Positions 1 through 64,000 of a DNA stretch of 64,000 nucleotides are shown piece by piece (positions within the stretch are counted from its first letter, which is position 1; every line of letters begins with the position of its first letter). This DNA is from Candidatus Dormiibacterota bacterium (GTDB lineage: Bacteria > Chloroflexota > Dormibacteria > Aeolococcales > Aeolococcaceae): the NCBI GenBank assembly GCA_963709585.1, contig CAVPXI010000023.1:160001-224000 (forward strand), written 5' to 3'. Made by a program: the position numbers and the translations under genes. The notes beneath the pieces are model-generated. The model worked only from the letters and a program-made list of their open reading frames with translations. It was not told the origin of the DNA and did not search any database.

Positions 1-1
1 C

Positions 2-403
2 GAGCTGCTCGGCTTCCCGGCAACGCCGGCGACCGGCTACGCCCTCGGGGTCGAGCGGATCCTGATGGTTGCCCGCACTCTGGGAACCGTTCCCGGGGTT
101 GAGCCCGCCGCCGAGGTGCTGGTCTGCTCGGTGGAACCCGGTCAGGCGGCAGTGGCTGCGGCCATTGCGCGCCTGCTCCGCGACGCCAAGGCACGCACCA
201 TCCTCGACGTGTCCGACCGGAGACTCGATCGCAAGTTACGCGGCGCAAGCCGCGTCGGCGCGCGGGTTGCGGTCATCATTGGCGAGAACGAAGTGGCCGG
301 CGAGAGCGCCGTGGTGCGCGACCTCGACGGCCGCAGCCAGCAGACGGTCCCGACCACCGAGCTCGCCGCCACCGTCACACGCATCCTCGAAGGCGGGTCG
401 TGA
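2..403 (+). CDS. hisS: Histidine--tRNA ligase, C-terminal part (5' truncated by window)
   Basis: Open frame from base 2 reads ...TGYALGVERIL (class II motif 3), then an anticodon-binding domain (A..VGARVAVIIGENE); directly upstream of aspS. Confidence 0.9.
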   Translation, partial: ELLGFPATPATGYALGVERILMVARTLGTVPGVEPAAEVLVCSVEPGQAAVAAAIARLLRDAKARTILDVSDRRLDRKLRGASRVGARVAVIIGENEVAGESAVVRDLDGRSQQTVPTTELAATVTRILEGGS

Positions 404-2184
404 GCACCGCTCGCACCTATTGCGGCACGCCGCGCGCCGGCGACGCGGGAACGCTCGCGACCGCGTTCGGCTGGGTGGACCGGCGGCGCGACCAGGGCGG
501 CCTCGTCTTCATTGATCTTCGCGACCACACTGGCATCCTGCAGGTCGTGATCGACGCCAACGACGCGCCCGAGGCGCACCGGGCTGCGCGCGACGCGCGC
601 CTCGAGTGGGTACTCCGGTTCGACGGCGAGATCCGCTTGCGCGCTCCCGAGAACGTGAATCCCAAACGCGAGACCGGCGAGGTCGAGTTGCGTGCGAGCG
701 CCTGCACGGTGCTCGCGATCGCCAAGACTCCGCCGTTTCCGGTCAACGAGGATTCGGAGGTCGACGAGCAGTTGCGCCTCCGCCATCGATATCTCGATCT
801 GCGCCGGGTGCACCTGCAGCGCAACCTGCGCGCCCGGGCGAAATTCTGCACCGAGCTGCGCCGTGCGATGGGCGAGATCGGCTTCCTGGAGATCGAGACC
901 CCGGTGATGATCCGGGCAACGCCGGAGGGCGCTCGAGATTACCTCGTGCCGAGCAGGCTGTTCCCCGGGAGCTTCTATGCGCTGCCGCAATCGCCGCAAC
1001 TCTACAAACAGCTCTCCATGGTCGCCGGCTTCGACCGGTACTTCCAGCTCGCTCACTGCATGCGCGACGAGGACCTGCGCGCCGATCGCCAGCCGGAATT
1101 CACCCAGCTCGACATCGAGATGTCCTTCATCGACGAGGACGACGTGTTCGCCGCGCTCGAGCATGCCATCCCGAGTGCCTGGGAGGCGTGCGATTTCCGC
1201 GGCGGCCGGCTGGATGTGCCCTTCCCGCGCATGACCTGGCGGCAGGCGATGGACAGCTACGGTGTCGACAAACCCGACACGCGCTTCGAGTTGTTGCTGC
1301 ACGACCTCACCGCCATCGTCCGGACCTCGGGATTCCGCGTCTTCGCCGAAGCTGTGGCGGCGGGCGGCGTCGTCAAGGGGATCTGCGTCAAGGGCGGCGA
1401 CGACCTCACCCGCAGCGATATCGAAGGTCAGCTGACCGAGGTCGCGCGCGGCGCCCGAGCCCGTGGGCTCGCGTACCTGTGGGATCGGGCCGACGGCTGG
1501 CAGGGGGGCATCGCGAAGTTCTTCACCCCCGCCGAGCTCGATGCGATCGCCGCCGCAACGGGCGCCGAGATCGGGGACTGCATCCTGATGGTGGCCGACC
1601 GTCCCGGTGTGGTCAACGCCGCCCTCGCCGCCGTCCGCAACCACCTTGGGCGGGCGCGCGGCCTGTACGACGAGCAGCGCATCGACATGCTCTGGGTGAC
1701 CGAGTTTCCGATGTTCGAGCGCAGCGACGAGACCGGCGAGATCGGCGCGGCGCATCACCCCTTCACCATGATCCACGCCGACGATCTCGACCTGCTCGAG
1801 TCGGATCCGCTCGCCGTGCGATCGCGCGCCTACGACCTCGTCGTGAACGGACGCGAGATCGGTAGCGGCAGCATCCGGATCACCGACCCCGCCATCCAGC
1901 AGCGAGTGCTGGCCGCGCTGGGCATCGACGCCGAGGAGGCGCATCGCAAGTTCGGCTTTCTGCTCGAGGCCTTCGAATACGGCGTGCCGCCGCACGGTGG
2001 CTGGGCCGGCGGCATCGATCGCATGGTCATGGAGGGGCTCGGCACCGACAACATCCGCGACGTGATCGCCTTTCCCAAGAACCAGCAGGGACAGGAGCCG
2101 ATGACCGATGCGCCGGCCCCCGTCGAACCCGCCCAGCTTCGCGAGCTGGGCATTGGGATTCTCCCGACCACCCCCAGACCGTGA
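400..2184 (+). CDS. aspS: Aspartate--tRNA ligase
   Basis: GWVDRRRDQGGLVFIDLRD, TPEGARDYLVP, LPQSPQLYKQ, RDEDLRADRQPEFTQLD, YGVPPHGG, IRDVIAFPK. Confidence 0.98.
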   Translation: MSTARTYCGTPRAGDAGTLATAFGWVDRRRDQGGLVFIDLRDHTGILQVVIDANDAPEAHRAARDARLEWVLRFDGEIRLRAPENVNPKRETGEVELRASACTVLAIAKTPPFPVNEDSEVDEQLRLRHRYLDLRRVHLQRNLRARAKFCTELRRAMGEIGFLEIETPVMIRATPEGARDYLVPSRLFPGSFYALPQSPQLYKQLSMVAGFDRYFQLAHCMRDEDLRADRQPEFTQLDIEMSFIDEDDVFAALEHAIPSAWEACDFRGGRLDVPFPRMTWRQAMDSYGVDKPDTRFELLLHDLTAIVRTSGFRVFAEAVAAGGVVKGICVKGGDDLTRSDIEGQLTEVARGARARGLAYLWDRADGWQGGIAKFFTPAELDAIAAATGAEIGDCILMVADRPGVVNAALAAVRNHLGRARGLYDEQRIDMLWVTEFPMFERSDETGEIGAAHHPFTMIHADDLDLLESDPLAVRSRAYDLVVNGREIGSGSIRITDPAIQQRVLAALGIDAEEAHRKFGFLLEAFEYGVPPHGGWAGGIDRMVMEGLGTDNIRDVIAFPKNQQGQEPMTDAPAPVEPAQLRELGIGILPTTPRP

Positions 2185-2444
2185 GCCCGGGGCTCGGCCT
2201 CGCGATCCTCTTCGTACTCATCGGTTCCACCCTGTCCACGCTGGTGATGCCCCGGCGCGGCTCGTTTCCGCTCGCGTTGCTTCTCGCTGCCGCCGGCGTG
2301 GTCGCAGGCGAGCTCGTCGCCATCGCCACCCGAACCGGAGGCCCGCAGCTCGGCGCGCTCCACCCGGTTGCGGACGCGGTCGGCGTCGCGCTCTTCGAGG
2401 TGACCGGCGCGGTGCTCGCGCCGGCGCGCCGCCGAGGGCCATAA
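2181..2444 (+). CDS. Small multi-pass membrane protein, unknown function
   Basis: 87 aa with about three hydrophobic segments; GTGA overlap with the aspS stop. Confidence 0.65.
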   Translation: MSPGLGLAILFVLIGSTLSTLVMPRRGSFPLALLLAAAGVVAGELVAIATRTGGPQLGALHPVADAVGVALFEVTGAVLAPARRRGP

Positions 2445-2476
2445 TCACCGGGTCGGCAATTCGGGAGGCTCGTGGA

Positions 2477-2683
2477 ATGCGCGTACCGTTCGGTAAGAAA
2501 GGGCTTGTGGCGACAGGCGCGGCCATCACCGGTGCGATGTTCTTCTGGCGCGTTCGCGCACGCCGTCGGGAGGAGGCCGAAGCCCGCGAGTGGGAAGCCG
2601 AGATCGCCGGAGCGGTCGATGAGGGTCGCGCCGCCGGCTCGGCGGCGTCGTCGACGCCCTCGTCCGAGCCGTCCAGCGTCTAG
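2477..2683 (+). CDS. Small protein with an N-terminal hydrophobic anchor and a charged helix
   Basis: GGGAGG RBS at 2463-2468, ATG 2477; MRVPFGKKGLVATGAAITGAMFFWRVRARRREEAEAREWE. Confidence 0.6.
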   Translation: MRVPFGKKGLVATGAAITGAMFFWRVRARRREEAEAREWEAEIAGAVDEGRAAGSAASSTPSSEPSSV

Positions 2684-2699
2684 GCCTCAGGCCCTGACT

Positions 2700-2725
2700 G
2701 TTTCGGCGCTCTCGCGCAGGGGTAT
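2700..2725 (+). promoter_or_regulatory. SigB/SigF-type promoter (GTTT-N16-GGGTAT)
   Basis: Matches the SigB/SigF consensus; 12 nt upstream of the anti-sigma ATG at 2738. Confidence 0.75.
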
Positions 2726-2737
2726 GTGAACAGCGCG

Positions 2738-3172
2738 ATGGGAACCGTTTCGGAGATCCGGCTGCCGGCTGATCGCGAGCACATCCTCGTCGCCAAGCGG
2801 GCCGCGGGAGCGTTCGGGTCGCTCGCCGGGTTCGACATGGACGCGATCGACGACCTCACGATCGCCGTCGCTCAGGCCTGCGACAACGCCATCCGTTGCC
2901 TCGAGCACTCCGGTTCGATCGCCGGTCAGGTCCGCATCGTCTTCAAGATGAGCGACACCGGCCTCGAGGTCACGGTCCGAAGCACGGTCAATCGTGAGGC
3001 TGAGCTCAGAGCCCGCGCGGAGCAGGCCGGCTTCGGACGCGAGGGAGAGCTCGTCGCCGCAAGCGACCTGGCGCTCCGGCTCATGGGCCTCTTCGTCGAC
3101 GACAGCACGTACCGGGTCGATGAGCGAACTGGGAGCCTGCGCGTCCGGCTGACCAAATACAAGGCATCGTGA
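2738..3172 (+). CDS. RsbW/SpoIIAB-like anti-sigma factor (degenerate HATPase)
   Basis: IRLPA...GFDMDAIDDLTIAVAQACDNAI...LMGLFVD pattern; overlaps the downstream sigma gene. Confidence 0.85.
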   Translation: MGTVSEIRLPADREHILVAKRAAGAFGSLAGFDMDAIDDLTIAVAQACDNAIRCLEHSGSIAGQVRIVFKMSDTGLEVTVRSTVNREAELRARAEQAGFGREGELVAASDLALRLMGLFVDDSTYRVDERTGSLRVRLTKYKAS

Positions 3173-3987
3173 CCCCCGCGCCGGGGCGCGGCGAGGGTGT
3201 GGCGACCCGCGAGCGAACCATCGCGAAGCCGGCAGAGACGGCGGAGCGGGCCGAGATGCGGCGCCTGCTCCGCGAGTTCAACAAGACCCGAGATCCACGG
3301 ATCCGGGAGCGGCTCGTCGAGCTCAACAGCGACCTCGTCCATTACATCGCGCGCCGTTTCGCCAATCGCGGCGAACCCCTCGAGGACATCGAGCAGGTCG
3401 GATTTCTCGGCCTCATCCAGGCGATCGAGCGATTCGATCCGTCCCTCGAGAACGAGTTCAGCACCTTTGCGACACCGACCATCGCGGGCGAGATCCGGCG
3501 TCACTTCCGCGACCGCTCCTGGGCTGTCAGGGTCCCTCGCCGTCTCCAGGAGAACCTCGCCAAGGTGAATGCCGCAACCCAGCAGCTCCAGAACGAGCTG
3601 GGCAGGTCGCCGTCGGTCGCAGAGATCGGGGCGCGGGTCGGGCTCGACCCCGACCAGGTCCTCGCCGCGATGGAAGTCGCGCCGGCCCAGCACACCATCT
3701 CCCTGGACGGCCCGGTCGGCGGCGGCGACGAGCCGCTCACCCTCGGCGACCGCCTCGGACTCTCGGACGACAACCTCGAACGCGTCGAGATGCAGGAGGT
3801 CCTCGAGCAGGTGATGGCGCACCTCACGCCGCGCGAGCGCAAGATTCTCGCGCTGCGCTTCGTCGAGCAATTGCCGCAGACCGAGGTCGCAAAACGACTC
3901 GGCATTTCGCAAATGCACGTCTCACGATTGCAGCGCGCGGCAGTCGAGCACCTTCGCAAGGAGTTCGGGTCCGAGGCGCCCGTGTAG
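3169..3987 (+). CDS. SigB/SigF/SigG-family RNA polymerase sigma factor
   Basis: IARRFANRGEPLEDIEQVG, FSTFATPTIAGEIRRHFRD.SWAVRVPRRL, LGISQMHVSRL. Confidence 0.95.
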   Translation: MTPAPGRGEGVATRERTIAKPAETAERAEMRRLLREFNKTRDPRIRERLVELNSDLVHYIARRFANRGEPLEDIEQVGFLGLIQAIERFDPSLENEFSTFATPTIAGEIRRHFRDRSWAVRVPRRLQENLAKVNAATQQLQNELGRSPSVAEIGARVGLDPDQVLAAMEVAPAQHTISLDGPVGGGDEPLTLGDRLGLSDDNLERVEMQEVLEQVMAHLTPRERKILALRFVEQLPQTEVAKRLGISQMHVSRLQRAAVEHLRKEFGSEAPV

Positions 3988-4020
3988 AATTCGACAAGTT
4001 GCTGTCGAATACTTTTGCAC

Positions 4021-6627
4021 GTGCTCAGCTCTGAGATCCGGGAGCGATTTCTTCGCTTCTTCGAGGAGCGCGGGCATTACCGGCTCGCGAGCTTTCCGCT
4101 CATTCCCCACGACGATCCGTCGCTCCTCTTCACTGTGGCCGGAATGGTGCCGCTCAAGCCCTGGATCACCGGTCAGCGCACGCCACCGTCACGCGACCTC
4201 GTCTCCTGTCAGAAATGCTTTCGGGGCGCGGGCCTCAAGTACGACGACATGGCCTCCGTTGGTGACCCCACGCACCACACGTTTTTCGAGATGCTCGGCA
4301 ACTGGTCGATCGGTCATTACTTCAAAGAGGGCGCTATCGATTACGCGTGGGAGTTCTCCACCGAGGTCCTCGGTCTCGACCCCGCCCGGCTCTGGCCGAG
4401 CATCTACCCCGGCGACACCGAGTTGGAGCGCCTCTGGGTCGAGAAGATCGGCGTGCCCAGGGAGCGCATCTCGCGGCTGACCGAGAACTGGTGGGCGGCC
4501 GGGCCGACCGGTCCGTGCGGGTATGACAGCGAGCTCTACTTCGACTGGGGCGGCCCATGCTCATGCGGGCGGAGCGACTGCACGCCCCAGGACGAATGCG
4601 GCGGCGATCGCTTCGAGGAGTACTGGAACCTCGTGTTCATGGAGTTCGACCAGCAGCCCGACGGGTCACGGCCGCTGCTGCCCAATCCGACGGTCGACAC
4701 CGGGCTCGGCTTCGACCGGATCGTGGCGATCGTGCAGGGCGACCGCACCGGGTACGGCACCGATCACTTCGCCCCGATGGTCGACGGCTTCAGGTCTCGC
4801 GCAGCCGGCGCGGGCTCCGACCCGGCCTTGGTGCGGTCCTTCTACGTTCTCGCCGACCACCTTCGCGGAGCCGGTTTCCTGATCGCGGCGGGCGTGCTCC
4901 CGGCAAATGAGGGTCGTGGCTACGTGCTCCGCCGGCTGATCCGCCGTGCCGCCGTGCACGCGCGTCGTGTGGGGCTGCGGGGCGGCCTCGCGGCCGGCAC
5001 CGCCGACCTCGTCGGCGTCATGGGCCCGGTCTACCCGGAGCTCGTCGAGTTCCGCGGACTGATCGAGTTGACGCTGCGCATCGAGGAGGAGGCGTTCGCC
5101 CGAACCCTGGACGCCGGCACCGAACGGCTGGCGGGGCTGCTGTCGAGAAATCCGACCGGGATCGATGGCGCTGACGCATTCCGTCTCTATGACACCTTCG
5201 GGCTCCCGATCGAGTTAACGATCGAGATGGCAGCGGAGCGAGGGGCGACCGTCGATCTCGAAGGATTCGAATCGGCGATGCGCGAGCAGCGAGAGCGCGG
5301 GCAGGCGTCAGCGCGCCGTGTCGGCTTCGCGGGGGCCGACACCCTGCCGCCGACCCAGTTCATCGGCTACGACTCCCTGGAAACCGATACCACCGTGGTT
5401 CGCATCGGACTCGACAGCGAGACGCAGGTTCTCGGCGCCGGGGAGAGCGGCCCGGTGCTGCTCGACGTGTCGCCCTTCTACGCGGAAGCCGGCGGCCAGG
5501 TCGGCGATACCGGGACGCTCACGTGGCCCGGCGGGAGCGCACTCGTGCGCGACACGCAGCCGGTCGCCGGCAGCGATGCCCGCGCCCACGATGTGCTCGT
5601 GCAGGCCGGGGAGCTCCGTCCGGGGCAGCAGGTCCGCGCAGCGGTCGACGCCTACCGGCGAGGCCGGATCGCGCGTCATCACAGTGCGACCCACCTGCTC
5701 AATCGCGCGCTTCGCGAGGTCCTCGGCGACGCGGTGGTGCAGCGGGGCGCGTTCGTCGGACCGGACCACACGACCTTCGATTTTGCCTTCTCGAGGGCGC
5801 TCACCCCGGAGGAACTGGCCGACATCGAGCACCGCGTCAACGACGGTATCCGGCGCAACCTGGAGCGGACGGTCGCGCTCATGCCGCTCGCGGATGCGCG
5901 CGCAAGCGGAGCGATCGCGCTGATCGATGAGGCGTACTCGCCGGACGTCCGCGTGGTCGACTTCGGGGGATGGTCGCGCGAGCTGTGCGGCGGCACCCAT
6001 GTCACCCGCAGCGGCGACCTCGGCGCGGCGATCATCGTCTCCGAGAGCAGCATCGGCCAGGGCATCAGGCGCATCGAGATGGTTGCCGGGGAGAGCGCCG
6101 AGGAGCGCTGGCGGCGCACCGGCGCGGCGCTCCAGGCGACCGCACGCGCACTGAAGACGCGTCCGGAGGAGGTCCCGGAGCGGGTGGCCGCACTCCAGGA
6201 CCAGGTCCGCAAGCTCACTCGCGAGGTCACCCAGGCTCGCCAGGCCGGCCCCTCGAGCGTGCCGACCGACGCCGCGGTGGTCGAGGATGCCGGAGGCGTC
6301 CCCTTCGCTCACCTCCTGCTCGACGGCGACGTCGACGCCGACGGTGTCTCCGAGGCCGGCGACCGCCTCCTGGCCGACCGGCTCCAGGGTGATGGCGTCG
6401 CTGCTGTGCTCGGCCCAGCCACGCTCGTGGTCAAAGTCGGTGGACGCGCCCTTCAGGCAGGCATCCACGCGGGCACGCTGGTGACCGGCGCCGCCGAGAT
6501 CACCGGCGGCAGGGGCGGTGGACGCCCGGATCTCGGCCGGGGCAAGGTCGGCGATCCGGCCAAACGCGAGGCAGCCGTCTCCCTGCTGCGCAACGCCATC
6601 ACCGAGACGGTGGGGCACGCCGCCTGA
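4021..6627 (+). CDS. alaS: Alanine--tRNA ligase
   Basis: DPSLLFTVAGM, HHTFFEMLGNWS, GRGYVLRRLIRRA, editing HSATH and ELCGGTH; start GTG 4021 or TTG 4015. Confidence 0.98.
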   Translation: MLSSEIRERFLRFFEERGHYRLASFPLIPHDDPSLLFTVAGMVPLKPWITGQRTPPSRDLVSCQKCFRGAGLKYDDMASVGDPTHHTFFEMLGNWSIGHYFKEGAIDYAWEFSTEVLGLDPARLWPSIYPGDTELERLWVEKIGVPRERISRLTENWWAAGPTGPCGYDSELYFDWGGPCSCGRSDCTPQDECGGDRFEEYWNLVFMEFDQQPDGSRPLLPNPTVDTGLGFDRIVAIVQGDRTGYGTDHFAPMVDGFRSRAAGAGSDPALVRSFYVLADHLRGAGFLIAAGVLPANEGRGYVLRRLIRRAAVHARRVGLRGGLAAGTADLVGVMGPVYPELVEFRGLIELTLRIEEEAFARTLDAGTERLAGLLSRNPTGIDGADAFRLYDTFGLPIELTIEMAAERGATVDLEGFESAMREQRERGQASARRVGFAGADTLPPTQFIGYDSLETDTTVVRIGLDSETQVLGAGESGPVLLDVSPFYAEAGGQVGDTGTLTWPGGSALVRDTQPVAGSDARAHDVLVQAGELRPGQQVRAAVDAYRRGRIARHHSATHLLNRALREVLGDAVVQRGAFVGPDHTTFDFAFSRALTPEELADIEHRVNDGIRRNLERTVALMPLADARASGAIALIDEAYSPDVRVVDFGGWSRELCGGTHVTRSGDLGAAIIVSESSIGQGIRRIEMVAGESAEERWRRTGAALQATARALKTRPEEVPERVAALQDQVRKLTREVTQARQAGPSSVPTDAAVVEDAGGVPFAHLLLDGDVDADGVSEAGDRLLADRLQGDGVAAVLGPATLVVKVGGRALQAGIHAGTLVTGAAEITGGRGGGRPDLGRGKVGDPAKREAAVSLLRNAITETVGHAA

Positions 6628-7892
6628 TGCCCAAGCGAAAGTTCGCGCTCCTCAAGCGGCGCGAGGAGTTCCAGAGCCACTACACCGTGCTCGACATCGG
6701 CACCGAATTCGTCAAGGCGTTGATCGTCAAGCGGGAGAACGACAAGGGCATCGTCCTCGGGGTCGGCAAGGTCCGTCAGGCGCAGACGCACATGCAGGCG
6801 GGCGCGGTCGCCGACCTCCAGGCGGTCATCGACAACTGCGACCGCGCACTGACCGAAGCCGAGGACATGTGCGAGACGATCCCCGGTCAGGCGGTCATCG
6901 GCATCGCCGGCGAGCAGGTGCGCGGCTTCAGCACGACCATGACCGTGCCGAGGCCGCAGCCACAGGCGCGTATCACCCAAGCAGATCTCGCCACCGCGTT
7001 GCAGGCCGTGCAGCGACGGGCGCTCCGGGAAGCGGTCCGCCAGATGTCCCACGATCTCGGCGTCCAGGAGGTCAACGTCAAGCTGGTCCACAGCACGATC
7101 ACCTCGGTGCGCATCGACGGCTACGCGGTCAGCAATCCTGTGGACTTCCAGGGGCACGTCGTCGAGATCACCGTGTTCAACACCTTCGCTCCGCTCACCC
7201 ACATCGGGGCGCTGCAGGCGATCGCTCAGGAGCTGGACCTCGAGCTCGTGGCCACGGTCGCCGAGCCGTACGCCCTGGCACGCGGCTGCGCGTCCGCCGA
7301 GTTCCACGAGCTGGGCGCCATCTTCGTTGACGTCGGCGGCGGGACCACGGACATCGCCGTGGTCCGGCGCGGCGGCATCGAAGCGACCCGGATGTTCGCC
7401 CTCGGAGGACGGTCGTTCACCAAGCGACTCGCCACAGATCTCTCGATGGACCTCGACGAGGCGGAGCGATTCAAGGTCGCGCACGCCGAGGGCCACCTTG
7501 CCGCCGAGCAGAGCGCCATGGCCCGCCGAGCCCTGACCCCGACTGCCGAGGTCCTCGCCCAGGGCGTCGCGCTGACCCTCGAGGAGCTCGCCGGACCGGA
7601 CCCGCTGCCGGGGTCGATCTGCCTTGCCGGTGGCGGCGCGGCGCTGCCCGAGGTCGCCGAGCAGCTTCGCATCCTCGACTGGTCGGACACGGTGCCGTTC
7701 ACCCGCCCGCCGACGGTCAAGGTCCTCGGTCCGAGTGACGTCACCGGCGTGTACGACACGACCGGGCTCCTGGTCGGCAGTCAGGACGTCACCCCGATGG
7801 GGCTTGCGCGACACGCCGTGACGCTGGAAGATGACGCGGACGAGCCCCTGGGCGGGCTCATGCGCCGCGTTTTGAAGACGATGAAGGTATAG
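6627..7892 (+). CDS. FtsA-like actin-fold ATPase, no ftsZ nearby
   Basis: LDIGTEFVKA, VAEPYA, VDVGGGTTD, GGRSFT, LAGGGAAL; amphipathic C-terminus LGGLMRRVLKTMKV. Confidence 0.85.
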   Translation: MPKRKFALLKRREEFQSHYTVLDIGTEFVKALIVKRENDKGIVLGVGKVRQAQTHMQAGAVADLQAVIDNCDRALTEAEDMCETIPGQAVIGIAGEQVRGFSTTMTVPRPQPQARITQADLATALQAVQRRALREAVRQMSHDLGVQEVNVKLVHSTITSVRIDGYAVSNPVDFQGHVVEITVFNTFAPLTHIGALQAIAQELDLELVATVAEPYALARGCASAEFHELGAIFVDVGGGTTDIAVVRRGGIEATRMFALGGRSFTKRLATDLSMDLDEAERFKVAHAEGHLAAEQSAMARRALTPTAEVLAQGVALTLEELAGPDPLPGSICLAGGGAALPEVAEQLRILDWSDTVPFTRPPTVKVLGPSDVTGVYDTTGLLVGSQDVTPMGLARHAVTLEDDADEPLGGLMRRVLKTMKV

Positions 7893-7898
7893 GCGCCG

Positions 7899-9616
7899 AT
7901 GCCGGCTGTTGTCATTGCCAGGGCGGACGATGAGATCGTCGATCTCATCGATCGAGTTCGCTCGTCCGCAGACCCGGATGTGGGCCTGGTCGTGCCCACC
8001 TCCAGCCGTGCCTTGCAGACCCCGCTGAACGTCCGGCTGCTCGCCCAGTTCAGCCACCAATCGGGCCGGCGCACTTCGATCGTGACCGAGGATCCGCGCG
8101 TCCAGCAGCTCGCGCGCGCCAACGGGCTTCAGGTCTACGGATCCGTCCCGGCCTACGAGCGGGGCATCGAACTGGGCGGCCCGCGGGTGAGCGCGGGCCT
8201 GGGGCGAGGCCTCGCCGGTGCCGGTGCAGGTGGTATGGCTGCCGCCGCGGTGCTTGAGCCGCCTCCCTTGCCGCCGCCGGCGCCACCGCCCGTCGGTCCG
8301 CCCGCACAGGCGACGGCACGGCTCGAGCCGCGGCGGGTCATCACCCAGCTCCGCCGGCGCGACCCCCTCGCGGATGGGACCGGCGTCGCTTCCTCTATGT
8401 CGCAGGTGCTGCGGTCGCGATCATCGGCATCGTGCTGTTCATGGCCCTTGCCCCGTCGGCAAGGATCACCATCACGATCGCCGCGACGCCGCTCTCAGTC
8501 AACTCGACCATTCAGGGGAGTACCAGTGCCACCTCGGCCACCCTGCCCGATCACGTGCTCACCGGCGTGGTCACGGCCACGAGGAACCAGCAGTTTCAGG
8601 CAACTCCGACCGGAACCACGACAGTTCCGGCGGTGGCGGCGAAGGTCATCCTCCTGTTCTCGACCGATTCGCCCACCGACATCGGGTTCAACCTGCCGCC
8701 GAACAGCACCAGCTCGTATGTCCAGACCGCTGACCAATCCAGCACGTTCGCGCCCACCCGGAACACGTTCATCTGCATCGGTCCGGTCAATCCGCCGCCA
8801 GCCGGAGCCTGCGCGGGGCACTCCTACAATGCGACGGCGCCGTACGCCGACCAGACGGCGGGGGCGAATGGGAATGTGGCCACCGGTAGCCTGACATCCT
8901 GGCAGGGCGATCCCTGCCCGGACCCCATCCAGTGCCCGGGGACCCACATCAGCGTGACCAACGACAGCGGCGCCTCAGGCGGGTCCGATTCCAAACAGGT
9001 CACCGCGGCGAGCGCGACCGACGTTGCCAACTGGACGGCCCAGGTGACCCAGATCATGGGTGCGCTGACCGCGCAGCTCCAGACCGACCTCCAGGCGAAG
9101 GCGGCAGGCAAGGTATTCGCCAAGGATCCGACCGGCGGCGGGGCGCTCACGTCCTACTCCCAGAGCCCGACGAAGCTCCCGGCAGCCGGCGCGCCTTTCA
9201 CGGCGACCACAATCAGCGTATCCGCCGCAGCTGAAGCGGCCATCTACGACCCGATCGCTGTCCGCAACGACGTCATCGCCGACCTCGACAAGCTGGTCAA
9301 GCCCGGCGACCAGCTGGCTCCCGGCAAGCTGACCACGCCGCCATGCGCGGTGACCCAGGCAAATACCAACGGCACGGTGATTCTCGCCTGCTCGGCGACC
9401 GACTTCAGCCAGCCCACCGTCAACCTGAACACCCTGAAGGCGCAGCTCACCGGGCGGAACCCGGGGAACGCGCAGAGCATCGTCGAGCGCAACATCGCCA
9501 AGGTCCAGAACGTCCATGTCTCCGAATCGCCCTTCCAGCTCTTCTATCTGCCGCTGCGCGCATCGCAGATCGCGATCGACGAGAACTTCGTCGTCACCTC
9601 GATCAAGTCGCCGTGA
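7899..9616 (+). CDS. Bitopic membrane protein: cytoplasmic N-domain, Pro-rich linker, TM helix, large beta-rich extracellular domain (resembles proteins annotated baseplate J/gp47-like); frameshift near 8350
   Basis: ORFs 7899-8894 and 8432-9616 join by adding one base near 8350, giving ...PARPPRGWDRRRFLYVAGAAVAIIGIVLFMALAPSARITIT...; YADQTAGANGNVATGSL and VTNDSGASGGSD resemble baseplate-J-like segments. Confidence 0.7.
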
Positions 9617-10074
9617 CCTCGGCCGGGGACAGTTCCGGTCGCACGCGCGTCCTCGGGATCGACGTCGGCTCGGTGCGGATCGGGATCGCCGTCTCCGACG
9701 AGACGTGCATCCTCGCGTCGCCCGTCGCCACCATCGCCAACGACCCTCGGACCCTGTGGACACGCATCGCGCGTGAGATCGAAGATCGCCAGGTGGAACG
9801 AGTGGTGATCGGGTTGCCTCGCCGCCTCGACGGCAGCGAGGGCGACGCAGCCGAGAACGCGCGGACATTCGCGGCCGAGCTCGGGCGACGCACGTCGGCG
9901 GCGATCGAGCTGTGGGACGAACGGTTCACCACGACCATCGCCGAGCGATCGCTCATCGAAAGTGGCGTGCGCAGAAAGCGGCGGCGCGAGGTGATCGACT
10001 CGGTGGCCGCGGCAGTGCTGCTGCAGAGCTGGATCGACGCACGCCGGATCGCCGCGGCGCGCGCCGCGCGGTGA
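9613..10074 (+). CDS. ruvX: RuvX/YqgF pre-16S rRNA nuclease
   Basis: VLGIDVGSVRIGIAVSD, VIGLP, WDERFTT, IDSVAAAVLLQSW. Confidence 0.95.
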   Translation: MTSAGDSSGRTRVLGIDVGSVRIGIAVSDETCILASPVATIANDPRTLWTRIAREIEDRQVERVVIGLPRRLDGSEGDAAENARTFAAELGRRTSAAIELWDERFTTTIAERSLIESGVRRKRRREVIDSVAAAVLLQSWIDARRIAAARAAR

Positions 10075-10907
10075 GCACGCTGCCGCTGCGGCTGTGCCTC
10101 GTCGGCGCCGGGATCGCCCGCTCGCCGAGCCCGGTCATCCACCAGGCTGCGATGCAGTCCTCGGGTGTCGAGGGCACCTACGTGCTTCGCGACCTTGTAC
10201 CCGATGACATCGAAGGCTTCGTCGCGGAGTTACGCAAGGGACGCTACACCGGGTGCAACGTCACCGCCCCCTACAAGGGCGTGATGGCAGCGCGATGCGA
10301 CCGCCTCGAAGGTGACGCCGAGTCGCTCGGGGTCGTGAACACGATCACCGTTCGTGGAGGACGCCTGGTCGGCGTCACCACCGATGCCGACGGCTTCGAG
10401 CTCGCCCTGAGCCTGGGGTCGATGTGGCCGCGTCAGGGGGCGACAGCGCTCGTGCTCGGGGCGGGTGGCGCGGCCGCCGCGGTCGCGCTGGCGCTCACCC
10501 GGGTACCGCTCCTTCGTCTTCGCATCGCGGCTCGGCGGGAGGTCTCCGCCGGCGCGCTCGCCGACCGGCTTCGCGGCTCCGGCGATATCGCGACCGTGCC
10601 ATGGGATCGCGACGCCATCGCCGCGACCTGTGCGCATTCTTCGATCGTCATCAACGCGACGCCGGCGGGGTTGGACGCGCTCCCATTCGACCCGCGAGCC
10701 ATCCCCGCCGCGTGCACCGTCGTCGACCTGCGCTACGGCCCGCGCCCCGTGGACGTCGTTGCCGCGGCGCTCGAAACCGGACACCGAGCGAGCGACGGCC
10801 TCGAGATGCTCCTGCAGCAGGGATTGTTGAGCTTTGAGATCTGGACCGGAATGGTCGCGCCTGTGGCCGCGGTGCGCAACGCGCTGCACCGGGCAGTCGA
10901 GGCGTGA
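10071..10907 (+). CDS. aroE: Shikimate dehydrogenase
   Basis: SPSPVIH, NVTAPYK, VNTI, TDADGF, LGAGGAA, DGLEMLLQQG. Confidence 0.93.
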   Translation: MSTLPLRLCLVGAGIARSPSPVIHQAAMQSSGVEGTYVLRDLVPDDIEGFVAELRKGRYTGCNVTAPYKGVMAARCDRLEGDAESLGVVNTITVRGGRLVGVTTDADGFELALSLGSMWPRQGATALVLGAGGAAAAVALALTRVPLLRLRIAARREVSAGALADRLRGSGDIATVPWDRDAIAATCAHSSIVINATPAGLDALPFDPRAIPAACTVVDLRYGPRPVDVVAAALETGHRASDGLEMLLQQGLLSFEIWTGMVAPVAAVRNALHRAVEA

Positions 10908-11659
10908 ATGCTCCGCTGGTCATCGCCGGGGTCACGGTCGCCGGCGGTCTGGTCGGGCTGGGATCCGGCTGGCTCGCGGTCGCGCTGGAGAAGGTCGAGA
11001 AGCTCGAGGAGGAGGAACGCCAGGAGCGCCTCGAGTACGAACGGGATGTCGCCGAGGAGCTGACCAGGGCCGCAGCAGCGGGGGAGGAGCCGGCGGCAGC
11101 TCGCCCGTGGGTCGGCGAACGTTATGGCTGGACCTGGCTGGAACGCTGGCTCTCTCCGGCGCTCGGAGCGATCGGCTTCGGCGCTTTCGCCGCGCACGAG
11201 GATTTCGGATCCGAACTGCTCATCCACGTGCTCTGGATCGCGATCTTCGTGCACGTGGTCGACTTCGACCTCAAGCACAAGCTCATCCTCAACGTGATCA
11301 CCTACCCGAGCATCCTGGCCGCGCTGGTGCTGAGCACATGGTCGCCGGGGCTGACCCTGACCAGCGCGATCATCGGCGCCGTCGGGGTGGCGGCCTTCTT
11401 CTTCGTGCAGAACCTGGTGTCGAGAGGGAGCATCGGACTAGGCGACGCGAAGCTCGGTGCGCTGGTGGGCGCGGTGTCCGGCGCGGGTCCGACTTCGACC
11501 CACCTGGGCGCGGTCTACGCCGTGGTCGCGGGGGTGTTCATCGGCGGCGCGACCGCGCTGGTTCTTTTGGTCACTCGCGTTCGCGGGCTCAAAGACCCGA
11601 TACCCTATGGTCCGTTCCTCTGTGCGGGCGCAGCGCTCATCCTGTACCTCGGTCCTTGA
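10904..11659 (+). CDS. A24-family (prepilin-type) peptidase
   Basis: DFDLKHKLILN, IGLGDAKL, IPYGPFL; multi-TM. Confidence 0.88.
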   Translation: MNAPLVIAGVTVAGGLVGLGSGWLAVALEKVEKLEEEERQERLEYERDVAEELTRAAAAGEEPAAARPWVGERYGWTWLERWLSPALGAIGFGAFAAHEDFGSELLIHVLWIAIFVHVVDFDLKHKLILNVITYPSILAALVLSTWSPGLTLTSAIIGAVGVAAFFFVQNLVSRGSIGLGDAKLGALVGAVSGAGPTSTHLGAVYAVVAGVFIGGATALVLLVTRVRGLKDPIPYGPFLCAGAALILYLGP

Positions 11660-11694
11660 CCCGCACCAGTCCAGGGGTTCGATGAGGTGAGGCA

Positions 11695-12219
11695 ATGCCG
11701 ACGCAGCTGATGCCGGGCGAGCGGTCGATCGCGCTGGTCCGCCAGCACTGGTCGGTGCTCGCCGGTCACGTGCTGGGAGCGATCGTGGTGATCGTCGTGG
11801 CGATCATCCTGAACGCGAAGCTGCCGTCGACGGTCGGCTCGGTCTCGATCACCACCGTGAAGACGGTCGTCGTGCTCGTCCTGGTGATCGGGTCGCTGCT
11901 CTGGGCGGGCATTCGAATCCTGCGCTGGCGCTTCGCCACGTATCACCTCACCGACCGGCGGATCGTCATGGAGGGCGGGGTCCTCTCGAGGACCGCGGAG
12001 ACGATTCCACTCGACCGGATCCAGAACACGGTGATCCACCGGCCGCTCGGCGACCGCCTGATCGGCGCCGGGGACATCGAGATCGAGTCCGCGGGGCGGG
12101 ATGGCGTGGAGGTGCTCCACCGTATCCCCAAAGCCGAGACGTTCTACAACGAACTGCTCGCCACTATGAATGCGCCGCCCACTTCCGCGGGAGGGCCACC
12201 GCGCCCCACCGGTCTCTGA
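11695..12219 (+). CDS. Membrane protein with a bacterial PH domain (bPH_2/YdbS-like)
   Basis: Two TM helices, then YHLTDRRIV..GVLSR..ETIPLDRIQN...GDIEIESAG. Confidence 0.85.
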   Translation: MPTQLMPGERSIALVRQHWSVLAGHVLGAIVVIVVAIILNAKLPSTVGSVSITTVKTVVVLVLVIGSLLWAGIRILRWRFATYHLTDRRIVMEGGVLSRTAETIPLDRIQNTVIHRPLGDRLIGAGDIEIESAGRDGVEVLHRIPKAETFYNELLATMNAPPTSAGGPPRPTGL

Positions 12220-12238
12220 GCCAGGACCCCGCGAGCGG

Positions 12239-12421
12239 CTAACCCCGCCGGGCCAGGGCGGCGATCCGGAGCAGCGCCTCGGTGGCCGCGGCCTCGGGGC
12301 CCGCCCGCATCACCTCGCGGTACGCGCAGATCGCCCCGATCACATCGCCATGGGCGTCGAGGAGCCGGGCGATGCGCAGGTGCTCGTGAGCGCTCGTTCG
12401 CGTGCGCGGCTCTTCCCTCAT
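12239..12421 (-). CDS. Small helical (TPR-like) protein
   Basis: GGAGA RBS before ATG; MREEPRTRTSAHEHLRIARLLDAHGDVIGAICAYREVMRAGP; fills the gap, divergent from aroC. Confidence 0.5.
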   Translation of the reverse strand: MREEPRTRTSAHEHLRIARLLDAHGDVIGAICAYREVMRAGPEAAATEALLRIAALARRG

Positions 12422-12527
12422 GGTCTCCAGTCTTGGAGGCCAAACCAGACCGGGCACGGACAAACTGGAACCGCATTCGACGGCGCGTACGGGGGAAATC
12501 GGCGCTCGCCAATACAATCCGTTGCAG

Positions 12528-13686
12528 ATGCTTCGATTTCTCACGGCCGGCGAATCGCACGGGCCACAGCTCACGGTCATCGTCGAGGGCTTGCCCGGCC
12601 GGCGTGTCGCTCGACGCCGCCCGCGACATCGACCCCGACCTCCGCCGCCGTCAGGGGGGACACGGGCGGGGTAAACGCCAGCAGATCGAGCACGACACGG
12701 CCCGGATCGTCAGCGGCGTCCGCGGTGGCAGGACTCTCGGCTCGCCGATCACGCTCGTCATCGAGAACCGCGACTGGGAGAACTGGAAGGGACCGATGCA
12801 GGTGGAGGCGCGGGGATTCACATCGAAGCGGGTCACCCGGGTCCGCCCCGGTCACGCCGACCTCGCGGGGGTCCTGAAGTATGGATTCGGCGACGCCCGC
12901 GATGTCCTCGAGCGCGCCAGTGCGCGCGAGACCGCGGCCAGGGTGGCCGCCGGCGCGGTGGGCCGGACGCTGATCGCGGCGATCGGTGTCGCCGTCCACT
13001 CGTGCGTGCTCCGGATCGGCGCCGTTCACGTGCCCGCGCCCGACGGTGAAATTTCGTGGGACGCGGTCGAGCGCTCCGCGGTCCGCTGCCCTGACGAGGA
13101 GGCATCAGCGCGGATGGTCGCCGCCATCGACGCGGCGCGCGAACATGGCGACACGCTCGGGGGCACCGCATACGTCGCGGCCTCGAATGTTCCGGCCGGA
13201 CTTGGCAGTTACGTGCAGTGGGACCGGCGACTCGACGGGCTCATCGCCCAGGCGATGTGCAGCATCCCGTCGGTCAAGGGCGTGGAGCTTGGCGCCGCCG
13301 CGCTCGCGGCACAGTCGCCCGGGTCGGAGGTCCACGACGAGCCGCGCTGGGATGCCGAGCGCGGCTTCCACCACCTCACCAACCGGCAGGGCGGTCTCGC
13401 CGGCGGCGTGAGCGACGGCGAGCCGGTCTGGGCGCTGGTCCACTTCAAGCCAATCTCGACGCTCCTCCATCCGCTGCGCAGCGTCGACATCCGGAGCGGG
13501 GCGGAGATCAACGCCCACTACGAGCGCAGCGACATCTGCGTCGTCCCTGCCGGTGCCGTCGTCGCCGAGGCAATGCTGGCGTGGGTCCTCGCCGCCGCCG
13601 CGATGGAGAAATTCGGCGGCGACAACCTCGGCGAGATGCGCCGGGCCGCTGCCGCCCATCGCCGCGCGGTCAGGCGGCTGCGATGA
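12528..13686 (+). CDS. aroC: Chorismate synthase (frameshift near 12595)
   Basis: MLRFLTAGESHGPQL in one frame; RPGHAD, ERASARETAARVA, KPISTL, ERSD in the next. Confidence 0.95.
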
Positions 13687-15264
13687 GCGCGGTTCGCCGT
13701 GTCGCCCTGGTCGGCCTGCCGGGATCGGGCAAGAGCACAGTCGCCCCCCTGGTCGCGGAACAACTCGGGTGGACGGCCGTCGACCTTGACGGCGAGATTG
13801 CGTCGAGCACGGGACGCTCGCCGGCGGCGATCATCGCAGCGGACGGCGAACCTCACTTCCGCGACCTGGAGCTCACCGCGCTCGAGGACGCGCTCCGACG
13901 CCCTGGTCCCGTGGTCATCGCCTGCGGTGGAGGCCTGATCACCCAGCCGGCCGCCCGCCGTCTCCTGACCGAGCTCTGCACGGTGGTGTGGCTCGACGCA
14001 CCCGACGACGTGCTCCTCAGCCGGGTCGGCGATGGCGCCGGCCGTCCCATGCTCGGCGACTCCGCCGCGGCGGGCATCCCGCACCTTCGTGCCGGCCGCG
14101 CCCGAGCCCACCAGGCGTCGCACCTGCGCATCAGCGCCGGCGAGGCGCCGGAGGCGGTCGCATCGCGCGTGGCCGCCGCCGTCGAGGGCGCGATCCGCAT
14201 CGACCTCTCCGAACGCGCCTACCACGTCGAGGTACGCGCCGGCGCGCTCGATGATGTGGTCCTGCACGTCCCGGCGGGCGCGACCCGGATGGCGTTGCTT
14301 GCGGATCGAGCGGTGCACCCGACCACTGAGCGCCTGGTCGCCGCGTTGCGCAGTGCCGGCATCGCCACGACGGTGCTCGAGGTCGATGGGGGCGAGTCGC
14401 TCAAGACATGGACCACCGCCGGTCGGATGCTCGCGCGTCTCGGGACTGCCCGGCCTGCAGCGCAACGACTGCCTGATCGCGCTCGGCGGCGGCACCGTCG
14501 GGGACCTCACCGGGTTTGTGGCCGCCACCTACCTGCGCGGGATCGCCTGGCTGAACGTGCCCACCACTCTGCTCGCCATGGTCGACAGCGCGATCGGCGG
14601 CAAGACCGGGGTCAACCTGACCCGGGGAAAGAACCTGGCGGGGGCGATCTGGCAGCCGAGCGCGGTGGTCTGCGACCCGGATCTTCTCGCGACCCAGGAC
14701 GACCGTTCATTTCGTTCGGCGTTCGCGGAGATCGTGAAGTACTCGATGGTTGTGGAGACGGCGCTCGCCACCGATCTCGACGATCACCTCGATCGCCTTC
14801 TTCATCGCGACTCGGACGCGCTGACCGAGACCATCCGCGAGTGCTGCTCGATCAAAGCCCGGATCGTGTCGAGCGATGAGCGCGAGGGCGCGGGTCGCGC
14901 CGTGCTCAACTACGGCCACACCGTCGGCCACGCCCTCGAGGCGGCGGCCGGGCTCGGCAACCGGTTGCTCCACGGCGAAGCGGTGGCGGTCGGGATGCGC
15001 GCGGCGGGCCTGCTCAGCATCCGCATCCTCGGGTGCCCACCCGGGGACATCGGATGGCAGGATGAGATGATCGTCCGGTGCGGGCTCGCCACGGCGCTGG
15101 TGTTTGACCCCGAGCGCGTGCTCGGCTACATGCGCGCGGACAAGAAGACCATCGGCGAACGTCTCGGCTGGGTCCTCCTCGAATCCAGGGGACACCCCCG
15201 CACCGGCCGGAGCGTTCCGGAGGTCGAGGTCCGCGGTGCCCTCGACTTGGTGCTCGCTCGATGA
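13683..15264 (+). CDS. aroKB: Fused shikimate kinase / 3-dehydroquinate synthase (AroK-AroB; frameshift near 14450)
   Basis: GLPGSGKS, ACGGG, then ALGGGTVGD, PTTLLAMVDSAIGGKTGVN, LNYGHTVGHA, LHGEAV. Confidence 0.92.
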
Positions 15265-15722
15265 CTGCGATCCTGCTCCTGAACGGGCCGAACCTCGCGA
15301 GCCTCGGTGAGCGAGAGCCCGACGTCTACGGAGCGGTCACCCTCGCCGAGATCGAGGCCGCGGTGCGCGACCGCGCTGCCGCGCTGGGGCTCGTGGTTCG
15401 GTGCGAGCAGACCAACCACGAGGGCGCGATGGTGGACATCCTCGAAGCGGAGCGCGGGCGCGCCGCGGGTTGCATCGTCAACCCCGGCGGGCTGACCCAT
15501 ACGAGCGTGGTCCTCGCCGACGCGCTCCGCGCCTTCACCGGTCCGGTCGTGGAGGTGCACCTCTCGAACATCCTCGCCCGCGAGCCCTACCGGCGGGTCT
15601 CGCTCTCAGCGGAGGCGGCGGTGGCGGTGATCGCGGGCCTGGGAGTGGAGGGCTACGTCCTCGCCGTCGAGGGACTGGCTAAGCTGCTCGCAGACCGTTC
15701 AACGACTGGGAGCACCGCATGA
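15261..15722 (+). CDS. aroQ: Type II 3-dehydroquinate dehydratase
   Basis: LNGPNL..LGEREPDVYG, NPGGLTHTS, EVHLSN. Confidence 0.96.
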   Translation: MTAILLLNGPNLASLGEREPDVYGAVTLAEIEAAVRDRAAALGLVVRCEQTNHEGAMVDILEAERGRAAGCIVNPGGLTHTSVVLADALRAFTGPVVEVHLSNILAREPYRRVSLSAEAAVAVIAGLGVEGYVLAVEGLAKLLADRSTTGSTA

Positions 15723-16276
15723 TCACCGCCTCCGACCTGCGCCCGGGCGCGACCGTCGAACGCGACGGCGACCTTTTCGAGGTCATCGACTTCTCGCACA
15801 TGAAGCAGGGTCGCGGCACCGCCGTCATTCGCGCCAAGTTGCGCAACGTGACAACCGGCGCGGTCACCGACGAGACGTTCCGCCCCGAGGAGAAGTTCGG
15901 TCGCGTCCGCATCGAGCGCAGCGAGGCTCAGCTGCTCTACAAGGACGGCGAGAATTACGTGGTGATGGACAACACGACGTTCGACCAGGTCACGCTCAGC
16001 CCGGAGCAACTCGGGAGTGGCGTCGACTACCTCAAGGAGAATGACACCCTCTTTCTCCTGCGTTTCGACGATCGCATCCTCGGCGTCGACCTTCCCACCT
16101 CGGTGGTGCTCGAGGTCACCGAGAGCGAGCCCGGGTTCAAGGGTGACACCGCAAATGCGTCGTTCAAGCCCGCAGTCGTCGAGACCGGTCTCGCCGTGGA
16201 TGTGCCGCTGTTCGTGAACCAGGGCGATCTGATCCGGGTCGACACACGCACCGGTCGGTACCTGGAGCGCGCGTGA
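15719..16276 (+). CDS. efp: Elongation factor P
   Basis: HMKQGRGTA, PGFKGDT, VPLFVNQGD.IRVDTRTG.Y. Confidence 0.97.
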   Translation: MITASDLRPGATVERDGDLFEVIDFSHMKQGRGTAVIRAKLRNVTTGAVTDETFRPEEKFGRVRIERSEAQLLYKDGENYVVMDNTTFDQVTLSPEQLGSGVDYLKENDTLFLLRFDDRILGVDLPTSVVLEVTESEPGFKGDTANASFKPAVVETGLAVDVPLFVNQGDLIRVDTRTGRYLERA

Positions 16277-16663
16277 CCGACGTCGAGGAGCCGGAGCGCC
16301 TTCAACTGAGTCCGACCATGAACGGCCGCCGCCAGCTCGGCACGACTCGGGTGGCCAATGAGGTCGTCGCATCCATCGCGGCTTTCTCGGCGCTGCAGGT
16401 GCCGGGGATCCACTCGATGTACCACCCCGGGGGCCAGCAGTTCGACCGGATCGTCCGCCGATCGCACGCGCATCGAGGCGTCCGCGTGGAGATGCGTGAC
16501 GACGCGTTGCATCTGAGCCTCTACGTGGTGATGGAGTTCGGGCGGCAACGTTCCGGTGGTCGGCGCCGAGGTGCAGCGGCGCGTCGCCGACGCGATCGAT
16601 CGCATGCTCGCGCTGCGCGTCGAGGAGGTCAACGTCTTCGTCAGCGAGGTCGCCTTCGCGTGA
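16273..16663 (+). CDS. Asp23/Gls24-family protein (frameshift near 16541)
   Basis: VANEVVASIA...VPGI, GVRVE, then after removing one G: GGNVPVVGAEVQRRVADAIDRMLALRVEEVNVFV. Confidence 0.85.
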
Positions 16664-17085
16664 GTCCTGCCGTGTCAGGCACGGGACGTCGACGGCGCGG
16701 TCGCGAGCTCGCGCTTCGCGTGCTCTTCGAGATCGAGGGAACCGCGAAGGATCCCGACGTCGCGCTGCGCTATCAGGGCGAGGACCTTCGCGCCACGGCC
16801 GATGTCCGCGCCTTCGCGCGCAGCATCGTGGTCGGCTGTGTCGATCATCTCGACAGTATCGATGCCGCGCTGGTCGCCGCGATGGAGCACTGGTCGCTGG
16901 TCGACCTCGGGAAGGTGGAGCGCGCGGTGCTTCGGCTGGGGACGTTCGAATTGCTCTACACGGAGACGACGCCCGTCGCTGTGGTGATCGACGAATCCAT
17001 CGAGCTGGCGCGCGCATACGCGGGCGACGAGGCGGCGCAGTTCGTCAACGGTGTCCTCGGCCACGTGGCGCGGGAGCGGGTGTGA
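16660..17085 (+). CDS. nusB: Transcription antitermination factor NusB
   Basis: RRRGRELALRVLF, ERAVLRLG, VIDESIELA..Y, FVNGVL. Confidence 0.95.
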   Translation: MSPAVSGTGRRRRGRELALRVLFEIEGTAKDPDVALRYQGEDLRATADVRAFARSIVVGCVDHLDSIDAALVAAMEHWSLVDLGKVERAVLRLGTFELLYTETTPVAVVIDESIELARAYAGDEAAQFVNGVLGHVARERV

Positions 17086-18407
17086 CCGCGGCCGTCTGCA
17101 CGGTCAGCGACCTGACCGTGCTGGTTCGGGACGCGCTCGCGGCGCGTCCCGAGCTGGAAGATCTGCTCGTCGAGGGCGAGGTGAGCAACCTCAAGGCGCA
17201 CGTGTCCGGGCACCTCTACTTCACGCTCAAGGACGCGCACGCCGCGGTCTCCTGCGTGTGCTTTCGCGCCAATGCCCTGCAGATCCCCTTCCGTCCCGAC
17301 AACGGCATGACCGTGATCGCGCACGGATCGGTGCAGGTGTACGGACAGCAGGGACGCTACCAGCTCTACGTCGACCGGCTCGAGCCCAGCGGAGTCGGCG
17401 CACTCGCCCTCGGTGTCGAACAACTCAAGCAACAGCTGAGCGCCGAGGGGCTGTTCGACGAGCGGCGTAAGCGCCCGTTGCCGTTGCTGCCGCGACGAGT
17501 CGTCGTGGTCACATCGCGGAGCGGCGCCGCGTTGCGCGATGTCTGCACCGTGATCGCACGCCGCGCGCCCTGCATCGGCGTGGTGCTGTCACCCGCGACC
17601 GTACAGGGTGACGGAGCGGTGGATACACTGATCCGCGCGCTGCAACGCGCGGATCGGGTTCGCGACGCCGATGTGATCCTGCTGGTGCGCGGCGGCGGTT
17701 CGCTGGAAGACCTGATCGCGTTCAACAGCGAGTCGCTCGCGCGCGCGATCCGGGCGACGCGACTCCCGGTCGTGACCGGCGTCGGGCACGAGACCGACAC
17801 GACGGTCGCCGACCTGACTGCGGACCGCCGCGCGGCAACCCCGTCGGCCGCGGCCGAGCTGGTCGCGCCGAACGTCGCCATATTGGGCGATGACGTCGCC
17901 GCACGCCACGCGCGCCTCGGACTCGCCATCGTCGGGCTGGTCAGCGTGCGCCGTGATCGTGTGCACATCGCCTCACTCCGTCTGCGTCAGGCATTGATGC
18001 AGGAGACCTCGCTGAAGCGGCGCGCCCTCGACCAGCAGACATCGCGCTTCGCCGTCGCTCATCCTTCCCGCCGCGTCGAGGTCGAGCGGCTCCGCCTGCA
18101 ACGAGCCTCCGAACGTCTTCAGGAGGCGAGCGTTCGCGTGACCGTGGCGCGTCGCGCGGCCTTGACGACGCGTGCGGCGCGGCTTGCCACGCTGTCACCG
18201 AGACGCACGCTCGAGCGCGGGTACTCGATCACCTCCGACGCGGATGGGCGCGTGCTCACCGACGCGGCCACCGTGCCCGCCGGCGCGCGGCTGCGCACGG
18301 TCCTCGGCCACGGCAGCCTGGAGAGCACCGTGGATCGAATCGATCCTGACTCTCCAGCCGAGAGCGAACGGATGTACGATGCCAACACAGAATCGGGCGG
18401 CGCATGA
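17082..18407 (+). CDS. xseA: Exodeoxyribonuclease VII large subunit
   Basis: SGHLYFTLKD, RGGGSLEDL, GVGHETD, ATPSAAAE, TLERGYS. Confidence 0.96.
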   Translation: MTAAVCTVSDLTVLVRDALAARPELEDLLVEGEVSNLKAHVSGHLYFTLKDAHAAVSCVCFRANALQIPFRPDNGMTVIAHGSVQVYGQQGRYQLYVDRLEPSGVGALALGVEQLKQQLSAEGLFDERRKRPLPLLPRRVVVVTSRSGAALRDVCTVIARRAPCIGVVLSPATVQGDGAVDTLIRALQRADRVRDADVILLVRGGGSLEDLIAFNSESLARAIRATRLPVVTGVGHETDTTVADLTADRRAATPSAAAELVAPNVAILGDDVAARHARLGLAIVGLVSVRRDRVHIASLRLRQALMQETSLKRRALDQQTSRFAVAHPSRRVEVERLRLQRASERLQEASVRVTVARRAALTTRAARLATLSPRRTLERGYSITSDADGRVLTDAATVPAGARLRTVLGHGSLESTVDRIDPDSPAESERMYDANTESGGA

Positions 18408-18745
18408 CGCTCAATCCAGCGGAGGACATCACGGCCCTGACCTATGAGGCGGCCCTGGCCGAGCTCGACACCCTGATCATCAAACTCGAGGGCGGCAGCA
18501 TCGCGCTCGAGGAGGCGATCGGCGCCTACGAGCGAGGAGTCGTGCTGGCGCAGCACTGCGCCGAGCTGCTGGCGCGCACCGAGCAACGGGTGAATCAGCT
18601 CGTGGTCAGCGCCAGCGGCGCCATCGGCGAGCGCCCTCTGGAGGCGCCCGGCGCACCGTCACCCGAGGTCCGGGGGGCGTCCGTCGCCGGCACGCCGGTG
18701 CGGGCGGCGCAGCCACGGATCGATCCCGACGACGTCCCTTTCTGA
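18404..18745 (+). CDS. xseB: Exodeoxyribonuclease VII small subunit
   Basis: TYEAALAELD..I.KLEGG...LEEAI..YERG. Confidence 0.92.
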   Translation: MTLNPAEDITALTYEAALAELDTLIIKLEGGSIALEEAIGAYERGVVLAQHCAELLARTEQRVNQLVVSASGAIGERPLEAPGAPSPEVRGASVAGTPVRAAQPRIDPDDVPF

Positions 18746-18774
18746 CAGCGCGAATACACATAGATGTGGTATAG

Positions 18775-19563
18775 ATGGGGACCATGACAGCGGTGTCCGA
18801 ACCCCGACGGGTTGACCTCGAGCTCGTCGCTCGCGGGTTTGCACCAAGTCGTGAGCGCGCCCAGGCGCTTGTCGCCGCCGGGCTCGTCGAACTCGACGGC
18901 GTCCGGGCCACGAGTGCCGACCAGCGCGTCGGCGCCACCACCGCCATCCGCCTGCTCGGCCGCGATCACCCGTGGGCGAGCAGGGGAGGGCTCAAGCTGG
19001 CTCCGGCGCTCGATACGTTCGGCGTCGACTGCAGTGGTCGGGTGTGCCTGGATGCCGGAGCGTCGACCGGTGGCTTCACCGACGTGCTCTTGAGCCGCGG
19101 GGCGGCGCTCGTCTACGCCGTCGATGTCGGACGGGGGCAGCTCGATCCGCGTCTCGCCACCGATCCGCGCGTGCGCGTCATGGACCGGACCAACCTGCGC
19201 TCGCTGACATCGCTCCCCGGCCCCGAGCCGGACCTCGTGACCCTCGACCTATCGTTCATCTCGTTGCGCCTGGTGATTCCGGCGGTGGTGCGACTGATCG
19301 CCCCGGGTGGCGCTGATCTCGTCGCGCTGTTCAAGCCGCAGTTCGAGCTGGGTCGCGAGGCGATCGGAAAGGGCGGCATCGTCCGCGACGCCGACGCCGC
19401 CGAACGCGCCGCCGGCGAGTTTGCCGGGTGGCTCGAGTCCGCGTTCGGCGCCGTCGCCCGCATCCCGATGGCTTCGCCGGTTCGCGGGGCCAAGGGCAAC
19501 CAGGAATGGCTGGTCGGCGCGCGGGTCGCGCGTCTCGACCCTGCCGGCCCGAGCGAATCATGA
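18775..19563 (+). CDS. tlyA: TlyA-family rRNA methyltransferase with S4 domain
   Basis: SRERAQALV, ASRGGLKL, LDAGASTGGFTD, DLSFISL, KPQFE, GAKGNQE. Confidence 0.95.
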   Translation: MGTMTAVSEPRRVDLELVARGFAPSRERAQALVAAGLVELDGVRATSADQRVGATTAIRLLGRDHPWASRGGLKLAPALDTFGVDCSGRVCLDAGASTGGFTDVLLSRGAALVYAVDVGRGQLDPRLATDPRVRVMDRTNLRSLTSLPGPEPDLVTLDLSFISLRLVIPAVVRLIAPGGADLVALFKPQFELGREAIGKGGIVRDADAAERAAGEFAGWLESAFGAVARIPMASPVRGAKGNQEWLVGARVARLDPAGPSES

Positions 19564-20456
19564 GCGCCGAATCGAGCATCGGATTCCTGCTCCATCCTGG
19601 CGAGCAGGTTGTCGTACAGTCCGCGATCGCCCGTGCTCAGGCCTGCGGCTTCGTGGCGTGGACGGCGCTCGAGGATCCCGAGGCGGCGATGCGCGAGCAC
19701 CGCTCGAGCACGGCGCTGCTGGTCACCCTCGGCGGGGACGGCACATTTCTCTATGGGGCTCGCCTGGCTGCCCCGCTCGGGATCCCCGTGGTCGGGGTCA
19801 ATCGCGGCCGCCTCGGATTCCTCAACGACGTCGAGATCGACGCGCTGCCCGAGGCGATCAGCCGCTTTGCCAGTGGCGACTACACGACCCAGCGTCGTGC
19901 CCTGCTCGAGATCGCCATCGACGATACGGACGAGCCCGTGCTGGCCATCAACGAAATCGTCGTGCGGGCGCGCGACGTCAATGTCGTCCGGCTTCGGGTC
20001 GACGTCGATGGTGATCTGCTCGGAGCATTCGACGCCGACGGCATTGTTGTGGCCACGGCCACCGGGTCGACCGCATACGCGTTGAGCGCGGGAGGCCCTC
20101 CTGTCGATCCAAGGGTCCGAGCCGTTATCGTTGTGCCCCTCGCCGCCCACGCCGTGATCAGCCGGCCGGTGGTGATCCCGGAGAACCTCGACGTTCGGGT
20201 GACCGTCGAGCGCGGGCGCGTCTTCGTTGCCGCCGATGGGCGTTCGGTCGCCTGGCTCGCCGACGGCGGGAGCATCGTCGTCAGACCAGGTCCGGAGCTC
20301 GAGGTGGTTCGCTTCGCCAACTCGCCGTCGTTCAACTCGAGACTCCGACAGAAGTTCCGCTATGGGATTCCGCACAAGGACCTGTTGCTCGAGCCGATCG
20401 AGGACGACACGCCCGACGCGGCCGGCGCACAGGGGGAGCTCCGTGGCACTTCGTGA
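19560..20456 (+). CDS. nadK: NAD kinase
   Basis: LGGDGT, GRLGFL, NE, DGIVVATATGSTAYALSAGGP. Confidence 0.95.
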   Translation: MSAESSIGFLLHPGEQVVVQSAIARAQACGFVAWTALEDPEAAMREHRSSTALLVTLGGDGTFLYGARLAAPLGIPVVGVNRGRLGFLNDVEIDALPEAISRFASGDYTTQRRALLEIAIDDTDEPVLAINEIVVRARDVNVVRLRVDVDGDLLGAFDADGIVVATATGSTAYALSAGGPPVDPRVRAVIVVPLAAHAVISRPVVIPENLDVRVTVERGRVFVAADGRSVAWLADGGSIVVRPGPELEVVRFANSPSFNSRLRQKFRYGIPHKDLLLEPIEDDTPDAAGAQGELRGTS

Positions 20457-22176
20457 GCTTCGGGTCAGCAACCTCGCCGTCATCGAGGAGGCCCGCCTGG
20501 CATTCGACGATGGCTTCACCGTTTTGACCGGTGAGACGGGCTCGGGGAAGTCGATGTGCGTCAACGCGCTGCGCGCCGCGCTCGGTGGCCGGCTCGAACC
20601 CGACGCTGTGCGTTCCGGTGCGGCAGCCGCGCGCGTCGCGGCTGTGTTCGACGATCCGAGTCCGCGCCTGCGTGCGCGCCGCGCCGAGCTCGGGATTCCC
20701 GACGACGACCTGATTACGCTCTCACGCGAGATGCCGGCATCGGGGCGAGCCACGTGCCGGATCGACGGCGCGCTGGTCTCGCAGGCAGTGCTTCGCGAGC
20801 TGGGCGAGCTGTGCGTTGACGTGACCGCTCAGGGGACGAGCCACCGCATGCTGCGACGCAGCTGGCAGCGCGAGCTGCTCAACTCCTTCGGTGGGCGGGA
20901 GTGCACCGGCGCGCGGGCGGCCACCGCCGCCGCGGTGCAATCGTGGCGTGCCGCCGTGGACGCCGTCGCCTCCGCCGAGCGGGCCGCGAGCACCGGCGCC
21001 GCGGAGCTGCAGCGAGCCCGCGACCTCGTCGATGACCTCGGACCGCTGGGGATCCGTCCGGGTGAGGACGCCGAGCTGCAAACCGAACGGCTCCTTCTGC
21101 GGCACGCGGCTCGGATCGCCGAGTCCGCCCTGTCGCTTGCCGAGGCGACTGGTGGTGACGAGCAGTCCGCCGCCGACCGGGTCGCCGAGGCGATTGCTCG
21201 CGGCGCTGACCTGGCCGCGGTCGACCCCGGGCTGTCGACACTGCTCGAGGACGCCGATGCGCTCGTCGACCGGCTTCGTGAGCTCGCGCTTGACGCCCGC
21301 CGCCATGCCGGGGAGATCATCGTTGACGACGCGCGGTTGACCGCTATCGAGGAACGGCTCGACACGCTCGCACACATCACCCGGCGACACGGCTCGCTGG
21401 AGGTCGCCCTCGAGGAGCTCGATCGGGCGTCTGCTCTGGTCAGCAGTGTCGACGGCGAGGCGGGCGCGATCGGCAGCCTCGAAGCCGCAGCCGAGGAGCG
21501 CCGCTCGGAGGCCGCGACCGCGGCGGCGACGCTCAGCACCGCCCGGACGTCCGCGGCGCGCCGCCTCGAACGGGCGGTGACCGCCGAGCTCCGGTCGCTG
21601 GAACTCCCCCATGCCCGCTTCCGGGTTGTGCTGACCCGCACCCTGGAGGTCGGCGGGGTGGATACCGGCGACGGCACTCCGGTGCGTTGCGGCCTCTCCG
21701 GGATCGACGAGGTCGACTTTCGGCTCGCACCCAATCGCGATTCCGTGCCGATGCCACTCGACGAAGGACCCTCCGGAGGCGAGCTCGGCCGCCTCGCGCT
21801 CGCCCTGAGCGCCGTGGTCAGTGAGGACGATGCGCCGGTGCTCGTGCTCGACGAGGTGGACACGGGCATCGGCGGCGAAACCGCGGCACGGGTCGGAGAC
21901 GTGCTCGCGCGGATCGGGCGGACCCGGCAGGTGATCGCTATCACCCACCGTCCCGAGATCGCGGCTCGCGCCGTCGCCCACCTGACCATCACGAAGCTCG
22001 AGCGAACCGGAGGACCGGCGGCGACGGCTGCCGCGGTGTCCGGTCCGGAGCGCGTCCGCGAGATCGCACGATTGATGTCGGGCAGGACAACTCAGGCTGC
22101 TCTGACGCGAGCTGAGGAGCTCCTCGAAGAGGGTGCGAGCGGCGATCGGGGTACCCCCGGCGTCCGTACCATGTAG
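20443..22176 (+). CDS. recN: DNA repair protein RecN
   Basis: LTGETGSGKS, SGGELGR, LDEVDTGIGG, ITH, ERVREIARL. Confidence 0.95.
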   Translation: MALRELRVSNLAVIEEARLAFDDGFTVLTGETGSGKSMCVNALRAALGGRLEPDAVRSGAAAARVAAVFDDPSPRLRARRAELGIPDDDLITLSREMPASGRATCRIDGALVSQAVLRELGELCVDVTAQGTSHRMLRRSWQRELLNSFGGRECTGARAATAAAVQSWRAAVDAVASAERAASTGAAELQRARDLVDDLGPLGIRPGEDAELQTERLLLRHAARIAESALSLAEATGGDEQSAADRVAEAIARGADLAAVDPGLSTLLEDADALVDRLRELALDARRHAGEIIVDDARLTAIEERLDTLAHITRRHGSLEVALEELDRASALVSSVDGEAGAIGSLEAAAEERRSEAATAAATLSTARTSAARRLERAVTAELRSLELPHARFRVVLTRTLEVGGVDTGDGTPVRCGLSGIDEVDFRLAPNRDSVPMPLDEGPSGGELGRLALALSAVVSEDDAPVLVLDEVDTGIGGETAARVGDVLARIGRTRQVIAITHRPEIAARAVAHLTITKLERTGGPAATAAAVSGPERVREIARLMSGRTTQAALTRAEELLEEGASGDRGTPGVRTM

Positions 22177-22178
22177 CG

Positions 22179-22902
22179 ATGCAGCGGGAGGAATCGGGCG
22201 CCGGCGCGATCATCGTGGACGCACCGGGATTCCACGGGAGCCTCGAGGAGCTCGTCGCCCGAGCGAATCGCGGCGACCTCGACCTGGCCGAGATGTCGGT
22301 CAGCAGCGTCGTTGACGACGCGCGGAACGCGCTCGAGAGCCCGGAGCGCCAGGGGGATCTTCGTGCCGTCTCCGACGCGTTGACCCTGCTCGCCCGGCTG
22401 GTCGCACTCAAGGCGGCGGCGGTGCTGCCCGACCAGGACACCACCGTGATCGAGCCCGAGGACGACCAGTCCACCGACGCGGGCAGGCGGCTCGCGGAGT
22501 ACCGGCTCTTCAAGGCCGCGGCCGAGGCGCTCCTGGCCGAAGCGGCGACCGAAGGAGCCCGGAGCTTCCTCGGCCTCGTCTCCACCGAGGTGATCCCCGT
22601 CGAACGGCTCCGCATCGCGCCGGAGCGCCTTGCGGCGGCATTTCGGGCGGTGCTCGAGCGCCTCAGCGACGCCGAGCCACTTCCGGTGGCGATCACGTAC
22701 TCGGTGGAGGACAAGGTCCGGCTGCTTCGCGATCGACCTCATGCTCGGACCGCTCGAGTTCGAGGAGGTCTTCGCCGGGGTACGCAGCCGCCTCGAGGCG
22801 GTTGCCTGCTTCCTGGCGCTGCTCGAGATGTTGAAGCGGGGCGAGGCGACGGTGGAGCAACGCGACGCGTTCGGCCCGATCACGGTGACCGGCAGTGGAT
22901 GA
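22179..22902 (+). CDS. scpA: Segregation/condensation protein ScpA (frameshift near 22737)
   Basis: FHGSLEELV...; C-terminal FLALLEMLK...EQRDAFGPI in the shifted frame. Confidence 0.85.
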
Positions 22903-23485
22903 GGTGCTCGTGCTCGACGTCTTCGGCCGGGCGACGGTCCCCGAGGGAACGGCCGATGCCGAGCCGGAGGACCTGGCGCCGGCGCTCGAGGCGCTCTGCT
23001 TCGCGCTCGGCCGTGAGGTGAGCATCGCGGAGGCGGCCGCGATCCTGGAGCGCAGTCCAGCCGCCGTGGCCCGGTCGGCCGGGGTGCTGGCGATGGACCT
23101 CCGCGGCCGCGGGCTGATGCTCCAGCGCTCCGAACACGCCATCCAGCTGGTCACCCGCCCCGAGATGGCCTGGGCGGTGCAGCGAGCGCTCCACCCCGAG
23201 CGCCCGTCGCGCCTGAGCCGGGCGGCGATGGAGACGCTCGCGATCATCGCCTACCGCCAGCCGGTGACCAAAGCCGTGATCGAGTCGATTCGTGGCGTCG
23301 ACTGCGAAGCCGTGCTCGAACACCTCGTCGAGCGGCGCCTGGTCGCCGAGGTCGCGCGCCAGGAAACCCCCGGGCATCCGCGCCTGTTCGGTACCACGCT
23401 TCGATTCCTCCAGCTGGTGGGCCTCGAGCAGATTGAAGACCTGCCCCCGGTCTCCGAGAGCGCCGCGCTCCCCACCTTCGAATGA
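22895..23485 (+). CDS. scpB: Segregation/condensation protein ScpB
   Basis: LSRAAMETLAIIAYRQPVT..IESIRGV, FGTT..FL...GL...DLP. Confidence 0.95.
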   Translation: MDEVLVLDVFGRATVPEGTADAEPEDLAPALEALCFALGREVSIAEAAAILERSPAAVARSAGVLAMDLRGRGLMLQRSEHAIQLVTRPEMAWAVQRALHPERPSRLSRAAMETLAIIAYRQPVTKAVIESIRGVDCEAVLEHLVERRLVAEVARQETPGHPRLFGTTLRFLQLVGLEQIEDLPPVSESAALPTFE

Positions 23486-24237
23486 CCGCCGCTTCGCCGG
23501 AGCGGCTGAATCGATTTCTTGCCCGTCGAGGCGTCTCCTCCCGGCGCGGCGCCGACGAGCTCATCGCCGCCGGACGGGTCACGATCAACGGTGAGGTGAG
23601 CCGCCTCGGGGCTGTCGTCGACCCGTCGTTGGACCGGGTGATCGTCGACGGACACCGGATCCCCTCTCGTGCAGTTTCCATCACGATTGTCCTCAACAAG
23701 CCGGCCGGCGTGGTCACCACGCGCAGCGATCCGTATCAGCGCCGCACCGTCATGGATCTCATCGAACCCGTCCCCGGCCTGGTCCCGATCGGACGGCTCG
23801 ACGCCGACAGCCGCGGGCTGCTCGTGCTCACCACCGACGGCGACCTCGCGCACGCCGTGTCGCATCCACGCCACGGCGTCACCAAACGGTATCTGGCGAC
23901 CCTCGATCGCGCGATCTCGGCTGATCAACTCGAGCAGCTCACCGCCGGTGTGGATCTCGAAGACGGTCCGGCTCGAGCCGTCGCGGCCCGCCGTTCCGGC
24001 TCCGACTCGGTCGTCGAGGTGGTCATGGCGGAGGGCCGCAAGCGCGAGGTGCGGCGTCTGTTTGCCGCGGTCGGAATCGAGGTTCGCGACCTGGTTCGGA
24101 TCGCTGTCGGCCCCCTGGAACTGGGAGCGCTTCCCGAAGGCGAGGCTCGGGCGCTGCGCCCCGGCGAGCTTTCTTCGCTTCGAGCGGCCGCGGGCATGAC
24201 TGCGCCCGCCCGCCCGCCAGCCCGGCGGCCGCGGTGA
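23482..24237 (+). CDS. rluB: rRNA pseudouridine synthase (RluB/RsuA family)
   Basis: S4 domain, NKPAGVV, GRLD, EGRKREVRR. Confidence 0.9.
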   Translation: MTAASPERLNRFLARRGVSSRRGADELIAAGRVTINGEVSRLGAVVDPSLDRVIVDGHRIPSRAVSITIVLNKPAGVVTTRSDPYQRRTVMDLIEPVPGLVPIGRLDADSRGLLVLTTDGDLAHAVSHPRHGVTKRYLATLDRAISADQLEQLTAGVDLEDGPARAVAARRSGSDSVVEVVMAEGRKREVRRLFAAVGIEVRDLVRIAVGPLELGALPEGEARALRPGELSSLRAAAGMTAPARPPARRPR

Positions 24238-24920
24238 CGCCCACGGTCATCACCATCGACGGTCCCGCGGGGAGCGGCAAGACGACCCTCGGCCGCCGCC
24301 TGGCGGCGACCCTCGGGCTCCCGCTGGTCGACACCGGCCTCTTCTACCGCGGTGTCATGGTTGCTGCAGCCCGAGCCGGGATCGACCCCTACGACCGCGA
24401 GGCCCTGATCGATTGCGCGCGGCGGACGGTCGTGGTCATCGATACCGACCCCACCCACGACGACGCGGACCATGCCGCGAGCGTCGACGGTATCGCCGCC
24501 GGTCCCGCGTTGCGCGATCCCGCGAACGCGCCCCTGCTCGCGTCGATGAGCAGCATTCCCGGAGTCCGCGCGGTGTTGCTCGACCGGCAGCGAAGGCTTG
24601 CCCGCGACGGCGCGGTTGCCGTCGGCCGGGACTGCGGCACCGTGGTGTTCCCCGAAGCGCAGCTCAAGCTCTATCTCGACGCGTCGGAACCGGTGCGCGC
24701 ACAACGTCGCGCCACCCAGCTGCGAGCGGGCGCGAACGCGAACAGCGCTCTCATGCGCGGCGAGGTGGGCGCTCGTGATCGGCTCGACGCCTCGCGCAGC
24801 GCTGCACCCATGCAGCCCGCCTCCGACGCGCATGTGCTCGACACCGGCGTGCTCGGGATTGACGAAGTGGCCCAGACCGCGCTCGAGCTGTGGGCTGCAC
24901 TGGCCGGCGCGCGCGGGTGA
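24234..24920 (+). CDS. cmk: Cytidylate kinase
   Basis: ITIDGPAGSGKTT, DTGLFYR, GRDCGTVVFP. Confidence 0.95.
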   Translation: MTPTVITIDGPAGSGKTTLGRRLAATLGLPLVDTGLFYRGVMVAAARAGIDPYDREALIDCARRTVVVIDTDPTHDDADHAASVDGIAAGPALRDPANAPLLASMSSIPGVRAVLLDRQRRLARDGAVAVGRDCGTVVFPEAQLKLYLDASEPVRAQRRATQLRAGANANSALMRGEVGARDRLDASRSAAPMQPASDAHVLDTGVLGIDEVAQTALELWAALAGARG

Positions 24921-24942
24921 TCCGGCGGAGCTCTCCGCCGGC

Positions 24943-27732
24943 GTGACCAGCGGCTTCTCGCAGCCGGACCATGTGGTCGCCTTCGACCTCGAGACCACCG
25001 GGCTCTCGCCCAGGAGCGACCGGATCCTCGAGATCGGCGCGGTCCGCTACGACAGCGCGCTGTGTCCGATCGACGAGCTCCAGGTCATTGTCGATCCGCA
25101 GATTCCGATCCCGCTCGCCATCCAGCGGCTGGTCGGCCTGACCGACGAGGACGTTCTGGGAGCACCGCCGCCGGCCGAGGGAGCAGCTCGACTTGCCGGA
25201 TTCTGCGGCGACGCGGCGCTGATCGCCCACGGCGGGACGTTCGATCTGCTCTTCCTGCGCGCGCTCCTCTCCGAGACGTTCGGATCTCGGTTGATCTACG
25301 ACACGCTCGACCTCGCGCGGATCCTGCTGCCGACCTACGAGAGCCACAGCCTTCCGCTGCTGAGCCGGCGGCTCGGGATCAGCCATGATCGCCCGCATCG
25401 CGCCCTGAGTGATGCTCGCGCCACCGGGGACCTGTTTCGCGTCCTGGTCGGCGCCGGACGGGAACTGCCGGTCGCGACCCTGGTCGAGATGCGCCGGGTC
25501 GCATCCCAAGCGCCGGGACCACTCGACGCCTTCCTCAGTGACGTCATGCTCCGCCCGGCGGTGGATGCAGCCGCTCCGGTCGACCACGCGGCGGTGTCCA
25601 CAGCGCCACCGTCGTACCGACCCACCGGCGAGCCGGGGGCCGCGTCGAACGGCGGCAGCGTCGGCGAGGCCGCAGCCGCGCTCCTCGGCCCCGACGGTCC
25701 GCTCGCGGCACAGGCGGGCTACGAATACCGCGAGGCCCAGCTTCAGATGGCGATGGCGATCGGTCAGACGCTCGAGCGCAAACGGCGTCTCATGGTGGAG
25801 GCCGGGACCGGGGTGGGCAAGTCACTCGCCTATCTGACGCCGCTCGCGCTGTGGGCGGCGCGAACCGGCAAGCGGGCCGTCGTGGCCACGCACACCGTCA
25901 ATCTCCAGGAACAGCTCGCCGACCGCGACCTGCCGACCGTCGCCGGACTGCTCGACCAACCGGTGTCCGTCGCGGTCCTCAAGGGGCGCAACCACTATCT
26001 GAGCCTTCGCCGATGGCGGCGATTCCTCGCCACCTCCGACGTGGTGGGGCACGAGCCCGACGTCGTGTCGATCCGCTTCAAGTTGAAGATCCTCGCGTGG
26101 CTCGCGACCACCACCACCGGGGACCGTGCGGAGGTCTACCTCGCCGGTGACGAGGAACAACTCTGGCGCCGGGTCGCGTCCGACGCGACCGATTGCCTCG
26201 GCCCTGCGTGTGCCAACTGGCCCAACGCGCGCTGTCACATGGTGGCGGCGCGTCGAAGCGCGGCAGATGCAGCCATTATTGTCACGAACCACGCGCTCCT
26301 CCTCGCCGGAAATGAGCGCCAGGGCCAGGTGCTCGGACCCTACGAGGCGCTGGTCATCGACGAGGCCCATCACCTCGAGTCGGTCGCGACCGAGCAGCTC
26401 GGTATAGCGGTGCGCCTCGCGGATCTCACGCTCGTCCTCGATCGCCTGCCGGCGCCGCCCGGTACGCCGCTCGGCATCGACCTTGAACGATGCCGCGAGG
26501 CAGGGCAGCGTTTGTTCGGCGACGCCAAGGGATTCATGTCCGCGAAACTCGGCGGTGAGCACGCCGCCAACGGACGGGTCGGTTTGTCCGAGGGGATTCG
26601 CGGCGACCCGGGCTTCGGGTTCGTGGAGCGCTCCGCAGTCCACGCCTCGGGCGTGCTCCAGCGGACCGCGAGCGTGCTCGCCTCGGGTGAGTCGGCGGGC
26701 GTGCAGGCGGAGCTGCTGCCCCAACCGGACCGCATGGACGATGAGCTCGAGCACGCTGCCGTGGCGCTGACCGAACTCGCGGCGGCCATCGACCACGTGA
26801 TCCTGCGACCACGCCCGGGCATGGTCACGTGGATCGAGATGCGCGGCGAGCAGGCGGAGCTGCACGAGGCACCCGTCGACGTGTCCATCCCCCTCGCCGA
26901 GACTGTCTTCGATCCCGCCGAGTCCGTCGTGCTCACCTCGGCCACGCTTTCGGTCGCGGGCGGATTCGATTTCATCCGCAATCGCATCGGAATCGGCGCG
27001 ACCGCGGAGGAGTTGATGCTCCCGTCGCCGTTCGACTATCTCCGTCAGGCGGTCTGCATCCTTCCCGAGGACGCAACCGCCTACGACGACCCCGTGCACG
27101 ATCTGCAGATGACGGAGCTCATCGACGCCATCGCGGCGCGCCTCGACGGGCACACGCTCGTGCTGTTCACGAGCTATGGGCCGCTCAAGCGCATCTGGGC
27201 GCTCCTCCAGGAACGTCTCGACGCACGCGGCATCGCGAGTCTCGCGCAGGGGCTCGACGGCACCAGGCGGCAGATCCTGCAGAGCTTTCTCGCCGACCCA
27301 CGTACCGTGCTCCTGGCGACCAGCAGCTTCTGGGAGGGGATCGACATCCCCGGTGATCGCCTGCGCTGCGTGGTGATCGACAAGCTGCCCTTCCCGGTGC
27401 CGACCGATCCCCTGGTACGCGCCCGCTCCGAGCGGCTGCGCGACCCGTTCGGCGAATACATTCTCCCAGTGGCGATCATCCGGCTTCGGCAGGGGTTCGG
27501 GCGCCTCATCAGGAGCGCATCCGATCGCGGCGCCGTGGTCCTTTGCGACCCGCGCCTGCGCACCCGCCAGTACGGGCTCGGATTCCTCCGCGCGCTGCCT
27601 CCGGCGCCGATGGTGGTCACCGCACTCGATCGGGTGCCGGCGATGGTTGATGAGTTCGTGAACTCGGGGGCGCTGCCTGAGACCGTGGGAGAATCAGGAG
27701 GATGGTCCTCGAACGATCTCGATCCGGCGTGA
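24943..27732 (+). CDS. dinG: DEDDh exonuclease-DinG helicase fusion
   Basis: FDLETTG, HRALSDA; EAGTGVGKS, DEAH, TSAT, FWEGID, QGFGRLIR; start approximate. Confidence 0.92.
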   Translation: MTSGFSQPDHVVAFDLETTGLSPRSDRILEIGAVRYDSALCPIDELQVIVDPQIPIPLAIQRLVGLTDEDVLGAPPPAEGAARLAGFCGDAALIAHGGTFDLLFLRALLSETFGSRLIYDTLDLARILLPTYESHSLPLLSRRLGISHDRPHRALSDARATGDLFRVLVGAGRELPVATLVEMRRVASQAPGPLDAFLSDVMLRPAVDAAAPVDHAAVSTAPPSYRPTGEPGAASNGGSVGEAAAALLGPDGPLAAQAGYEYREAQLQMAMAIGQTLERKRRLMVEAGTGVGKSLAYLTPLALWAARTGKRAVVATHTVNLQEQLADRDLPTVAGLLDQPVSVAVLKGRNHYLSLRRWRRFLATSDVVGHEPDVVSIRFKLKILAWLATTTTGDRAEVYLAGDEEQLWRRVASDATDCLGPACANWPNARCHMVAARRSAADAAIIVTNHALLLAGNERQGQVLGPYEALVIDEAHHLESVATEQLGIAVRLADLTLVLDRLPAPPGTPLGIDLERCREAGQRLFGDAKGFMSAKLGGEHAANGRVGLSEGIRGDPGFGFVERSAVHASGVLQRTASVLASGESAGVQAELLPQPDRMDDELEHAAVALTELAAAIDHVILRPRPGMVTWIEMRGEQAELHEAPVDVSIPLAETVFDPAESVVLTSATLSVAGGFDFIRNRIGIGATAEELMLPSPFDYLRQAVCILPEDATAYDDPVHDLQMTELIDAIAARLDGHTLVLFTSYGPLKRIWALLQERLDARGIASLAQGLDGTRRQILQSFLADPRTVLLATSSFWEGIDIPGDRLRCVVIDKLPFPVPTDPLVRARSERLRDPFGEYILPVAIIRLRQGFGRLIRSASDRGAVVLCDPRLRTRQYGLGFLRALPPAPMVVTALDRVPAMVDEFVNSGALPETVGESGGWSSNDLDPA

Positions 27733-28691
27733 TCCCAACTTCGGCGGGCGTGCCCGAGAGGCTGCGCGATGCGCCCGGAACGGCACCCGACGTCACCCCC
27801 GATCCGGCCGGGTCGGTGAGCATCGCGCTCGCCCAGTTCTACCCGCGGCTCGGCGACGTCGCGGCAAATCTCGCCGCCCATCTCACCACCGTCGCCGGCG
27901 CGGCTGCCGAGGGCGCCGGCCTGGTCGTGTTCCCCGAGCTCTCACTCACCGGGTACTTCCTGAAGGACCAGGTGAGTGAGGTGGCGCTGACCATCAACTC
28001 CCCCGAGGTGGGCACCCTCCGCGACGCGTCCCGCGACGGCGGCATCGACATCGTGGCCGGGCTGATCCTCGAGAGCGACCGGCATCGATTCCACAACGCC
28101 GCGCTCTACGTCAGTGGTGGCGAAGTGGTACACGTTCACCGCAAGGTCTATCTGCCGACGTACGGGCTGTTCGATGAGCAGCGATATGTCGCGTCCGGTG
28201 ATCGATTCCGCGCATTCGACGCGCCCCTCGGCCGCCGCACCCAACATCATTGGCGTGCGGGGATTCTCATCTGCGAGGACCTCTGGCATCCGTCGGCCCC
28301 CGCGCTCCTCGCGCGCCAGGGCGTGGACCTGATCATCTGCCCGTCGGCGTCGCCGGGGCGCGGCGTGCTCCAGGGGGACGCAGTCGGCACCGCGAGCAGC
28401 TACGACGTCATGACCCGCACATATGCCCAACTGCTCACCACGTACGTCCTGTACTGCAACCGATCCGGGTTCGAGGACGGCGTGGGCTTCTGGGGCGGGT
28501 CACGCGTGGTCGACCCGGTGGGCAGCGTGGTCGCCGAGCTCCACGGCGCCCAGGAATCCGTGCTCTTCCACAAACTCGAGCGCAGCGCGGTCCGTCGCGC
28601 GCGGGTCGCCTATCCGCTCCTGCGCGACGAACGAAACGATGTCAACGACGCCGAGACCGATCGCCTCCGACGCCGACGCGCTCGCGGTTGA
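27729..28691 (+). CDS. Nitrilase-family glutaminase subunit of NAD synthetase
   Basis: E-K-C triad: [28 protein letters not shown]; overlaps nadE. Confidence 0.88.
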
Positions 28692-29493
28692 CGCCGCCTT
28701 CGTCACCGAGCTGCTCCGCGGCTTCATCGCCGACGGAGTGCGCAAGGTGGGGTTCGAGCGCGTCATCGTCGGGCTCTCCGGTGGCGTCGATTCCTCGCTG
28801 GTGACCGCGCTCGCGGTGTCATCGCTGGGAACGGACAACGTGGTCGCCGTGTTCATGCCGTATCGGAGCAGCGATCCGCAGTCGCAGATCGACGCTCTGG
28901 CGGTGTGCGACAGCCTCGGCATCGCCGTCGAGATCGTCGACATCACGCCCCAGGTGGATGCCTACTTCGCGCGCTTTCCCGATGCGGATCGCACCCGCAG
29001 GGGGAACAAGATGGCGCGCGAACGCATGTCGATTCTCTATGACCACTCGATGGCGGAGCGCGCCTTGGTGCTCGGCACCTCCAACAAGACCGAGTTGCTG
29101 CTCGGGTACGGCACGCTCTTCGGCGACATGGCGAGCGCGCTCAACCCGATCGGCGACCTGTACAAGACACAGGTGTATGCGCTTGCTCGCGCGCTGGGGC
29201 TACCGCACAGCGTGCTCACCAAACCGCCGAGCGCCGATCTCTGGGCCGGGCAGTCTGACGAAGACGAGTTGGGGATGCGCTACGCGGTGGTCGACGCCGT
29301 GCTCCATCTGCTCGTCGACGAGCGGCGCAGCCGGGCGGAAGTGATCGCGCTCGGATTCGACGCCGCCGATGTCGACGCCATCGTCGCGCGGGTGCGGGGC
29401 AGCCAGTACAAGCGCCGGCCACCGGTGATCGCGAAGTTGAGCAACCGCACGATCGACCGGGAGTTCCGCTATCCGCGGGACTGGGGTCGATGA
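28639..29493 (+). CDS. nadE: NAD+ synthetase
   Basis: [37 protein letters not shown]. Confidence 0.95.
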
Positions 29494-30174
29494 GCGATCA
29501 GACCGGAACCCTCGCGGTGATCGCGACCCCGATCGGAAACCTGGAGGACATCACCCTGCGCGCGCTGCGCGTCCTCGGCGAGTGCGACGCGGTGATCGCC
29601 GAGGATTCACGGCGCACGAGGGCGCTGCTCAACGCGCACGGCGTGCGCAAACCGGTGCTGTCGCTGCCCGCCTTCGACGAGCGACGCCGCGTCCCGCATT
29701 TGATCGAGCGACTCGAACGCGGAGAGATGCTCGCCCTCTGCACGGATGCGGGCACGCCGGCGCTGAGCGATCCTGGCGCCATCCTAGTACGCGCTGCACT
29801 CGACGGCGGACATCATGTCACCCCGATTCCCGGCGCGTCGGCACTCACCGCGGCGCTCGCGTCGAGCGGCTTTCCGGCGAGCGCGTTCTGCTTTCTCGGC
29901 TTTCTCCCGCGCACCGCGGGCAAGCTCATCCGCGTGCTCGAGGAGGCGATGCGCGAGGATCGCACCATCGCCTTTTTCGAAGTCGCCGATGCGGATCACC
30001 AAGACGCTTCGACTTGCCACGCCCGTGCTCGGCGATCGCCCCGTCGTGGTCGCCCGGGAGCTGACCAAGCTGCACGAAACCTTGCACCGCGGGACGGCGG
30101 CGACACTCGTCGAGGAGTTCACGGCGCGGCCGCCCCGCGGCGAATGCACCGTGGTCGTCGGGGCTCGCCCGTGA
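29490..30174 (+). CDS. rsmI: 16S rRNA C1402 2'-O-methyltransferase (frameshift near 29980)
   Basis: [22 protein letters not shown]; after the shift, [16 protein letters not shown]. Confidence 0.93.
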
Positions 30175-30989
30175 GCGGGGCGCTGCCGGCGCTCGTCGAC
30201 ACGCACTGTCACCTCGTGCTGCTCGAGGAGCGTGGCCTGCTCGACCAGGCGCTCGACGGCGCCGCCGCCGCCGGAGTGGACGAGATCATCTCCGTCGGTC
30301 TCAACCTCGAGGACTCGGATCGCAACCGGCAGATCGCGGAGCGCCACCCCGGTGTTTACTTCACGTGCGGATGGCATCCGCACGAGCCGGCAGCGCCCGA
30401 CGCACGCGAGCTCGAGGCGCTCGCCGAGCTGCTCGGCCACCCCAAGGCCGTCGCGGTGGGGGAGGTGGGACTCGATCTGTTCTTCCGGCCGGGGTACCAC
30501 GAGGTGCCGCTCGACATCCAGCAGCGTTCGTTTCAAGCGATGCTCGAGCTCGCCAGCGCCGCGGGAAAACCGGTGCTCATCCACGACCGCGACGCGCACG
30601 AGGAGGTGCTCGCAGCCGTGAGCGCTGTCCCCGGCAGCCGGGGCATCATGCACTGCTTCAGCGGCGACGCCGCGTTCGCTCGACGCTGTGCCGACCGAGG
30701 TCTGATCGCCTCGTTCTCCGGCATCGTCACGTTTCCTCGCGCCGAGGGCATCCAGGACGCGGCGCGCACGGTCGCGCCGGGCGGATTCGTGGTCGAGACC
30801 AACTCGCCGTTTCTCAGCCCGGTGCCGGAACGGGGCAAAGCGAATCTTCCCGAGCGCGTGGCCATCACCGCGGCAGCGGTCGCACGCCTGCGCGGAGAGA
30901 CAGTGGAGGAGGTGCGCGCCGTGACCACCCGCACCGCCCATCGTGTGCTCGGGATTGCAACCGCCCGAGCGGCCGCAGCGCGTGCCTGA
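30171..30989 (+). CDS. tatD: TatD-family nuclease
   Basis: DTHCH, GWHPH, GEVGLD, HDRDAH, HCFSG, ETNSP. Confidence 0.93.
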   Translation: MSGALPALVDTHCHLVLLEERGLLDQALDGAAAAGVDEIISVGLNLEDSDRNRQIAERHPGVYFTCGWHPHEPAAPDARELEALAELLGHPKAVAVGEVGLDLFFRPGYHEVPLDIQQRSFQAMLELASAAGKPVLIHDRDAHEEVLAAVSAVPGSRGIMHCFSGDAAFARRCADRGLIASFSGIVTFPRAEGIQDAARTVAPGGFVVETNSPFLSPVPERGKANLPERVAITAAAVARLRGETVEEVRAVTTRTAHRVLGIATARAAAARA

Positions 30990-31866
30990 GGACGCGCGCG
31001 CCGAGCGCGCACGCCATCCGCTCGATCTGACCGATCCCAGGACGCTCACGGCAGTGGCGCGGCGCGTCGGGCTCCGACGGGACACGAGCCTCGGCCAGCA
31101 TTTCCTCGTCGATCGCGACGTGCTGGACGCCATTGTCGAGGCGCTCGGACCGGGACCCGACAGCGAGGTGCTCGAGATCGGTTGCGGGCTCGGTACGCTC
31201 ACCGGCGCGCTGGCGGCGCGAGCCCGCCGGGTGGTCGCCATCGACATCGACCCGGCGTGCGTTGCGGGGACCGAGATCACGCAGCGGGCGCATCCCAACG
31301 TCACCGTGCTCGAAGCCGACGCCCGGACACTCGATCCGGCCGCGCTCGGCTTCACCGCCGGCTGGCTCGCGACGGGCAACCTTCCGTACCAGCTCACCGG
31401 CCTTGTCTTGATGCGCCTCGTCGAGGCCGAGCAGCCACCCGCTCGCGCCGTCGTGCTCGTGCAGCGTGAGGTGGCGGCGAGGCTCGCCGCCGGGCCCGGG
31501 GACTGGAGCCTTGCGACCGTCGCGATTCGATCGCTCGCCGGCGTCGAGCGCATCCTCGACGTGCCGCCGAGCGCCTTCGATCCGCCCCCGGCGGTGCACT
31601 CGTCGATCATCAGGATCGTGCCGGCGGCCAAGGCGGACCCGGCGATTCGAGCCTCGATGCTGGCGCTTGCCAAACCACTCTTCCAGTCGCGGCGCAAGAC
31701 CCTTCGCAACGGCGTGTCGCGGGTGCTCGGCGGCGACCTCGCCGGCGCCGGGGTCGCGCTGGCGGACGCGGGCATCGATCCGGGGCGCCGGCCCGGTACG
31801 CTTCGCCTTGATGAGTGGGAACTCCTCGCGCGCGCGGTCGCGGAGGTGAGGTTGGTGAGGCGATGA
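30982..31866 (+). CDS. rsmA: 16S rRNA dimethyladenosine transferase
   Basis: LGQHFL, LEIGCGLGTLT, NLPY, QREVA.R, F..RRKTLRN. Confidence 0.95.
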   Translation: MPEDARAERARHPLDLTDPRTLTAVARRVGLRRDTSLGQHFLVDRDVLDAIVEALGPGPDSEVLEIGCGLGTLTGALAARARRVVAIDIDPACVAGTEITQRAHPNVTVLEADARTLDPAALGFTAGWLATGNLPYQLTGLVLMRLVEAEQPPARAVVLVQREVAARLAAGPGDWSLATVAIRSLAGVERILDVPPSAFDPPPAVHSSIIRIVPAAKADPAIRASMLALAKPLFQSRRKTLRNGVSRVLGGDLAGAGVALADAGIDPGRRPGTLRLDEWELLARAVAEVRLVRR

Positions 31867-33263
31867 GGCGGCAGCCCATCACCAGCCCCCCAAGCGAGCC
31901 CGAGGAGGACGGTGTGGTCGCGCCCCTCCACGCCTCGCGCCCCGCGATCGGGGCAGCTTCCGAACAGCGCCAGGGATTCGCCGCCGTCCTGCGCCGCCGC
32001 GACTTCCGCTATCTCTGGGGCGCCCAATTGGCGTCGCAGCTCGCCGACAAGTTCCTCATGTTCACGCTGCTCGTCTTCATGTACACGCTGACGCGGCGCG
32101 CATCGCTGCAGTCGGTGCTGATGATCGCGTACACGCTGCCGAGTGTCCTGCTCAGCGCTCCTGCGGGCGTGTACGCGGATCGCCACGACAAGCGAGCGCT
32201 GATGGTCGGAACCAACGTCGTCCGAGGCGCGCTCATCCTGTTAATCCCGCTCGCGCAATTGATCCCGGTGCTCCGAGGCCAAGCGTGGCCGTTGATCGTG
32301 ATCACCCTGCTGTTCAGCTCGGCGGGGCAGATCTTCGCACCGGCCGAGGCAGCGAGCATTCCAACCCTCGTGAACCGGCAGCAGATCACCGAGGCGACAT
32401 CACTGTTCATGACCACGGTCATCCTCACGCTGGTGCTCGGCGTCCCCGCGGCAACCATCGCGATCGGCTTCTTCGGCAACCAGGCGCCCTTCTACATCGC
32501 CACCGGGCTGTTCGGGCTTGCCGCTCTCTCGGTGTGGAAGGTGAGCGTCAGCCTTCGCGCCGAGAAGGTCGTCAGCGGAACCGCGACGAACATTCTTCGC
32601 GAATTGCGCGACGGCATCGACATCCTTCGTCGGAGCCCACCGCTGCGTCTCGGCCTCTACCAGCTCACGCTCGCGATCGTGGTCGTTTTCACCATCTTCG
32701 CGCTGGGGCCCGTGTACCTCGTGGAAGTGCTCAATCGCTCGGATACCGAGACCTATATCGTCCTCGTCCCGGCGATGTTCGGGCTGATCGCGACCGCCGC
32801 GTTGCTCGCCCAGCGCCCGAATTTCCCGCGTGCGAAAACGCTGGTCGCGGCGATCGGCGCAGCCGGCCTGTCGCTGCTGATCATGGGCATCGTGCCGGAT
32901 GTGCTCCGCACCCACGGTCTTCCGGGGCTGATGGTTCCGCTCGCGGTTGCCGTTGGAGTGCTGTTCGGGTGCGCGCTGGGCGCGATGCTCATCCCAGGCT
33001 TCACGGTGCTGCAGGAACGGACCGACACCGAAAGTCGTGGTCGGATCTTCGGCGGCATCTTCACGGTGATCAATGCGGCGGTGGCGATTCCGCTGTTGCT
33101 CGCCGGTGTCATCTCTGACCTGATCGGCGTGGCCCGCGTAGTCGCCGCGCTTGGCGCGATTCTCATCGTCCTCGCGGTCGCGATCCGATGGTTTGGGTGG
33201 CAGCGTCTCAAAGTGCTCGAACCGGATCCGCTGTCTGTCGCGGTGAGCCTCGACCAGACCTGA
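31863..33263 (+). CDS. MFS transporter (DHA3-like)
   Basis: About 12 TM helices; FRYLWGAQLASQLAD, AGVYADRHDKR, RGRIFG. Confidence 0.9.
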   Translation: MRRQPITSPPSEPEEDGVVAPLHASRPAIGAASEQRQGFAAVLRRRDFRYLWGAQLASQLADKFLMFTLLVFMYTLTRRASLQSVLMIAYTLPSVLLSAPAGVYADRHDKRALMVGTNVVRGALILLIPLAQLIPVLRGQAWPLIVITLLFSSAGQIFAPAEAASIPTLVNRQQITEATSLFMTTVILTLVLGVPAATIAIGFFGNQAPFYIATGLFGLAALSVWKVSVSLRAEKVVSGTATNILRELRDGIDILRRSPPLRLGLYQLTLAIVVVFTIFALGPVYLVEVLNRSDTETYIVLVPAMFGLIATAALLAQRPNFPRAKTLVAAIGAAGLSLLIMGIVPDVLRTHGLPGLMVPLAVAVGVLFGCALGAMLIPGFTVLQERTDTESRGRIFGGIFTVINAAVAIPLLLAGVISDLIGVARVVAALGAILIVLAVAIRWFGWQRLKVLEPDPLSVAVSLDQT

Positions 33264-33377
33264 TCGCAAATCTGCAACGACGGTGTCGCGGACCGGTGGA
33301 TTGACTGGCGCGCGCGAAGGCCGGTGGGAAGCTCCGAGGCCTTGCGGACCGGACTGGCCGGCCCCGGCGGAGGAGTC

Positions 33378-33569
33378 ATGCGAGCGGTCGTCACGTGTGA
33401 GTGCTGCGGACACCGGCAGGCGATTGCCCGCCAGATCGTCCACCCTGAGTCCTTCAACCTCATTTGCCACAGCTGCGAAGGCGTGCTGCGGGTCGAGGTG
33501 ACCATGGGTGACCTACAGGCGGCCCAGCACGCAACTGGCAAGAAGAGCCAGCCGGTCGCCTGGGTCTGA
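33378..33569 (+). CDS. Small zinc-ribbon-like protein
   Basis: GGAGGAG RBS; CECC...CHSC pairs in 63 aa. Confidence 0.65.
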   Translation: MRAVVTCECCGHRQAIARQIVHPESFNLICHSCEGVLRVEVTMGDLQAAQHATGKKSQPVAWV

Positions 33570-33635
33570 GGTCGCTATCGCGGAGTCCCGGGGGAGGCGC
33601 TGGTATCATCGAGGGCGCTCACGCTTGGGAGCCAG

Positions 33636-33712
33636 GGGCGCATAGCTCAGTTGGTACGAGCGCTGCGTTGACATCGCAGAGGTCATAGGTTCGATCCCTA
33701 TTGCGCCCACCA
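33636..33712 (+). tRNA. tRNA-Val(GAC)
   Basis: Acceptor GGGCGCA/TGCGCCC, D-arm TAGCTCAGTTGGT, anticodon stem CTGCG-TTGACAT-CGCAG, GGTTCGATCC, encoded CCA; TGGTATCAT extended -10 at 33601. Confidence 0.97.
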
Positions 33713-33901
33713 CTGGTTTTGAATACAGACCAACTGGCTACAGCGGTCCGTTGACTGCCTCCAGAAGAACGTAGGCGCTCAGGAGACATGTTCGGCCATC
33801 GTTATGTGCGCGTAAGCGCAAGGGTACCAGCGCGGATATCATGCACTCCCGCCCAGGAGTGCCGTAGTAGTCGGTGGGTGTATCGATAGCCGGGAGGGGC
33901 G

Positions 33902-34831
33902 ATGCCGAGCGCCGATGAGATCCGAGACAGTCAGCGGGCGGCGTGGGCCGGGCTCTCTTCGGGCTGGGAGAAGTGGGACTCGGTCATCATGGATCAGCTG
34001 GGCCCAGTCAGCGCAGCGATTATCGAGCGTCTCGACATCGCTGAAGATCATCAGCATCTCGACATCGCCACAGGTACGGGTGAGCCGGGTTTGAGCATCG
34101 CAAGACGGTCGCCGAAGGGACGCGTGATGCTGACCGACCTCGTTCCGGAGATGCTGGACATAGCCGCGCGACGAGCCAGGGCGCAAGGGATCGCCAATAT
34201 CGAGACGAAGGTGTGCAGCGCCGATGATCTGCCGTTCAACGACGCCACATTCGATAGCGTGTCCGTGCGTTTTGGGTACATGTTCTTCCCCGACGTGGCC
34301 AAGGCGACGGCCGAGTTCGCGCGCGTGCTCAAGCAGGGCGGACGTCTCTGCTCGTCGGTATGGGTCAAGCCCGAGGAAAACCCGTGGACGATGATCGCCA
34401 TGCGGGCAATCGCGACCGAGGAGGTGGTGGCGCCACCCGACCGGGATGGGCCGAATATGTTTCGGTGCGCTGCCCCAGGATATGTCAGTACCCTGTACGA
34501 GGGCGCGGGGCTGCGCGACGTTGTCGAGTGGGACGTCGACGTCGAACTCGTGACGCGATCGCCCGAGCAGTATTGGGAGATGATCAGCGAGCACGTCTCG
34601 CTCGCCGTTGCGGCGCTTCAGCAGGTCGACGAACCGGCGCGCGAGCGGATTCGGGCAAACGCCATTGCGAAGGTGAGCGCGTTCGAGAAGGACGGCAAGA
34701 TCCGGGTTCCGGGCGTGGCGCGGTGCATCGTCGGAACGAAACAGGATGCGACCGGCACGCGTTCCCGCGACGGCGCGCGATCCACCAACGCGAGCTGGCC
34801 AACCCAGCCGTTGGACGAAGCAGCGCCATAG
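33902..34831 (+). CDS. Class I SAM-dependent methyltransferase (UbiE-like)
   Basis: LDIATGTGEPG, LPFNDATFD, RVLKQGG. Confidence 0.9.
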   Translation: MPSADEIRDSQRAAWAGLSSGWEKWDSVIMDQLGPVSAAIIERLDIAEDHQHLDIATGTGEPGLSIARRSPKGRVMLTDLVPEMLDIAARRARAQGIANIETKVCSADDLPFNDATFDSVSVRFGYMFFPDVAKATAEFARVLKQGGRLCSSVWVKPEENPWTMIAMRAIATEEVVAPPDRDGPNMFRCAAPGYVSTLYEGAGLRDVVEWDVDVELVTRSPEQYWEMISEHVSLAVAALQQVDEPARERIRANAIAKVSAFEKDGKIRVPGVARCIVGTKQDATGTRSRDGARSTNASWPTQPLDEAAP

Positions 34832-34950
34832 CTGCCGATCGGCGCTGCGTCCTTGCGCGATGTAGCGCGCCGGAACGCGCGTCCTCGACGAAGCCGTTCG
34901 GAGACACGGCAAACGTTGGCCGGGACGCTCACTCAGAGTAGGTTTGACAG

Positions 34951-35472
34951 GTGTTCGAGCTGGAGCGGCTTCGCCCCGACCACGAGGCGGCGATCCTCGA
35001 TTTTGAGCTCGCGAACCGCGCGTACTTCGCCGAGTCGATCAGCGATCGTGGCGATGATTTCTATGAGCACTTCGCGGAGAGATACCGCACGCTCCTCGCC
35101 GAGCAAGAAGCCGGGCTCAGCATCGGTCACGTCCTTGTCGATGAGCACGGGACGGTCGTCGGCCGTTTCAACCTGTACGAGCTCGTGGATGGGACCGCGG
35201 AGGTCGGTTATCGCATCGCGCAACTCGTCGCGGGTCGTGGCGTGGCGACGTCCGGATTGCAGCGCATGTGCCGGCTTGCCCGCGATGAGTACGGGCTTCG
35301 GACGCTCTGGGCGTCGACCAGCAACGAGAATGCCGCTTCTAGGCGGGTGCTGACGAGGGCAGGGTTTGTTGGCGTTGGACCGGTTGAGGTTGGCGGCCGG
35401 CAAGGAGCGCGGTATGAGCTCGCGTTGGCGAGCCTCCGACCCACGGAGGTCACCGCTCGAGGGGATCTCTAG
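34951..35472 (+). CDS. GNAT acetyltransferase (RimJ/RimL-like)
   Basis: AEVGYRI...GRGVAT, NAASRRVL.RAGF. Confidence 0.9.
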   Translation: MFELERLRPDHEAAILDFELANRAYFAESISDRGDDFYEHFAERYRTLLAEQEAGLSIGHVLVDEHGTVVGRFNLYELVDGTAEVGYRIAQLVAGRGVATSGLQRMCRLARDEYGLRTLWASTSNENAASRRVLTRAGFVGVGPVEVGGRQGARYELALASLRPTEVTARGDL

Positions 35473-35585
35473 CCGCGACGACGGCAACTCATCGCCTCGG
35501 ACTTGGAGCGGCGCCGCGCTCCCTCAGGTGTTATTGCCGCAAATGGCGGTAACCCACGCGGGGGACCACATTGTCCGTGCTGCGA

Positions 35586-35606
35586 CGAACAGGTGTTTGG
35601 TACAAT
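35586..35606 (+). promoter_or_regulatory. LexA/SOS box (CGAAC-AGGT-GTTTG) abutting an extended -10 (TGG-TACAAT)
   Basis: Gram-positive-type GAAC-N4-GTTY motif directly upstream of the DUF222/HNH gene. Confidence 0.7.
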
Positions 35607-35612
35607 GTGCCA

Positions 35613-36792
35613 ATGGAAGCGTTCGCCGTACCGGATGCGCGAGAGCGTTTAGACGAAGCTGTTCTCGACGCACGCCCTGGGTGCGGACCTGGCCGACATC
35701 CGGCGGGCCGTCGATCGGCTCGAAGCAGAGTTCATCCGTCGCTTGCATCGCTTCCATTGCGCTCGCGGAGCGCTGGCCGATGGCGGGGTGAGCACGGTGT
35801 CCTGGCTGCGATCCAACTGCGGCATGACGGTGAAGGCAGCCGCCTACCGCGTGCACCTGGCACGGATGCTGGGCGAGTTGCCGGCCACGCTCGACAGCGC
35901 CCGTGCCGGTCGCGCCTCCTTCGGCAACGTGACCATGATCGCCCACCTCGCCGAGGATGTCGGCGTGGAGCAGGTGGCGCCGCTCGAGAGCATCCTGGTC
36001 GGAGCGGCCGAGTCGCTCGATCCTGGTGCCATGCGCACCCTCACCCAGGTGACCCGGCTGCGCCTCGACCCCGATGGCGTGCTCGCCGATGACAACCACG
36101 CCCACGAGCGCCGCTGGTTCGAGTGCGACCAGACCTATGGCGGCGTGTTCGTCCTGCGTGGTGAGCTCGATGCCGAAGGCGGTGCGCTGGTGAAGACCGC
36201 GATCGATGCGCTCAGTCACGGTATGAGCCGTGGAGAGACGCGGACGGGGTCGCAGCGCCGTGCCGACGCGCTGGTCGATCTTGCCGCCACCCAGCTGCGC
36301 TGCGGTGACCACCGCGACGTGCACGGGCAGCGGCCGCATCTCATGGTCACGGTGAGCGCGGAAACGCTGCGCTCTGGGGCCGATGCACAGCCTGCCGAGT
36401 TGAGCGGCGTAGGCCCGATCCACCCGGAGACCGCGCGCCGCATCGCCTGTGACGCGGTGCGAACGCTGGTGACGGTTGCGCCGCCTGCTGATGGTTTGGC
36501 CTGGACGGCAAGGAGTACGAGTGTGAGGCCGCTCTCGGTCGGCCGGGCCACACGCACGATCCCCGCACACATCCGCACCGCGCTGAACCTCCGCGACCAG
36601 GGCTGCCGCTTCCCGGGGTGCGACCGCCCGCCGGCGTGGACCGATGGACACCACATCATTTACTGGCCGGACGGTCCAACCGAGGTCGACAATCTGGTCT
36701 CCCTCTGCCGGCCGCACCACCGCGCGGTGCACGAGCAGGGTTGGCGCATCCACATCGCTGACGGAATTGCCGTCGTGGATCCGCCACCCTGA
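35613..36792 (+). CDS. DUF222 (13E12 repeat) / HNH endonuclease; indel near 35670, possibly degenerate
   Basis: QRRADALV, RPHLMVTV, ARRIACDA, RDQGCRFPGC, HHI..W.DG...NLV.LC..HH..VH. Confidence 0.85.
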
Positions 36793-36959
36793 ACGAAAGC
36801 GCGATGCCGCCCAGCGGCGTTTCCGGGACAGCGAGCTCAGCAATCTCGGATGCTGCCGGCCTGGGATGTTGGGACGCGGACGCCGGTCAAAGCCCAGATG
36901 GTCCCGGCCGTCCGCCATGATTCCCTCTGGCTCTATCCGCGGCCAAGGGAGCGTCGAGG

Positions 36960-39900
36960 TTGTCCTGTTCCAACTGTGGGTCCGAGAATCACGCGGGCAG
37001 TAAGTTCTGCAAGCAGTGTGGCGCTGCGATGGCGCGCACCTGTCCGAAGTGCTCTACACCGGTCGACCCGGATGCGAGCTTTTGCAGCGAGTGTGGCGCG
37101 CCCCTGGGGGCCGCACCCACAGGTCGGGTCTTCGCGAGCTCCTCGCCACCGTCGAACGACGCCGACACGGCGACAGCGGAACGCCGGCTGGTCTCGGTGC
37201 TCTTCGCCGACCTGGTGGGCTTTACCGCACTGTCAGAGAAGCGCGATGCGGAGGAAGTGCGCGACCTGCTGACCCGCTACTTCGACACCTGCCGTTCCGT
37301 TGTGAGCCGCTACGGCGGAGTGGTGGAGAAGTTCATCGGGGACGCCGTGATGGCCGTGTGGGGCGCGCCCGCTGCCCACGAAGACGATGCCGAGCGGGCC
37401 GTACGCGCTGCGTTGGATCTGATCGAGGCGGTATCCGCGCTCGGTGGCGAGATCGGGGAGCTTGGGTTGCAGGCCCGGGCCGGGGTACTCACCGGCTCGG
37501 CCGCGGTCACGGTTGGCGCGGACACCCAGGGCATGGTCGCCGGCGACCTGGTCAACACTGCGTCGCGTATCCAAGCCGAGGCTAAGCCGGGCACGGTCCT
37601 CGTCGGCGACGCCACCCGAGGGGCGACTGAAGCGGCCGTGGTGTACGAGGACACCGGCGAGCATTCGCTCAGAGGGAAGGCTGAGCCGATACGCCTGTGG
37701 CGAGCGCGTCGTGTCGTGGCCATGCGTGGTGGCGCGCAGAAATCTGAGGGGCTCGAGGCGCCGTTCGTGGGTCGCGACCGCGAGCTGCGCCTCATCAAGG
37801 ATCTCTTCCACGCCAGTGCGGAACAACACAAAGCCCACCTCGTCTCCGTTGTGGGAATCGCGGGGATCGGCAAGTCGCGGCTCTGCTGGGAGTTCTTCAA
37901 GTACATCGACGGCATCGCTGAAGGAGTCTTTACGCATCGTGGCCGCTGCCTCGCCTACGGCGAGGGCGTGACGTATTGGGCACTGGCGGAGATGGTCCGG
38001 ATGCGCGCACGAATCACAGAGGCAGAGGACCCCGCCTCTGCGCTTGCGAAGCTGCAAGCCTGCGTTGCCGAGTTTGTGCCCGATCCAGATGAGCGGCGCT
38101 GGGTGGAGCCGCGGTTGGCTCAACTCCTGGCTCTCGAGGAGCGCGCTCCCCAGGAACGCGAAGACCTCTTCAGCGCCTGGCGACTTTTCTTCGAACGACT
38201 CGCTGACAGGGAGCCGACGGTGCTGGTATTCGAGGACATGCAGTGGGCGGACACCTCGCTGCTCGAGTTCATCGAATACCTGCTGGAGTGGTCCCGTAAC
38301 CACGCGCTCTTCGTGGTGACCGCTGCTCGGCCGGAGCTGGTCGATCGGCACCCGACCTGGGGAGCGGGCAAGCGCAACTTCACCGCGGTCTTCCTCGAGC
38401 CTCTCGCGGCGACCGCGATGGAACAGCTGCTCGACGGGCTGGTGCCTGGATTGCCCGACGAGCTCCGGGAGCAGATCCTGCAACGGGCGGAAGGGGTCCC
38501 TCTGTACGCAGTGGAAACGGTGCGCATGCTGCTCGATCGCGGCCTGCTCGAGCGCGCCGGAAGCGTGTATCGGCTGACGGGGGCCGTCGAGGACCTGGAG
38601 GTACCCCAAACGCACGGAACTCATTGCAGCTCGCCTTGACGGACTGCGTCCGGAGGCGCGGCGGGTGCTCCAGGACGCGGCTGTTCTCGGCAAGACCTTC
38701 ACGTTGAACTCGTTGGCCGCCGTGACTGGGCTGCCGCCGGTGGACCTCCAGGCGATGCTCACCGAGCTGGTGCGCAAGGAGGTGCTCTCAGTGCAGGCGG
38801 ATCCACGCTCGCCGGAGCGGGGCCAATACGGGTTCCTGCAGGACCTGGTCAAACGGGTGGCCTACGAGACGCTCTCCAAGCGGGATCGGAAAGAAAGGCA
38901 TCTCGCCGTGGCTGCCTGGTACGAGAACTCCTGGGGCGGCGAGGAGAGCGACGTCGTCGAGGTGGTCGCTGCGCACTACCTCGAGGCGTACAACCTCGCT
39001 CCGCAGGATCCCGATGCCGACCGGGTGAAGGACCGCGCCGCGGACGTGCTCTTCCAAGCTGGCGAGCGCGCAGCGTCCCTGGCTGCAAACTCGGAGGCAG
39101 AGCGCTACTTCGAGCAAGCAGCCCGCCTGGTGCCGGACTCGGCACGGCAGGCCGAGATGCACGAACGCGCTGGTCAGATGGCGGCGCGCTCAGGCCGCAA
39201 CGCGGTTGCCATCTCGCACCTGGAACGAGCCATCACGCTGTACGAGAGCGAGAACCTGCCCCACCCGGCGGCACGCGCGCTGTCTCGTTTGGGTCTGGTG
39301 GAGGCCGTGAGCGGGCAGTTGGACCGATCGGTGCAGCGGATGGAGCGCGCGTTCGCGGTTCTGGCCAACGACCCGCCGGATGAGGATCTTGCCACGCTCG
39401 CGGTCCGGCTCGGATCGGTGCTGTATTTCAATGGCGATACCGATACCGCGAGCAAGCGTATCGAGGCCGCGCTCGACATCGCCGAGAAGCTGGGGTTACC
39501 CGAGGTCCTCTCCCAAGCCTTGAACGTTAAGGCCATTCTCGCTATGCAACGCCGGCACGGCGAGGAGGCGATGGCTCTCTTCGCTCATGCGTTGAAGCTT
39601 GGGCTGGACAATGACCTGCCCACAGCCACGATTCGCGCTCATTTCAATCTCGCAGACCTGCTGTGCCAGCGGGACCGCTACGTTGAGGCCCTCGATCATT
39701 ATCGCAGCGCGCTTGCCCTGTCGAGGAAGATCGGAGACAGATCATTCGAGCGCGGCACGATCTGCGACCTTGCGCTGAACCTCGTACGAGTGGGCGAATG
39801 GGATGAGGCCGCCGAATTTGCCGCAACCATCGCCGAAGAGGACATGCGCAGCGCGCCGACGGACGTCATCTCGCTACTTGTTGTCGGTGAGATGTACGCC

Positions 39901-40500
39901 GATCGGGGCCAGATTGTGGAGGTCGAGAACCTTCTGTCCTGGACCGCGCAACTTGCGTCGTCAGATGATTGGCAGGCGCGCACTTCTTTCGTCTCAGGTC
40001 GCGCGTGCCTCCTGCGTGCCCAGGGCAGATACCGCGAGGCGCTCGCGGAGGCCGAGGAGGCGATCAAGGTGGCTGTCGAATTCGGCGGGGTGGGACATCA
40101 GGCCGTCAAGGCCGGATTTCGGACGGCGTGCAACTCTGCGTTCGCCCTGGGCGACACAGCAAAGATGGATGAACTCCTCGCCTTCGTCGACCGTCTTGGT
40201 CCAGGCGAACGGCCACCGTATCTGCATGCTCAAGCGACGCGGTTTCACGCCCGACTAGGCGACACGGAAGCCATTGAACCGTCGTTCATCGAGGCCGAGG
40301 AGAGCTTCGCTGAGCTGGGGATGCCTTTTTGGCTCGCGGTAGTTCGATTTGAGCACGCGGAATGGCTCTCGACAAATGGCAGGCAGGCTGAGGCCACCCC
40401 GATGATGACCCTTGCGACGCAAGAGTTCGAGCGCCTTGAGGCGCGCCCGTGGCTCGACCGCGCGAGGCAATCAGCCCCTGGGGCGGTCACGGTTTCTTGA
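36960..40500 (+). CDS. Double zinc-ribbon / class III nucleotide cyclase / STAND AAA NTPase / TPR protein 1 (indel near 38612)
   Basis: Four CxxC pairs; LFADLVGFT, EKFIGDAVM, GDLVNTASR; GIAGIGKSRL, FEDMQWAD, GVPLY; TPR-like helices in ORF 38665-40500. Confidence 0.92.
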
Positions 40501-40560
40501 TTGCCGGCTGTCATGCGTTCCCCTTCGGGAGAGCCGCCAATACTGACTGGCGGCGGCGGC

Positions 40561-42336
40561 TCACTCCGCGGTGGGCTGACCGAACGCCAGCGAGGCCGAC
40601 GGATGTGTCCGCGCCAGCCGCGCCTGTGCCCTGCCCAGCGCTGAGGGTGACAGGGAGGCGACGGTCATCGCTTCGACAAAGTCGGATCCGTTGATACGGT
40701 AGAGCGTGCAGGGCGCAATCGCTTTCACAGTCGCCGTGCGCGGACGGTGCCCGAGCAGACCGATCTCACCGAAGTAGTTGGGTGGTCCCAACACGCCGAG
40801 CGTATGTTCCGCGCCGGCCTCGCCGGCCGCGAGCACCTCGACCTCGCCGGCTGTGAGCACGAAGAAGTCATCGGCCTCGGCGCCCTCGCGAATCAGCACC
40901 GCGCCAGCTTCGACCGTCTCCTCGACTGCTGATCTCGCCAGGCGCTCCAATGCCGCTCGGGTCGCGCCGGCGAAGATGTCGAGGCTCTGCAGGGCCGTGA
41001 CACGTGGCTCGATCGCGGCCAGTTCGCGCTGCGCTCTTGTGTCGAGTGCCCGGATCCATGGATACGCAGCAACACTCAACGCCGGAATCGCCAATCCCAT
41101 GATCAAGAGCGTCGTGTTCAGCCCGAGGCTGCCGAGGAGGATGGGCATGAGCAATGCGCCCAGCGAGATTGCCGCCAGCACGAGGGCGAAGAAAACCCCG
41201 AAGACTCGCGCGACGACGTCCGGACTCACGAGCCGCTGCAATGCCGTGATCGCCAGCACGTCGACGATGATCGTCCCCCCACCTCGGACCACCTCCAGGA
41301 GAAATGCGATCCATGGTGAATGCACGATCGTCAGGAGCGCAGTTGGCAGGCAAAACACCGCCATCCCGATGACGATGATCGCTCCGAGGCGACGGGCAGC
41401 GGCGATGCGATTCATGAATCCTGCCATCACGATGCCGCCGACGCCGAGCGCCGCGAGCAGGTATCCGTAGCCGGTGCTGCCGGTGCCGAGCTGGTCCTTG
41501 CTCACCACGACGAAGAGCACCGTGTCAGTCCCGTACACGAAGCTCGCGAGGATGCTGAAACCGGCGAGCAGGGTCACGCTGGGGGACGAAACGAAGGCGC
41601 GCATCCCGGCCGCCATCTGCTTGAGTGGCCCGACCGCCCCGCCCTCGGTGATGTCCGACGGACGGCTGCGTATGCGCATGCGGCTCACCACCAGCGCGGA
41701 GAACCCGAAGGTGGCCGCATTGATGGCGAACACCACGGCCGGCGGACTGAACAGCAGCAACACGCCCGCGATTGCCGGGCCGACGATGATGGAGAGGTTC
41801 TCCACGGCAGACTGCGCGCTGTTGGCGGCGGCGAGATGTTCCTCCCCGACGACTGCTGGAGTGGTCGCGCGTGCCGCTGGGTCGTATGAGGACGTGCTCA
41901 CCGACGTCAGAGCGGCAACCGCAATCGCGAGGAGGACGGGCCCATTCAGCGCCGCAACCACGGCCAGAGCCGTCTGGAAGCAGAGCGCGAGCGTATCGAG
42001 AGTCACCATGAGACGCACGCGTTCCATGCGGTCAGCGACCAGCCCACCGATGGGACTGGTGACGAGTGCGGTGAGAAAGCGCGTCATTGAGGCCGCGGCA
42101 ACCCACGCAGGGGAGTGGGTGGCGTTGAAGACGAACACGACCAGGGCGACGTTGTATGCCCACGATCCGCTCATCGAGATGGTGAGCCCGCTGAAGAGTA
42201 GGCGGTAGTCGCGGTTGGCGAACAGCGAGCGATACCCAACTCGCGGTGTCCTCTCGCCGAGCGTGCGTCCGGTGAGCCGCGCAACCACACGGCGCCTGAT
42301 CGAGGGCGGCTTCGGCTCCGTGGCGAGTTCCGTCAT
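40561..42336 (-). CDS. MFS transporter fused to a C-terminal cyclic-nucleotide-binding domain
   Basis: About 12 TM helices with GGLVADRMER; then LIREG...FFVL..GEVEV, YFGEIGLL..RPRTATV. Confidence 0.92.
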   Translation of the reverse strand: MTELATEPKPPSIRRRVVARLTGRTLGERTPRVGYRSLFANRDYRLLFSGLTISMSGSWAYNVALVVFVFNATHSPAWVAAASMTRFLTALVTSPIGGLVADRMERVRLMVTLDTLALCFQTALAVVAALNGPVLLAIAVAALTSVSTSSYDPAARATTPAVVGEEHLAAANSAQSAVENLSIIVGPAIAGVLLLFSPPAVVFAINAATFGFSALVVSRMRIRSRPSDITEGGAVGPLKQMAAGMRAFVSSPSVTLLAGFSILASFVYGTDTVLFVVVSKDQLGTGSTGYGYLLAALGVGGIVMAGFMNRIAAARRLGAIIVIGMAVFCLPTALLTIVHSPWIAFLLEVVRGGGTIIVDVLAITALQRLVSPDVVARVFGVFFALVLAAISLGALLMPILLGSLGLNTTLLIMGLAIPALSVAAYPWIRALDTRAQRELAAIEPRVTALQSLDIFAGATRAALERLARSAVEETVEAGAVLIREGAEADDFFVLTAGEVEVLAAGEAGAEHTLGVLGPPNYFGEIGLLGHRPRTATVKAIAPCTLYRINGSDFVEAMTVASLSPSALGRAQARLARTHPSASLAFGQPTAE

Positions 42337-42419
42337 CGGATGTCGCCGGGCTCCTTGATACCACCGATGGCGGTGCGATTCACCCGCGGAAGCGTACTCG
42401 CCGCGATACTGTCCGCACC

Positions 42420-43307
42420 ATGCGGTTGCGTCTCTGCGGTACGCGAGGGTCCACGCCGGCGCCTGGCATCGATTTCGCCCGTTATGGTGGCCAGACGTCG
42501 TGCGTGGCTGTCATCACGGATGACGGTGAGTGCCGGCTCATCCTCGACGCAGGCACCGGCCTGCGCCGACTGCCGGCCGCGTTGCACGGCAAGCCGTTCA
42601 CAGGCAGCATGCTGCTCACCCATCTGCACTGGGACCATACGCATGGGTTGCCCTTCTGCCCCTCGGTCGACAACCCGGACGCGCACACAACGCTGTACAT
42701 CCCGGAGCAGCCGGGTGGTGACGCCGAGGAGATCCTTGCCCGGGCGATGTCGCCACCGCATTTCCCCATACGCCCTCGCGAGATGCGCGGATCCTGGGAG
42801 TTCAAGCATCTCGCGCCCGGCGAACATCGCATCGAGGGCTTCGATGTCCTCGCGCTGGAGATTCCACACAAAGGGGGGCGAACGTTCGGATACCGGGTTT
42901 CTGACGGTCGGAGTGCCTTCGCCTACATGCCGGACCACGCGCCGGCCTCGCTCGGTCCCGGGCCTGAGCAGTTCGGGCCGTATCACGAGACGGCAGTGCG
43001 CTTGACGCTAGGCGTCGACATGCTACTGCACGATTCGCAATATACGAGCGAAGAATTCCCCGCGCGGGCGCATTTCGGCCACTCCAGCATCGATTACGCC
43101 GTGGGGCTTGCCGTACACGCTGGAGCGCGGCGCTTGGTGCTCTTCCATCACGACCCCTGGCGATCGGACGAGCAACTCGATAGCATCGTCACCCGCTGGT
43201 CCGACGCCTCGCTGCCGGTCACTGCGGCGATCGAGTGGGACATTCTTGACGTCGGCGTTGCCTCCGATGCGCGGCCCCGAGAGGCGCCTGACCGGTCGTC
43301 GGCATAA
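42420..43307 (+). CDS. MBL-fold metallo-hydrolase (RNase Z / cyclic-nucleotide phosphodiesterase-like)
   Basis: GTRGS.P, YGGQTSC, ILDAGTG, THLHWDH, HDSQY, GHS, LFHHDP. Confidence 0.88.
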   Translation: MRLRLCGTRGSTPAPGIDFARYGGQTSCVAVITDDGECRLILDAGTGLRRLPAALHGKPFTGSMLLTHLHWDHTHGLPFCPSVDNPDAHTTLYIPEQPGGDAEEILARAMSPPHFPIRPREMRGSWEFKHLAPGEHRIEGFDVLALEIPHKGGRTFGYRVSDGRSAFAYMPDHAPASLGPGPEQFGPYHETAVRLTLGVDMLLHDSQYTSEEFPARAHFGHSSIDYAVGLAVHAGARRLVLFHHDPWRSDEQLDSIVTRWSDASLPVTAAIEWDILDVGVASDARPREAPDRSSA

Positions 43308-43361
43308 GGCGGGGATCGCCCTGGTTGAGTGCAGCCCGCTGAGAAACGTACCCTTGGCGGC

Positions 43362-46300
43362 GTGATCTGCCCGGCCTGTGGCGCTGAGAATCGGCCCGGC
43401 ATGCGCTTCTGCGGCCAGTGCGGGGGCTCGCTGGCGATCCTCTGTCGAGGGTGCGGAGCAACCAACGACGCCAATCAGCTGTTTTGCGGCCAGTGTGGGG
43501 CGAAGCTCGCAGCGGATCCGGCTGCGAGCAATCCATCGCTGAACACACCCGCGACGAGCAGCCGTCCAGCGGGCGAGCCGTCGCGGCCGGCCTCGGAGCG
43601 GCGTCACATCACCGTGCTCTTCGCGGACCTGGTCGGCTTCACATCGCTGTCAGAGCAACGCGATGCGGAGGATGTCCGCGAGCTGTTGAGTGACTACTTC
43701 GCACTGGCGCGAACGGTCATCGGTCGCTACGGCGGGCGTATCGAGAAGTTCATCGGCGATGCGGTGATGGCCGTGTGGGGCGTCCCGGCCATCCAGGAGA
43801 ACGACGCAGAGCGTGCGGTACGAGCAGCCCTCGAGCTCGTGGACGAGGTATCCGCATTCGGTGAGCGGGCGGGGATACCCGGGCTCCGCGCCCGGGCAGG
43901 CGTACTCACCGGCGAAGCTGCGGTCAACCTCGACGCCGACGACGAGGCCATGGTCGCGGGCGACCTCGTCAACACCGCGAGCAGAGTGCAGTCGGTTGCC
44001 GAGCCGGGCATCGTCTTTGTCGGCGACAGCACTCGGAGCGCGAGCGAGGCCGCCATCGAGTATGTGGACGCGGGGAGCCATCAGCTCAAGGGCAAACCTG
44101 ACCCGATGCGACTCTGGCGCGCGGCTCGGGTGATCGCGGGGGCGGGTGGGGCGCTGCGTCCCACCGGTCTCGAGCCGCCCTTTGTTGGGCGGGAGCGAGA
44201 GCTGCGGCTGCTCAAAGAGTTCCTCCACGCCACGTCAGCGGAGGGTAGGGCACGGCTGCTCTCGGTGGTTGGCCTCGCAGGGGTGGGCAAGTCAAGGCTG
44301 GCCTGGGAGTTTTTCAAGTACATCGACGGGCTCACCGAGACCATCTGGTATCAACGCGGCCGGTGCCTGGCCTACGGCGAAGGTGTGGCGTTCTGGGCGC
44401 TGACCGAGATGGTCCGGATGAGAACCGGGATTGTGGAGAACGAGCCGCCGGACACGGCGAAACAGAAATTGCGTCTGAGCGTCGAGGAGTTCATTCACGA
44501 CGAGGAGGAGCGCGCCTGGGTGGAGCCACGTGTGGCCCATCTTCTCGGGCTCGAGGAGCGCGCCGGCGCCGACCCCCGGGATCTGTACGCGGCCTGGCGG
44601 GTCTTCTTTGAGCGTATGGCGGCGCAGCACACGACGCTGCTCATCTTCGAGGACCTGCAGTGGGCGGACAGCGGACTCCTCGACTTCATCGAGTACCTGC
44701 TCGAATGGTCGCGCAGTTCGCCGATCATGGTGGTCGCCCTCGCTCGTCCCGAACTCGGTGAACGGCGTCCGGGGTGGGGTACCGGCAAGCGAGGCCTCAC
44801 GTCGCTCTTTCTCGAACCACTATCGCCTGATGCGATGGGGCAGCTGCTCACAGGCCTGGTGCCAGGTCTGCCTCAGGATCTGCGCGCGCTCATCCTCGAT
44901 CGGGCCGCCGGCGTCCCCCTGTATGCGGTTGAGACAGTGCGTATGCTCATCGACCGGGGGCTGCTCGTCGAGGATGGCGGCACGTACCGCGCCAAGGGGT
45001 CGTTGGAGGCGCTCGAGGTTCCTGAGAGCCTCCATGCGCTGATCGCAGCGCGCCACGACAGCCTCGCGCCGAGTGAGCGATCGTTGTTGCAGGACGCGGC
45101 GGTCCTGGGCAAGTCGTTCACCGTCGCCGCGCTCAGCGCGGTGACCAACATCCCGGAATCCGACGTCGAGGCGGTGCTCACCTCGCTGGTTGGCAAGGAC
45201 CTGCTCGCGATACAGGCGGACCCGCGCTCGCCCGAGCGCGGCCAGTACGTCTTCGTCCAGGACCTGATCCGCAGCGTCGCCCATGGGACGCTGGCGCGGC
45301 GCGAGCGCAAGTTGCGTCACCTGTCGGCGGCGACGTACCTGGCCGGCTCCCGGATTGACGAGGAGGAGATTGCCGAGGTCGTCGCGGCCCATCTCGTCGA
45401 GGCGTACGACGCCGAACCCGCTGCAGCCGACGCTCCAGAGATTCGCGATCGGGCGCGGCTTGCGCTCGTGCGCGCCGCGGAGCACGCAGACTCGCTCGGC
45501 GGCGCTGCGTCGGCTCAGCGCTATTACGAGCATGCGCTCGAGCTCAGCGGCGATGATGAGACGCGAGCCGACCTCAATCAGAAGGCTGGACTAGCTGCCC
45601 GGTTGCAGGGCCACGGAACGCAGGCGAGAGCGCATTTCGAAACGGCGCAGGATCTGTACGCCGCGACAGGGCGGCCGCTTGGCCGGGCGACGGCGCTCAG
45701 CGAGCTCGGTAAGTGCGACTACGACGATGGCAACCTCGTCGGCGCGTTACAACGCTCGCAGGACGCGCTGGCCGCCATCCCCGAGAGCGGGACCGGTGCA
45801 GAGCATCAGGCGACGCTGGCGTACATCGAGGCAAGGCTCGCGAGGTTCATGTACTTCAGCAGCGATTACGTCTCGGCCCTCCCATACGTCGAGCACGCGC
45901 TGCAGGTTGCCGAGACCGAAGGCTTGTTGGATGTGTTCTGTCTGGCCCTCGATACCAAGGGCGCAATTCTCGCTGCGCGCGGACGTCGCGCCGAGGCTGA
46001 CGTGCTCATCCGCGGGGCACTCGCCGTCGCACTCGAACACGATCTCACCGAGCGCGCCTGCTCGTCGTGCGCCAATCTGGCCTCGACCCTCGAGGAGGAA
46101 GACCGGATCGAGCCTGCACTCGAGATGTACGAGCAGGCCGAGGTGCTCATGCAGCGGCTGGGAGATCGTCCTAATGCTGTCGGCGCCAGGCTGAACCGCG
46201 TCCAGGGGCTTCTCGAGCTCGGCCGATGGGATGAGGTAGAGGCGATGTTCGCCGATTATCTCGAGGCCGACGCTGATGAGCTCGGATCTCGCCTGTGGCC

Positions 46301-46959
46301 GGGCGCGGTCGCGGCCAACGCCACTTGGCTGTTCGTTTACCGCGGCGACGCAGCAGCCGGGCGCCGCCTGGTCGAGCAAAGCGCGCCCCTGGTCGCACAT
46401 TCGCAGCTGGAGATCCGCGCCCAGCATGATGCCGCTCGCGCCGCGGTCGCGAACGCCGACGGTGATCACGTCCTGGCGCTTGCGACGGCGGAGTCAACGC
46501 TTCGAGCCTGTATCGATGAGTCCTTCCCGGTGGGGATGAGGTTAGCTCTCATCGAGGCGGTGGAGGCGGCCTTCTTGCTCGGCCAGGCTTCCAAGGTCGT
46601 GGAGTTGCTGCAGCTGGTGCGAGACAACTTTCGGCCCGGACGCCAGCCGTCGGTTGACGCGCATATTCTCCGATGGGAGGCGCGCATGGCAGCCGCGCTC
46701 GATGACAATGACCGGGCCGGCGGCAAGTTCACCGCCGCGATCGACAAGCTTCGCCCGGTTGCAGCGTCCTTTCTGGCTTGCGGTAACCCGCTGCGAACTT
46801 GGAGAGTGGTTGGTTGCTCAGGGTCGCCAAGCAGACGCCCAGGAGCAGTTGGCCTCTGCTCGCGCAACGTTCGAGCAGCTGCGTGCAATCCCCTGGGTGC
46901 AACGAGCGCGCATCGCGGGGCAGCGGGTGGGGACAGAACCGGCGAGTCTGGCTCAATAG
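43362..46959 (+). CDS. Double zinc-ribbon / class III nucleotide cyclase / STAND AAA NTPase / TPR protein 2 (frameshift near 46747)
   Basis: CxxC pairs; LFADLVGFT, EKFIGD, GDLVNTASR; GLAGVGKSRL, FEDLQWAD; TPR tail ends ...EPASLAQ* in the shifted frame. Confidence 0.92.
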
Positions 46960-46964
46960 CACGA

Positions 46965-47741
46965 TCACGCCGCCTTGATCGCGTAGCCGATGTACGAAAC
47001 GCGCAGGTCCCTGGTCACGACGAAACGCGCTCGCTGACCCAGCTCTCCATATGAGATCCGACCTCTGCGGGCCTGCAGAAGCATGCGGATCAGCTGAGGT
47101 GGTTTCACACCGGGGGCGATGCCGGTCATGTCGCGGCCCTCGAGGCCGTGGCGGCGGAGTATCCCGCTGAGCTCATCCGGGGTGATGAACTGCTCCCAGG
47201 CATGGAGGTTGGGTGGCATCAACCGCGTGAGACGCCAATCCTGGAAGAGCGTGATCATCACCAACTTGCTCGTGCGCGTCCGGTTGATGGTGTCGAACAG
47301 GTAGACACCGCCGGGCCGGAGCACGCGAGCGGTTTCGCTGATGACCGCGTCGAGGTCATCGACGTGCTCGAGCACGTCAACGCAGCAGGCGATGTCCACG
47401 CTCGCCCCGTCGAGCGGAAGATGCTCCCCTGATCCTACGCGATAGTCGATGTGCAGGCCGGCCGCTGCAGCGTGCGAACGCGCCGTGGCGAGCGACGCGG
47501 CGGACGGATCAACCCCGATGACCTGTGCGCCGAGCCGAGCGAGCTCCTCGGCAAACAGGCCGCCACCACAGCCGATGTCCACCACGGTCTTACCGCTTGG
47601 GTCCACGCCGCGATCGCGAAGCACTCGGGTGAAATAGCCGAGCCTTGCCGGGTTGATCGCAGTCCGGATTGCGTTCAAGGGCTGGTGTTCGTCCCACCAG
47701 ATGTCGCCGGACCGGTTGTAGATCTCGTTGTCCACCGGCAT
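46965..47741 (-). CDS. UbiG-like O-methyltransferase
   Basis: WWD.....INPARLGYF, DIGCGGG, VLEHV, TINRT, FITPDEL. Confidence 0.85.
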   Translation of the reverse strand: MPVDNEIYNRSGDIWWDEHQPLNAIRTAINPARLGYFTRVLRDRGVDPSGKTVVDIGCGGGLFAEELARLGAQVIGVDPSAASLATARSHAAAAGLHIDYRVGSGEHLPLDGASVDIACCVDVLEHVDDLDAVISETARVLRPGGVYLFDTINRTRTSKLVMITLFQDWRLTRLMPPNLHAWEQFITPDELSGILRRHGLEGRDMTGIAPGVKPPQLIRMLLQARRGRISYGELGQRARFVVTRDLRVSYIGYAIKAA

Positions 47742-47755
47742 GGTGTGGGGGCTGC

Positions 47756-48454
47756 CTACCGCAGCGGCTCGACAACGGACAGATCGTGGGCGAGGACGAT
47801 GCGTCGCGGGTCGAACTGCAACATCCGATCCATCCAGGCGCAATGCGGTGGAATCTCCGCGTCGTCGCTGTCTCGGTGCGCCACTGCAGCGCGCAAGTCG
47901 GCGGCGAACTCGGTCGCGGTATCGTGCGCTTGACCCGCGAGGACGACGGTGCCGTCGTCGCAACGCACGACAACCGACTGATGCCCCGGCGTGTGTCCTG
48001 GCGTCGGGAGGATCCACAACCCTGGCAGGAGCTCGAGTTCGCCGTCGATGACCTGGTAGTCGGCGTCAGCGAAGTCGACCGCCTCGGAGATGGTGTACCC
48101 GGGTTCACGCGCGCTCGCCAGCTCCGTCGCTTGCACGACGATGGGACGCCCGGCGAACGCCGGATTACCGCCGCAGTGGTCGAAATGCAGGTGACAGTTG
48201 ATGATCCAGCGCACGTCCTCCACTGCCGACCCCACACCGCGCAGCGCCTCTGCGAGGGGTCGCCGCCGCGGACGGTAGTGCGCCTCGGTTTCAGCGTCGG
48301 CGACGCCGAGGCCGGTATCGAACAGAACGAACCCAGCGGGATGGGCGATCAGGTAGCCGAGGAGGGATTCCACGCGCGTTTCGCCGGTCAGGGTTTCCGA
48401 CGCCGGCCGGATGAAGTACCCGAAGTCGACCCGCCGGATCTCGTCGATGATCAC
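47756..48454 (-). CDS. N-acyl-homoserine-lactonase-like MBL hydrolase
   Basis: LFDTG, CHLHFDHCGGN, TPGHTPGHQS, AHD. Confidence 0.82.
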   Translation of the reverse strand: MIIDEIRRVDFGYFIRPASETLTGETRVESLLGYLIAHPAGFVLFDTGLGVADAETEAHYRPRRRPLAEALRGVGSAVEDVRWIINCHLHFDHCGGNPAFAGRPIVVQATELASAREPGYTISEAVDFADADYQVIDGELELLPGLWILPTPGHTPGHQSVVVRCDDGTVVLAGQAHDTATEFAADLRAAVAHRDSDDAEIPPHCAWMDRMLQFDPRRIVLAHDLSVVEPLR

Positions 48455-48467
48455 AGTGGTGTCGGGG

Positions 48468-48968
48468 TCACGTCTCCCTGCTCGGAATCTGCTTGCTCTC
48501 CACGAGGAACGCTTCGAGGTGGGTGACCACGAAGCGGTGGTCCTCGATTTGGGGCAGCCCTGACACCGCCACCGTGCCGATGCACCCGCTGGCTCCGAGC
48601 ATCACCGGAAATGCACCGCCGTGGGCGGCGAACATGCTGACGTCCAGGCGAGAGTCGGTATCGAAGTCGCGGCCGTCGGCGCGGAATGTGCAGCCGACGA
48701 AATACGACGAGTGACCGTAACGCTCGGCGACGGCTGCCTTGCGCGAGAGCCACACGTCGTTGTCCGCCGAGGACCCTGGCAGAGCGGCGTGGAACAGACA
48801 CTGGCCGTTGCGCCGGATCGCGATTGCGACCGGCAGGCGCGCCTCCCGCGCCGCGGCGCGCAGGCGTGACCCGAGCTCCCACGCGACGTCGTGGTCGAAG
48901 CGCGTAAAGACCAGGCGCTCTTCTTCCGCCAGCAGCGCGGCCAGCTGTTCGGCGGCGGCTTCGTTCAC
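48468..48968 (-). CDS. GlcG/HbpS-like (UPF0303) heme-binding-domain protein
   Basis: DNDVW..RK, AAHGGAFP, VAVSGLPQ.EDH. Confidence 0.85.
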   Translation of the reverse strand: MNEAAAEQLAALLAEEERLVFTRFDHDVAWELGSRLRAAAREARLPVAIAIRRNGQCLFHAALPGSSADNDVWLSRKAAVAERYGHSSYFVGCTFRADGRDFDTDSRLDVSMFAAHGGAFPVMLGASGCIGTVAVSGLPQIEDHRFVVTHLEAFLVESKQIPSRET

Positions 48969-49996
48969 GGAGCGGGCACCGGCACGACGGCGCCGGTGGT
49001 GGCGCTGGACCTGGCTGCCTCGAGCAGGGTTGCGGTGGCGACGGCATCACGCGCATTCACGGGTGGCGGGTTGCTGCCGCGAACCGCTCCCGCGAAGGCC
49101 GGGTAGAACCGATCCCATCGACCACGCTCGGTGGCGTATGGCCCGGCCGCCGTCCCCCGGTACAGGGTGCCGTGGCTCTCGGGTGGCTCAACGCCCCACC
49201 CCGCGCCGAGGGACGCGGGAGTCTCACCGGCGATCAGATCGTTCTCCTGGGTGTCGGCGGGTCCGAGCACGTAGGTCGCCTCGGTGCCCGTGACCCTGTA
49301 GCGCGGGCCAGGCGCGAATTGGCTCCAGCTTCCCGACAGGTGGGACTGGGCGCCACTCGCATGGGTCACGGCGATGAACACGTCGTCGTCGAGGCCGGAG
49401 TCGCGAATCCGCCACTCCGCGTAAACGCTCACCGCCGGGCCGAGCAACACCAGGGCCTGGTCCGCGAGATGGCTGCCGAAGTCGCGCAAGGTGCCACCAC
49501 CGGATTTGCCTGGCCCTCGCTGCGGTGCGTAGCGTTCGAAGCGTGACTCGAAACGGGTGACCATCCCGAGCTCGCCATCGTCGACGAGTTTCCGAACGGT
49601 GAGGAAGTCCGAATCCCAGCGCCGGTTCTGGTACGGACTCAGGAGGAGCCCGCGCTGCTCGGCGAGATCGACCGTGTGCCGCGCAGCCTCGGGATCGAGC
49701 GCGAACGGTTTGTCGCACACGACCGCCAGACCCAGCTGTAGGGCCTGCTCGGTGAGGCTGGAATGGGTTTCCGCCGGCGTCGAGATGGCCACCGCTTCGA
49801 CGCCGGCATCGACGAGCGCGGCGAGCGACGCGAAGGTCCGCGTGCCGGGCAGCTCACGGGCAACCAGCGCCTGGCGCTCGGAAGAGGAGGTCATGACCCC
49901 GACCAGATCGCACTCGGGCGCCGACGCGATCAGCGGGGCGTGGAAGTAGCGGCCGCCGAACCCATAGCCGACCAGGCCGAACCGTACCGGGGTCAT
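48965..49996 (-). CDS. Gfo/Idh/MocA oxidoreductase
   Basis: GYGFGG..FHAP, CDKPF, YQNRRWDSDF, DFGSH. Confidence 0.9.
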   Translation of the reverse strand: MTPVRFGLVGYGFGGRYFHAPLIASAPECDLVGVMTSSSERQALVARELPGTRTFASLAALVDAGVEAVAISTPAETHSSLTEQALQLGLAVVCDKPFALDPEAARHTVDLAEQRGLLLSPYQNRRWDSDFLTVRKLVDDGELGMVTRFESRFERYAPQRGPGKSGGGTLRDFGSHLADQALVLLGPAVSVYAEWRIRDSGLDDDVFIAVTHASGAQSHLSGSWSQFAPGPRYRVTGTEATYVLGPADTQENDLIAGETPASLGAGWGVEPPESHGTLYRGTAAGPYATERGRWDRFYPAFAGAVRGSNPPPVNARDAVATATLLEAARSSATTGAVVPVPAP

Positions 49997-50045
49997 GACC
50001 TACCTCGCGGGTCGCGCCCGGAGGCGATGGTGTCGCGGTCGCCGG

Positions 50046-51053
50046 TCATCGCTCACTCGGATAGACCACGCCCAGCGCGGCTCGCGCGCCGTCGAGGATC
50101 TCGAGGATGGCGATCGTGTCGGCATGCGGTATCAGCGGGCTCTCCATGAGCCCGGCGCGGAGGCAGCGGTCGACCTCCTCGATCTCGGGTCCGTAGCCGT
50201 GACCCCGTCCGGCCAGCGGGTCGTCAAAGTGAGTTTCGCCCGCGTCGCTGTGGACGATCATCCCGCCGGGACGGTAGGCCACCGGGAGGAACGAGATCCA
50301 GCCTTCGCTGCCGAGGATGGCTGCCTCGTTGGGGGCATGGATGGATGCCGACGCCCAGAGTTGCGCGCCCGGGCGGCCGCCGTACAGCCACTCCATGGCG
50401 ACAGTGTCATCGGATCCGGTCGGTGACAGGGTGCCGATGGTCCGGACCTCGTCCGGACGACCGAGGAAGAGGTACGCGAAGGTGGCGGGGTAGACCCCGA
50501 GGTCGAGGAGGGCGCCGCCCCCGTTCTCGACGTCGTAGAGCCGGTGGGTGGGGTCGAACGCGAGTCCGAGTCCGAACTCGTTGCGCAGACCGCGGACCGC
50601 ACCGATGACCCCGTCGGCGATCAACTGCTGGGCCTGGCGGATCAGCGGGTTGGCGCGAGTCCACATGGCCTCCATCGCGAACACACCGGCCTTGGTCGCG
50701 GCTGTGAAGACCTCGCGCGTGTCGGCGGCGTTCAGACACACGGGCTTTTCGATGAGGACGGCCTTGCCGGCTTCGATCGCCAGGAGCGCGTGCGCACGGT
50801 GGTGGGGGTGTGTGGTGGTCACGTAGACGACATCGATCTCGTCATCGTTCACCAGAGCGCTGTAATCGCCGTAACTTCGCGCAGCGCCGTGGCGGTCGGC
50901 GAACCGCGCGGCGCGGTCTGCATCTCGCGCGGCCACGGCGGCGACGACGTTGCCGTCGGTCAGGTTGATATCGCCGCTGACGATGTCCGCGATATAGCCG
51001 GCGCCGAGGATGCCCCAGCGAATCGGTCGGCCGTCGGCGATTGGGAGTGGCAT
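50046..51053 (-). CDS. Gfo/Idh/MocA oxidoreductase (aldose dehydrogenase-like)
   Basis: WGILGAG.IA, EKP, MEAMW, GGGALLDLGVY. Confidence 0.9.
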   Translation of the reverse strand: MPLPIADGRPIRWGILGAGYIADIVSGDINLTDGNVVAAVAARDADRAARFADRHGAARSYGDYSALVNDDEIDVVYVTTTHPHHRAHALLAIEAGKAVLIEKPVCLNAADTREVFTAATKAGVFAMEAMWTRANPLIRQAQQLIADGVIGAVRGLRNEFGLGLAFDPTHRLYDVENGGGALLDLGVYPATFAYLFLGRPDEVRTIGTLSPTGSDDTVAMEWLYGGRPGAQLWASASIHAPNEAAILGSEGWISFLPVAYRPGGMIVHSDAGETHFDDPLAGRGHGYGPEIEEVDRCLRAGLMESPLIPHADTIAILEILDGARAALGVVYPSER

Positions 51054-51071
51054 TGGTGATCAGTCCCTCTG

Positions 51072-52796
51072 TCAGTGGGATTCGCGAGAAACTCTGTCGC
51101 CTGTGGACCCGACCAGGAAGTCGAGGTCCGCACCGGTGTTGGCCTGCTGGACGGTCTCGACGTAGAGCCGCTCCCAGCCGCGTATGGGTTTCGCGTAGGC
51201 GTCGACGGTGGCCTGGTTTGGTGTCCGCGCCGCCAGCTCGGCCGCGGGAATGTCGATGTCGATCCGTCGTCCCGGGACGTCGAGGATCACAAAGTCGCCG
51301 GTGCGAACGAGCCCGAGCGGACCCCCGGCGGCGGCTTCGGGCGACACATGGAGCACCACCGTGCCATACGCAGTTCCGCTCATCCGGCCGTCACAGATGC
51401 GAACCATATCGCGCACGCCCTGGCGCAGGAGTTTGGCCGGCAGCGGCAGGTTCGCCACCTCGGGCATGCCGGGATAGCCCTTCGGGCCGCACCCACGGAG
51501 GATCAGAACCGAGTTGGCGTCGACGTCCAGGTCCGGGTCGTCGATGCGAGCGTGCATGTCCTCGATCGAGTCGAAGACGAGGGCCCGTCCGCGGTGCTGC
51601 AACAGGTGGCCGGACGCCGCCGCAGGCTTGATCACCGCGCCGCCCGGGGCCAGGTTGCCGTAGAGGACGGCAATGCCCGCGTGCTGCTGCAGCGCCTCCG
51701 AGCGGGTGTGGATGACCTCGTGATCCCAGATCGCGGCACCGGCGAGATGTTCGACGAGCGGTGTGCCGGTGACAGTGAGTGCGGTGGGATCGAGCAGGTC
51801 CCTCACCTCACTCAACACGGCATGCAGACCGCCGGCGCGGAAGAAGTCCTCCATCAGGAAACGGCCTGCCGGCTGCAGATCCACGAGCAGCGGAACCTGG
51901 GAACCGGTGAGGTCGAAGTCGTCCTGGGTGAGTTCGATGCCCAGGCGTGCGGCGATGGCGAGCAGGTGGACAACCGCGTTGGTCGAGCCCCCGATCGCGG
52001 CCAGCGCGACGATCGCGTTGAGGAACGAGCCGCGAGTCAGCAGCGCAGATGGCGTTCGATGGGCCGCGACCATCTCGACCGCAAGCCTGCCGGTGTCATG
52101 GGCGCTCTGGAGCAGCCGGCTGTCGGGAGCAGGCGTCCCGGCCACACCGGGCAACACCATCCCGAGTGCCTCGGCGACCAGCGCCATCGTCGAGGCGGTG
52201 CCCATGGTGTTGCAGTGGCCGCGGCTGCGAATCATCGACGACTCCGACTGGAGGAACTCGGCCTCGGACAGGGTCCCGGCGCGAACCTCCTCCGACAGGC
52301 GCCACACGTCGGTGCCACACCCCAGCGCCTGGCCGTGGAATGTACCGGTCAGCATCGGGCCGCCGGGAATCACCACGGCGGGAAGGTCGACCGAGGCTGC
52401 CGCCATCAGCAACGCCGGGATGGTCTTGTCGCAGCCGCCGAGCAGGACCACCCCGTCGATCGGGTTGGCGCGGAGCATCTCCTCGGTCGCCATCGCGGCC
52501 ATGTTTCGCCAGAGCATGGCCGTCGGGCGGACCAGGGTCTCGCCGAGAGAGATCACCGGCAGGTTCAGCGGAATGCCGCCGGCTTCATAGACGCCCTGTT
52601 TGACGCTCTCGGCAACCTCGTTGAGGTGCGCGTTGCAGGGAGTCAGGTCGGAGGCGGTGTTGGCGATGGCGATATGCGGACGGCCGTCGAAGGCGTGGGC
52701 AGGGAGACCGCGACGCATCCACGCCCGATGGATGTACGCGTTGCGATCGGTCCCCCCGTACCACTGCGCGCTTCGTTGCCGCACCACGCTCACCAC
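51072..52796 (-). CDS. IlvD/Edd-family sugar-acid dehydratase (L-arabinonate/xylonate type)
   Basis: SDLTPCNAH, GCDKT, GHCNTMGTASTM, GGSTN, PGMPE, DGRMSGT. Confidence 0.92.
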   Translation of the reverse strand: MVSVVRQRSAQWYGGTDRNAYIHRAWMRRGLPAHAFDGRPHIAIANTASDLTPCNAHLNEVAESVKQGVYEAGGIPLNLPVISLGETLVRPTAMLWRNMAAMATEEMLRANPIDGVVLLGGCDKTIPALLMAAASVDLPAVVIPGGPMLTGTFHGQALGCGTDVWRLSEEVRAGTLSEAEFLQSESSMIRSRGHCNTMGTASTMALVAEALGMVLPGVAGTPAPDSRLLQSAHDTGRLAVEMVAAHRTPSALLTRGSFLNAIVALAAIGGSTNAVVHLLAIAARLGIELTQDDFDLTGSQVPLLVDLQPAGRFLMEDFFRAGGLHAVLSEVRDLLDPTALTVTGTPLVEHLAGAAIWDHEVIHTRSEALQQHAGIAVLYGNLAPGGAVIKPAAASGHLLQHRGRALVFDSIEDMHARIDDPDLDVDANSVLILRGCGPKGYPGMPEVANLPLPAKLLRQGVRDMVRICDGRMSGTAYGTVVLHVSPEAAAGGPLGLVRTGDFVILDVPGRRIDIDIPAAELAARTPNQATVDAYAKPIRGWERLYVETVQQANTGADLDFLVGSTGDRVSRESH

Positions 52797-52884
52797 CTTT
52801 GCAATCCCGGACGAGGCTCCATAGCGAGGCTCTATATTGTCGAGCGCTGATGGCAGTGCGTCGCCGCCGCTTCGCCGTCACCTC

Positions 52885-53811
52885 GTGAAGCGGTTTCACG
52901 CAGTTCCCGCCTCCGAGGAGCGCTACGGCCTCGCCGAGGGTCCGTACTGGGACGGCGACCGAAAGCGGGTGCTCTGGGTCGACATCAACGCCGGAGACGT
53001 GCACACCGCAACCCTCTCCGCGCAGCGTGTGATCCACGAGACGGCGCTGCACCTCCCCGAGACGGTCGGCGCGGTGGTGAGCTCGAGACAGGGTGAGCTC
53101 CTGGTCGCGGGAGCACGACGCCTGTACTACGTGTCTCCCGAGGGTGCCGTCAGCCCCGGCCCGAGCATCCTCCCCGAGCACGTCGACAGCAGGCTGAACG
53201 ACGGCGGGTGCGATCCGGCCGGACGATTTCTGGTGGGCAGCCTTGCCCTCGACGACCGGGCGTACGCGGAGGTCCTGGTCCGGGTGGAAGCGGACGGCCG
53301 GCTCGTGGTGCTCGACGAGGATCTCGGCATGTCAAACGGCCTCGCGTTTTCGCGTCACGGCGACCAGCTCTACAGCGTCGACACCACGCCCGGCATCGTG
53401 TGGGTCCGCGACTACGACTCCGCCGACTGGAGCCGCCGGTCGGCGTCGCGAATTCCTGCGTCTGGAGGGCGACCAACCCGACGGCCTCTGCGTGGACGGT
53501 GAGGGAAACCTCTGGATCGCCATGTGGGGACTTGGGCAGGTGCGCTGCTACTCCCCATCGGGCGCCCACCGTGCGGTCGTCGACGTGGCCGCGCCGAATA
53601 CGACCAGCGCCGCCTTCGTTGGAGCGTCCCTTGACACGCTCCTGATCACCACCGCGTCGGAGCAACTCTCGGACGCGCAGCGCGCGCGATATCCCGACTC
53701 CGGCCGGTTGTTCACCGCCAGAGTCGGCGTGAGCGGGCTGCCCGTGCACCGCTGGGCGGGCTCCAGGGGCGTGCCATCTCCGGCCTCACACTCAAGGCGA
53801 ACACCGCATGA
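52885..53811 (+). CDS. SMP-30/gluconolactonase family lactonase (frameshifts near 53420 and probably near 53765)
   Basis: LAEGPYWD, RLNDG, SNGLAFS; PDGLCVD.EG.LW in the next frame; ends approximate. Confidence 0.85.
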
Positions 53812-54860
53812 GGGCGTTCGTTGTCACGGCGCCGCACGAAGGTGCCGTCCAGGAGGTTCCCAACCCGATCGCCGGCCCTGGACAGGTCGTCGTCGACATA
53901 TCCCGAGCCGGGGTCTGCGGCACCGACGTCGAGTTCTGGACCGGCGAGATGGCCTACCTACACCAGGGACACGCCCGATACCCGCTTCGGCCCGGGCACG
54001 AGTGGTGCGGCGTGGTCTCGGCGCTCGGTGCCGGGGTGGACGCAACCTGGCTGGGTCGGCGGGTGACGGGCGACACCATGCTCGGCTGCGGGCACTGTGA
54101 TCGCTGCAGTTCCGGTCATCACAACGTTTGCGAGGAGCGCGTCGAGATCGGCATCCGGCGGTGGCTTCCCCGGCGCCCTGGCCGAGCAGCTGGCGGTGCC
54201 GGCAACCGCGTTGCTGGCGTTGCCGGACAGCGTGGACGATGCCGCCGGCGCGATGGTCGAGCCTGGCGGCAACGCGCTCCGTTCGGTCCGGGCGGCCGCA
54301 CTCTCGGCAGGCGACCGTGCGCTGGTGCTCGGCACCGGGACGATGGGGCTTCTCGCCGCCGAGTTCGCCCGCGCCGGGGGCGTGGACGTTCATCTCATGG
54401 GCCGATCGCCGGATGGCCTCAACTTCGCCCAGGCCCTTGGTTTCGCCGGAGTTCTGGCGGCGCGCCGATCTACCGCGGCTGCGCTGGGACGCGGTCATCG
54501 ACGCCACCAACGCAGCCGAACTCCCGGCACTCGCGCTCGATCTGGTGGAGCCCGGGCAAGCGGGTCGTCTACCTTGGACTCTCCGGCACCCCCAGCCTCG
54601 TCGACACCCGCACGATCGCGCTCAAGGACGTCACCGCGGTGGGAATCCTTGCCGCGTCTCAGGGTCTCGCCGGGACGATCGAGCACTACGCCGCCGGCAC
54701 GGTCGACCCGAGACCGCTCGTCGCTGCCACGGTCGGGCTCCACCGGGTTGGTGACGTGCTGGCCGGATGGCGACCCCGCACGGGATCTGGGGGACCGAAG
54801 CTCCACATCGACCCACGACTGCAAGACGACACCACATGGAGAGTGCACGCACATGAATGA
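53808..54860 (+). CDS. Zinc-dependent alcohol/sugar dehydrogenase (three frameshifts near 54160, 54455, 54555)
   Basis: GVCGTD, GHEW.G, CGHCDRC..G...C, VEP, GTGTMG pieced across frames. Confidence 0.85.
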   Translation: MRAFVVTAPHEGAVQEVPNPIAGPGQVVVDISRAGVCGTDVEFWTGEMAYLHQGHARYPLRPGHEWCGVVSALGAGVDATWLGRRVTGDTMLGCGHCDRCSSGHHNVCEERVEIGIRRWLPRRPGRAAGGAGNRVAGVAGQRGRCRRRDGRAWRQRAPFGPGGRTLGRRPCAGARHRDDGASRRRVRPRRGRGRSSHGPIAGWPQLRPGPWFRRSSGGAPIYRGCAGTRSSTPPTQPNSRHSRSIWWSPGKRVVYLGLSGTPSLVDTRTIALKDVTAVGILAASQGLAGTIEHYAAGTVDPRPLVAATVGLHRVGDVLAGWRPRTGSGGPKLHIDPRLQDDTTWRVHAHE

Positions 54861-55599
54861 CTTCGACGGACTGGTCGCGGTGATCACCGGTGGCGCAAGC
54901 GGCATCGGAGCCGCCACCGCAACCCATCTCCTCGGGCGCGGCGCCACCGTGGCGGTCCTTGATCGCGTGTACCCGGCAGTCACGCGCGCGGCGGTGCTGG
55001 AGGTCCCGTGCGACGTCGCAGACCCCGACTCCACGCGCACCGCCGTCGACACCGTGGCCAGCGCACTCGGATCGATCGACATTCTGGTCAACAACGCGGG
55101 GATCGGAGCGACCGGCGACGTGACTCAGAACGAGGATGACGAGTGGCATCGCGTGTTGAGCGTCAACGTCATCGGCATCGCCCGCGTCACCCGCGCTGCG
55201 CTGCCGTATCTGCGCCGGTCGAGCAATGCAGCGATCGTCAACACCTGCTCCGTGGTCGCCGACGTCGGCGTCCCCCAGCGCGCGCTGTACTCGGCGAGCA
55301 AGGGGGCGGTGCGGTCGTTGACCCTCGCGATGGCCGCGGACTTTGTCACCGAGGGCATCCGAGTCAACGCCGTCACTCCGGGAACCGCAGACACCCCATG
55401 GGTGCGACGGCTGCTCGACCAGGCGTCCGACGCGGATGCGGCCGCCGCCGCCCTGCGCGCGCGCCAGCCGATGGGCCGCCTGGTCACCGCCGACGAGGTC
55501 GCGTTCGCCATCGCCTACCTGGCCAGCCCACTGTCGGGGTCGACCACCGGCACGATGCTCGCGGTCGACGGTGGCATGGCCGGCATACGCGTGGGGTAG
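54853..55599 (+). CDS. SDR oxidoreductase (sugar-acid dehydrogenase-like)
   Basis: TGGASGIG, NNAG, YSASKGA, PGTADTPWV. Confidence 0.9.
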   Translation: MNDFDGLVAVITGGASGIGAATATHLLGRGATVAVLDRVYPAVTRAAVLEVPCDVADPDSTRTAVDTVASALGSIDILVNNAGIGATGDVTQNEDDEWHRVLSVNVIGIARVTRAALPYLRRSSNAAIVNTCSVVADVGVPQRALYSASKGAVRSLTLAMAADFVTEGIRVNAVTPGTADTPWVRRLLDQASDADAAAAALRARQPMGRLVTADEVAFAIAYLASPLSGSTTGTMLAVDGGMAGIRVG

Positions 55600-55616
55600 C
55601 GTCGCGTCTCGAGCGT

Positions 55617-57103
55617 TCAGATGCCGGTCCGGTGGGTCCAATCTCCCGCGAGCATCGTGGCCGCGACCGGCATGGTTCGCAGGGCGCTCGGTTCAGCGCT
55701 GAACGGGTCGCCGTCGAGCACCATGATGTCGGCAGGGTCGCCGGCGCGGAGCGTCGCGTCACCGCGTCCCGGGGGCATCGACGCGGCGAGCGCCTCGGCG
55801 ACGGTGATCTCCTGCTCGGGATGCCAGCGAGCACGCTCATCTCGGGTGCGGTGAACAGCGGCGCCGACGGCCAACCACGGGTCAAGCGGCGCAACCGGCG
55901 CGTCGGAGCCGAAGACGAGGACCGCGCCGGCATCGAGGAGCGAGCGGAGCGGGAACGCGCGCCGCGAGCGTTCGGCCCAGTAGCGGTCAGCGACGTCTCG
56001 ATCGTCGAGAGCATGCTCGGGTTGGACGCTCGCGATCACTCCCAACTGCGCGAAGCGGCCCAGGTCCGCGTCGTCGAGCAATTGCGCGTGCTCGATGCTG
56101 CCGCGCGCACCGGTTTGCGCGAACGCTTGCAACGCGATGGCGTTGGCACGATCCCCGATGGCGTGGATCGCGCATTCGAAGCCGGCGTCCCTGGCGCGCA
56201 GCATGAGTCGCGAAAGCTCGCGTGCCGTTACGAGGAGAACGCCATTCTCCTCGGCAGCGCCGCGGACGCGGGATACGCGTCGTAACAGAACGCGGTGCGT
56301 GTGTTCAGCGAGCCGTCGGTGATGATCTTCAGAGGCCCAGCGATGAGCAGCCCGCCGGTGCCGCCGATGACGGCCCCGGTGTGCAGGTGTTGCGCAATGG
56401 CGTCGTCGAGTTGCTCCGGCCACACGGCGCTGGCGACGCGCAGCGATCGATTGCCCTCCGTCATCCGGCGCCGCCACGCCTCGAGCGACCACGGCTTCTC
56501 CATGTCCACGATGCCGACAACGCCTCGAGCAGCCGCGGCCCGCGACGCGGCGTGGCACCACGCATCGGCGACCTCATCGGCAACCATCCCGACCTGACCG
56601 ATGACCCCCATCGCCGCGTCCTCGCGCAGCAGCCCGGTCGTGTGGCCCGCGTGTCCGAACCGGCGGAGCGCGGCAGTGCTGAGCCACGCGCTGTGCAGAT
56701 CGGCACTGATGAGCACCACCGGCAGCTCGCCGCACATCTCGTCCAGCACCTCGCGATGCGGCGCATCCGGCCAGAGCGCATCGCGAAATCCGTATCCGAC
56801 CACGGGCATGTCGAGATCCTGTTGGGAGCTGGCGATGTGGGTCGCAAGCAAGCGCGCCGCTGCGGCCGCTGTGTCGACACCGGAAAGATCGAGACGCGCC
56901 CTGATCTGCGCCCACTGGTCGAAGTGCACATGGCGGTCCCAGAGCCCGGGCAGCAGAAACCGGCCATCGACATCGACCACCTCTGCCGTCTGCGCTCGGC
57001 CCTCGATGTCGCCGATTTCAGCCACATGCCCGTCGGCAACCAGGACGTCCTGGGGTGGCGCTTGCGGCGCGAGGCGCGCCTGACGGAACAGAACGGTCGT
57101 CAA
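55617..57103 (-). CDS. Amidohydrolase_3 (YtcJ-like) metallo-hydrolase (frameshift near 56240)
   Basis: LPGLWDRHVH, DGSL, HAIGDRA, IEHAQ, FGSDAPV. Confidence 0.88.
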
Positions 57104-57148
57104 TGCGACGGCACCACGACGCGTGCACAGCGTGGTCCACTGTGACCG

Positions 57149-58174
57149 ATGCACGGATTGGCGACCGCTATGGTCATCGGGATTTCGGTCATCGCACTCG
57201 TCGCCACGTTAGCGGCGAGCGAGTTCCTCGTGCGCGGCGTCGGGCGTCTGGCTCGCAACCTCGGCCTGCTCGGTGGCGTCGTCGGTTTGATCGTAGCCCT
57301 CGGCGCGGATTCGCCGGAGATCTCGTCGTCGGTCTCCGCCGTCGCCAATGGGTCGGCTGCAACCGGGGCGGGCATCGTCTTCGGCTCGAACGTGTTCAAC
57401 ATCGCCGTGCTCCTCGGTGGGGCAGCGCTCGCCGCGGGGTCGGTGAGGATCCCGCCTGCAGCGCTGGCGATCGACGCGGGCGTCGCGATCCTGGTGACAC
57501 TGGCGATCGGTTTGGTCGTGCTCGGCGCGCTACCTGTAGTGGTCGGCCTGTTCCTGATGCTCGTCGTGTTCGTCCCGTACGTCGTCTTTCTGATCCTGCG
57601 CACGTCGACCATCGCGCGGCTGCCGCTTGACAACCGGCTGAAAGCCCTGCTCGTCAGTGCGTCGCGTGAAGCAGGCGTTGAGGGAATCGAACTCGAGACC
57701 GAGCTCGAGGAGCGGAGCCAAAGCGCCCCGGCGCGCAGCTGGCGCCCGGTCGTGCTGATGGCACCAGCTTTGCTGGTCATCGTGGTCGGGTCGCTGCTCA
57801 TGGTGCAGGGTGCCGTCACGCTCGGAGAGCGCTGGGGCGTCGCCAGCGTGCTGGTTGGTGTGGTTGCGCTGGCCGCGGCGACAAGTCTTCCGAATGCGTA
57901 TGCGGCAATTCGACTGGGGCGGGATGGCCGCGGCGCAGCCGTTGTCAGCGCGACCTTCAACAGCAACACGTTGAACTTGATCGCCGGCATCGCGGTGCCG
58001 ATCATTCTCTTTCCGGCGCTGCGGGGCTCGGTCCCGGCAGGCTACATGGTATGGCTGGTCGGCACGAGCGTGCTCGCGCTCATCCTGCTTGCAGCCGGTC
58101 TCAACCGTCGCGGCGCAGCTCTGCTTCTCCTGGTCTACGCTGGATTTGTCGCATACGCCGTGCTCACGGCCTAG
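57149..58174 (+). CDS. CaCA (Na+/Ca2+ exchanger, YrbG-like) family antiporter
   Basis: Alpha repeats ALGADSPE...GSNVFN and AATSLPN...NSNTLN. Confidence 0.85.
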   Translation: MHGLATAMVIGISVIALVATLAASEFLVRGVGRLARNLGLLGGVVGLIVALGADSPEISSSVSAVANGSAATGAGIVFGSNVFNIAVLLGGAALAAGSVRIPPAALAIDAGVAILVTLAIGLVVLGALPVVVGLFLMLVVFVPYVVFLILRTSTIARLPLDNRLKALLVSASREAGVEGIELETELEERSQSAPARSWRPVVLMAPALLVIVVGSLLMVQGAVTLGERWGVASVLVGVVALAAATSLPNAYAAIRLGRDGRGAAVVSATFNSNTLNLIAGIAVPIILFPALRGSVPAGYMVWLVGTSVLALILLAAGLNRRGAALLLLVYAGFVAYAVLTA

Positions 58175-59490
58175 GCGCGGTACCTCCAGAACTGCGGGAG
58201 CACCGCGCTCAATACCGCAGTACCGACCACGCACAGAATGCCGCCGCTCACGACCGACGCGCGCACACCGGCAAGCGATCCGACGATTCCCGACTCGAGG
58301 TTGCCCATCGCCGGCCCTGACGTGTAGCTGATCATCTCGATACCCGCAAGGCGTCCGCGCATCGCGTCCGGGATCGTCTGGTTCCAGAGCGTGGTCCGAA
58401 ACAGCCCGCTGATCATGTCGGCCGCACCGGCGGCGACAAGCGCCAGCAGCGCCACCCAGAGCGACGGCGCGAACCCAAACGCCACGATCGCGACGCCCCA
58501 ACTCGCTGCGGCGAAAGCGATCGCACGTCCGTGGTGGCGGACGGACCGCGTCCAACCGCTGGTGACCGTCGCGAGCAGCGAGCCGACTGAGGGCGCCGTG
58601 TACAGCAATCCGAGGGCCGCCGGTCCGCCGAGCCCCGACGCGATCTGCGGGAAGAGCGCCATCGGCATGCCAAAGAACATCGCATTGATGTCGACCAGGT
58701 ACGAGCCGAGCAGATCCTGGCGGCCGGCCGCGTAGCGCAGGCCGGCGAGCGCTGCTCGAAGACTTACTCCCTCGGCGTCGGGCGCGGGCGGCACGGCACG
58801 CATGAGCGTCAGCGCCACCGTGGCCACGAGAAACGTTGCCACGTCAACCCCATAGGTCACCGGCAGCCCGATGGTTGCGATGAGAATGCCGGCAACCGGT
58901 GGGCCGAGCACCTGGCCAAGGTTGCCCCGGAGCGATTCGAGCGCGGCCGCGGCGGTCAGCTTGTCACGGGGGACGATTCGGGGCACGAGGGCGTCCAGCG
59001 AGGGCCGCTCCAACGCGTCGACCCCGGCTGCGGCAACGACAACGACGAACAGCACCCAGAGCTGTGGTCGGGGCAGCGCCGCATTGACGACGAGGACGAT
59101 GACGATGCCGCAGGCGCTGATCTGGGTGATGCGCACCATGCGCCGCCGATCGACCGTGTCGGCAAGCGCCCCTCCGACGAAGGACATCAGGAGTATCGGG
59201 GCCAACTCGGCGAGGCTGACCAAGCCGACCACGAGTGATGAGCGTGTGAGCTCATACGCCTGGAACGGTATCGCGACGTAGGTGATCATGCTGCCCGCGA
59301 AGGAAACGCCCTGGCCGATGAAGAGCAGCCGGAATTCTCTCGACTCACGAAGCGGCGTGACATCGATCGCGAGCGATGTGACGTGCCGCCGCACGGCCGA
59401 TCGCCGCGTGCGGGCGGTCTCGCTCGCCGGCCGAGACTCCATCTGCGGATCCGGCGTCGCGCGCGTGTGCGGCGGTGGCTCCTCGGACAC
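58171..59490 (-). CDS. MFS transporter (EntS-like)
   Basis: DVTPLR..REFR.L, GGALAD..DRRR, DINAMFFGMP.ALFP, RGRL.G; start uncertain. Confidence 0.9.
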   Translation of the reverse strand: MSEEPPPHTRATPDPQMESRPASETARTRRSAVRRHVTSLAIDVTPLRESREFRLLFIGQGVSFAGSMITYVAIPFQAYELTRSSLVVGLVSLAELAPILLMSFVGGALADTVDRRRMVRITQISACGIVIVLVVNAALPRPQLWVLFVVVVAAAGVDALERPSLDALVPRIVPRDKLTAAAALESLRGNLGQVLGPPVAGILIATIGLPVTYGVDVATFLVATVALTLMRAVPPAPDAEGVSLRAALAGLRYAAGRQDLLGSYLVDINAMFFGMPMALFPQIASGLGGPAALGLLYTAPSVGSLLATVTSGWTRSVRHHGRAIAFAAASWGVAIVAFGFAPSLWVALLALVAAGAADMISGLFRTTLWNQTIPDAMRGRLAGIEMISYTSGPAMGNLESGIVGSLAGVRASVVSGGILCVVGTAVLSAVLPQFWRYRA

Positions 59491-59759
59491 CGTGCAACTC
59501 TGCGACTTAACGGCCGCCTGTGGCTCTGATGAGCAAAGCAAGCCTCGAAACTTGACCATTCCAGTCTGGATTTGCTACCGTCGGTGGCGATGGGCGCCCC
59601 GGTTTACGGATTGACGCGCTGCCTGTGGCTCGACGACGGCTGTTGCGGCTCCGCCATCTGTAGTCGCTGATCAGCGACCCGCCGTCACGTCCGCTCACGA
59701 GGGTGCGACCCGTGGACATCAATGCCACTCATCAACCGTCGTTCAAATGAGGTTATGTC

Positions 59760-60305
59760 ATGTCTGTCACCGATGAATTGGTAAAGAACAACGAGCAGTA
59801 CGCCGCCAGTTTTGACAAGGGCAGCGCACCGCTTCCGCCCGCGCTTGGGGTTGCGGTCGTCGCGTGCATGGATGCGCGACTGCATGTCAGCGCGATCCTC
59901 GGTCTCGAGATCGGCGACGCACACATCATCCGCAACGCCGGTGGGGTCGTGACCGATGACGCCATCCGTTCGCTGGTGATCTCACAGCGACTGCTCGGAA
60001 CCAGGGAGATCATCCTCATCCACCACAGCGACTGCGGGATGGTCACCTTCACGGACGATGCTGTGAAGGCGCAGATCAAGGAGGACACCGGGATCCGCCC
60101 GCCCTTCGCGCTCGAGGCGTTCCCTGACGTCGCCGACGACGTCCGACAGTCGATCGCTCGCATCAAGGCGAGCCCATTCATCCCGAACCGCGAGAGCGTC
60201 CGCGGATTCGTGTATGACGTCACCACCGGCCGGTTGGGTGAGATCGAACCCGACCGCGAGCTGACCGGCGCGTCGTCCGCAGTCGCCGACGGGGTTGCTC
60301 GATAA
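59760..60305 (+). CDS. Beta-class carbonic anhydrase (clade D, Rv1284-like)
   Basis: CMDAR, RNAGG, HHSDCG, GFVYDV.TG. Confidence 0.95.
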   Translation: MSVTDELVKNNEQYAASFDKGSAPLPPALGVAVVACMDARLHVSAILGLEIGDAHIIRNAGGVVTDDAIRSLVISQRLLGTREIILIHHSDCGMVTFTDDAVKAQIKEDTGIRPPFALEAFPDVADDVRQSIARIKASPFIPNRESVRGFVYDVTTGRLGEIEPDRELTGASSAVADGVAR

Positions 60306-60328
60306 GCTCGCGAAACCACTGCAATCAA

Positions 60329-60361
60329 GCCCTTGCCCTGCGCCTGCGCGGGGCAGGGGGC
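60329..60361 (+). terminator. GC-rich hairpin after carbonic anhydrase, possible terminator
   Basis: CCTTGCCCTGCGC-CT-GCGCGGGGCAGGG stem with G-U pairs; no clear U-tract. Confidence 0.4.
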
Positions 60362-60526
60362 TGCAGCGGGTTTGTTCGCAACCGTACGCAGCCGACGGTT
60401 CCAGAGTTGTCGTGCCTCGTCCACACGACACGCCGTGACCACCCGACTGAGGACGTGACACAACGGTCACACGCACCGGCCGCAGCGGACAAGTTCGCTC
60501 CTCAATCTCGGGCAAGCGACGTGCGC

Positions 60527-60625
60527 CACGCGCACAAACTAGGTACCACCAAAGTTGCGCACAGGCATGTGCCTTACTGCACAAACAAAGTGCGCAGTTG
60601 TCCACATTGTGCACAGGGTTGTGCG
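60527..60625. repeat. Cluster of DnaA-box-like GCACA/CCACA repeats
   Basis: TTGCGCACA 60555, TACTGCACA 60575, TTGTCCACA 60598, TTGTGCACA 60607, plus CGCGCACA and inverted TTGTGCG. Confidence 0.5.
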
Positions 60626-60753
60626 TCTCAAACGCGTCGCGCTCCGCGTGCAGCAGTATGCAACGTGATGGTTGACAGGGGGTCATGGGCGCGGCGTACA
60701 CTCAGTCAGTGACATCGGAGGCGGGCGGGTTGAGGCATTCAGAGCGAGCCATC

Positions 60754-61026
60754 ATGCCGCGCAGAATCTGCGCACGGGTGGGATGCGACGAGCCGGTGCA
60801 CAAGCCGACGGCGAAGTACTGCAGCATCAAGTGCTGCTCGATCGATCCCGCGCGTCACGAGCGGTTGCGCAACCAGGCACGCCGCGCGTCCGCACGTCCG
60901 ATCCCGATGCTGCGTCAACTCCGGTTCGAGTTCCAGGCCACAGGCTTCGACCCCGAGGCGCAACTGACCGTGCTGTGTCAGTCACGCGAGGACGTCCCCT
61001 CGGGCATGTCCCGCCTCACCGGCTGA
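60754..61026 (+). CDS. Small Cys-rich putative zinc-finger protein
   Basis: MPRRICARVGCDEPVHKPTAKYCSIKCCS; TTGACA and TACACT boxes upstream. Confidence 0.6.
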   Translation: MPRRICARVGCDEPVHKPTAKYCSIKCCSIDPARHERLRNQARRASARPIPMLRQLRFEFQATGFDPEAQLTVLCQSREDVPSGMSRLTG

Positions 61027-61082
61027 CGCACACACCCAGATCACCGAGCGCCGTCGGGTGGACTGCGTAGAATCGGCGTCGC

Positions 61083-62903
61083 ATGCCAGACGAGATCGTC
61101 GACGACGCCGCTGAGGCTGGCGCACCACTTCCAGCGCCTGCCGAGCCCACTCTCGAGATCCTTCGCCATAGCGCCGCCCACCTGATGGCGGCCGCGGTGG
61201 TCGATTTGTTTCCCGGCGCCCAGTACGACGTCGGGCCTGCGATCGAAGACGGCTTCTTCTACAACTTCCGCCTCCCCGGTGGACAGCACTTCGTGGACGA
61301 CGACCTCCAGCGGATCGAGTCACGCATGAACGTTCTCTCCGGCAGGAAGATCGCGTTCGTGCAGGAGGAGGTGCCGCGTTCGCAGGCGGTCGAGATGTTC
61401 ACCGCCATGCACCAGGACTTCAAGGTGGACATCGTCAACCGGCTGCCCGACGATGTCGCCACGGTCAGCATCTACCGGACCGGCGAGTTCGTCGACCTGT
61501 GCCGTGGCCCGCACGTTCCTGACACCGGGTGGCTCGCGGCTGTGCATGTGCTCCGCATCGCCGGCGTGTACTGGCGCGGCGACGCGCGCAACGAGCAGCT
61601 GCAACGCGTATACGGCACGGCGTGGTTCACGAGGGACGAGCTCGATGCGTACATGCACCGTCTCGAGGAGGCCCGCAAACGCGACCACCGGCGGCTCGGC
61701 GCCGAGCTCGACCTGTTCTCGTTCCCGGACGAGATCGGCTCGGGGCTGCCGGTGTTCCATCCCAATGGCGGGCTCGTGCGCAAGCTCATGGAGGACTACT
61801 CACGCCAGCGCCACGAGGAAGCCGGCTACTCCTTCGTGAACACCCCGCACATCACCAAGGAGGACCTCTTCAAGGTCTCCGGGCACCTCGAGTGGTTCGC
61901 CGAAGGGATGTTCCCACCCATGGAGCTCGACGAGGGCACGAAGTACTACCTCAAGCCGATGAACTGCCCGATGCACATCCTCATCTATCAGAGCCGGATG
62001 CGCTCGTACCGCGAATTGCCCTTGCGGCTCTTCGAATTCGGCAGTGTCTATCGCTACGAGAAGTCGGGCGTGATCCATGGGCTCACCCGGGTGCGCGGGC
62101 TCACCATGGACGACGCGCACATCTTCTGTTCGCGCGAGCAGATGATGGACGAGCTCATCTCCCTGCTCGACTTCACTCTGGGGCTGCTTCGCGATTTCGG
62201 GCTCACCGACTTCTACCTCGAGCTCTCGACCCGACCCGAGCACAAGGCGGTCGGCACGGTGGAGGAGTGGGACGTCGCAACTGGCGCCCTCCGCCTCGCC
62301 GCCGAGGGTCGCAACCTCGAGCTCGTGCTCGACGAGGGTGGCGGCGCGTTCTACGGGCCTAAGATCTCGGTGCAGGCGCGGGACGCAATCGGACGGACGT
62401 GGCAGATGTCGACGATTCAGGTCGACTTCCAGTTCCCGCAGCGATTCGACTTGCACTTCGTCGATGACAGCGGCGCCGAGCAGCAGCCGATCATGATCCA
62501 CCGCGCGCTGTTCGGCTCCATCGAACGCTTCTTCGGGATTCTGCTCGAACATTACGCCGGCCATTTCCCGCTCTGGCTCGCCCCGGTGCAGTGTGCGATC
62601 GTCCCGGTCCAGGACGACAGTGACGAGGTGATGGCATACATCCGCAGTCTCGCCGCGGCCATGCGCGACCGGGGCTTGCGCGCGTCGATCGACGAACGTC
62701 ATGGCGAACGTATGCAGGCGCGCGTGCGTGATGCGGAACTCAAGCGTATTCCCTACGTGGTGGTCATCGGCAAGCGCGACGTTGAGCGCGGTGACGGCGT
62801 GATTCGTGTCCGGGACGTGCGCCGCAACGCGCAGGAGGATGTCTCGACGGGCGCGCTCATCGATCGTCTGGCCGCCGAGGTGAGCGAGCGGCGTCCCGAG
62901 TGA
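61083..62903 (+). CDS. thrS: Threonine--tRNA ligase (short form, no TGS domain)
   Basis: RHSAAH, DLCRGPH, RDHRRLG, KPMNCP.H, LTRVRG, AFYGPK, IHRA.FGSIERF. Confidence 0.98.
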   Translation: MPDEIVDDAAEAGAPLPAPAEPTLEILRHSAAHLMAAAVVDLFPGAQYDVGPAIEDGFFYNFRLPGGQHFVDDDLQRIESRMNVLSGRKIAFVQEEVPRSQAVEMFTAMHQDFKVDIVNRLPDDVATVSIYRTGEFVDLCRGPHVPDTGWLAAVHVLRIAGVYWRGDARNEQLQRVYGTAWFTRDELDAYMHRLEEARKRDHRRLGAELDLFSFPDEIGSGLPVFHPNGGLVRKLMEDYSRQRHEEAGYSFVNTPHITKEDLFKVSGHLEWFAEGMFPPMELDEGTKYYLKPMNCPMHILIYQSRMRSYRELPLRLFEFGSVYRYEKSGVIHGLTRVRGLTMDDAHIFCSREQMMDELISLLDFTLGLLRDFGLTDFYLELSTRPEHKAVGTVEEWDVATGALRLAAEGRNLELVLDEGGGAFYGPKISVQARDAIGRTWQMSTIQVDFQFPQRFDLHFVDDSGAEQQPIMIHRALFGSIERFFGILLEHYAGHFPLWLAPVQCAIVPVQDDSDEVMAYIRSLAAAMRDRGLRASIDERHGERMQARVRDAELKRIPYVVVIGKRDVERGDGVIRVRDVRRNAQEDVSTGALIDRLAAEVSERRPE

Positions 62904-63496
62904 GACGGGTCCGGCCCCGCAGCGCGCAGGAAACTCTCTCTACCCGCGCGCCACTTCGCGGCGAGGCCAAGCTGCGCGCCGCGCTCACCGGATTCGACGT
63001 GCGCGTCGCCGGGAGGGTCTGCCTCGACCTCGGCGCGGCGGCCGGTGGCTTCACTCGGGTCCTGCTCGAGGCGGGCGCGTCGCGCGTGTACGCGGTCGAC
63101 GCGGGGTTCGGTCAGCTGCTCGGATCGCTCCGCCAGGATCCGCGCGTCGTGAACCTCGAGGCTACCAACGTGGCCGCCCTCGACACTCGCCTTGTTCCCG
63201 ATCCGATCGAGGTGGTCGCCATCGACGTCTCGTACCTTGCACTGGCTGCCGCGGTCGTCCAGCTCGATCGCATCACGATCGCATCAGACGCGGACCTGAT
63301 CGGCCTCGTCAAGCCGATGTTCGAGCTCCGACTGGCGACAGCTCCGTCCGACCCGCTGATCGTCGACGCCGCGACCGAGCGTGCCTCGGCGGGCATCGTC
63401 GCAGCCGGTTGGGAGGTCATGAGCGCCATGCCATCGCCGGTGCTCGGTGGGCGTGGGGCAGTCGAGGCCCTGGTGCACGCCCGGAGATCACGATGA
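62900..63496 (+). CDS. TlyA-like methyltransferase lacking the S4 domain
   Basis: RGEAKL, CLDLGAAAGGFT, YAVDAG.GQL, DVSY, LVKPMFE, G.RGAVE. Confidence 0.85.
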   Translation: MRRVRPRSAQETLSTRAPLRGEAKLRAALTGFDVRVAGRVCLDLGAAAGGFTRVLLEAGASRVYAVDAGFGQLLGSLRQDPRVVNLEATNVAALDTRLVPDPIEVVAIDVSYLALAAAVVQLDRITIASDADLIGLVKPMFELRLATAPSDPLIVDAATERASAGIVAAGWEVMSAMPSPVLGGRGAVEALVHARRSR

Positions 63497-63559
63497 CCTC
63501 GCGGCAGGTTTGGGGGCTCCGCGCGCGTGTTATATTCAGCGGCCGACGCCCATGGTTGG

Positions 63560-63663
63560 GCGCCGCAAAGCAGGACCGCCAGGTACGGCCCTCACCTTCC
63601 GGGCTTGCCTTGAAGGTCCAGCACCCGAACCCTGGATAGCGGAACCGCTGTCCAGTTTTTTAT
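63560..63663 (+). ncRNA. L20-leader-like cis-regulatory RNA with terminator hairpin
   Basis: AAGCAG...CTCACC segment, then CTGGATAGCGG-AA-CCGCTGTCCAG-TTTTTT (63632-63661), directly upstream of infC. Confidence 0.65.
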
Positions 63664-63684
63664 ATCCACAAGGAGGCCGCGCCG

Positions 63685-64000
63685 ATCGCATTCCGAGAGC
63701 TCAGGGTCAACGACCAGATTCGCATCCCCACGGTCCGGCTGTTTGACGACACCACCGGCGAACAGCTGGGAATCGTGACCATCGAACGAGCGCGAGAGCT
63801 CGCCGCCCAACGTGAACTCGACCTGGTCGAGGTGGCACCTCAGGCCCAACCGCCGGTGTGCCGCCTCATGGACTACGGGCGCTTCAAGTTCGAAGCCCTG
63901 AAGAAGGAGAAGGAAAGCCGCAAAGAGCACAACACCATCAACGTCAAGGAGATGAAGCTGCGTCCGAAGATCTCGGAGCACGACTTCCAGACCAAGTTCG
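63685..64000 (+). CDS. infC: Translation initiation factor IF-3 (ATC start, 3' truncated by window)
   Basis: AGGAGG at 63671-63676, ATC 8 nt later; RVNDQIR.PTVRL, LDLVEVAP.A.PPVCRLMDYGRFKF, VKEMKLRPKI.EHD. Confidence 0.95.
   Translation, partial: MAFRELRVNDQIRIPTVRLFDDTTGEQLGIVTIERARELAAQRELDLVEVAPQAQPPVCRLMDYGRFKFEALKKEKESRKEHNTINVKEMKLRPKISEHDFQTKF

Follow-up and report, generated by a model that had tools for sequence, protein, structure and literature searches.

Proteins of the Rv0386, Rv1358 and Rv2488c type in Mycobacterium tuberculosis combine a class III cyclase with an AAA/STAND ATPase, TPR repeats and a LuxR HTH domain. The same organism provides, in Rv3728 and Rv3239c, examples of MFS transporters fused to a cNMP-binding (CNB) domain, and to our knowledge no MFS transporter carrying such a domain has been characterised. 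Pycsar (pyrimidine cyclase system for anti-phage resistance) is a patchily distributed defence pair of a cyclase and a cNMP-activated effector, the effectors having only a few membrane helices, and Apyc1, an MBL-fold cNMP phosphodiesterase, is its phage-encoded antagonist. Fusions of MFS transporters to CNB domains are listed in a review alongside PAS and UspA fusions; according to the passage in question no UspA fusion has been characterised for a role in regulating transporters, and no study is cited there for the CNBD fusions (PMC10710835). Atypical class II phosphodiesterases include Rv1339 of M. tuberculosis, CpdA of Corynebacterium glutamicum and YhfI of Bacillus subtilis (PDB 6KNS), and their published signature is [T/S]HxHxDH (PMC9293780). 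Bacterial cAMP signalling beyond the CRP paradigm is poorly understood, above all where large cyclases of the sensor type are concerned, which occur in many copies in soil Actinomycetota and neighbouring groups.

The locus described here lies in a window of 64,000 nucleotides, the whole stretch of DNA that was analysed, from a MAG of Candidatus Dormibacterota, an uncultured soil bacterium. ORFs, Pfam matches and translations confirmed the four genes of the first-pass annotation in their places, with their domains, motifs and gaps of less than 90 bp (Table 1). Two paralogous cyclase genes, cycA and cycB, enclose genes for an MFS transporter with a CNB domain (MFS-CNB) and for an MBL-fold hydrolase (MBL). 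The gene cycA converges on MFS-CNB across 60 bp, MFS-CNB and MBL diverge from a gap of 83 bp, and MBL is followed after 21 bp, on its own strand, by cycB. Third-position GC of the region is slightly below that of its flanks. The flanking genes encode methyltransferases, a GNAT, oxidoreductases and tRNA synthetases, and no defence-related families were recognised among them in a Pfam scan. Elsewhere the genome is rich in similar parts: 13 places in its 3.5 Mb match the cyclase and STAND parts together, 12 CNB domains exceed the Pfam cut-off, a second PF12706 enzyme is encoded, and contig C6 carries another cluster of cyclase and CNB genes. The earlier description of the module as self-contained is not supported by these numbers.

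Table 1. Features of the locus, with positions in the window.
Feature	Position	Strand	Basis
cycA: double zinc ribbon (DZR), class III cyclase, STAND (AAA_16), TPR_12 and TPR_2	36960..40500	+	Pfam; 1180 aa after frameshift correction
cycA cyclase catalytic domain, residues 77-242	37188..37685	+	PF00211, 77.8 bits; D, K, D, N, R in place
cycA AAA_16 STAND NTPase, Walker A GIAGIGKS	37761..38294	+	PF13191, 89 bits
MFS-CNB: MFS_1/MFS_3 (EntS/DHA3-like) with C-terminal cNMP_binding, 591 aa	40561..42336	-	Pfam, TIGR00900, orthologues in relatives
cNMP-binding domain of MFS-CNB, residues 473-557, cassette FGEIGLL...RTATV	40666..40920	-	PF00027, 77.2 bits (cut-off 27.5)
MBL: Lactamase_B_2 hydrolase, 295 aa, candidate cyclic-nucleotide phosphodiesterase	42420..43307	+	Pfam, model, Foldseek, orthologue neighbourhoods
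HLHWDH metal-binding motif of MBL (H68-H73), Thr67 just before	42621..42638	+	Translation; columns invariant in 35 homologues
cycB: cycA paralogue, architecture identical	43329..46959	+	Pfam; 1209 aa after removing extra base at 46748
cycB cyclase catalytic domain, residues 90-257	43596..44099	+	PF00211, 78.4 bits; alignment to 2W01, 6FHT, 3R5G
cycB AAA_16 STAND NTPase, Walker A GLAGVGKS	44178..44735	+	PF13191, 76.6 bits

As assembled, each cyclase gene is interrupted by one frameshift, and the first-pass annotation was silent on both. Assembled cycA falls into two frames, 36960..38639 and 38665..40500, and assembled cycB leaves its frame after about position 46748 and stops at 47054. Logan contigs from runs X1, X2 and X3, which belong to one study, carry an additional G behind 38610, an additional CT behind 38611 and a one-base deletion at 38618, while contigs from X1, X2, X3 and X5, from two studies, lack one base at 46748; with these corrections both genes read through to the lengths given in Table 1. 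The cycA orthologues of three relatives (L013, L016 and L037) are unbroken across the frameshift point, as judged by HSP coordinates. Because public contigs restore the frames and the relatives carry cycA in one frame, we attribute the breaks to assembly errors, and both cyclases are intact in the population. A reading of cycA and cycB as pseudogenes is ruled out by the same observations.

The catalytic domains of both cyclases exceed the PF00211 cut-off of 21.9 bits. In alignments, one metal-binding Asp falls in FADLVGF, the second in FIGDAV, and the transition-state Asn and Arg in VNTASR; these residues match those of 2W01, 6FHT and 3R5G and are kept in 12 related cyclases. Translations contain both the GxxGxGKS and the hhhhED pattern, the Walker B motifs reading LVFEDMQW and LIFEDLQW, and the claim of intact catalytic D, D, N, R and Walker motifs is thereby borne out. 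So is that of similar N-halves and divergent TPR tails, since cycA and cycB are 60% identical over the former and 38% over the latter. The MalT-type TPR region PF17874 scores 43.6 and 32.4 bits in the two proteins against a cut-off of 45, and TPR_12 exceeds its Pfam cut-off. A model named 'TOMM system kinase/cyclase fusion protein' (TIGR03903) matches the stretch of cyclase, ATPase and repeats with 177-214 bits, under its cut-off. At the substrate-specifying position the window cyclases have Lys (EKFIGD), where 2W01, which we take to be the guanylyl cyclase Cya2, has Glu and 6FHT, presumably carrying an adenylyl-converted form of Cya2, has Lys. This residue suggests cAMP as the product, an assignment that is insecure because Met, or in some relatives Leu, stands at the second specificity position, where characterised adenylyl cyclases have Asp or Thr.

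The transporter exceeds the cut-offs of PF07690 (98 bits) and PF05977 (97.7 bits), with some 380 residues covered by the MFS_1 and MFS_3 matches, and among NCBIfam models it reaches 163 bits for TIGR00900 (cut-off 319.6) and 96 bits for EntS (cut-off 324). The phosphate-binding cassette of its CNB domain is unchanged across 10 orthologues of MFS-CNB, which show 54-85% identity. MFS-CNB is present in 19 of 24 genomes of the genus, at 74-86% identity, and in the majority of sister-family genomes, at about 51-58%.

A GTDB-wide scan yielded 80 MFS-CNB loci in Dormibacterota and in Actinomycetota-labelled MAGs, the latter mostly Thermoleophilia. A STAND cyclase gene is the direct neighbour of MFS-CNB at 39 of these loci, and 16 others have one at a distance of up to 10 kb; the related genomes are non-independent samples for these counts. 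No STAND cyclase was found within 10 kb at the other 25 loci, 7 of which have short flanks. The pair occurs in four orientations, and it was found at 11 of the 19 Actinomycetota-labelled loci, where the MFS-CNB is 49-56% identical to that of the window. Cyclases adjoining MFS-CNB elsewhere share the architecture of DZR, cyclase, AAA_16 and TPR. Within the genus, one to three STAND cyclases adjoin MFS-CNB at 13 of the 14 loci fetched. We conclude that cyclase, as putative writer, and MFS-CNB, as putative reader, constitute a conserved gene pair which is the core of the locus; the writer-reader pairing proposed earlier is supported by gene neighbourhood in Dormibacterota and Actinomycetota-labelled MAGs. 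A 'two-input sensor', also proposed, is not supported, as the number of cyclase paralogues present here in relatives varies from one to three and they belong to different paralogue groups.

The MBL enzyme matches PF12706 with 65.4 bits, its metal ligands are all unchanged in 35 homologues, and its THLHWDH motif conforms to the signature of atypical class II phosphodiesterases as published (PMC9293780). A structure model (pLDDT 85) gave ELAC1, RNase Z, YhfI (E 1.2e-11, TM 0.66/0.80) and PhnP-family enzymes as best Foldseek matches, the fold being equally near RNase Z and YhfI. A full-length alignment to NF041851, 'cyclic nucleotide-degrading phosphodiesterase', which is assumed here to represent the Rv1339 family, scored 32.6 bits against a cut-off of 400, another gene in the genome being nearer to this model (92 bits), and YhfI was not retrieved by an MBL sequence profile at E <= 1. 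In some sources homologues are labelled PhnP or RNase BN. PF23023, representing Apyc1, gave no match at E <= 10 for the window MBL and four relatives.

The neighbourhood of MBL orthologues differs between lineages. In Actinomycetota, 13 loci encode orthologues of 50-59% identity, and a cNMP_binding gene is directly adjacent at 11 of them, being immediately upstream on the same strand in eight, in one open frame with MBL in one, and divergent in two; eight of the 13 have a class III cyclase no more than 5 kb away. At one Actinomycetota locus (L138), MBL and MFS-CNB share 10 kb with genes for a STAND cyclase, a CRP-type regulator, a CNB protein and a GAF protein. In a second Dormibacterota lineage (L065), MBL occurs on the opposite side of the MFS-CNB gene. 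A phosphodiesterase role is supported because the Actinomycetota orthologues adjoin cNMP-binding genes and have cyclases nearby. Co-occurrence of all three families, which the first-pass annotation proposed to check, was found in part: the cyclase/MFS-CNB pair recurs, whereas MBL joins it only in the window's subclade, where MFS-CNB is at least 84% identical, and at two other loci. In four of ten MBL-bearing genomes of the genus MBL lies elsewhere with no cNMP genes nearby, and in two of them (L033 and L034) it is placed between DUF222 and carbonic anhydrase/ThrRS/IF3, backbone genes that are also present in the window. MBL was found in none of 16 sister-family genomes. It is a late addition to the cyclase/MFS-CNB pair.

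We favour, with a probability of roughly 60%, a physiological role for the locus in cyclic-nucleotide signalling, with cAMP as the most likely messenger of an ordinary second-messenger circuit. The cyclases would be MalT-like STAND proteins in which the TPR array binds a ligand and, by analogy with STAND proteins and class III cyclases, NTP-dependent oligomerisation may join the cyclase domains into active dimers. Paralogues with diverged TPR regions probably sense different ligands and supply one local signal. MFS-CNB would read this signal through its C-terminal domain, transport being switched post-translationally, and family likeness prompts the guess that its substrate is exported. MBL is probably co-transcribed with cycB, and motif, fold and conserved neighbourhood suggest that it may be a phosphodiesterase of the RNase Z/PhnP/YhfI branch which resets the signal by cleaving the cyclic nucleotide. 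The joint proposal that MBL represents an uncharacterised cNMP phosphodiesterase family and that, in Dormibacterota and Actinomycetota, the zinc-ribbon/cyclase/STAND/TPR proteins and MFS-CNB work together as a conserved signalling unit of two genes is advanced tentatively, at somewhat below even odds.

The most probable rival interpretation concerns the role of MBL. The cyclase/MFS-CNB unit could be real and MBL, brought here by a recent rearrangement, could act on something else, for example RNA 3' ends, a phosphodiester of the 2',3'-cyclic or phosphonate type, or a different small molecule. The restriction of its adjacency to the window's subclade and two further loci would fit this, as would its separate location in four of ten genomes of the genus (L033 and L034 included), a fold equidistant from RNase Z, ELAC1 and PhnP, the NF041851 score far under the cut-off and the PhnP or RNase BN names of some homologues. 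We nevertheless consider it unlikely, given the [T/S]HxHxDH signature as published, the cNMP-binding gene adjoining 11 of the 13 Actinomycetota loci, once in a single open frame, the class III cyclases within 5 kb at eight of them, and the second, differently arranged MBL/MFS-CNB adjacency in L065. A complete lack of functional coupling, the locus reflecting a tandem duplication within an abundant cyclase family beside an unrelated transporter, is much less probable. With 13 STAND-cyclase loci and 12 CNB domains in the genome some adjacency is to be expected, synteny among close relatives is shared descent, and 25 of the 80 MFS-CNB loci have no cyclase within 10 kb. Yet a rough estimate from 13 loci and about 3000 genes puts chance adjacency below 1% per gene, and the clustering lies well above chance expectation; moreover, the pair recurs in four orientations in Dormibacterota and Actinomycetota-labelled MAGs, and an enzyme making a cNMP beside a transporter binding one is a direct functional match.

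An anti-phage role, left open at first inspection, would have the STAND-TPR region sense phage proteins and the resulting cyclic nucleotide switch on a membrane effector by which the cell is arrested or killed, as in Pycsar or NLR-like systems. In PADLOC, PycC models do find the cyclase domains, with 63.6 and 66.9 bits, and the CNB domain is found by Pycsar effector models, with 38.5 bits; divergence between the paralogues is greater in the TPR halves than in the N-halves (38% against 60% identity), paralogue number at the locus differs among relatives, and third-position GC is slightly lower than in the flanks. The PADLOC matches are, however, confined to generic cyclase and CNB domains. MFS-CNB occurs in 19 of 24 genus genomes and most of the sister family, whereas defence genes typically have a patchy distribution, and the pair keeps its synteny throughout the genus; a complete EntS/DHA3-like transporter stands in the effector's place; the substrate Lys suggests a purine nucleotide; a host phosphodiesterase co-operonic with a cyclase would weaken an abortive-infection signal; and the Pfam scan recognised no defence family in the flanks. 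We therefore regard this role as the most improbable of those considered.

If the joint proposal of a phosphodiesterase family and a two-gene unit is correct, a ligand would set off NLR-like oligomerisation and with it a burst of cAMP, by which an MFS transporter would be gated directly and post-translationally. The conserved combination of a single type of cyclase with a single type of transporter offers a testable case of a second messenger directly gating a secondary transporter. To the few bacterial cAMP erasers known, the MBL subfamily would add a candidate phosphodiesterase family marked by its clear genomic signature. It would differ in sequence from Apyc1, YhfI and Rv1339/CpdA and be hard-wired genomically to cNMP-binding proteins, the genes being translationally coupled or fused in Actinomycetota.

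Compared with described systems, MBL resembles Apyc1 in its fold and HxHxDH motif (PDB 7U2S, Foldseek rank 40, E 1.6e-8), but it is much nearer in fold to RNase Z, YhfI and PhnP, lacks a PF23023 match and is chromosomal, with no phage genes seen around it in a Pfam scan of the flanks. With Rv1339, CpdA and YhfI it shares PF12706, the signature as published and a size near 270-295 aa, and YhfI is among its three best fold matches; sequence likeness is at the motif level only, Rv1339 and CpdA being judged via the published signature. With Pycsar the locus shares a class III-type cyclase gene beside that of a membrane protein with a cNMP-binding domain, yet assignment to Pycsar was not supported, the PADLOC matches being at domain level and the pair syntenic in most genomes of the genus. 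In contrast to Pycsar, the cyclases here are fused to a STAND-TPR sensor and carry the purine-type Lys, a full MFS transporter takes the effector's place, the genes are syntenic and belong to the core of the genus, and the host itself encodes a phosphodiesterase candidate. The cyclases share with Rv0386, Rv1358 and Rv2488c an N-terminal class III cyclase, an AAA_16 STAND domain and a helical repeat sensor, and differ in their N-terminal double zinc ribbon, their Lys/Met specificity pair and the absence of the C-terminal LuxR/GerE DNA-binding domain; their output would therefore be the cyclic nucleotide alone. Finally, the transporter has the MFS core and C-terminal CNB domain of known fusions and, compared with those fusions as listed in the review (PMC10710835), is set apart by the STAND cyclase as its conserved partner in the genome.

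The conserved core of the locus at 36960-46959 consists of a STAND cyclase gene and a gene for an MFS transporter carrying a cNMP-binding domain (MFS-CNB), and the MBL-fold hydrolase gene (MBL) is a late addition to it, drawn from a cNMP-linked family. The four genes described in the first-pass annotation, including two paralogous cyclase genes, cycA and cycB, are present as described there. Gaps between them are 60 bp for the convergent cycA and MFS-CNB genes, 83 bp for the divergent MFS-CNB and MBL genes, and 21 bp for MBL and cycB, which share a strand. The similar N-halves and divergent TPR tails earlier ascribed to the cyclase pair are borne out by identities of 60% and 38%, respectively.

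Genes of the locus, with window coordinates
Feature	Position	Strand	Basis
cycA: double zinc ribbon, PF00211 (77.8 bits), AAA_16 (89 bits), TPR	36960..40500	+	ORFs, Pfam
MFS-CNB: MFS_1/MFS_3 with C-terminal cNMP_binding, 591 aa	40561..42336	-	ORFs, Pfam
MBL: Lactamase_B_2 hydrolase, motif THLHWDH, 295 aa	42420..43307	+	ORFs, Pfam
cycB: double zinc ribbon, PF00211 (78.4 bits), AAA_16 (76.6 bits), TPR	43329..46959	+	ORFs, Pfam

Promoter and terminator scans of 35400-47600 yielded one promoter-like and four terminator-like sites, no more than in shuffled sequence, and the 83-bp divergent spacer, inspected by eye, revealed nothing of note. Third-position GC of the ORFs within 33890-48000 is 0.75-0.79, as against 0.80-0.89 in most flanking ORFs. 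On the downstream side of cycB, and convergent with it, the minus strand at 46965-48601 encodes a UbiG-like methyltransferase, scoring above the cut-off of TIGR01983 at 154 bits, and another MBL protein, which is of the AHL-lactonase type and scores 105 bits on the AiiA model, short of its cut-off; neither gave a tblastn match of at least 80 bits in the 20 fetched loci of relatives.

Both cyclase genes are broken in the assembled window, a point absent from the first description. As assembled, cycA is split by a change of frame near 38610-38620 into ORFs of 559 and 611 aa, and cycB loses its frame near 46748 and runs on in a meaningless tail to 47054. The region was compared with Logan contigs from four public sequencing runs (X1, X2, X3 and X5). 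Contigs of X1, X2 and X3, all from one study, carry an additional G behind 38610, an additional CT behind 38611 and a deletion of one base at 38618, and one base at 46748 is missing from the contigs of all four runs, representing two studies; X1 is possibly the sample of origin, and to that extent not fully independent, while X5 comes from another study. When these differences were applied by script, cycA became an ORF of 1180 aa and cycB one of 1209 aa ending at 46959, and the corrected cycA junction, ...EVPQSLHGLIAARLDGL..., parallels ...EVPESLHALIAARHDSL... in cycB. HSP coordinates also show that the cycA orthologues of three relatives continue in a single frame across the break point. The breaks are assembly errors, and a reading of both cyclases as pseudogenes was rejected in view of the compensating indels in the public contigs at both breaks. 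Further indel errors may occur elsewhere in the window assembly, because a NadE-like gene at 27681-29490 has its CN_hydrolase and NAD_synthase domains in two overlapping frames (27681-28688 and 28414-29490) and several Pfam matches are truncated, including SGL (52825-53499), Amidohydro_3 (56231-57208) and Pro_CA (59751-60302).

The catalytic D, D, N and R residues, earlier reported as intact, were found to be conserved when the cyclases were aligned with solved structures and with 11 related STAND cyclases from Dormibacterota and Actinomycetota-labelled MAGs: both metal-binding Asp residues, the Asn and the Arg are retained. The first specificity position is Lys, within EKFIGD, and the equivalent residue is Glu in 2W01, the guanylyl cyclase Cya2, and Lys in 6FHT, a chimera with the adenylyl-converted form of that cyclase. 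In place of Asp or Thr, the second position holds Met, with Leu instead in some relatives. The probable product is cAMP, an assignment that these residues do not make secure. The CNB domain of the transporter has the phosphate-binding cassette FGEIGLL...RTATV, which does not vary across 10 orthologues that are 54-85% identical.

Among relatives within Candidatus Dormibacterota, MFS-CNB orthologues occur in 19 of 24 genomes of the genus (74-86% identity) and in 13 or 14 of 16 genomes of the sister family (about 51-58%). Twenty of these loci were fetched, and one to three STAND cyclases adjoin the gene in 13 of the 14 genus loci, as is also the case in one of the six sister-family loci. GTDB was then scanned, at one genome per species, with an alignment of 10 MFS-CNB orthologues, and the best 80 of 231 confirmed loci were analysed, a cyclase being counted where at least 1 kb of sequence matched and considered directly adjacent within 700 bp. 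A STAND cyclase is adjacent in 39 of these 80 loci, lies within 10 kb only in 16 and is absent from 25, seven of which have less than 1.5 kb of flank on one side. The same 80 loci, among which related genomes are not independent samples, were grouped by identity to the window's protein and by record label. A cyclase is adjacent in six of 11 loci with at least 84% identity (four more have one within 10 kb only), in 15 of 28 at 69-83% (nine more), in seven of 22 at 53-63% (three more) and in 11 of 19 labelled Actinomycetota, mostly Solirubrobacterales and Thermoleophilaceae (none). The arrangement differs between groups: the cyclase is downstream of and convergent with MFS-CNB in the window's clade, on the same strand, upstream or downstream, in other Dormibacterota, and upstream and divergent in Thermoleophilia. 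Pfam analysis of 39 neighbouring ORFs from 17 loci showed that the adjacent cyclases share the DZR, Guanylate_cyc, AAA_16 and TPR architecture. Of the three families whose co-occurrence the first-pass annotation proposed to check, cyclase and transporter form the conserved pair (adjacent in 39 of the best 80 of 231 loci), and the MBL gene is found beside it mainly in the window's clade.

The MBL orthologue was detected in 10 of 25 genus genomes and in none of 16 sister-family genomes. It adjoins MFS-CNB in six of those 10, and in the other four it lies elsewhere, with neither cyclase nor MFS-CNB in the fetched stretch. In two of these four (L033 and L034) it is located between a DUF222 gene and genes for carbonic anhydrase, ThrRS and IF3, and the same backbone is seen in the window, with DUF222 at 35653-36792 and carbonic anhydrase, ThrRS and IF3 at 59.7-64 kb. 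These shared flanks therefore indicate insertions around MBL: in the window's subclade cycA and the MFS gene were inserted on one side, and cycB together with about 13 kb of other genes on the opposite side. The DUF222 gene forms the left edge of the cluster, and it directly adjoins MBL in relatives G004 and G014. Among the best 80 of 231 loci, MBL adjoins MFS-CNB in every one of the 11 loci in the clade with at least 84% identity and in two of the 28 at 69-83%, in one of which (L065) it lies on the opposite side of MFS-CNB.

Outside this phylum, the MBL orthologue (E <= 1e-60) occurs in 17 of 301 evenly drawn Actinomycetota genomes, a tally that takes in three unpublished genomes left out of the locus analysis. 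A cNMP_binding gene directly adjoins MBL in 11 of 13 fetched loci: in eight it directly precedes MBL on the same strand, at a spacing of about -1 to less than 100 bp, two are divergent pairs, and in one (L136) both domains occupy a single open frame. This frame, of 591 aa (L136:8017-9789, minus strand), is possibly a natural fusion of reader and candidate eraser, or else an assembly artefact. A class III cyclase lies within 5 kb of MBL in eight of the 13 loci, six being of the response-regulator type and two STAND. There is a recurrent operon of response-regulator cyclase, cupredoxin-like protein, CNB protein, MBL and flavin amine-oxidase-like protein (L137, L139, L141, L143, L146 and L147), the last component missing only in L146; the cupredoxin-like protein lies between the cyclase and CNB genes in four of the six (L137, L139, L141 and L147), the CNB protein has about 250-385 aa with an N-terminal part lacking an assigned domain, and ABC/FtsX transporter genes are often nearby. 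One further Actinomycetota locus, L138 of genome G137 (3173-12581), carries within 10 kb a DZR-cyclase-STAND-TPR gene, a CRP-type regulator, a CNB protein, MBL, an S8 peptidase, a GAF protein and MFS-CNB; its STAND cyclase is 65% identical to the N-half of cycA and its MFS-CNB 41% identical to that of the window.

L138 combines the genes of the window's locus with those of another cNMP cluster, which the window genome carries at 223500-236500 of contig C6 (L150). In that cluster a STAND cyclase occurs together with a CRP-type regulator (CNB and HTH_Crp_2), an S8 peptidase and a small CNB protein. The C6 cyclase is the closest paralogue of cycB, at 71% identity, and is likewise split as assembled. 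In the whole genome (3.52 Mb, 24 contigs, 88.8% complete), the cyclase and STAND parts of cycB are both matched at 13 places, with six more partial, and there are 14 PF00027 matches, 12 of them over the cut-off. Because of these many further matches, the locus is not the self-contained circuit that had been proposed.

With regard to the MBL protein itself, the metal ligands H68, H70, D72, H73, H150 and D172, and a later His, are invariant in 35 homologues. Its AlphaFold model (mean pLDDT 85.1) falls within the MBL-fold phosphodiesterase branch, judged by the top-ranking Foldseek/PDB matches, ELAC1 (3ZWF), RNase Z (1Y44), YhfI (6KNS; E 1.2e-11, TM 0.66/0.80), a PhnP-family diphosphatase (6B9V) and PhnP (3G1P). 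Apyc1 (7U2S) ranked 40th, and identity with Apyc1, raised by precomputed PF23023 flags on some homologues, was rejected since these were not reproduced at E <= 10. Searches of PDB sequences, with the single sequence or a profile of the 35 homologues, returned only RNase Z and ELAC motifs, YhfI not being recovered at E <= 1, and ESM Atlas matches were solely to unnamed "MBL fold metallo-hydrolase" clusters. On the NCBIfam model NF041851 the protein scored 32.6 bits against a cut-off of 400; the genome's best match, at 92 bits, is another PF12706 enzyme, encoded at C6:196080-196739 (L151), about 30 kb from the C6 cluster; it carries the motif THFHADH and bears only motif-level likeness to the window's MBL.

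Taking the observed anatomy and conserved neighbourhoods as a basis, we infer every biochemical step of the following mechanism, the most likely one. Each STAND-TPR cyclase would bind its own ligand and oligomerise in an NTP-dependent manner, such that the cyclase domains dimerise and are switched on; the resulting cAMP would alter transport by the adjacent EntS/DHA3-like MFS protein on binding to its CNB domain, and the MBL enzyme, probably cotranscribed with cycB, would hydrolyse the signal. Relatives carry one to three cyclases at the locus, from different paralogue groups, and because number and group vary, the cyclases are better viewed as parallel sensors than as the fixed two-input device suggested earlier.

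An anti-phage function, which had been left as an option, is unlikely: the PADLOC matches on which it could draw are generic, the cyclase/MFS-CNB pair is syntenic within the genus, the effector is a complete transporter, the operon includes a host candidate phosphodiesterase and the flanking genes are housekeeping and metabolic. A stronger rival to signalling with a dedicated eraser is that MBL acts on another substrate and was brought to the locus by rearrangement, and against this count the Actinomycetota neighbourhoods, in which the gene keeps company with CNB genes. Hydrolysis of the cyclase product by MBL is the likelier reading of the two.

Literature searches, on which the comparison rests, revealed no described system of this composition, in agreement with the first-pass annotation, and no account was found either of a conserved pair formed by cyclases and transporters of these types or of the close association between CNB genes and this clade of MBL proteins. 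Nothing was found on a Dormibacterota adenylate cyclase; among the matches listed, none was relevant by title or abstract to Dormibacter cAMP and none specific to STAND/TPR/AAA cyclases, and for gene clusters of MBL-fold phosphodiesterase, CNB and cyclase the results were limited to the paper on Rv1339 and a review on another subject. Each of the parts comes from a known family. Fusions of class III cyclases with STAND ATPases are represented by the mycobacterial Rv0386 group. MFS-CNBD fusions are noted in the available text of a review (PMC10710835). The PF12706 phosphodiesterases include the atypical class II cNMP phosphodiesterases, a group that counts YhfI and CpdA among its members and is defined, in the available text of its description, by PF12706 and the motif [T/S]HxHxDH (PMC9293780). 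The window's MBL shares both features, its likeness to Rv1339 and CpdA being judged by these published family features.
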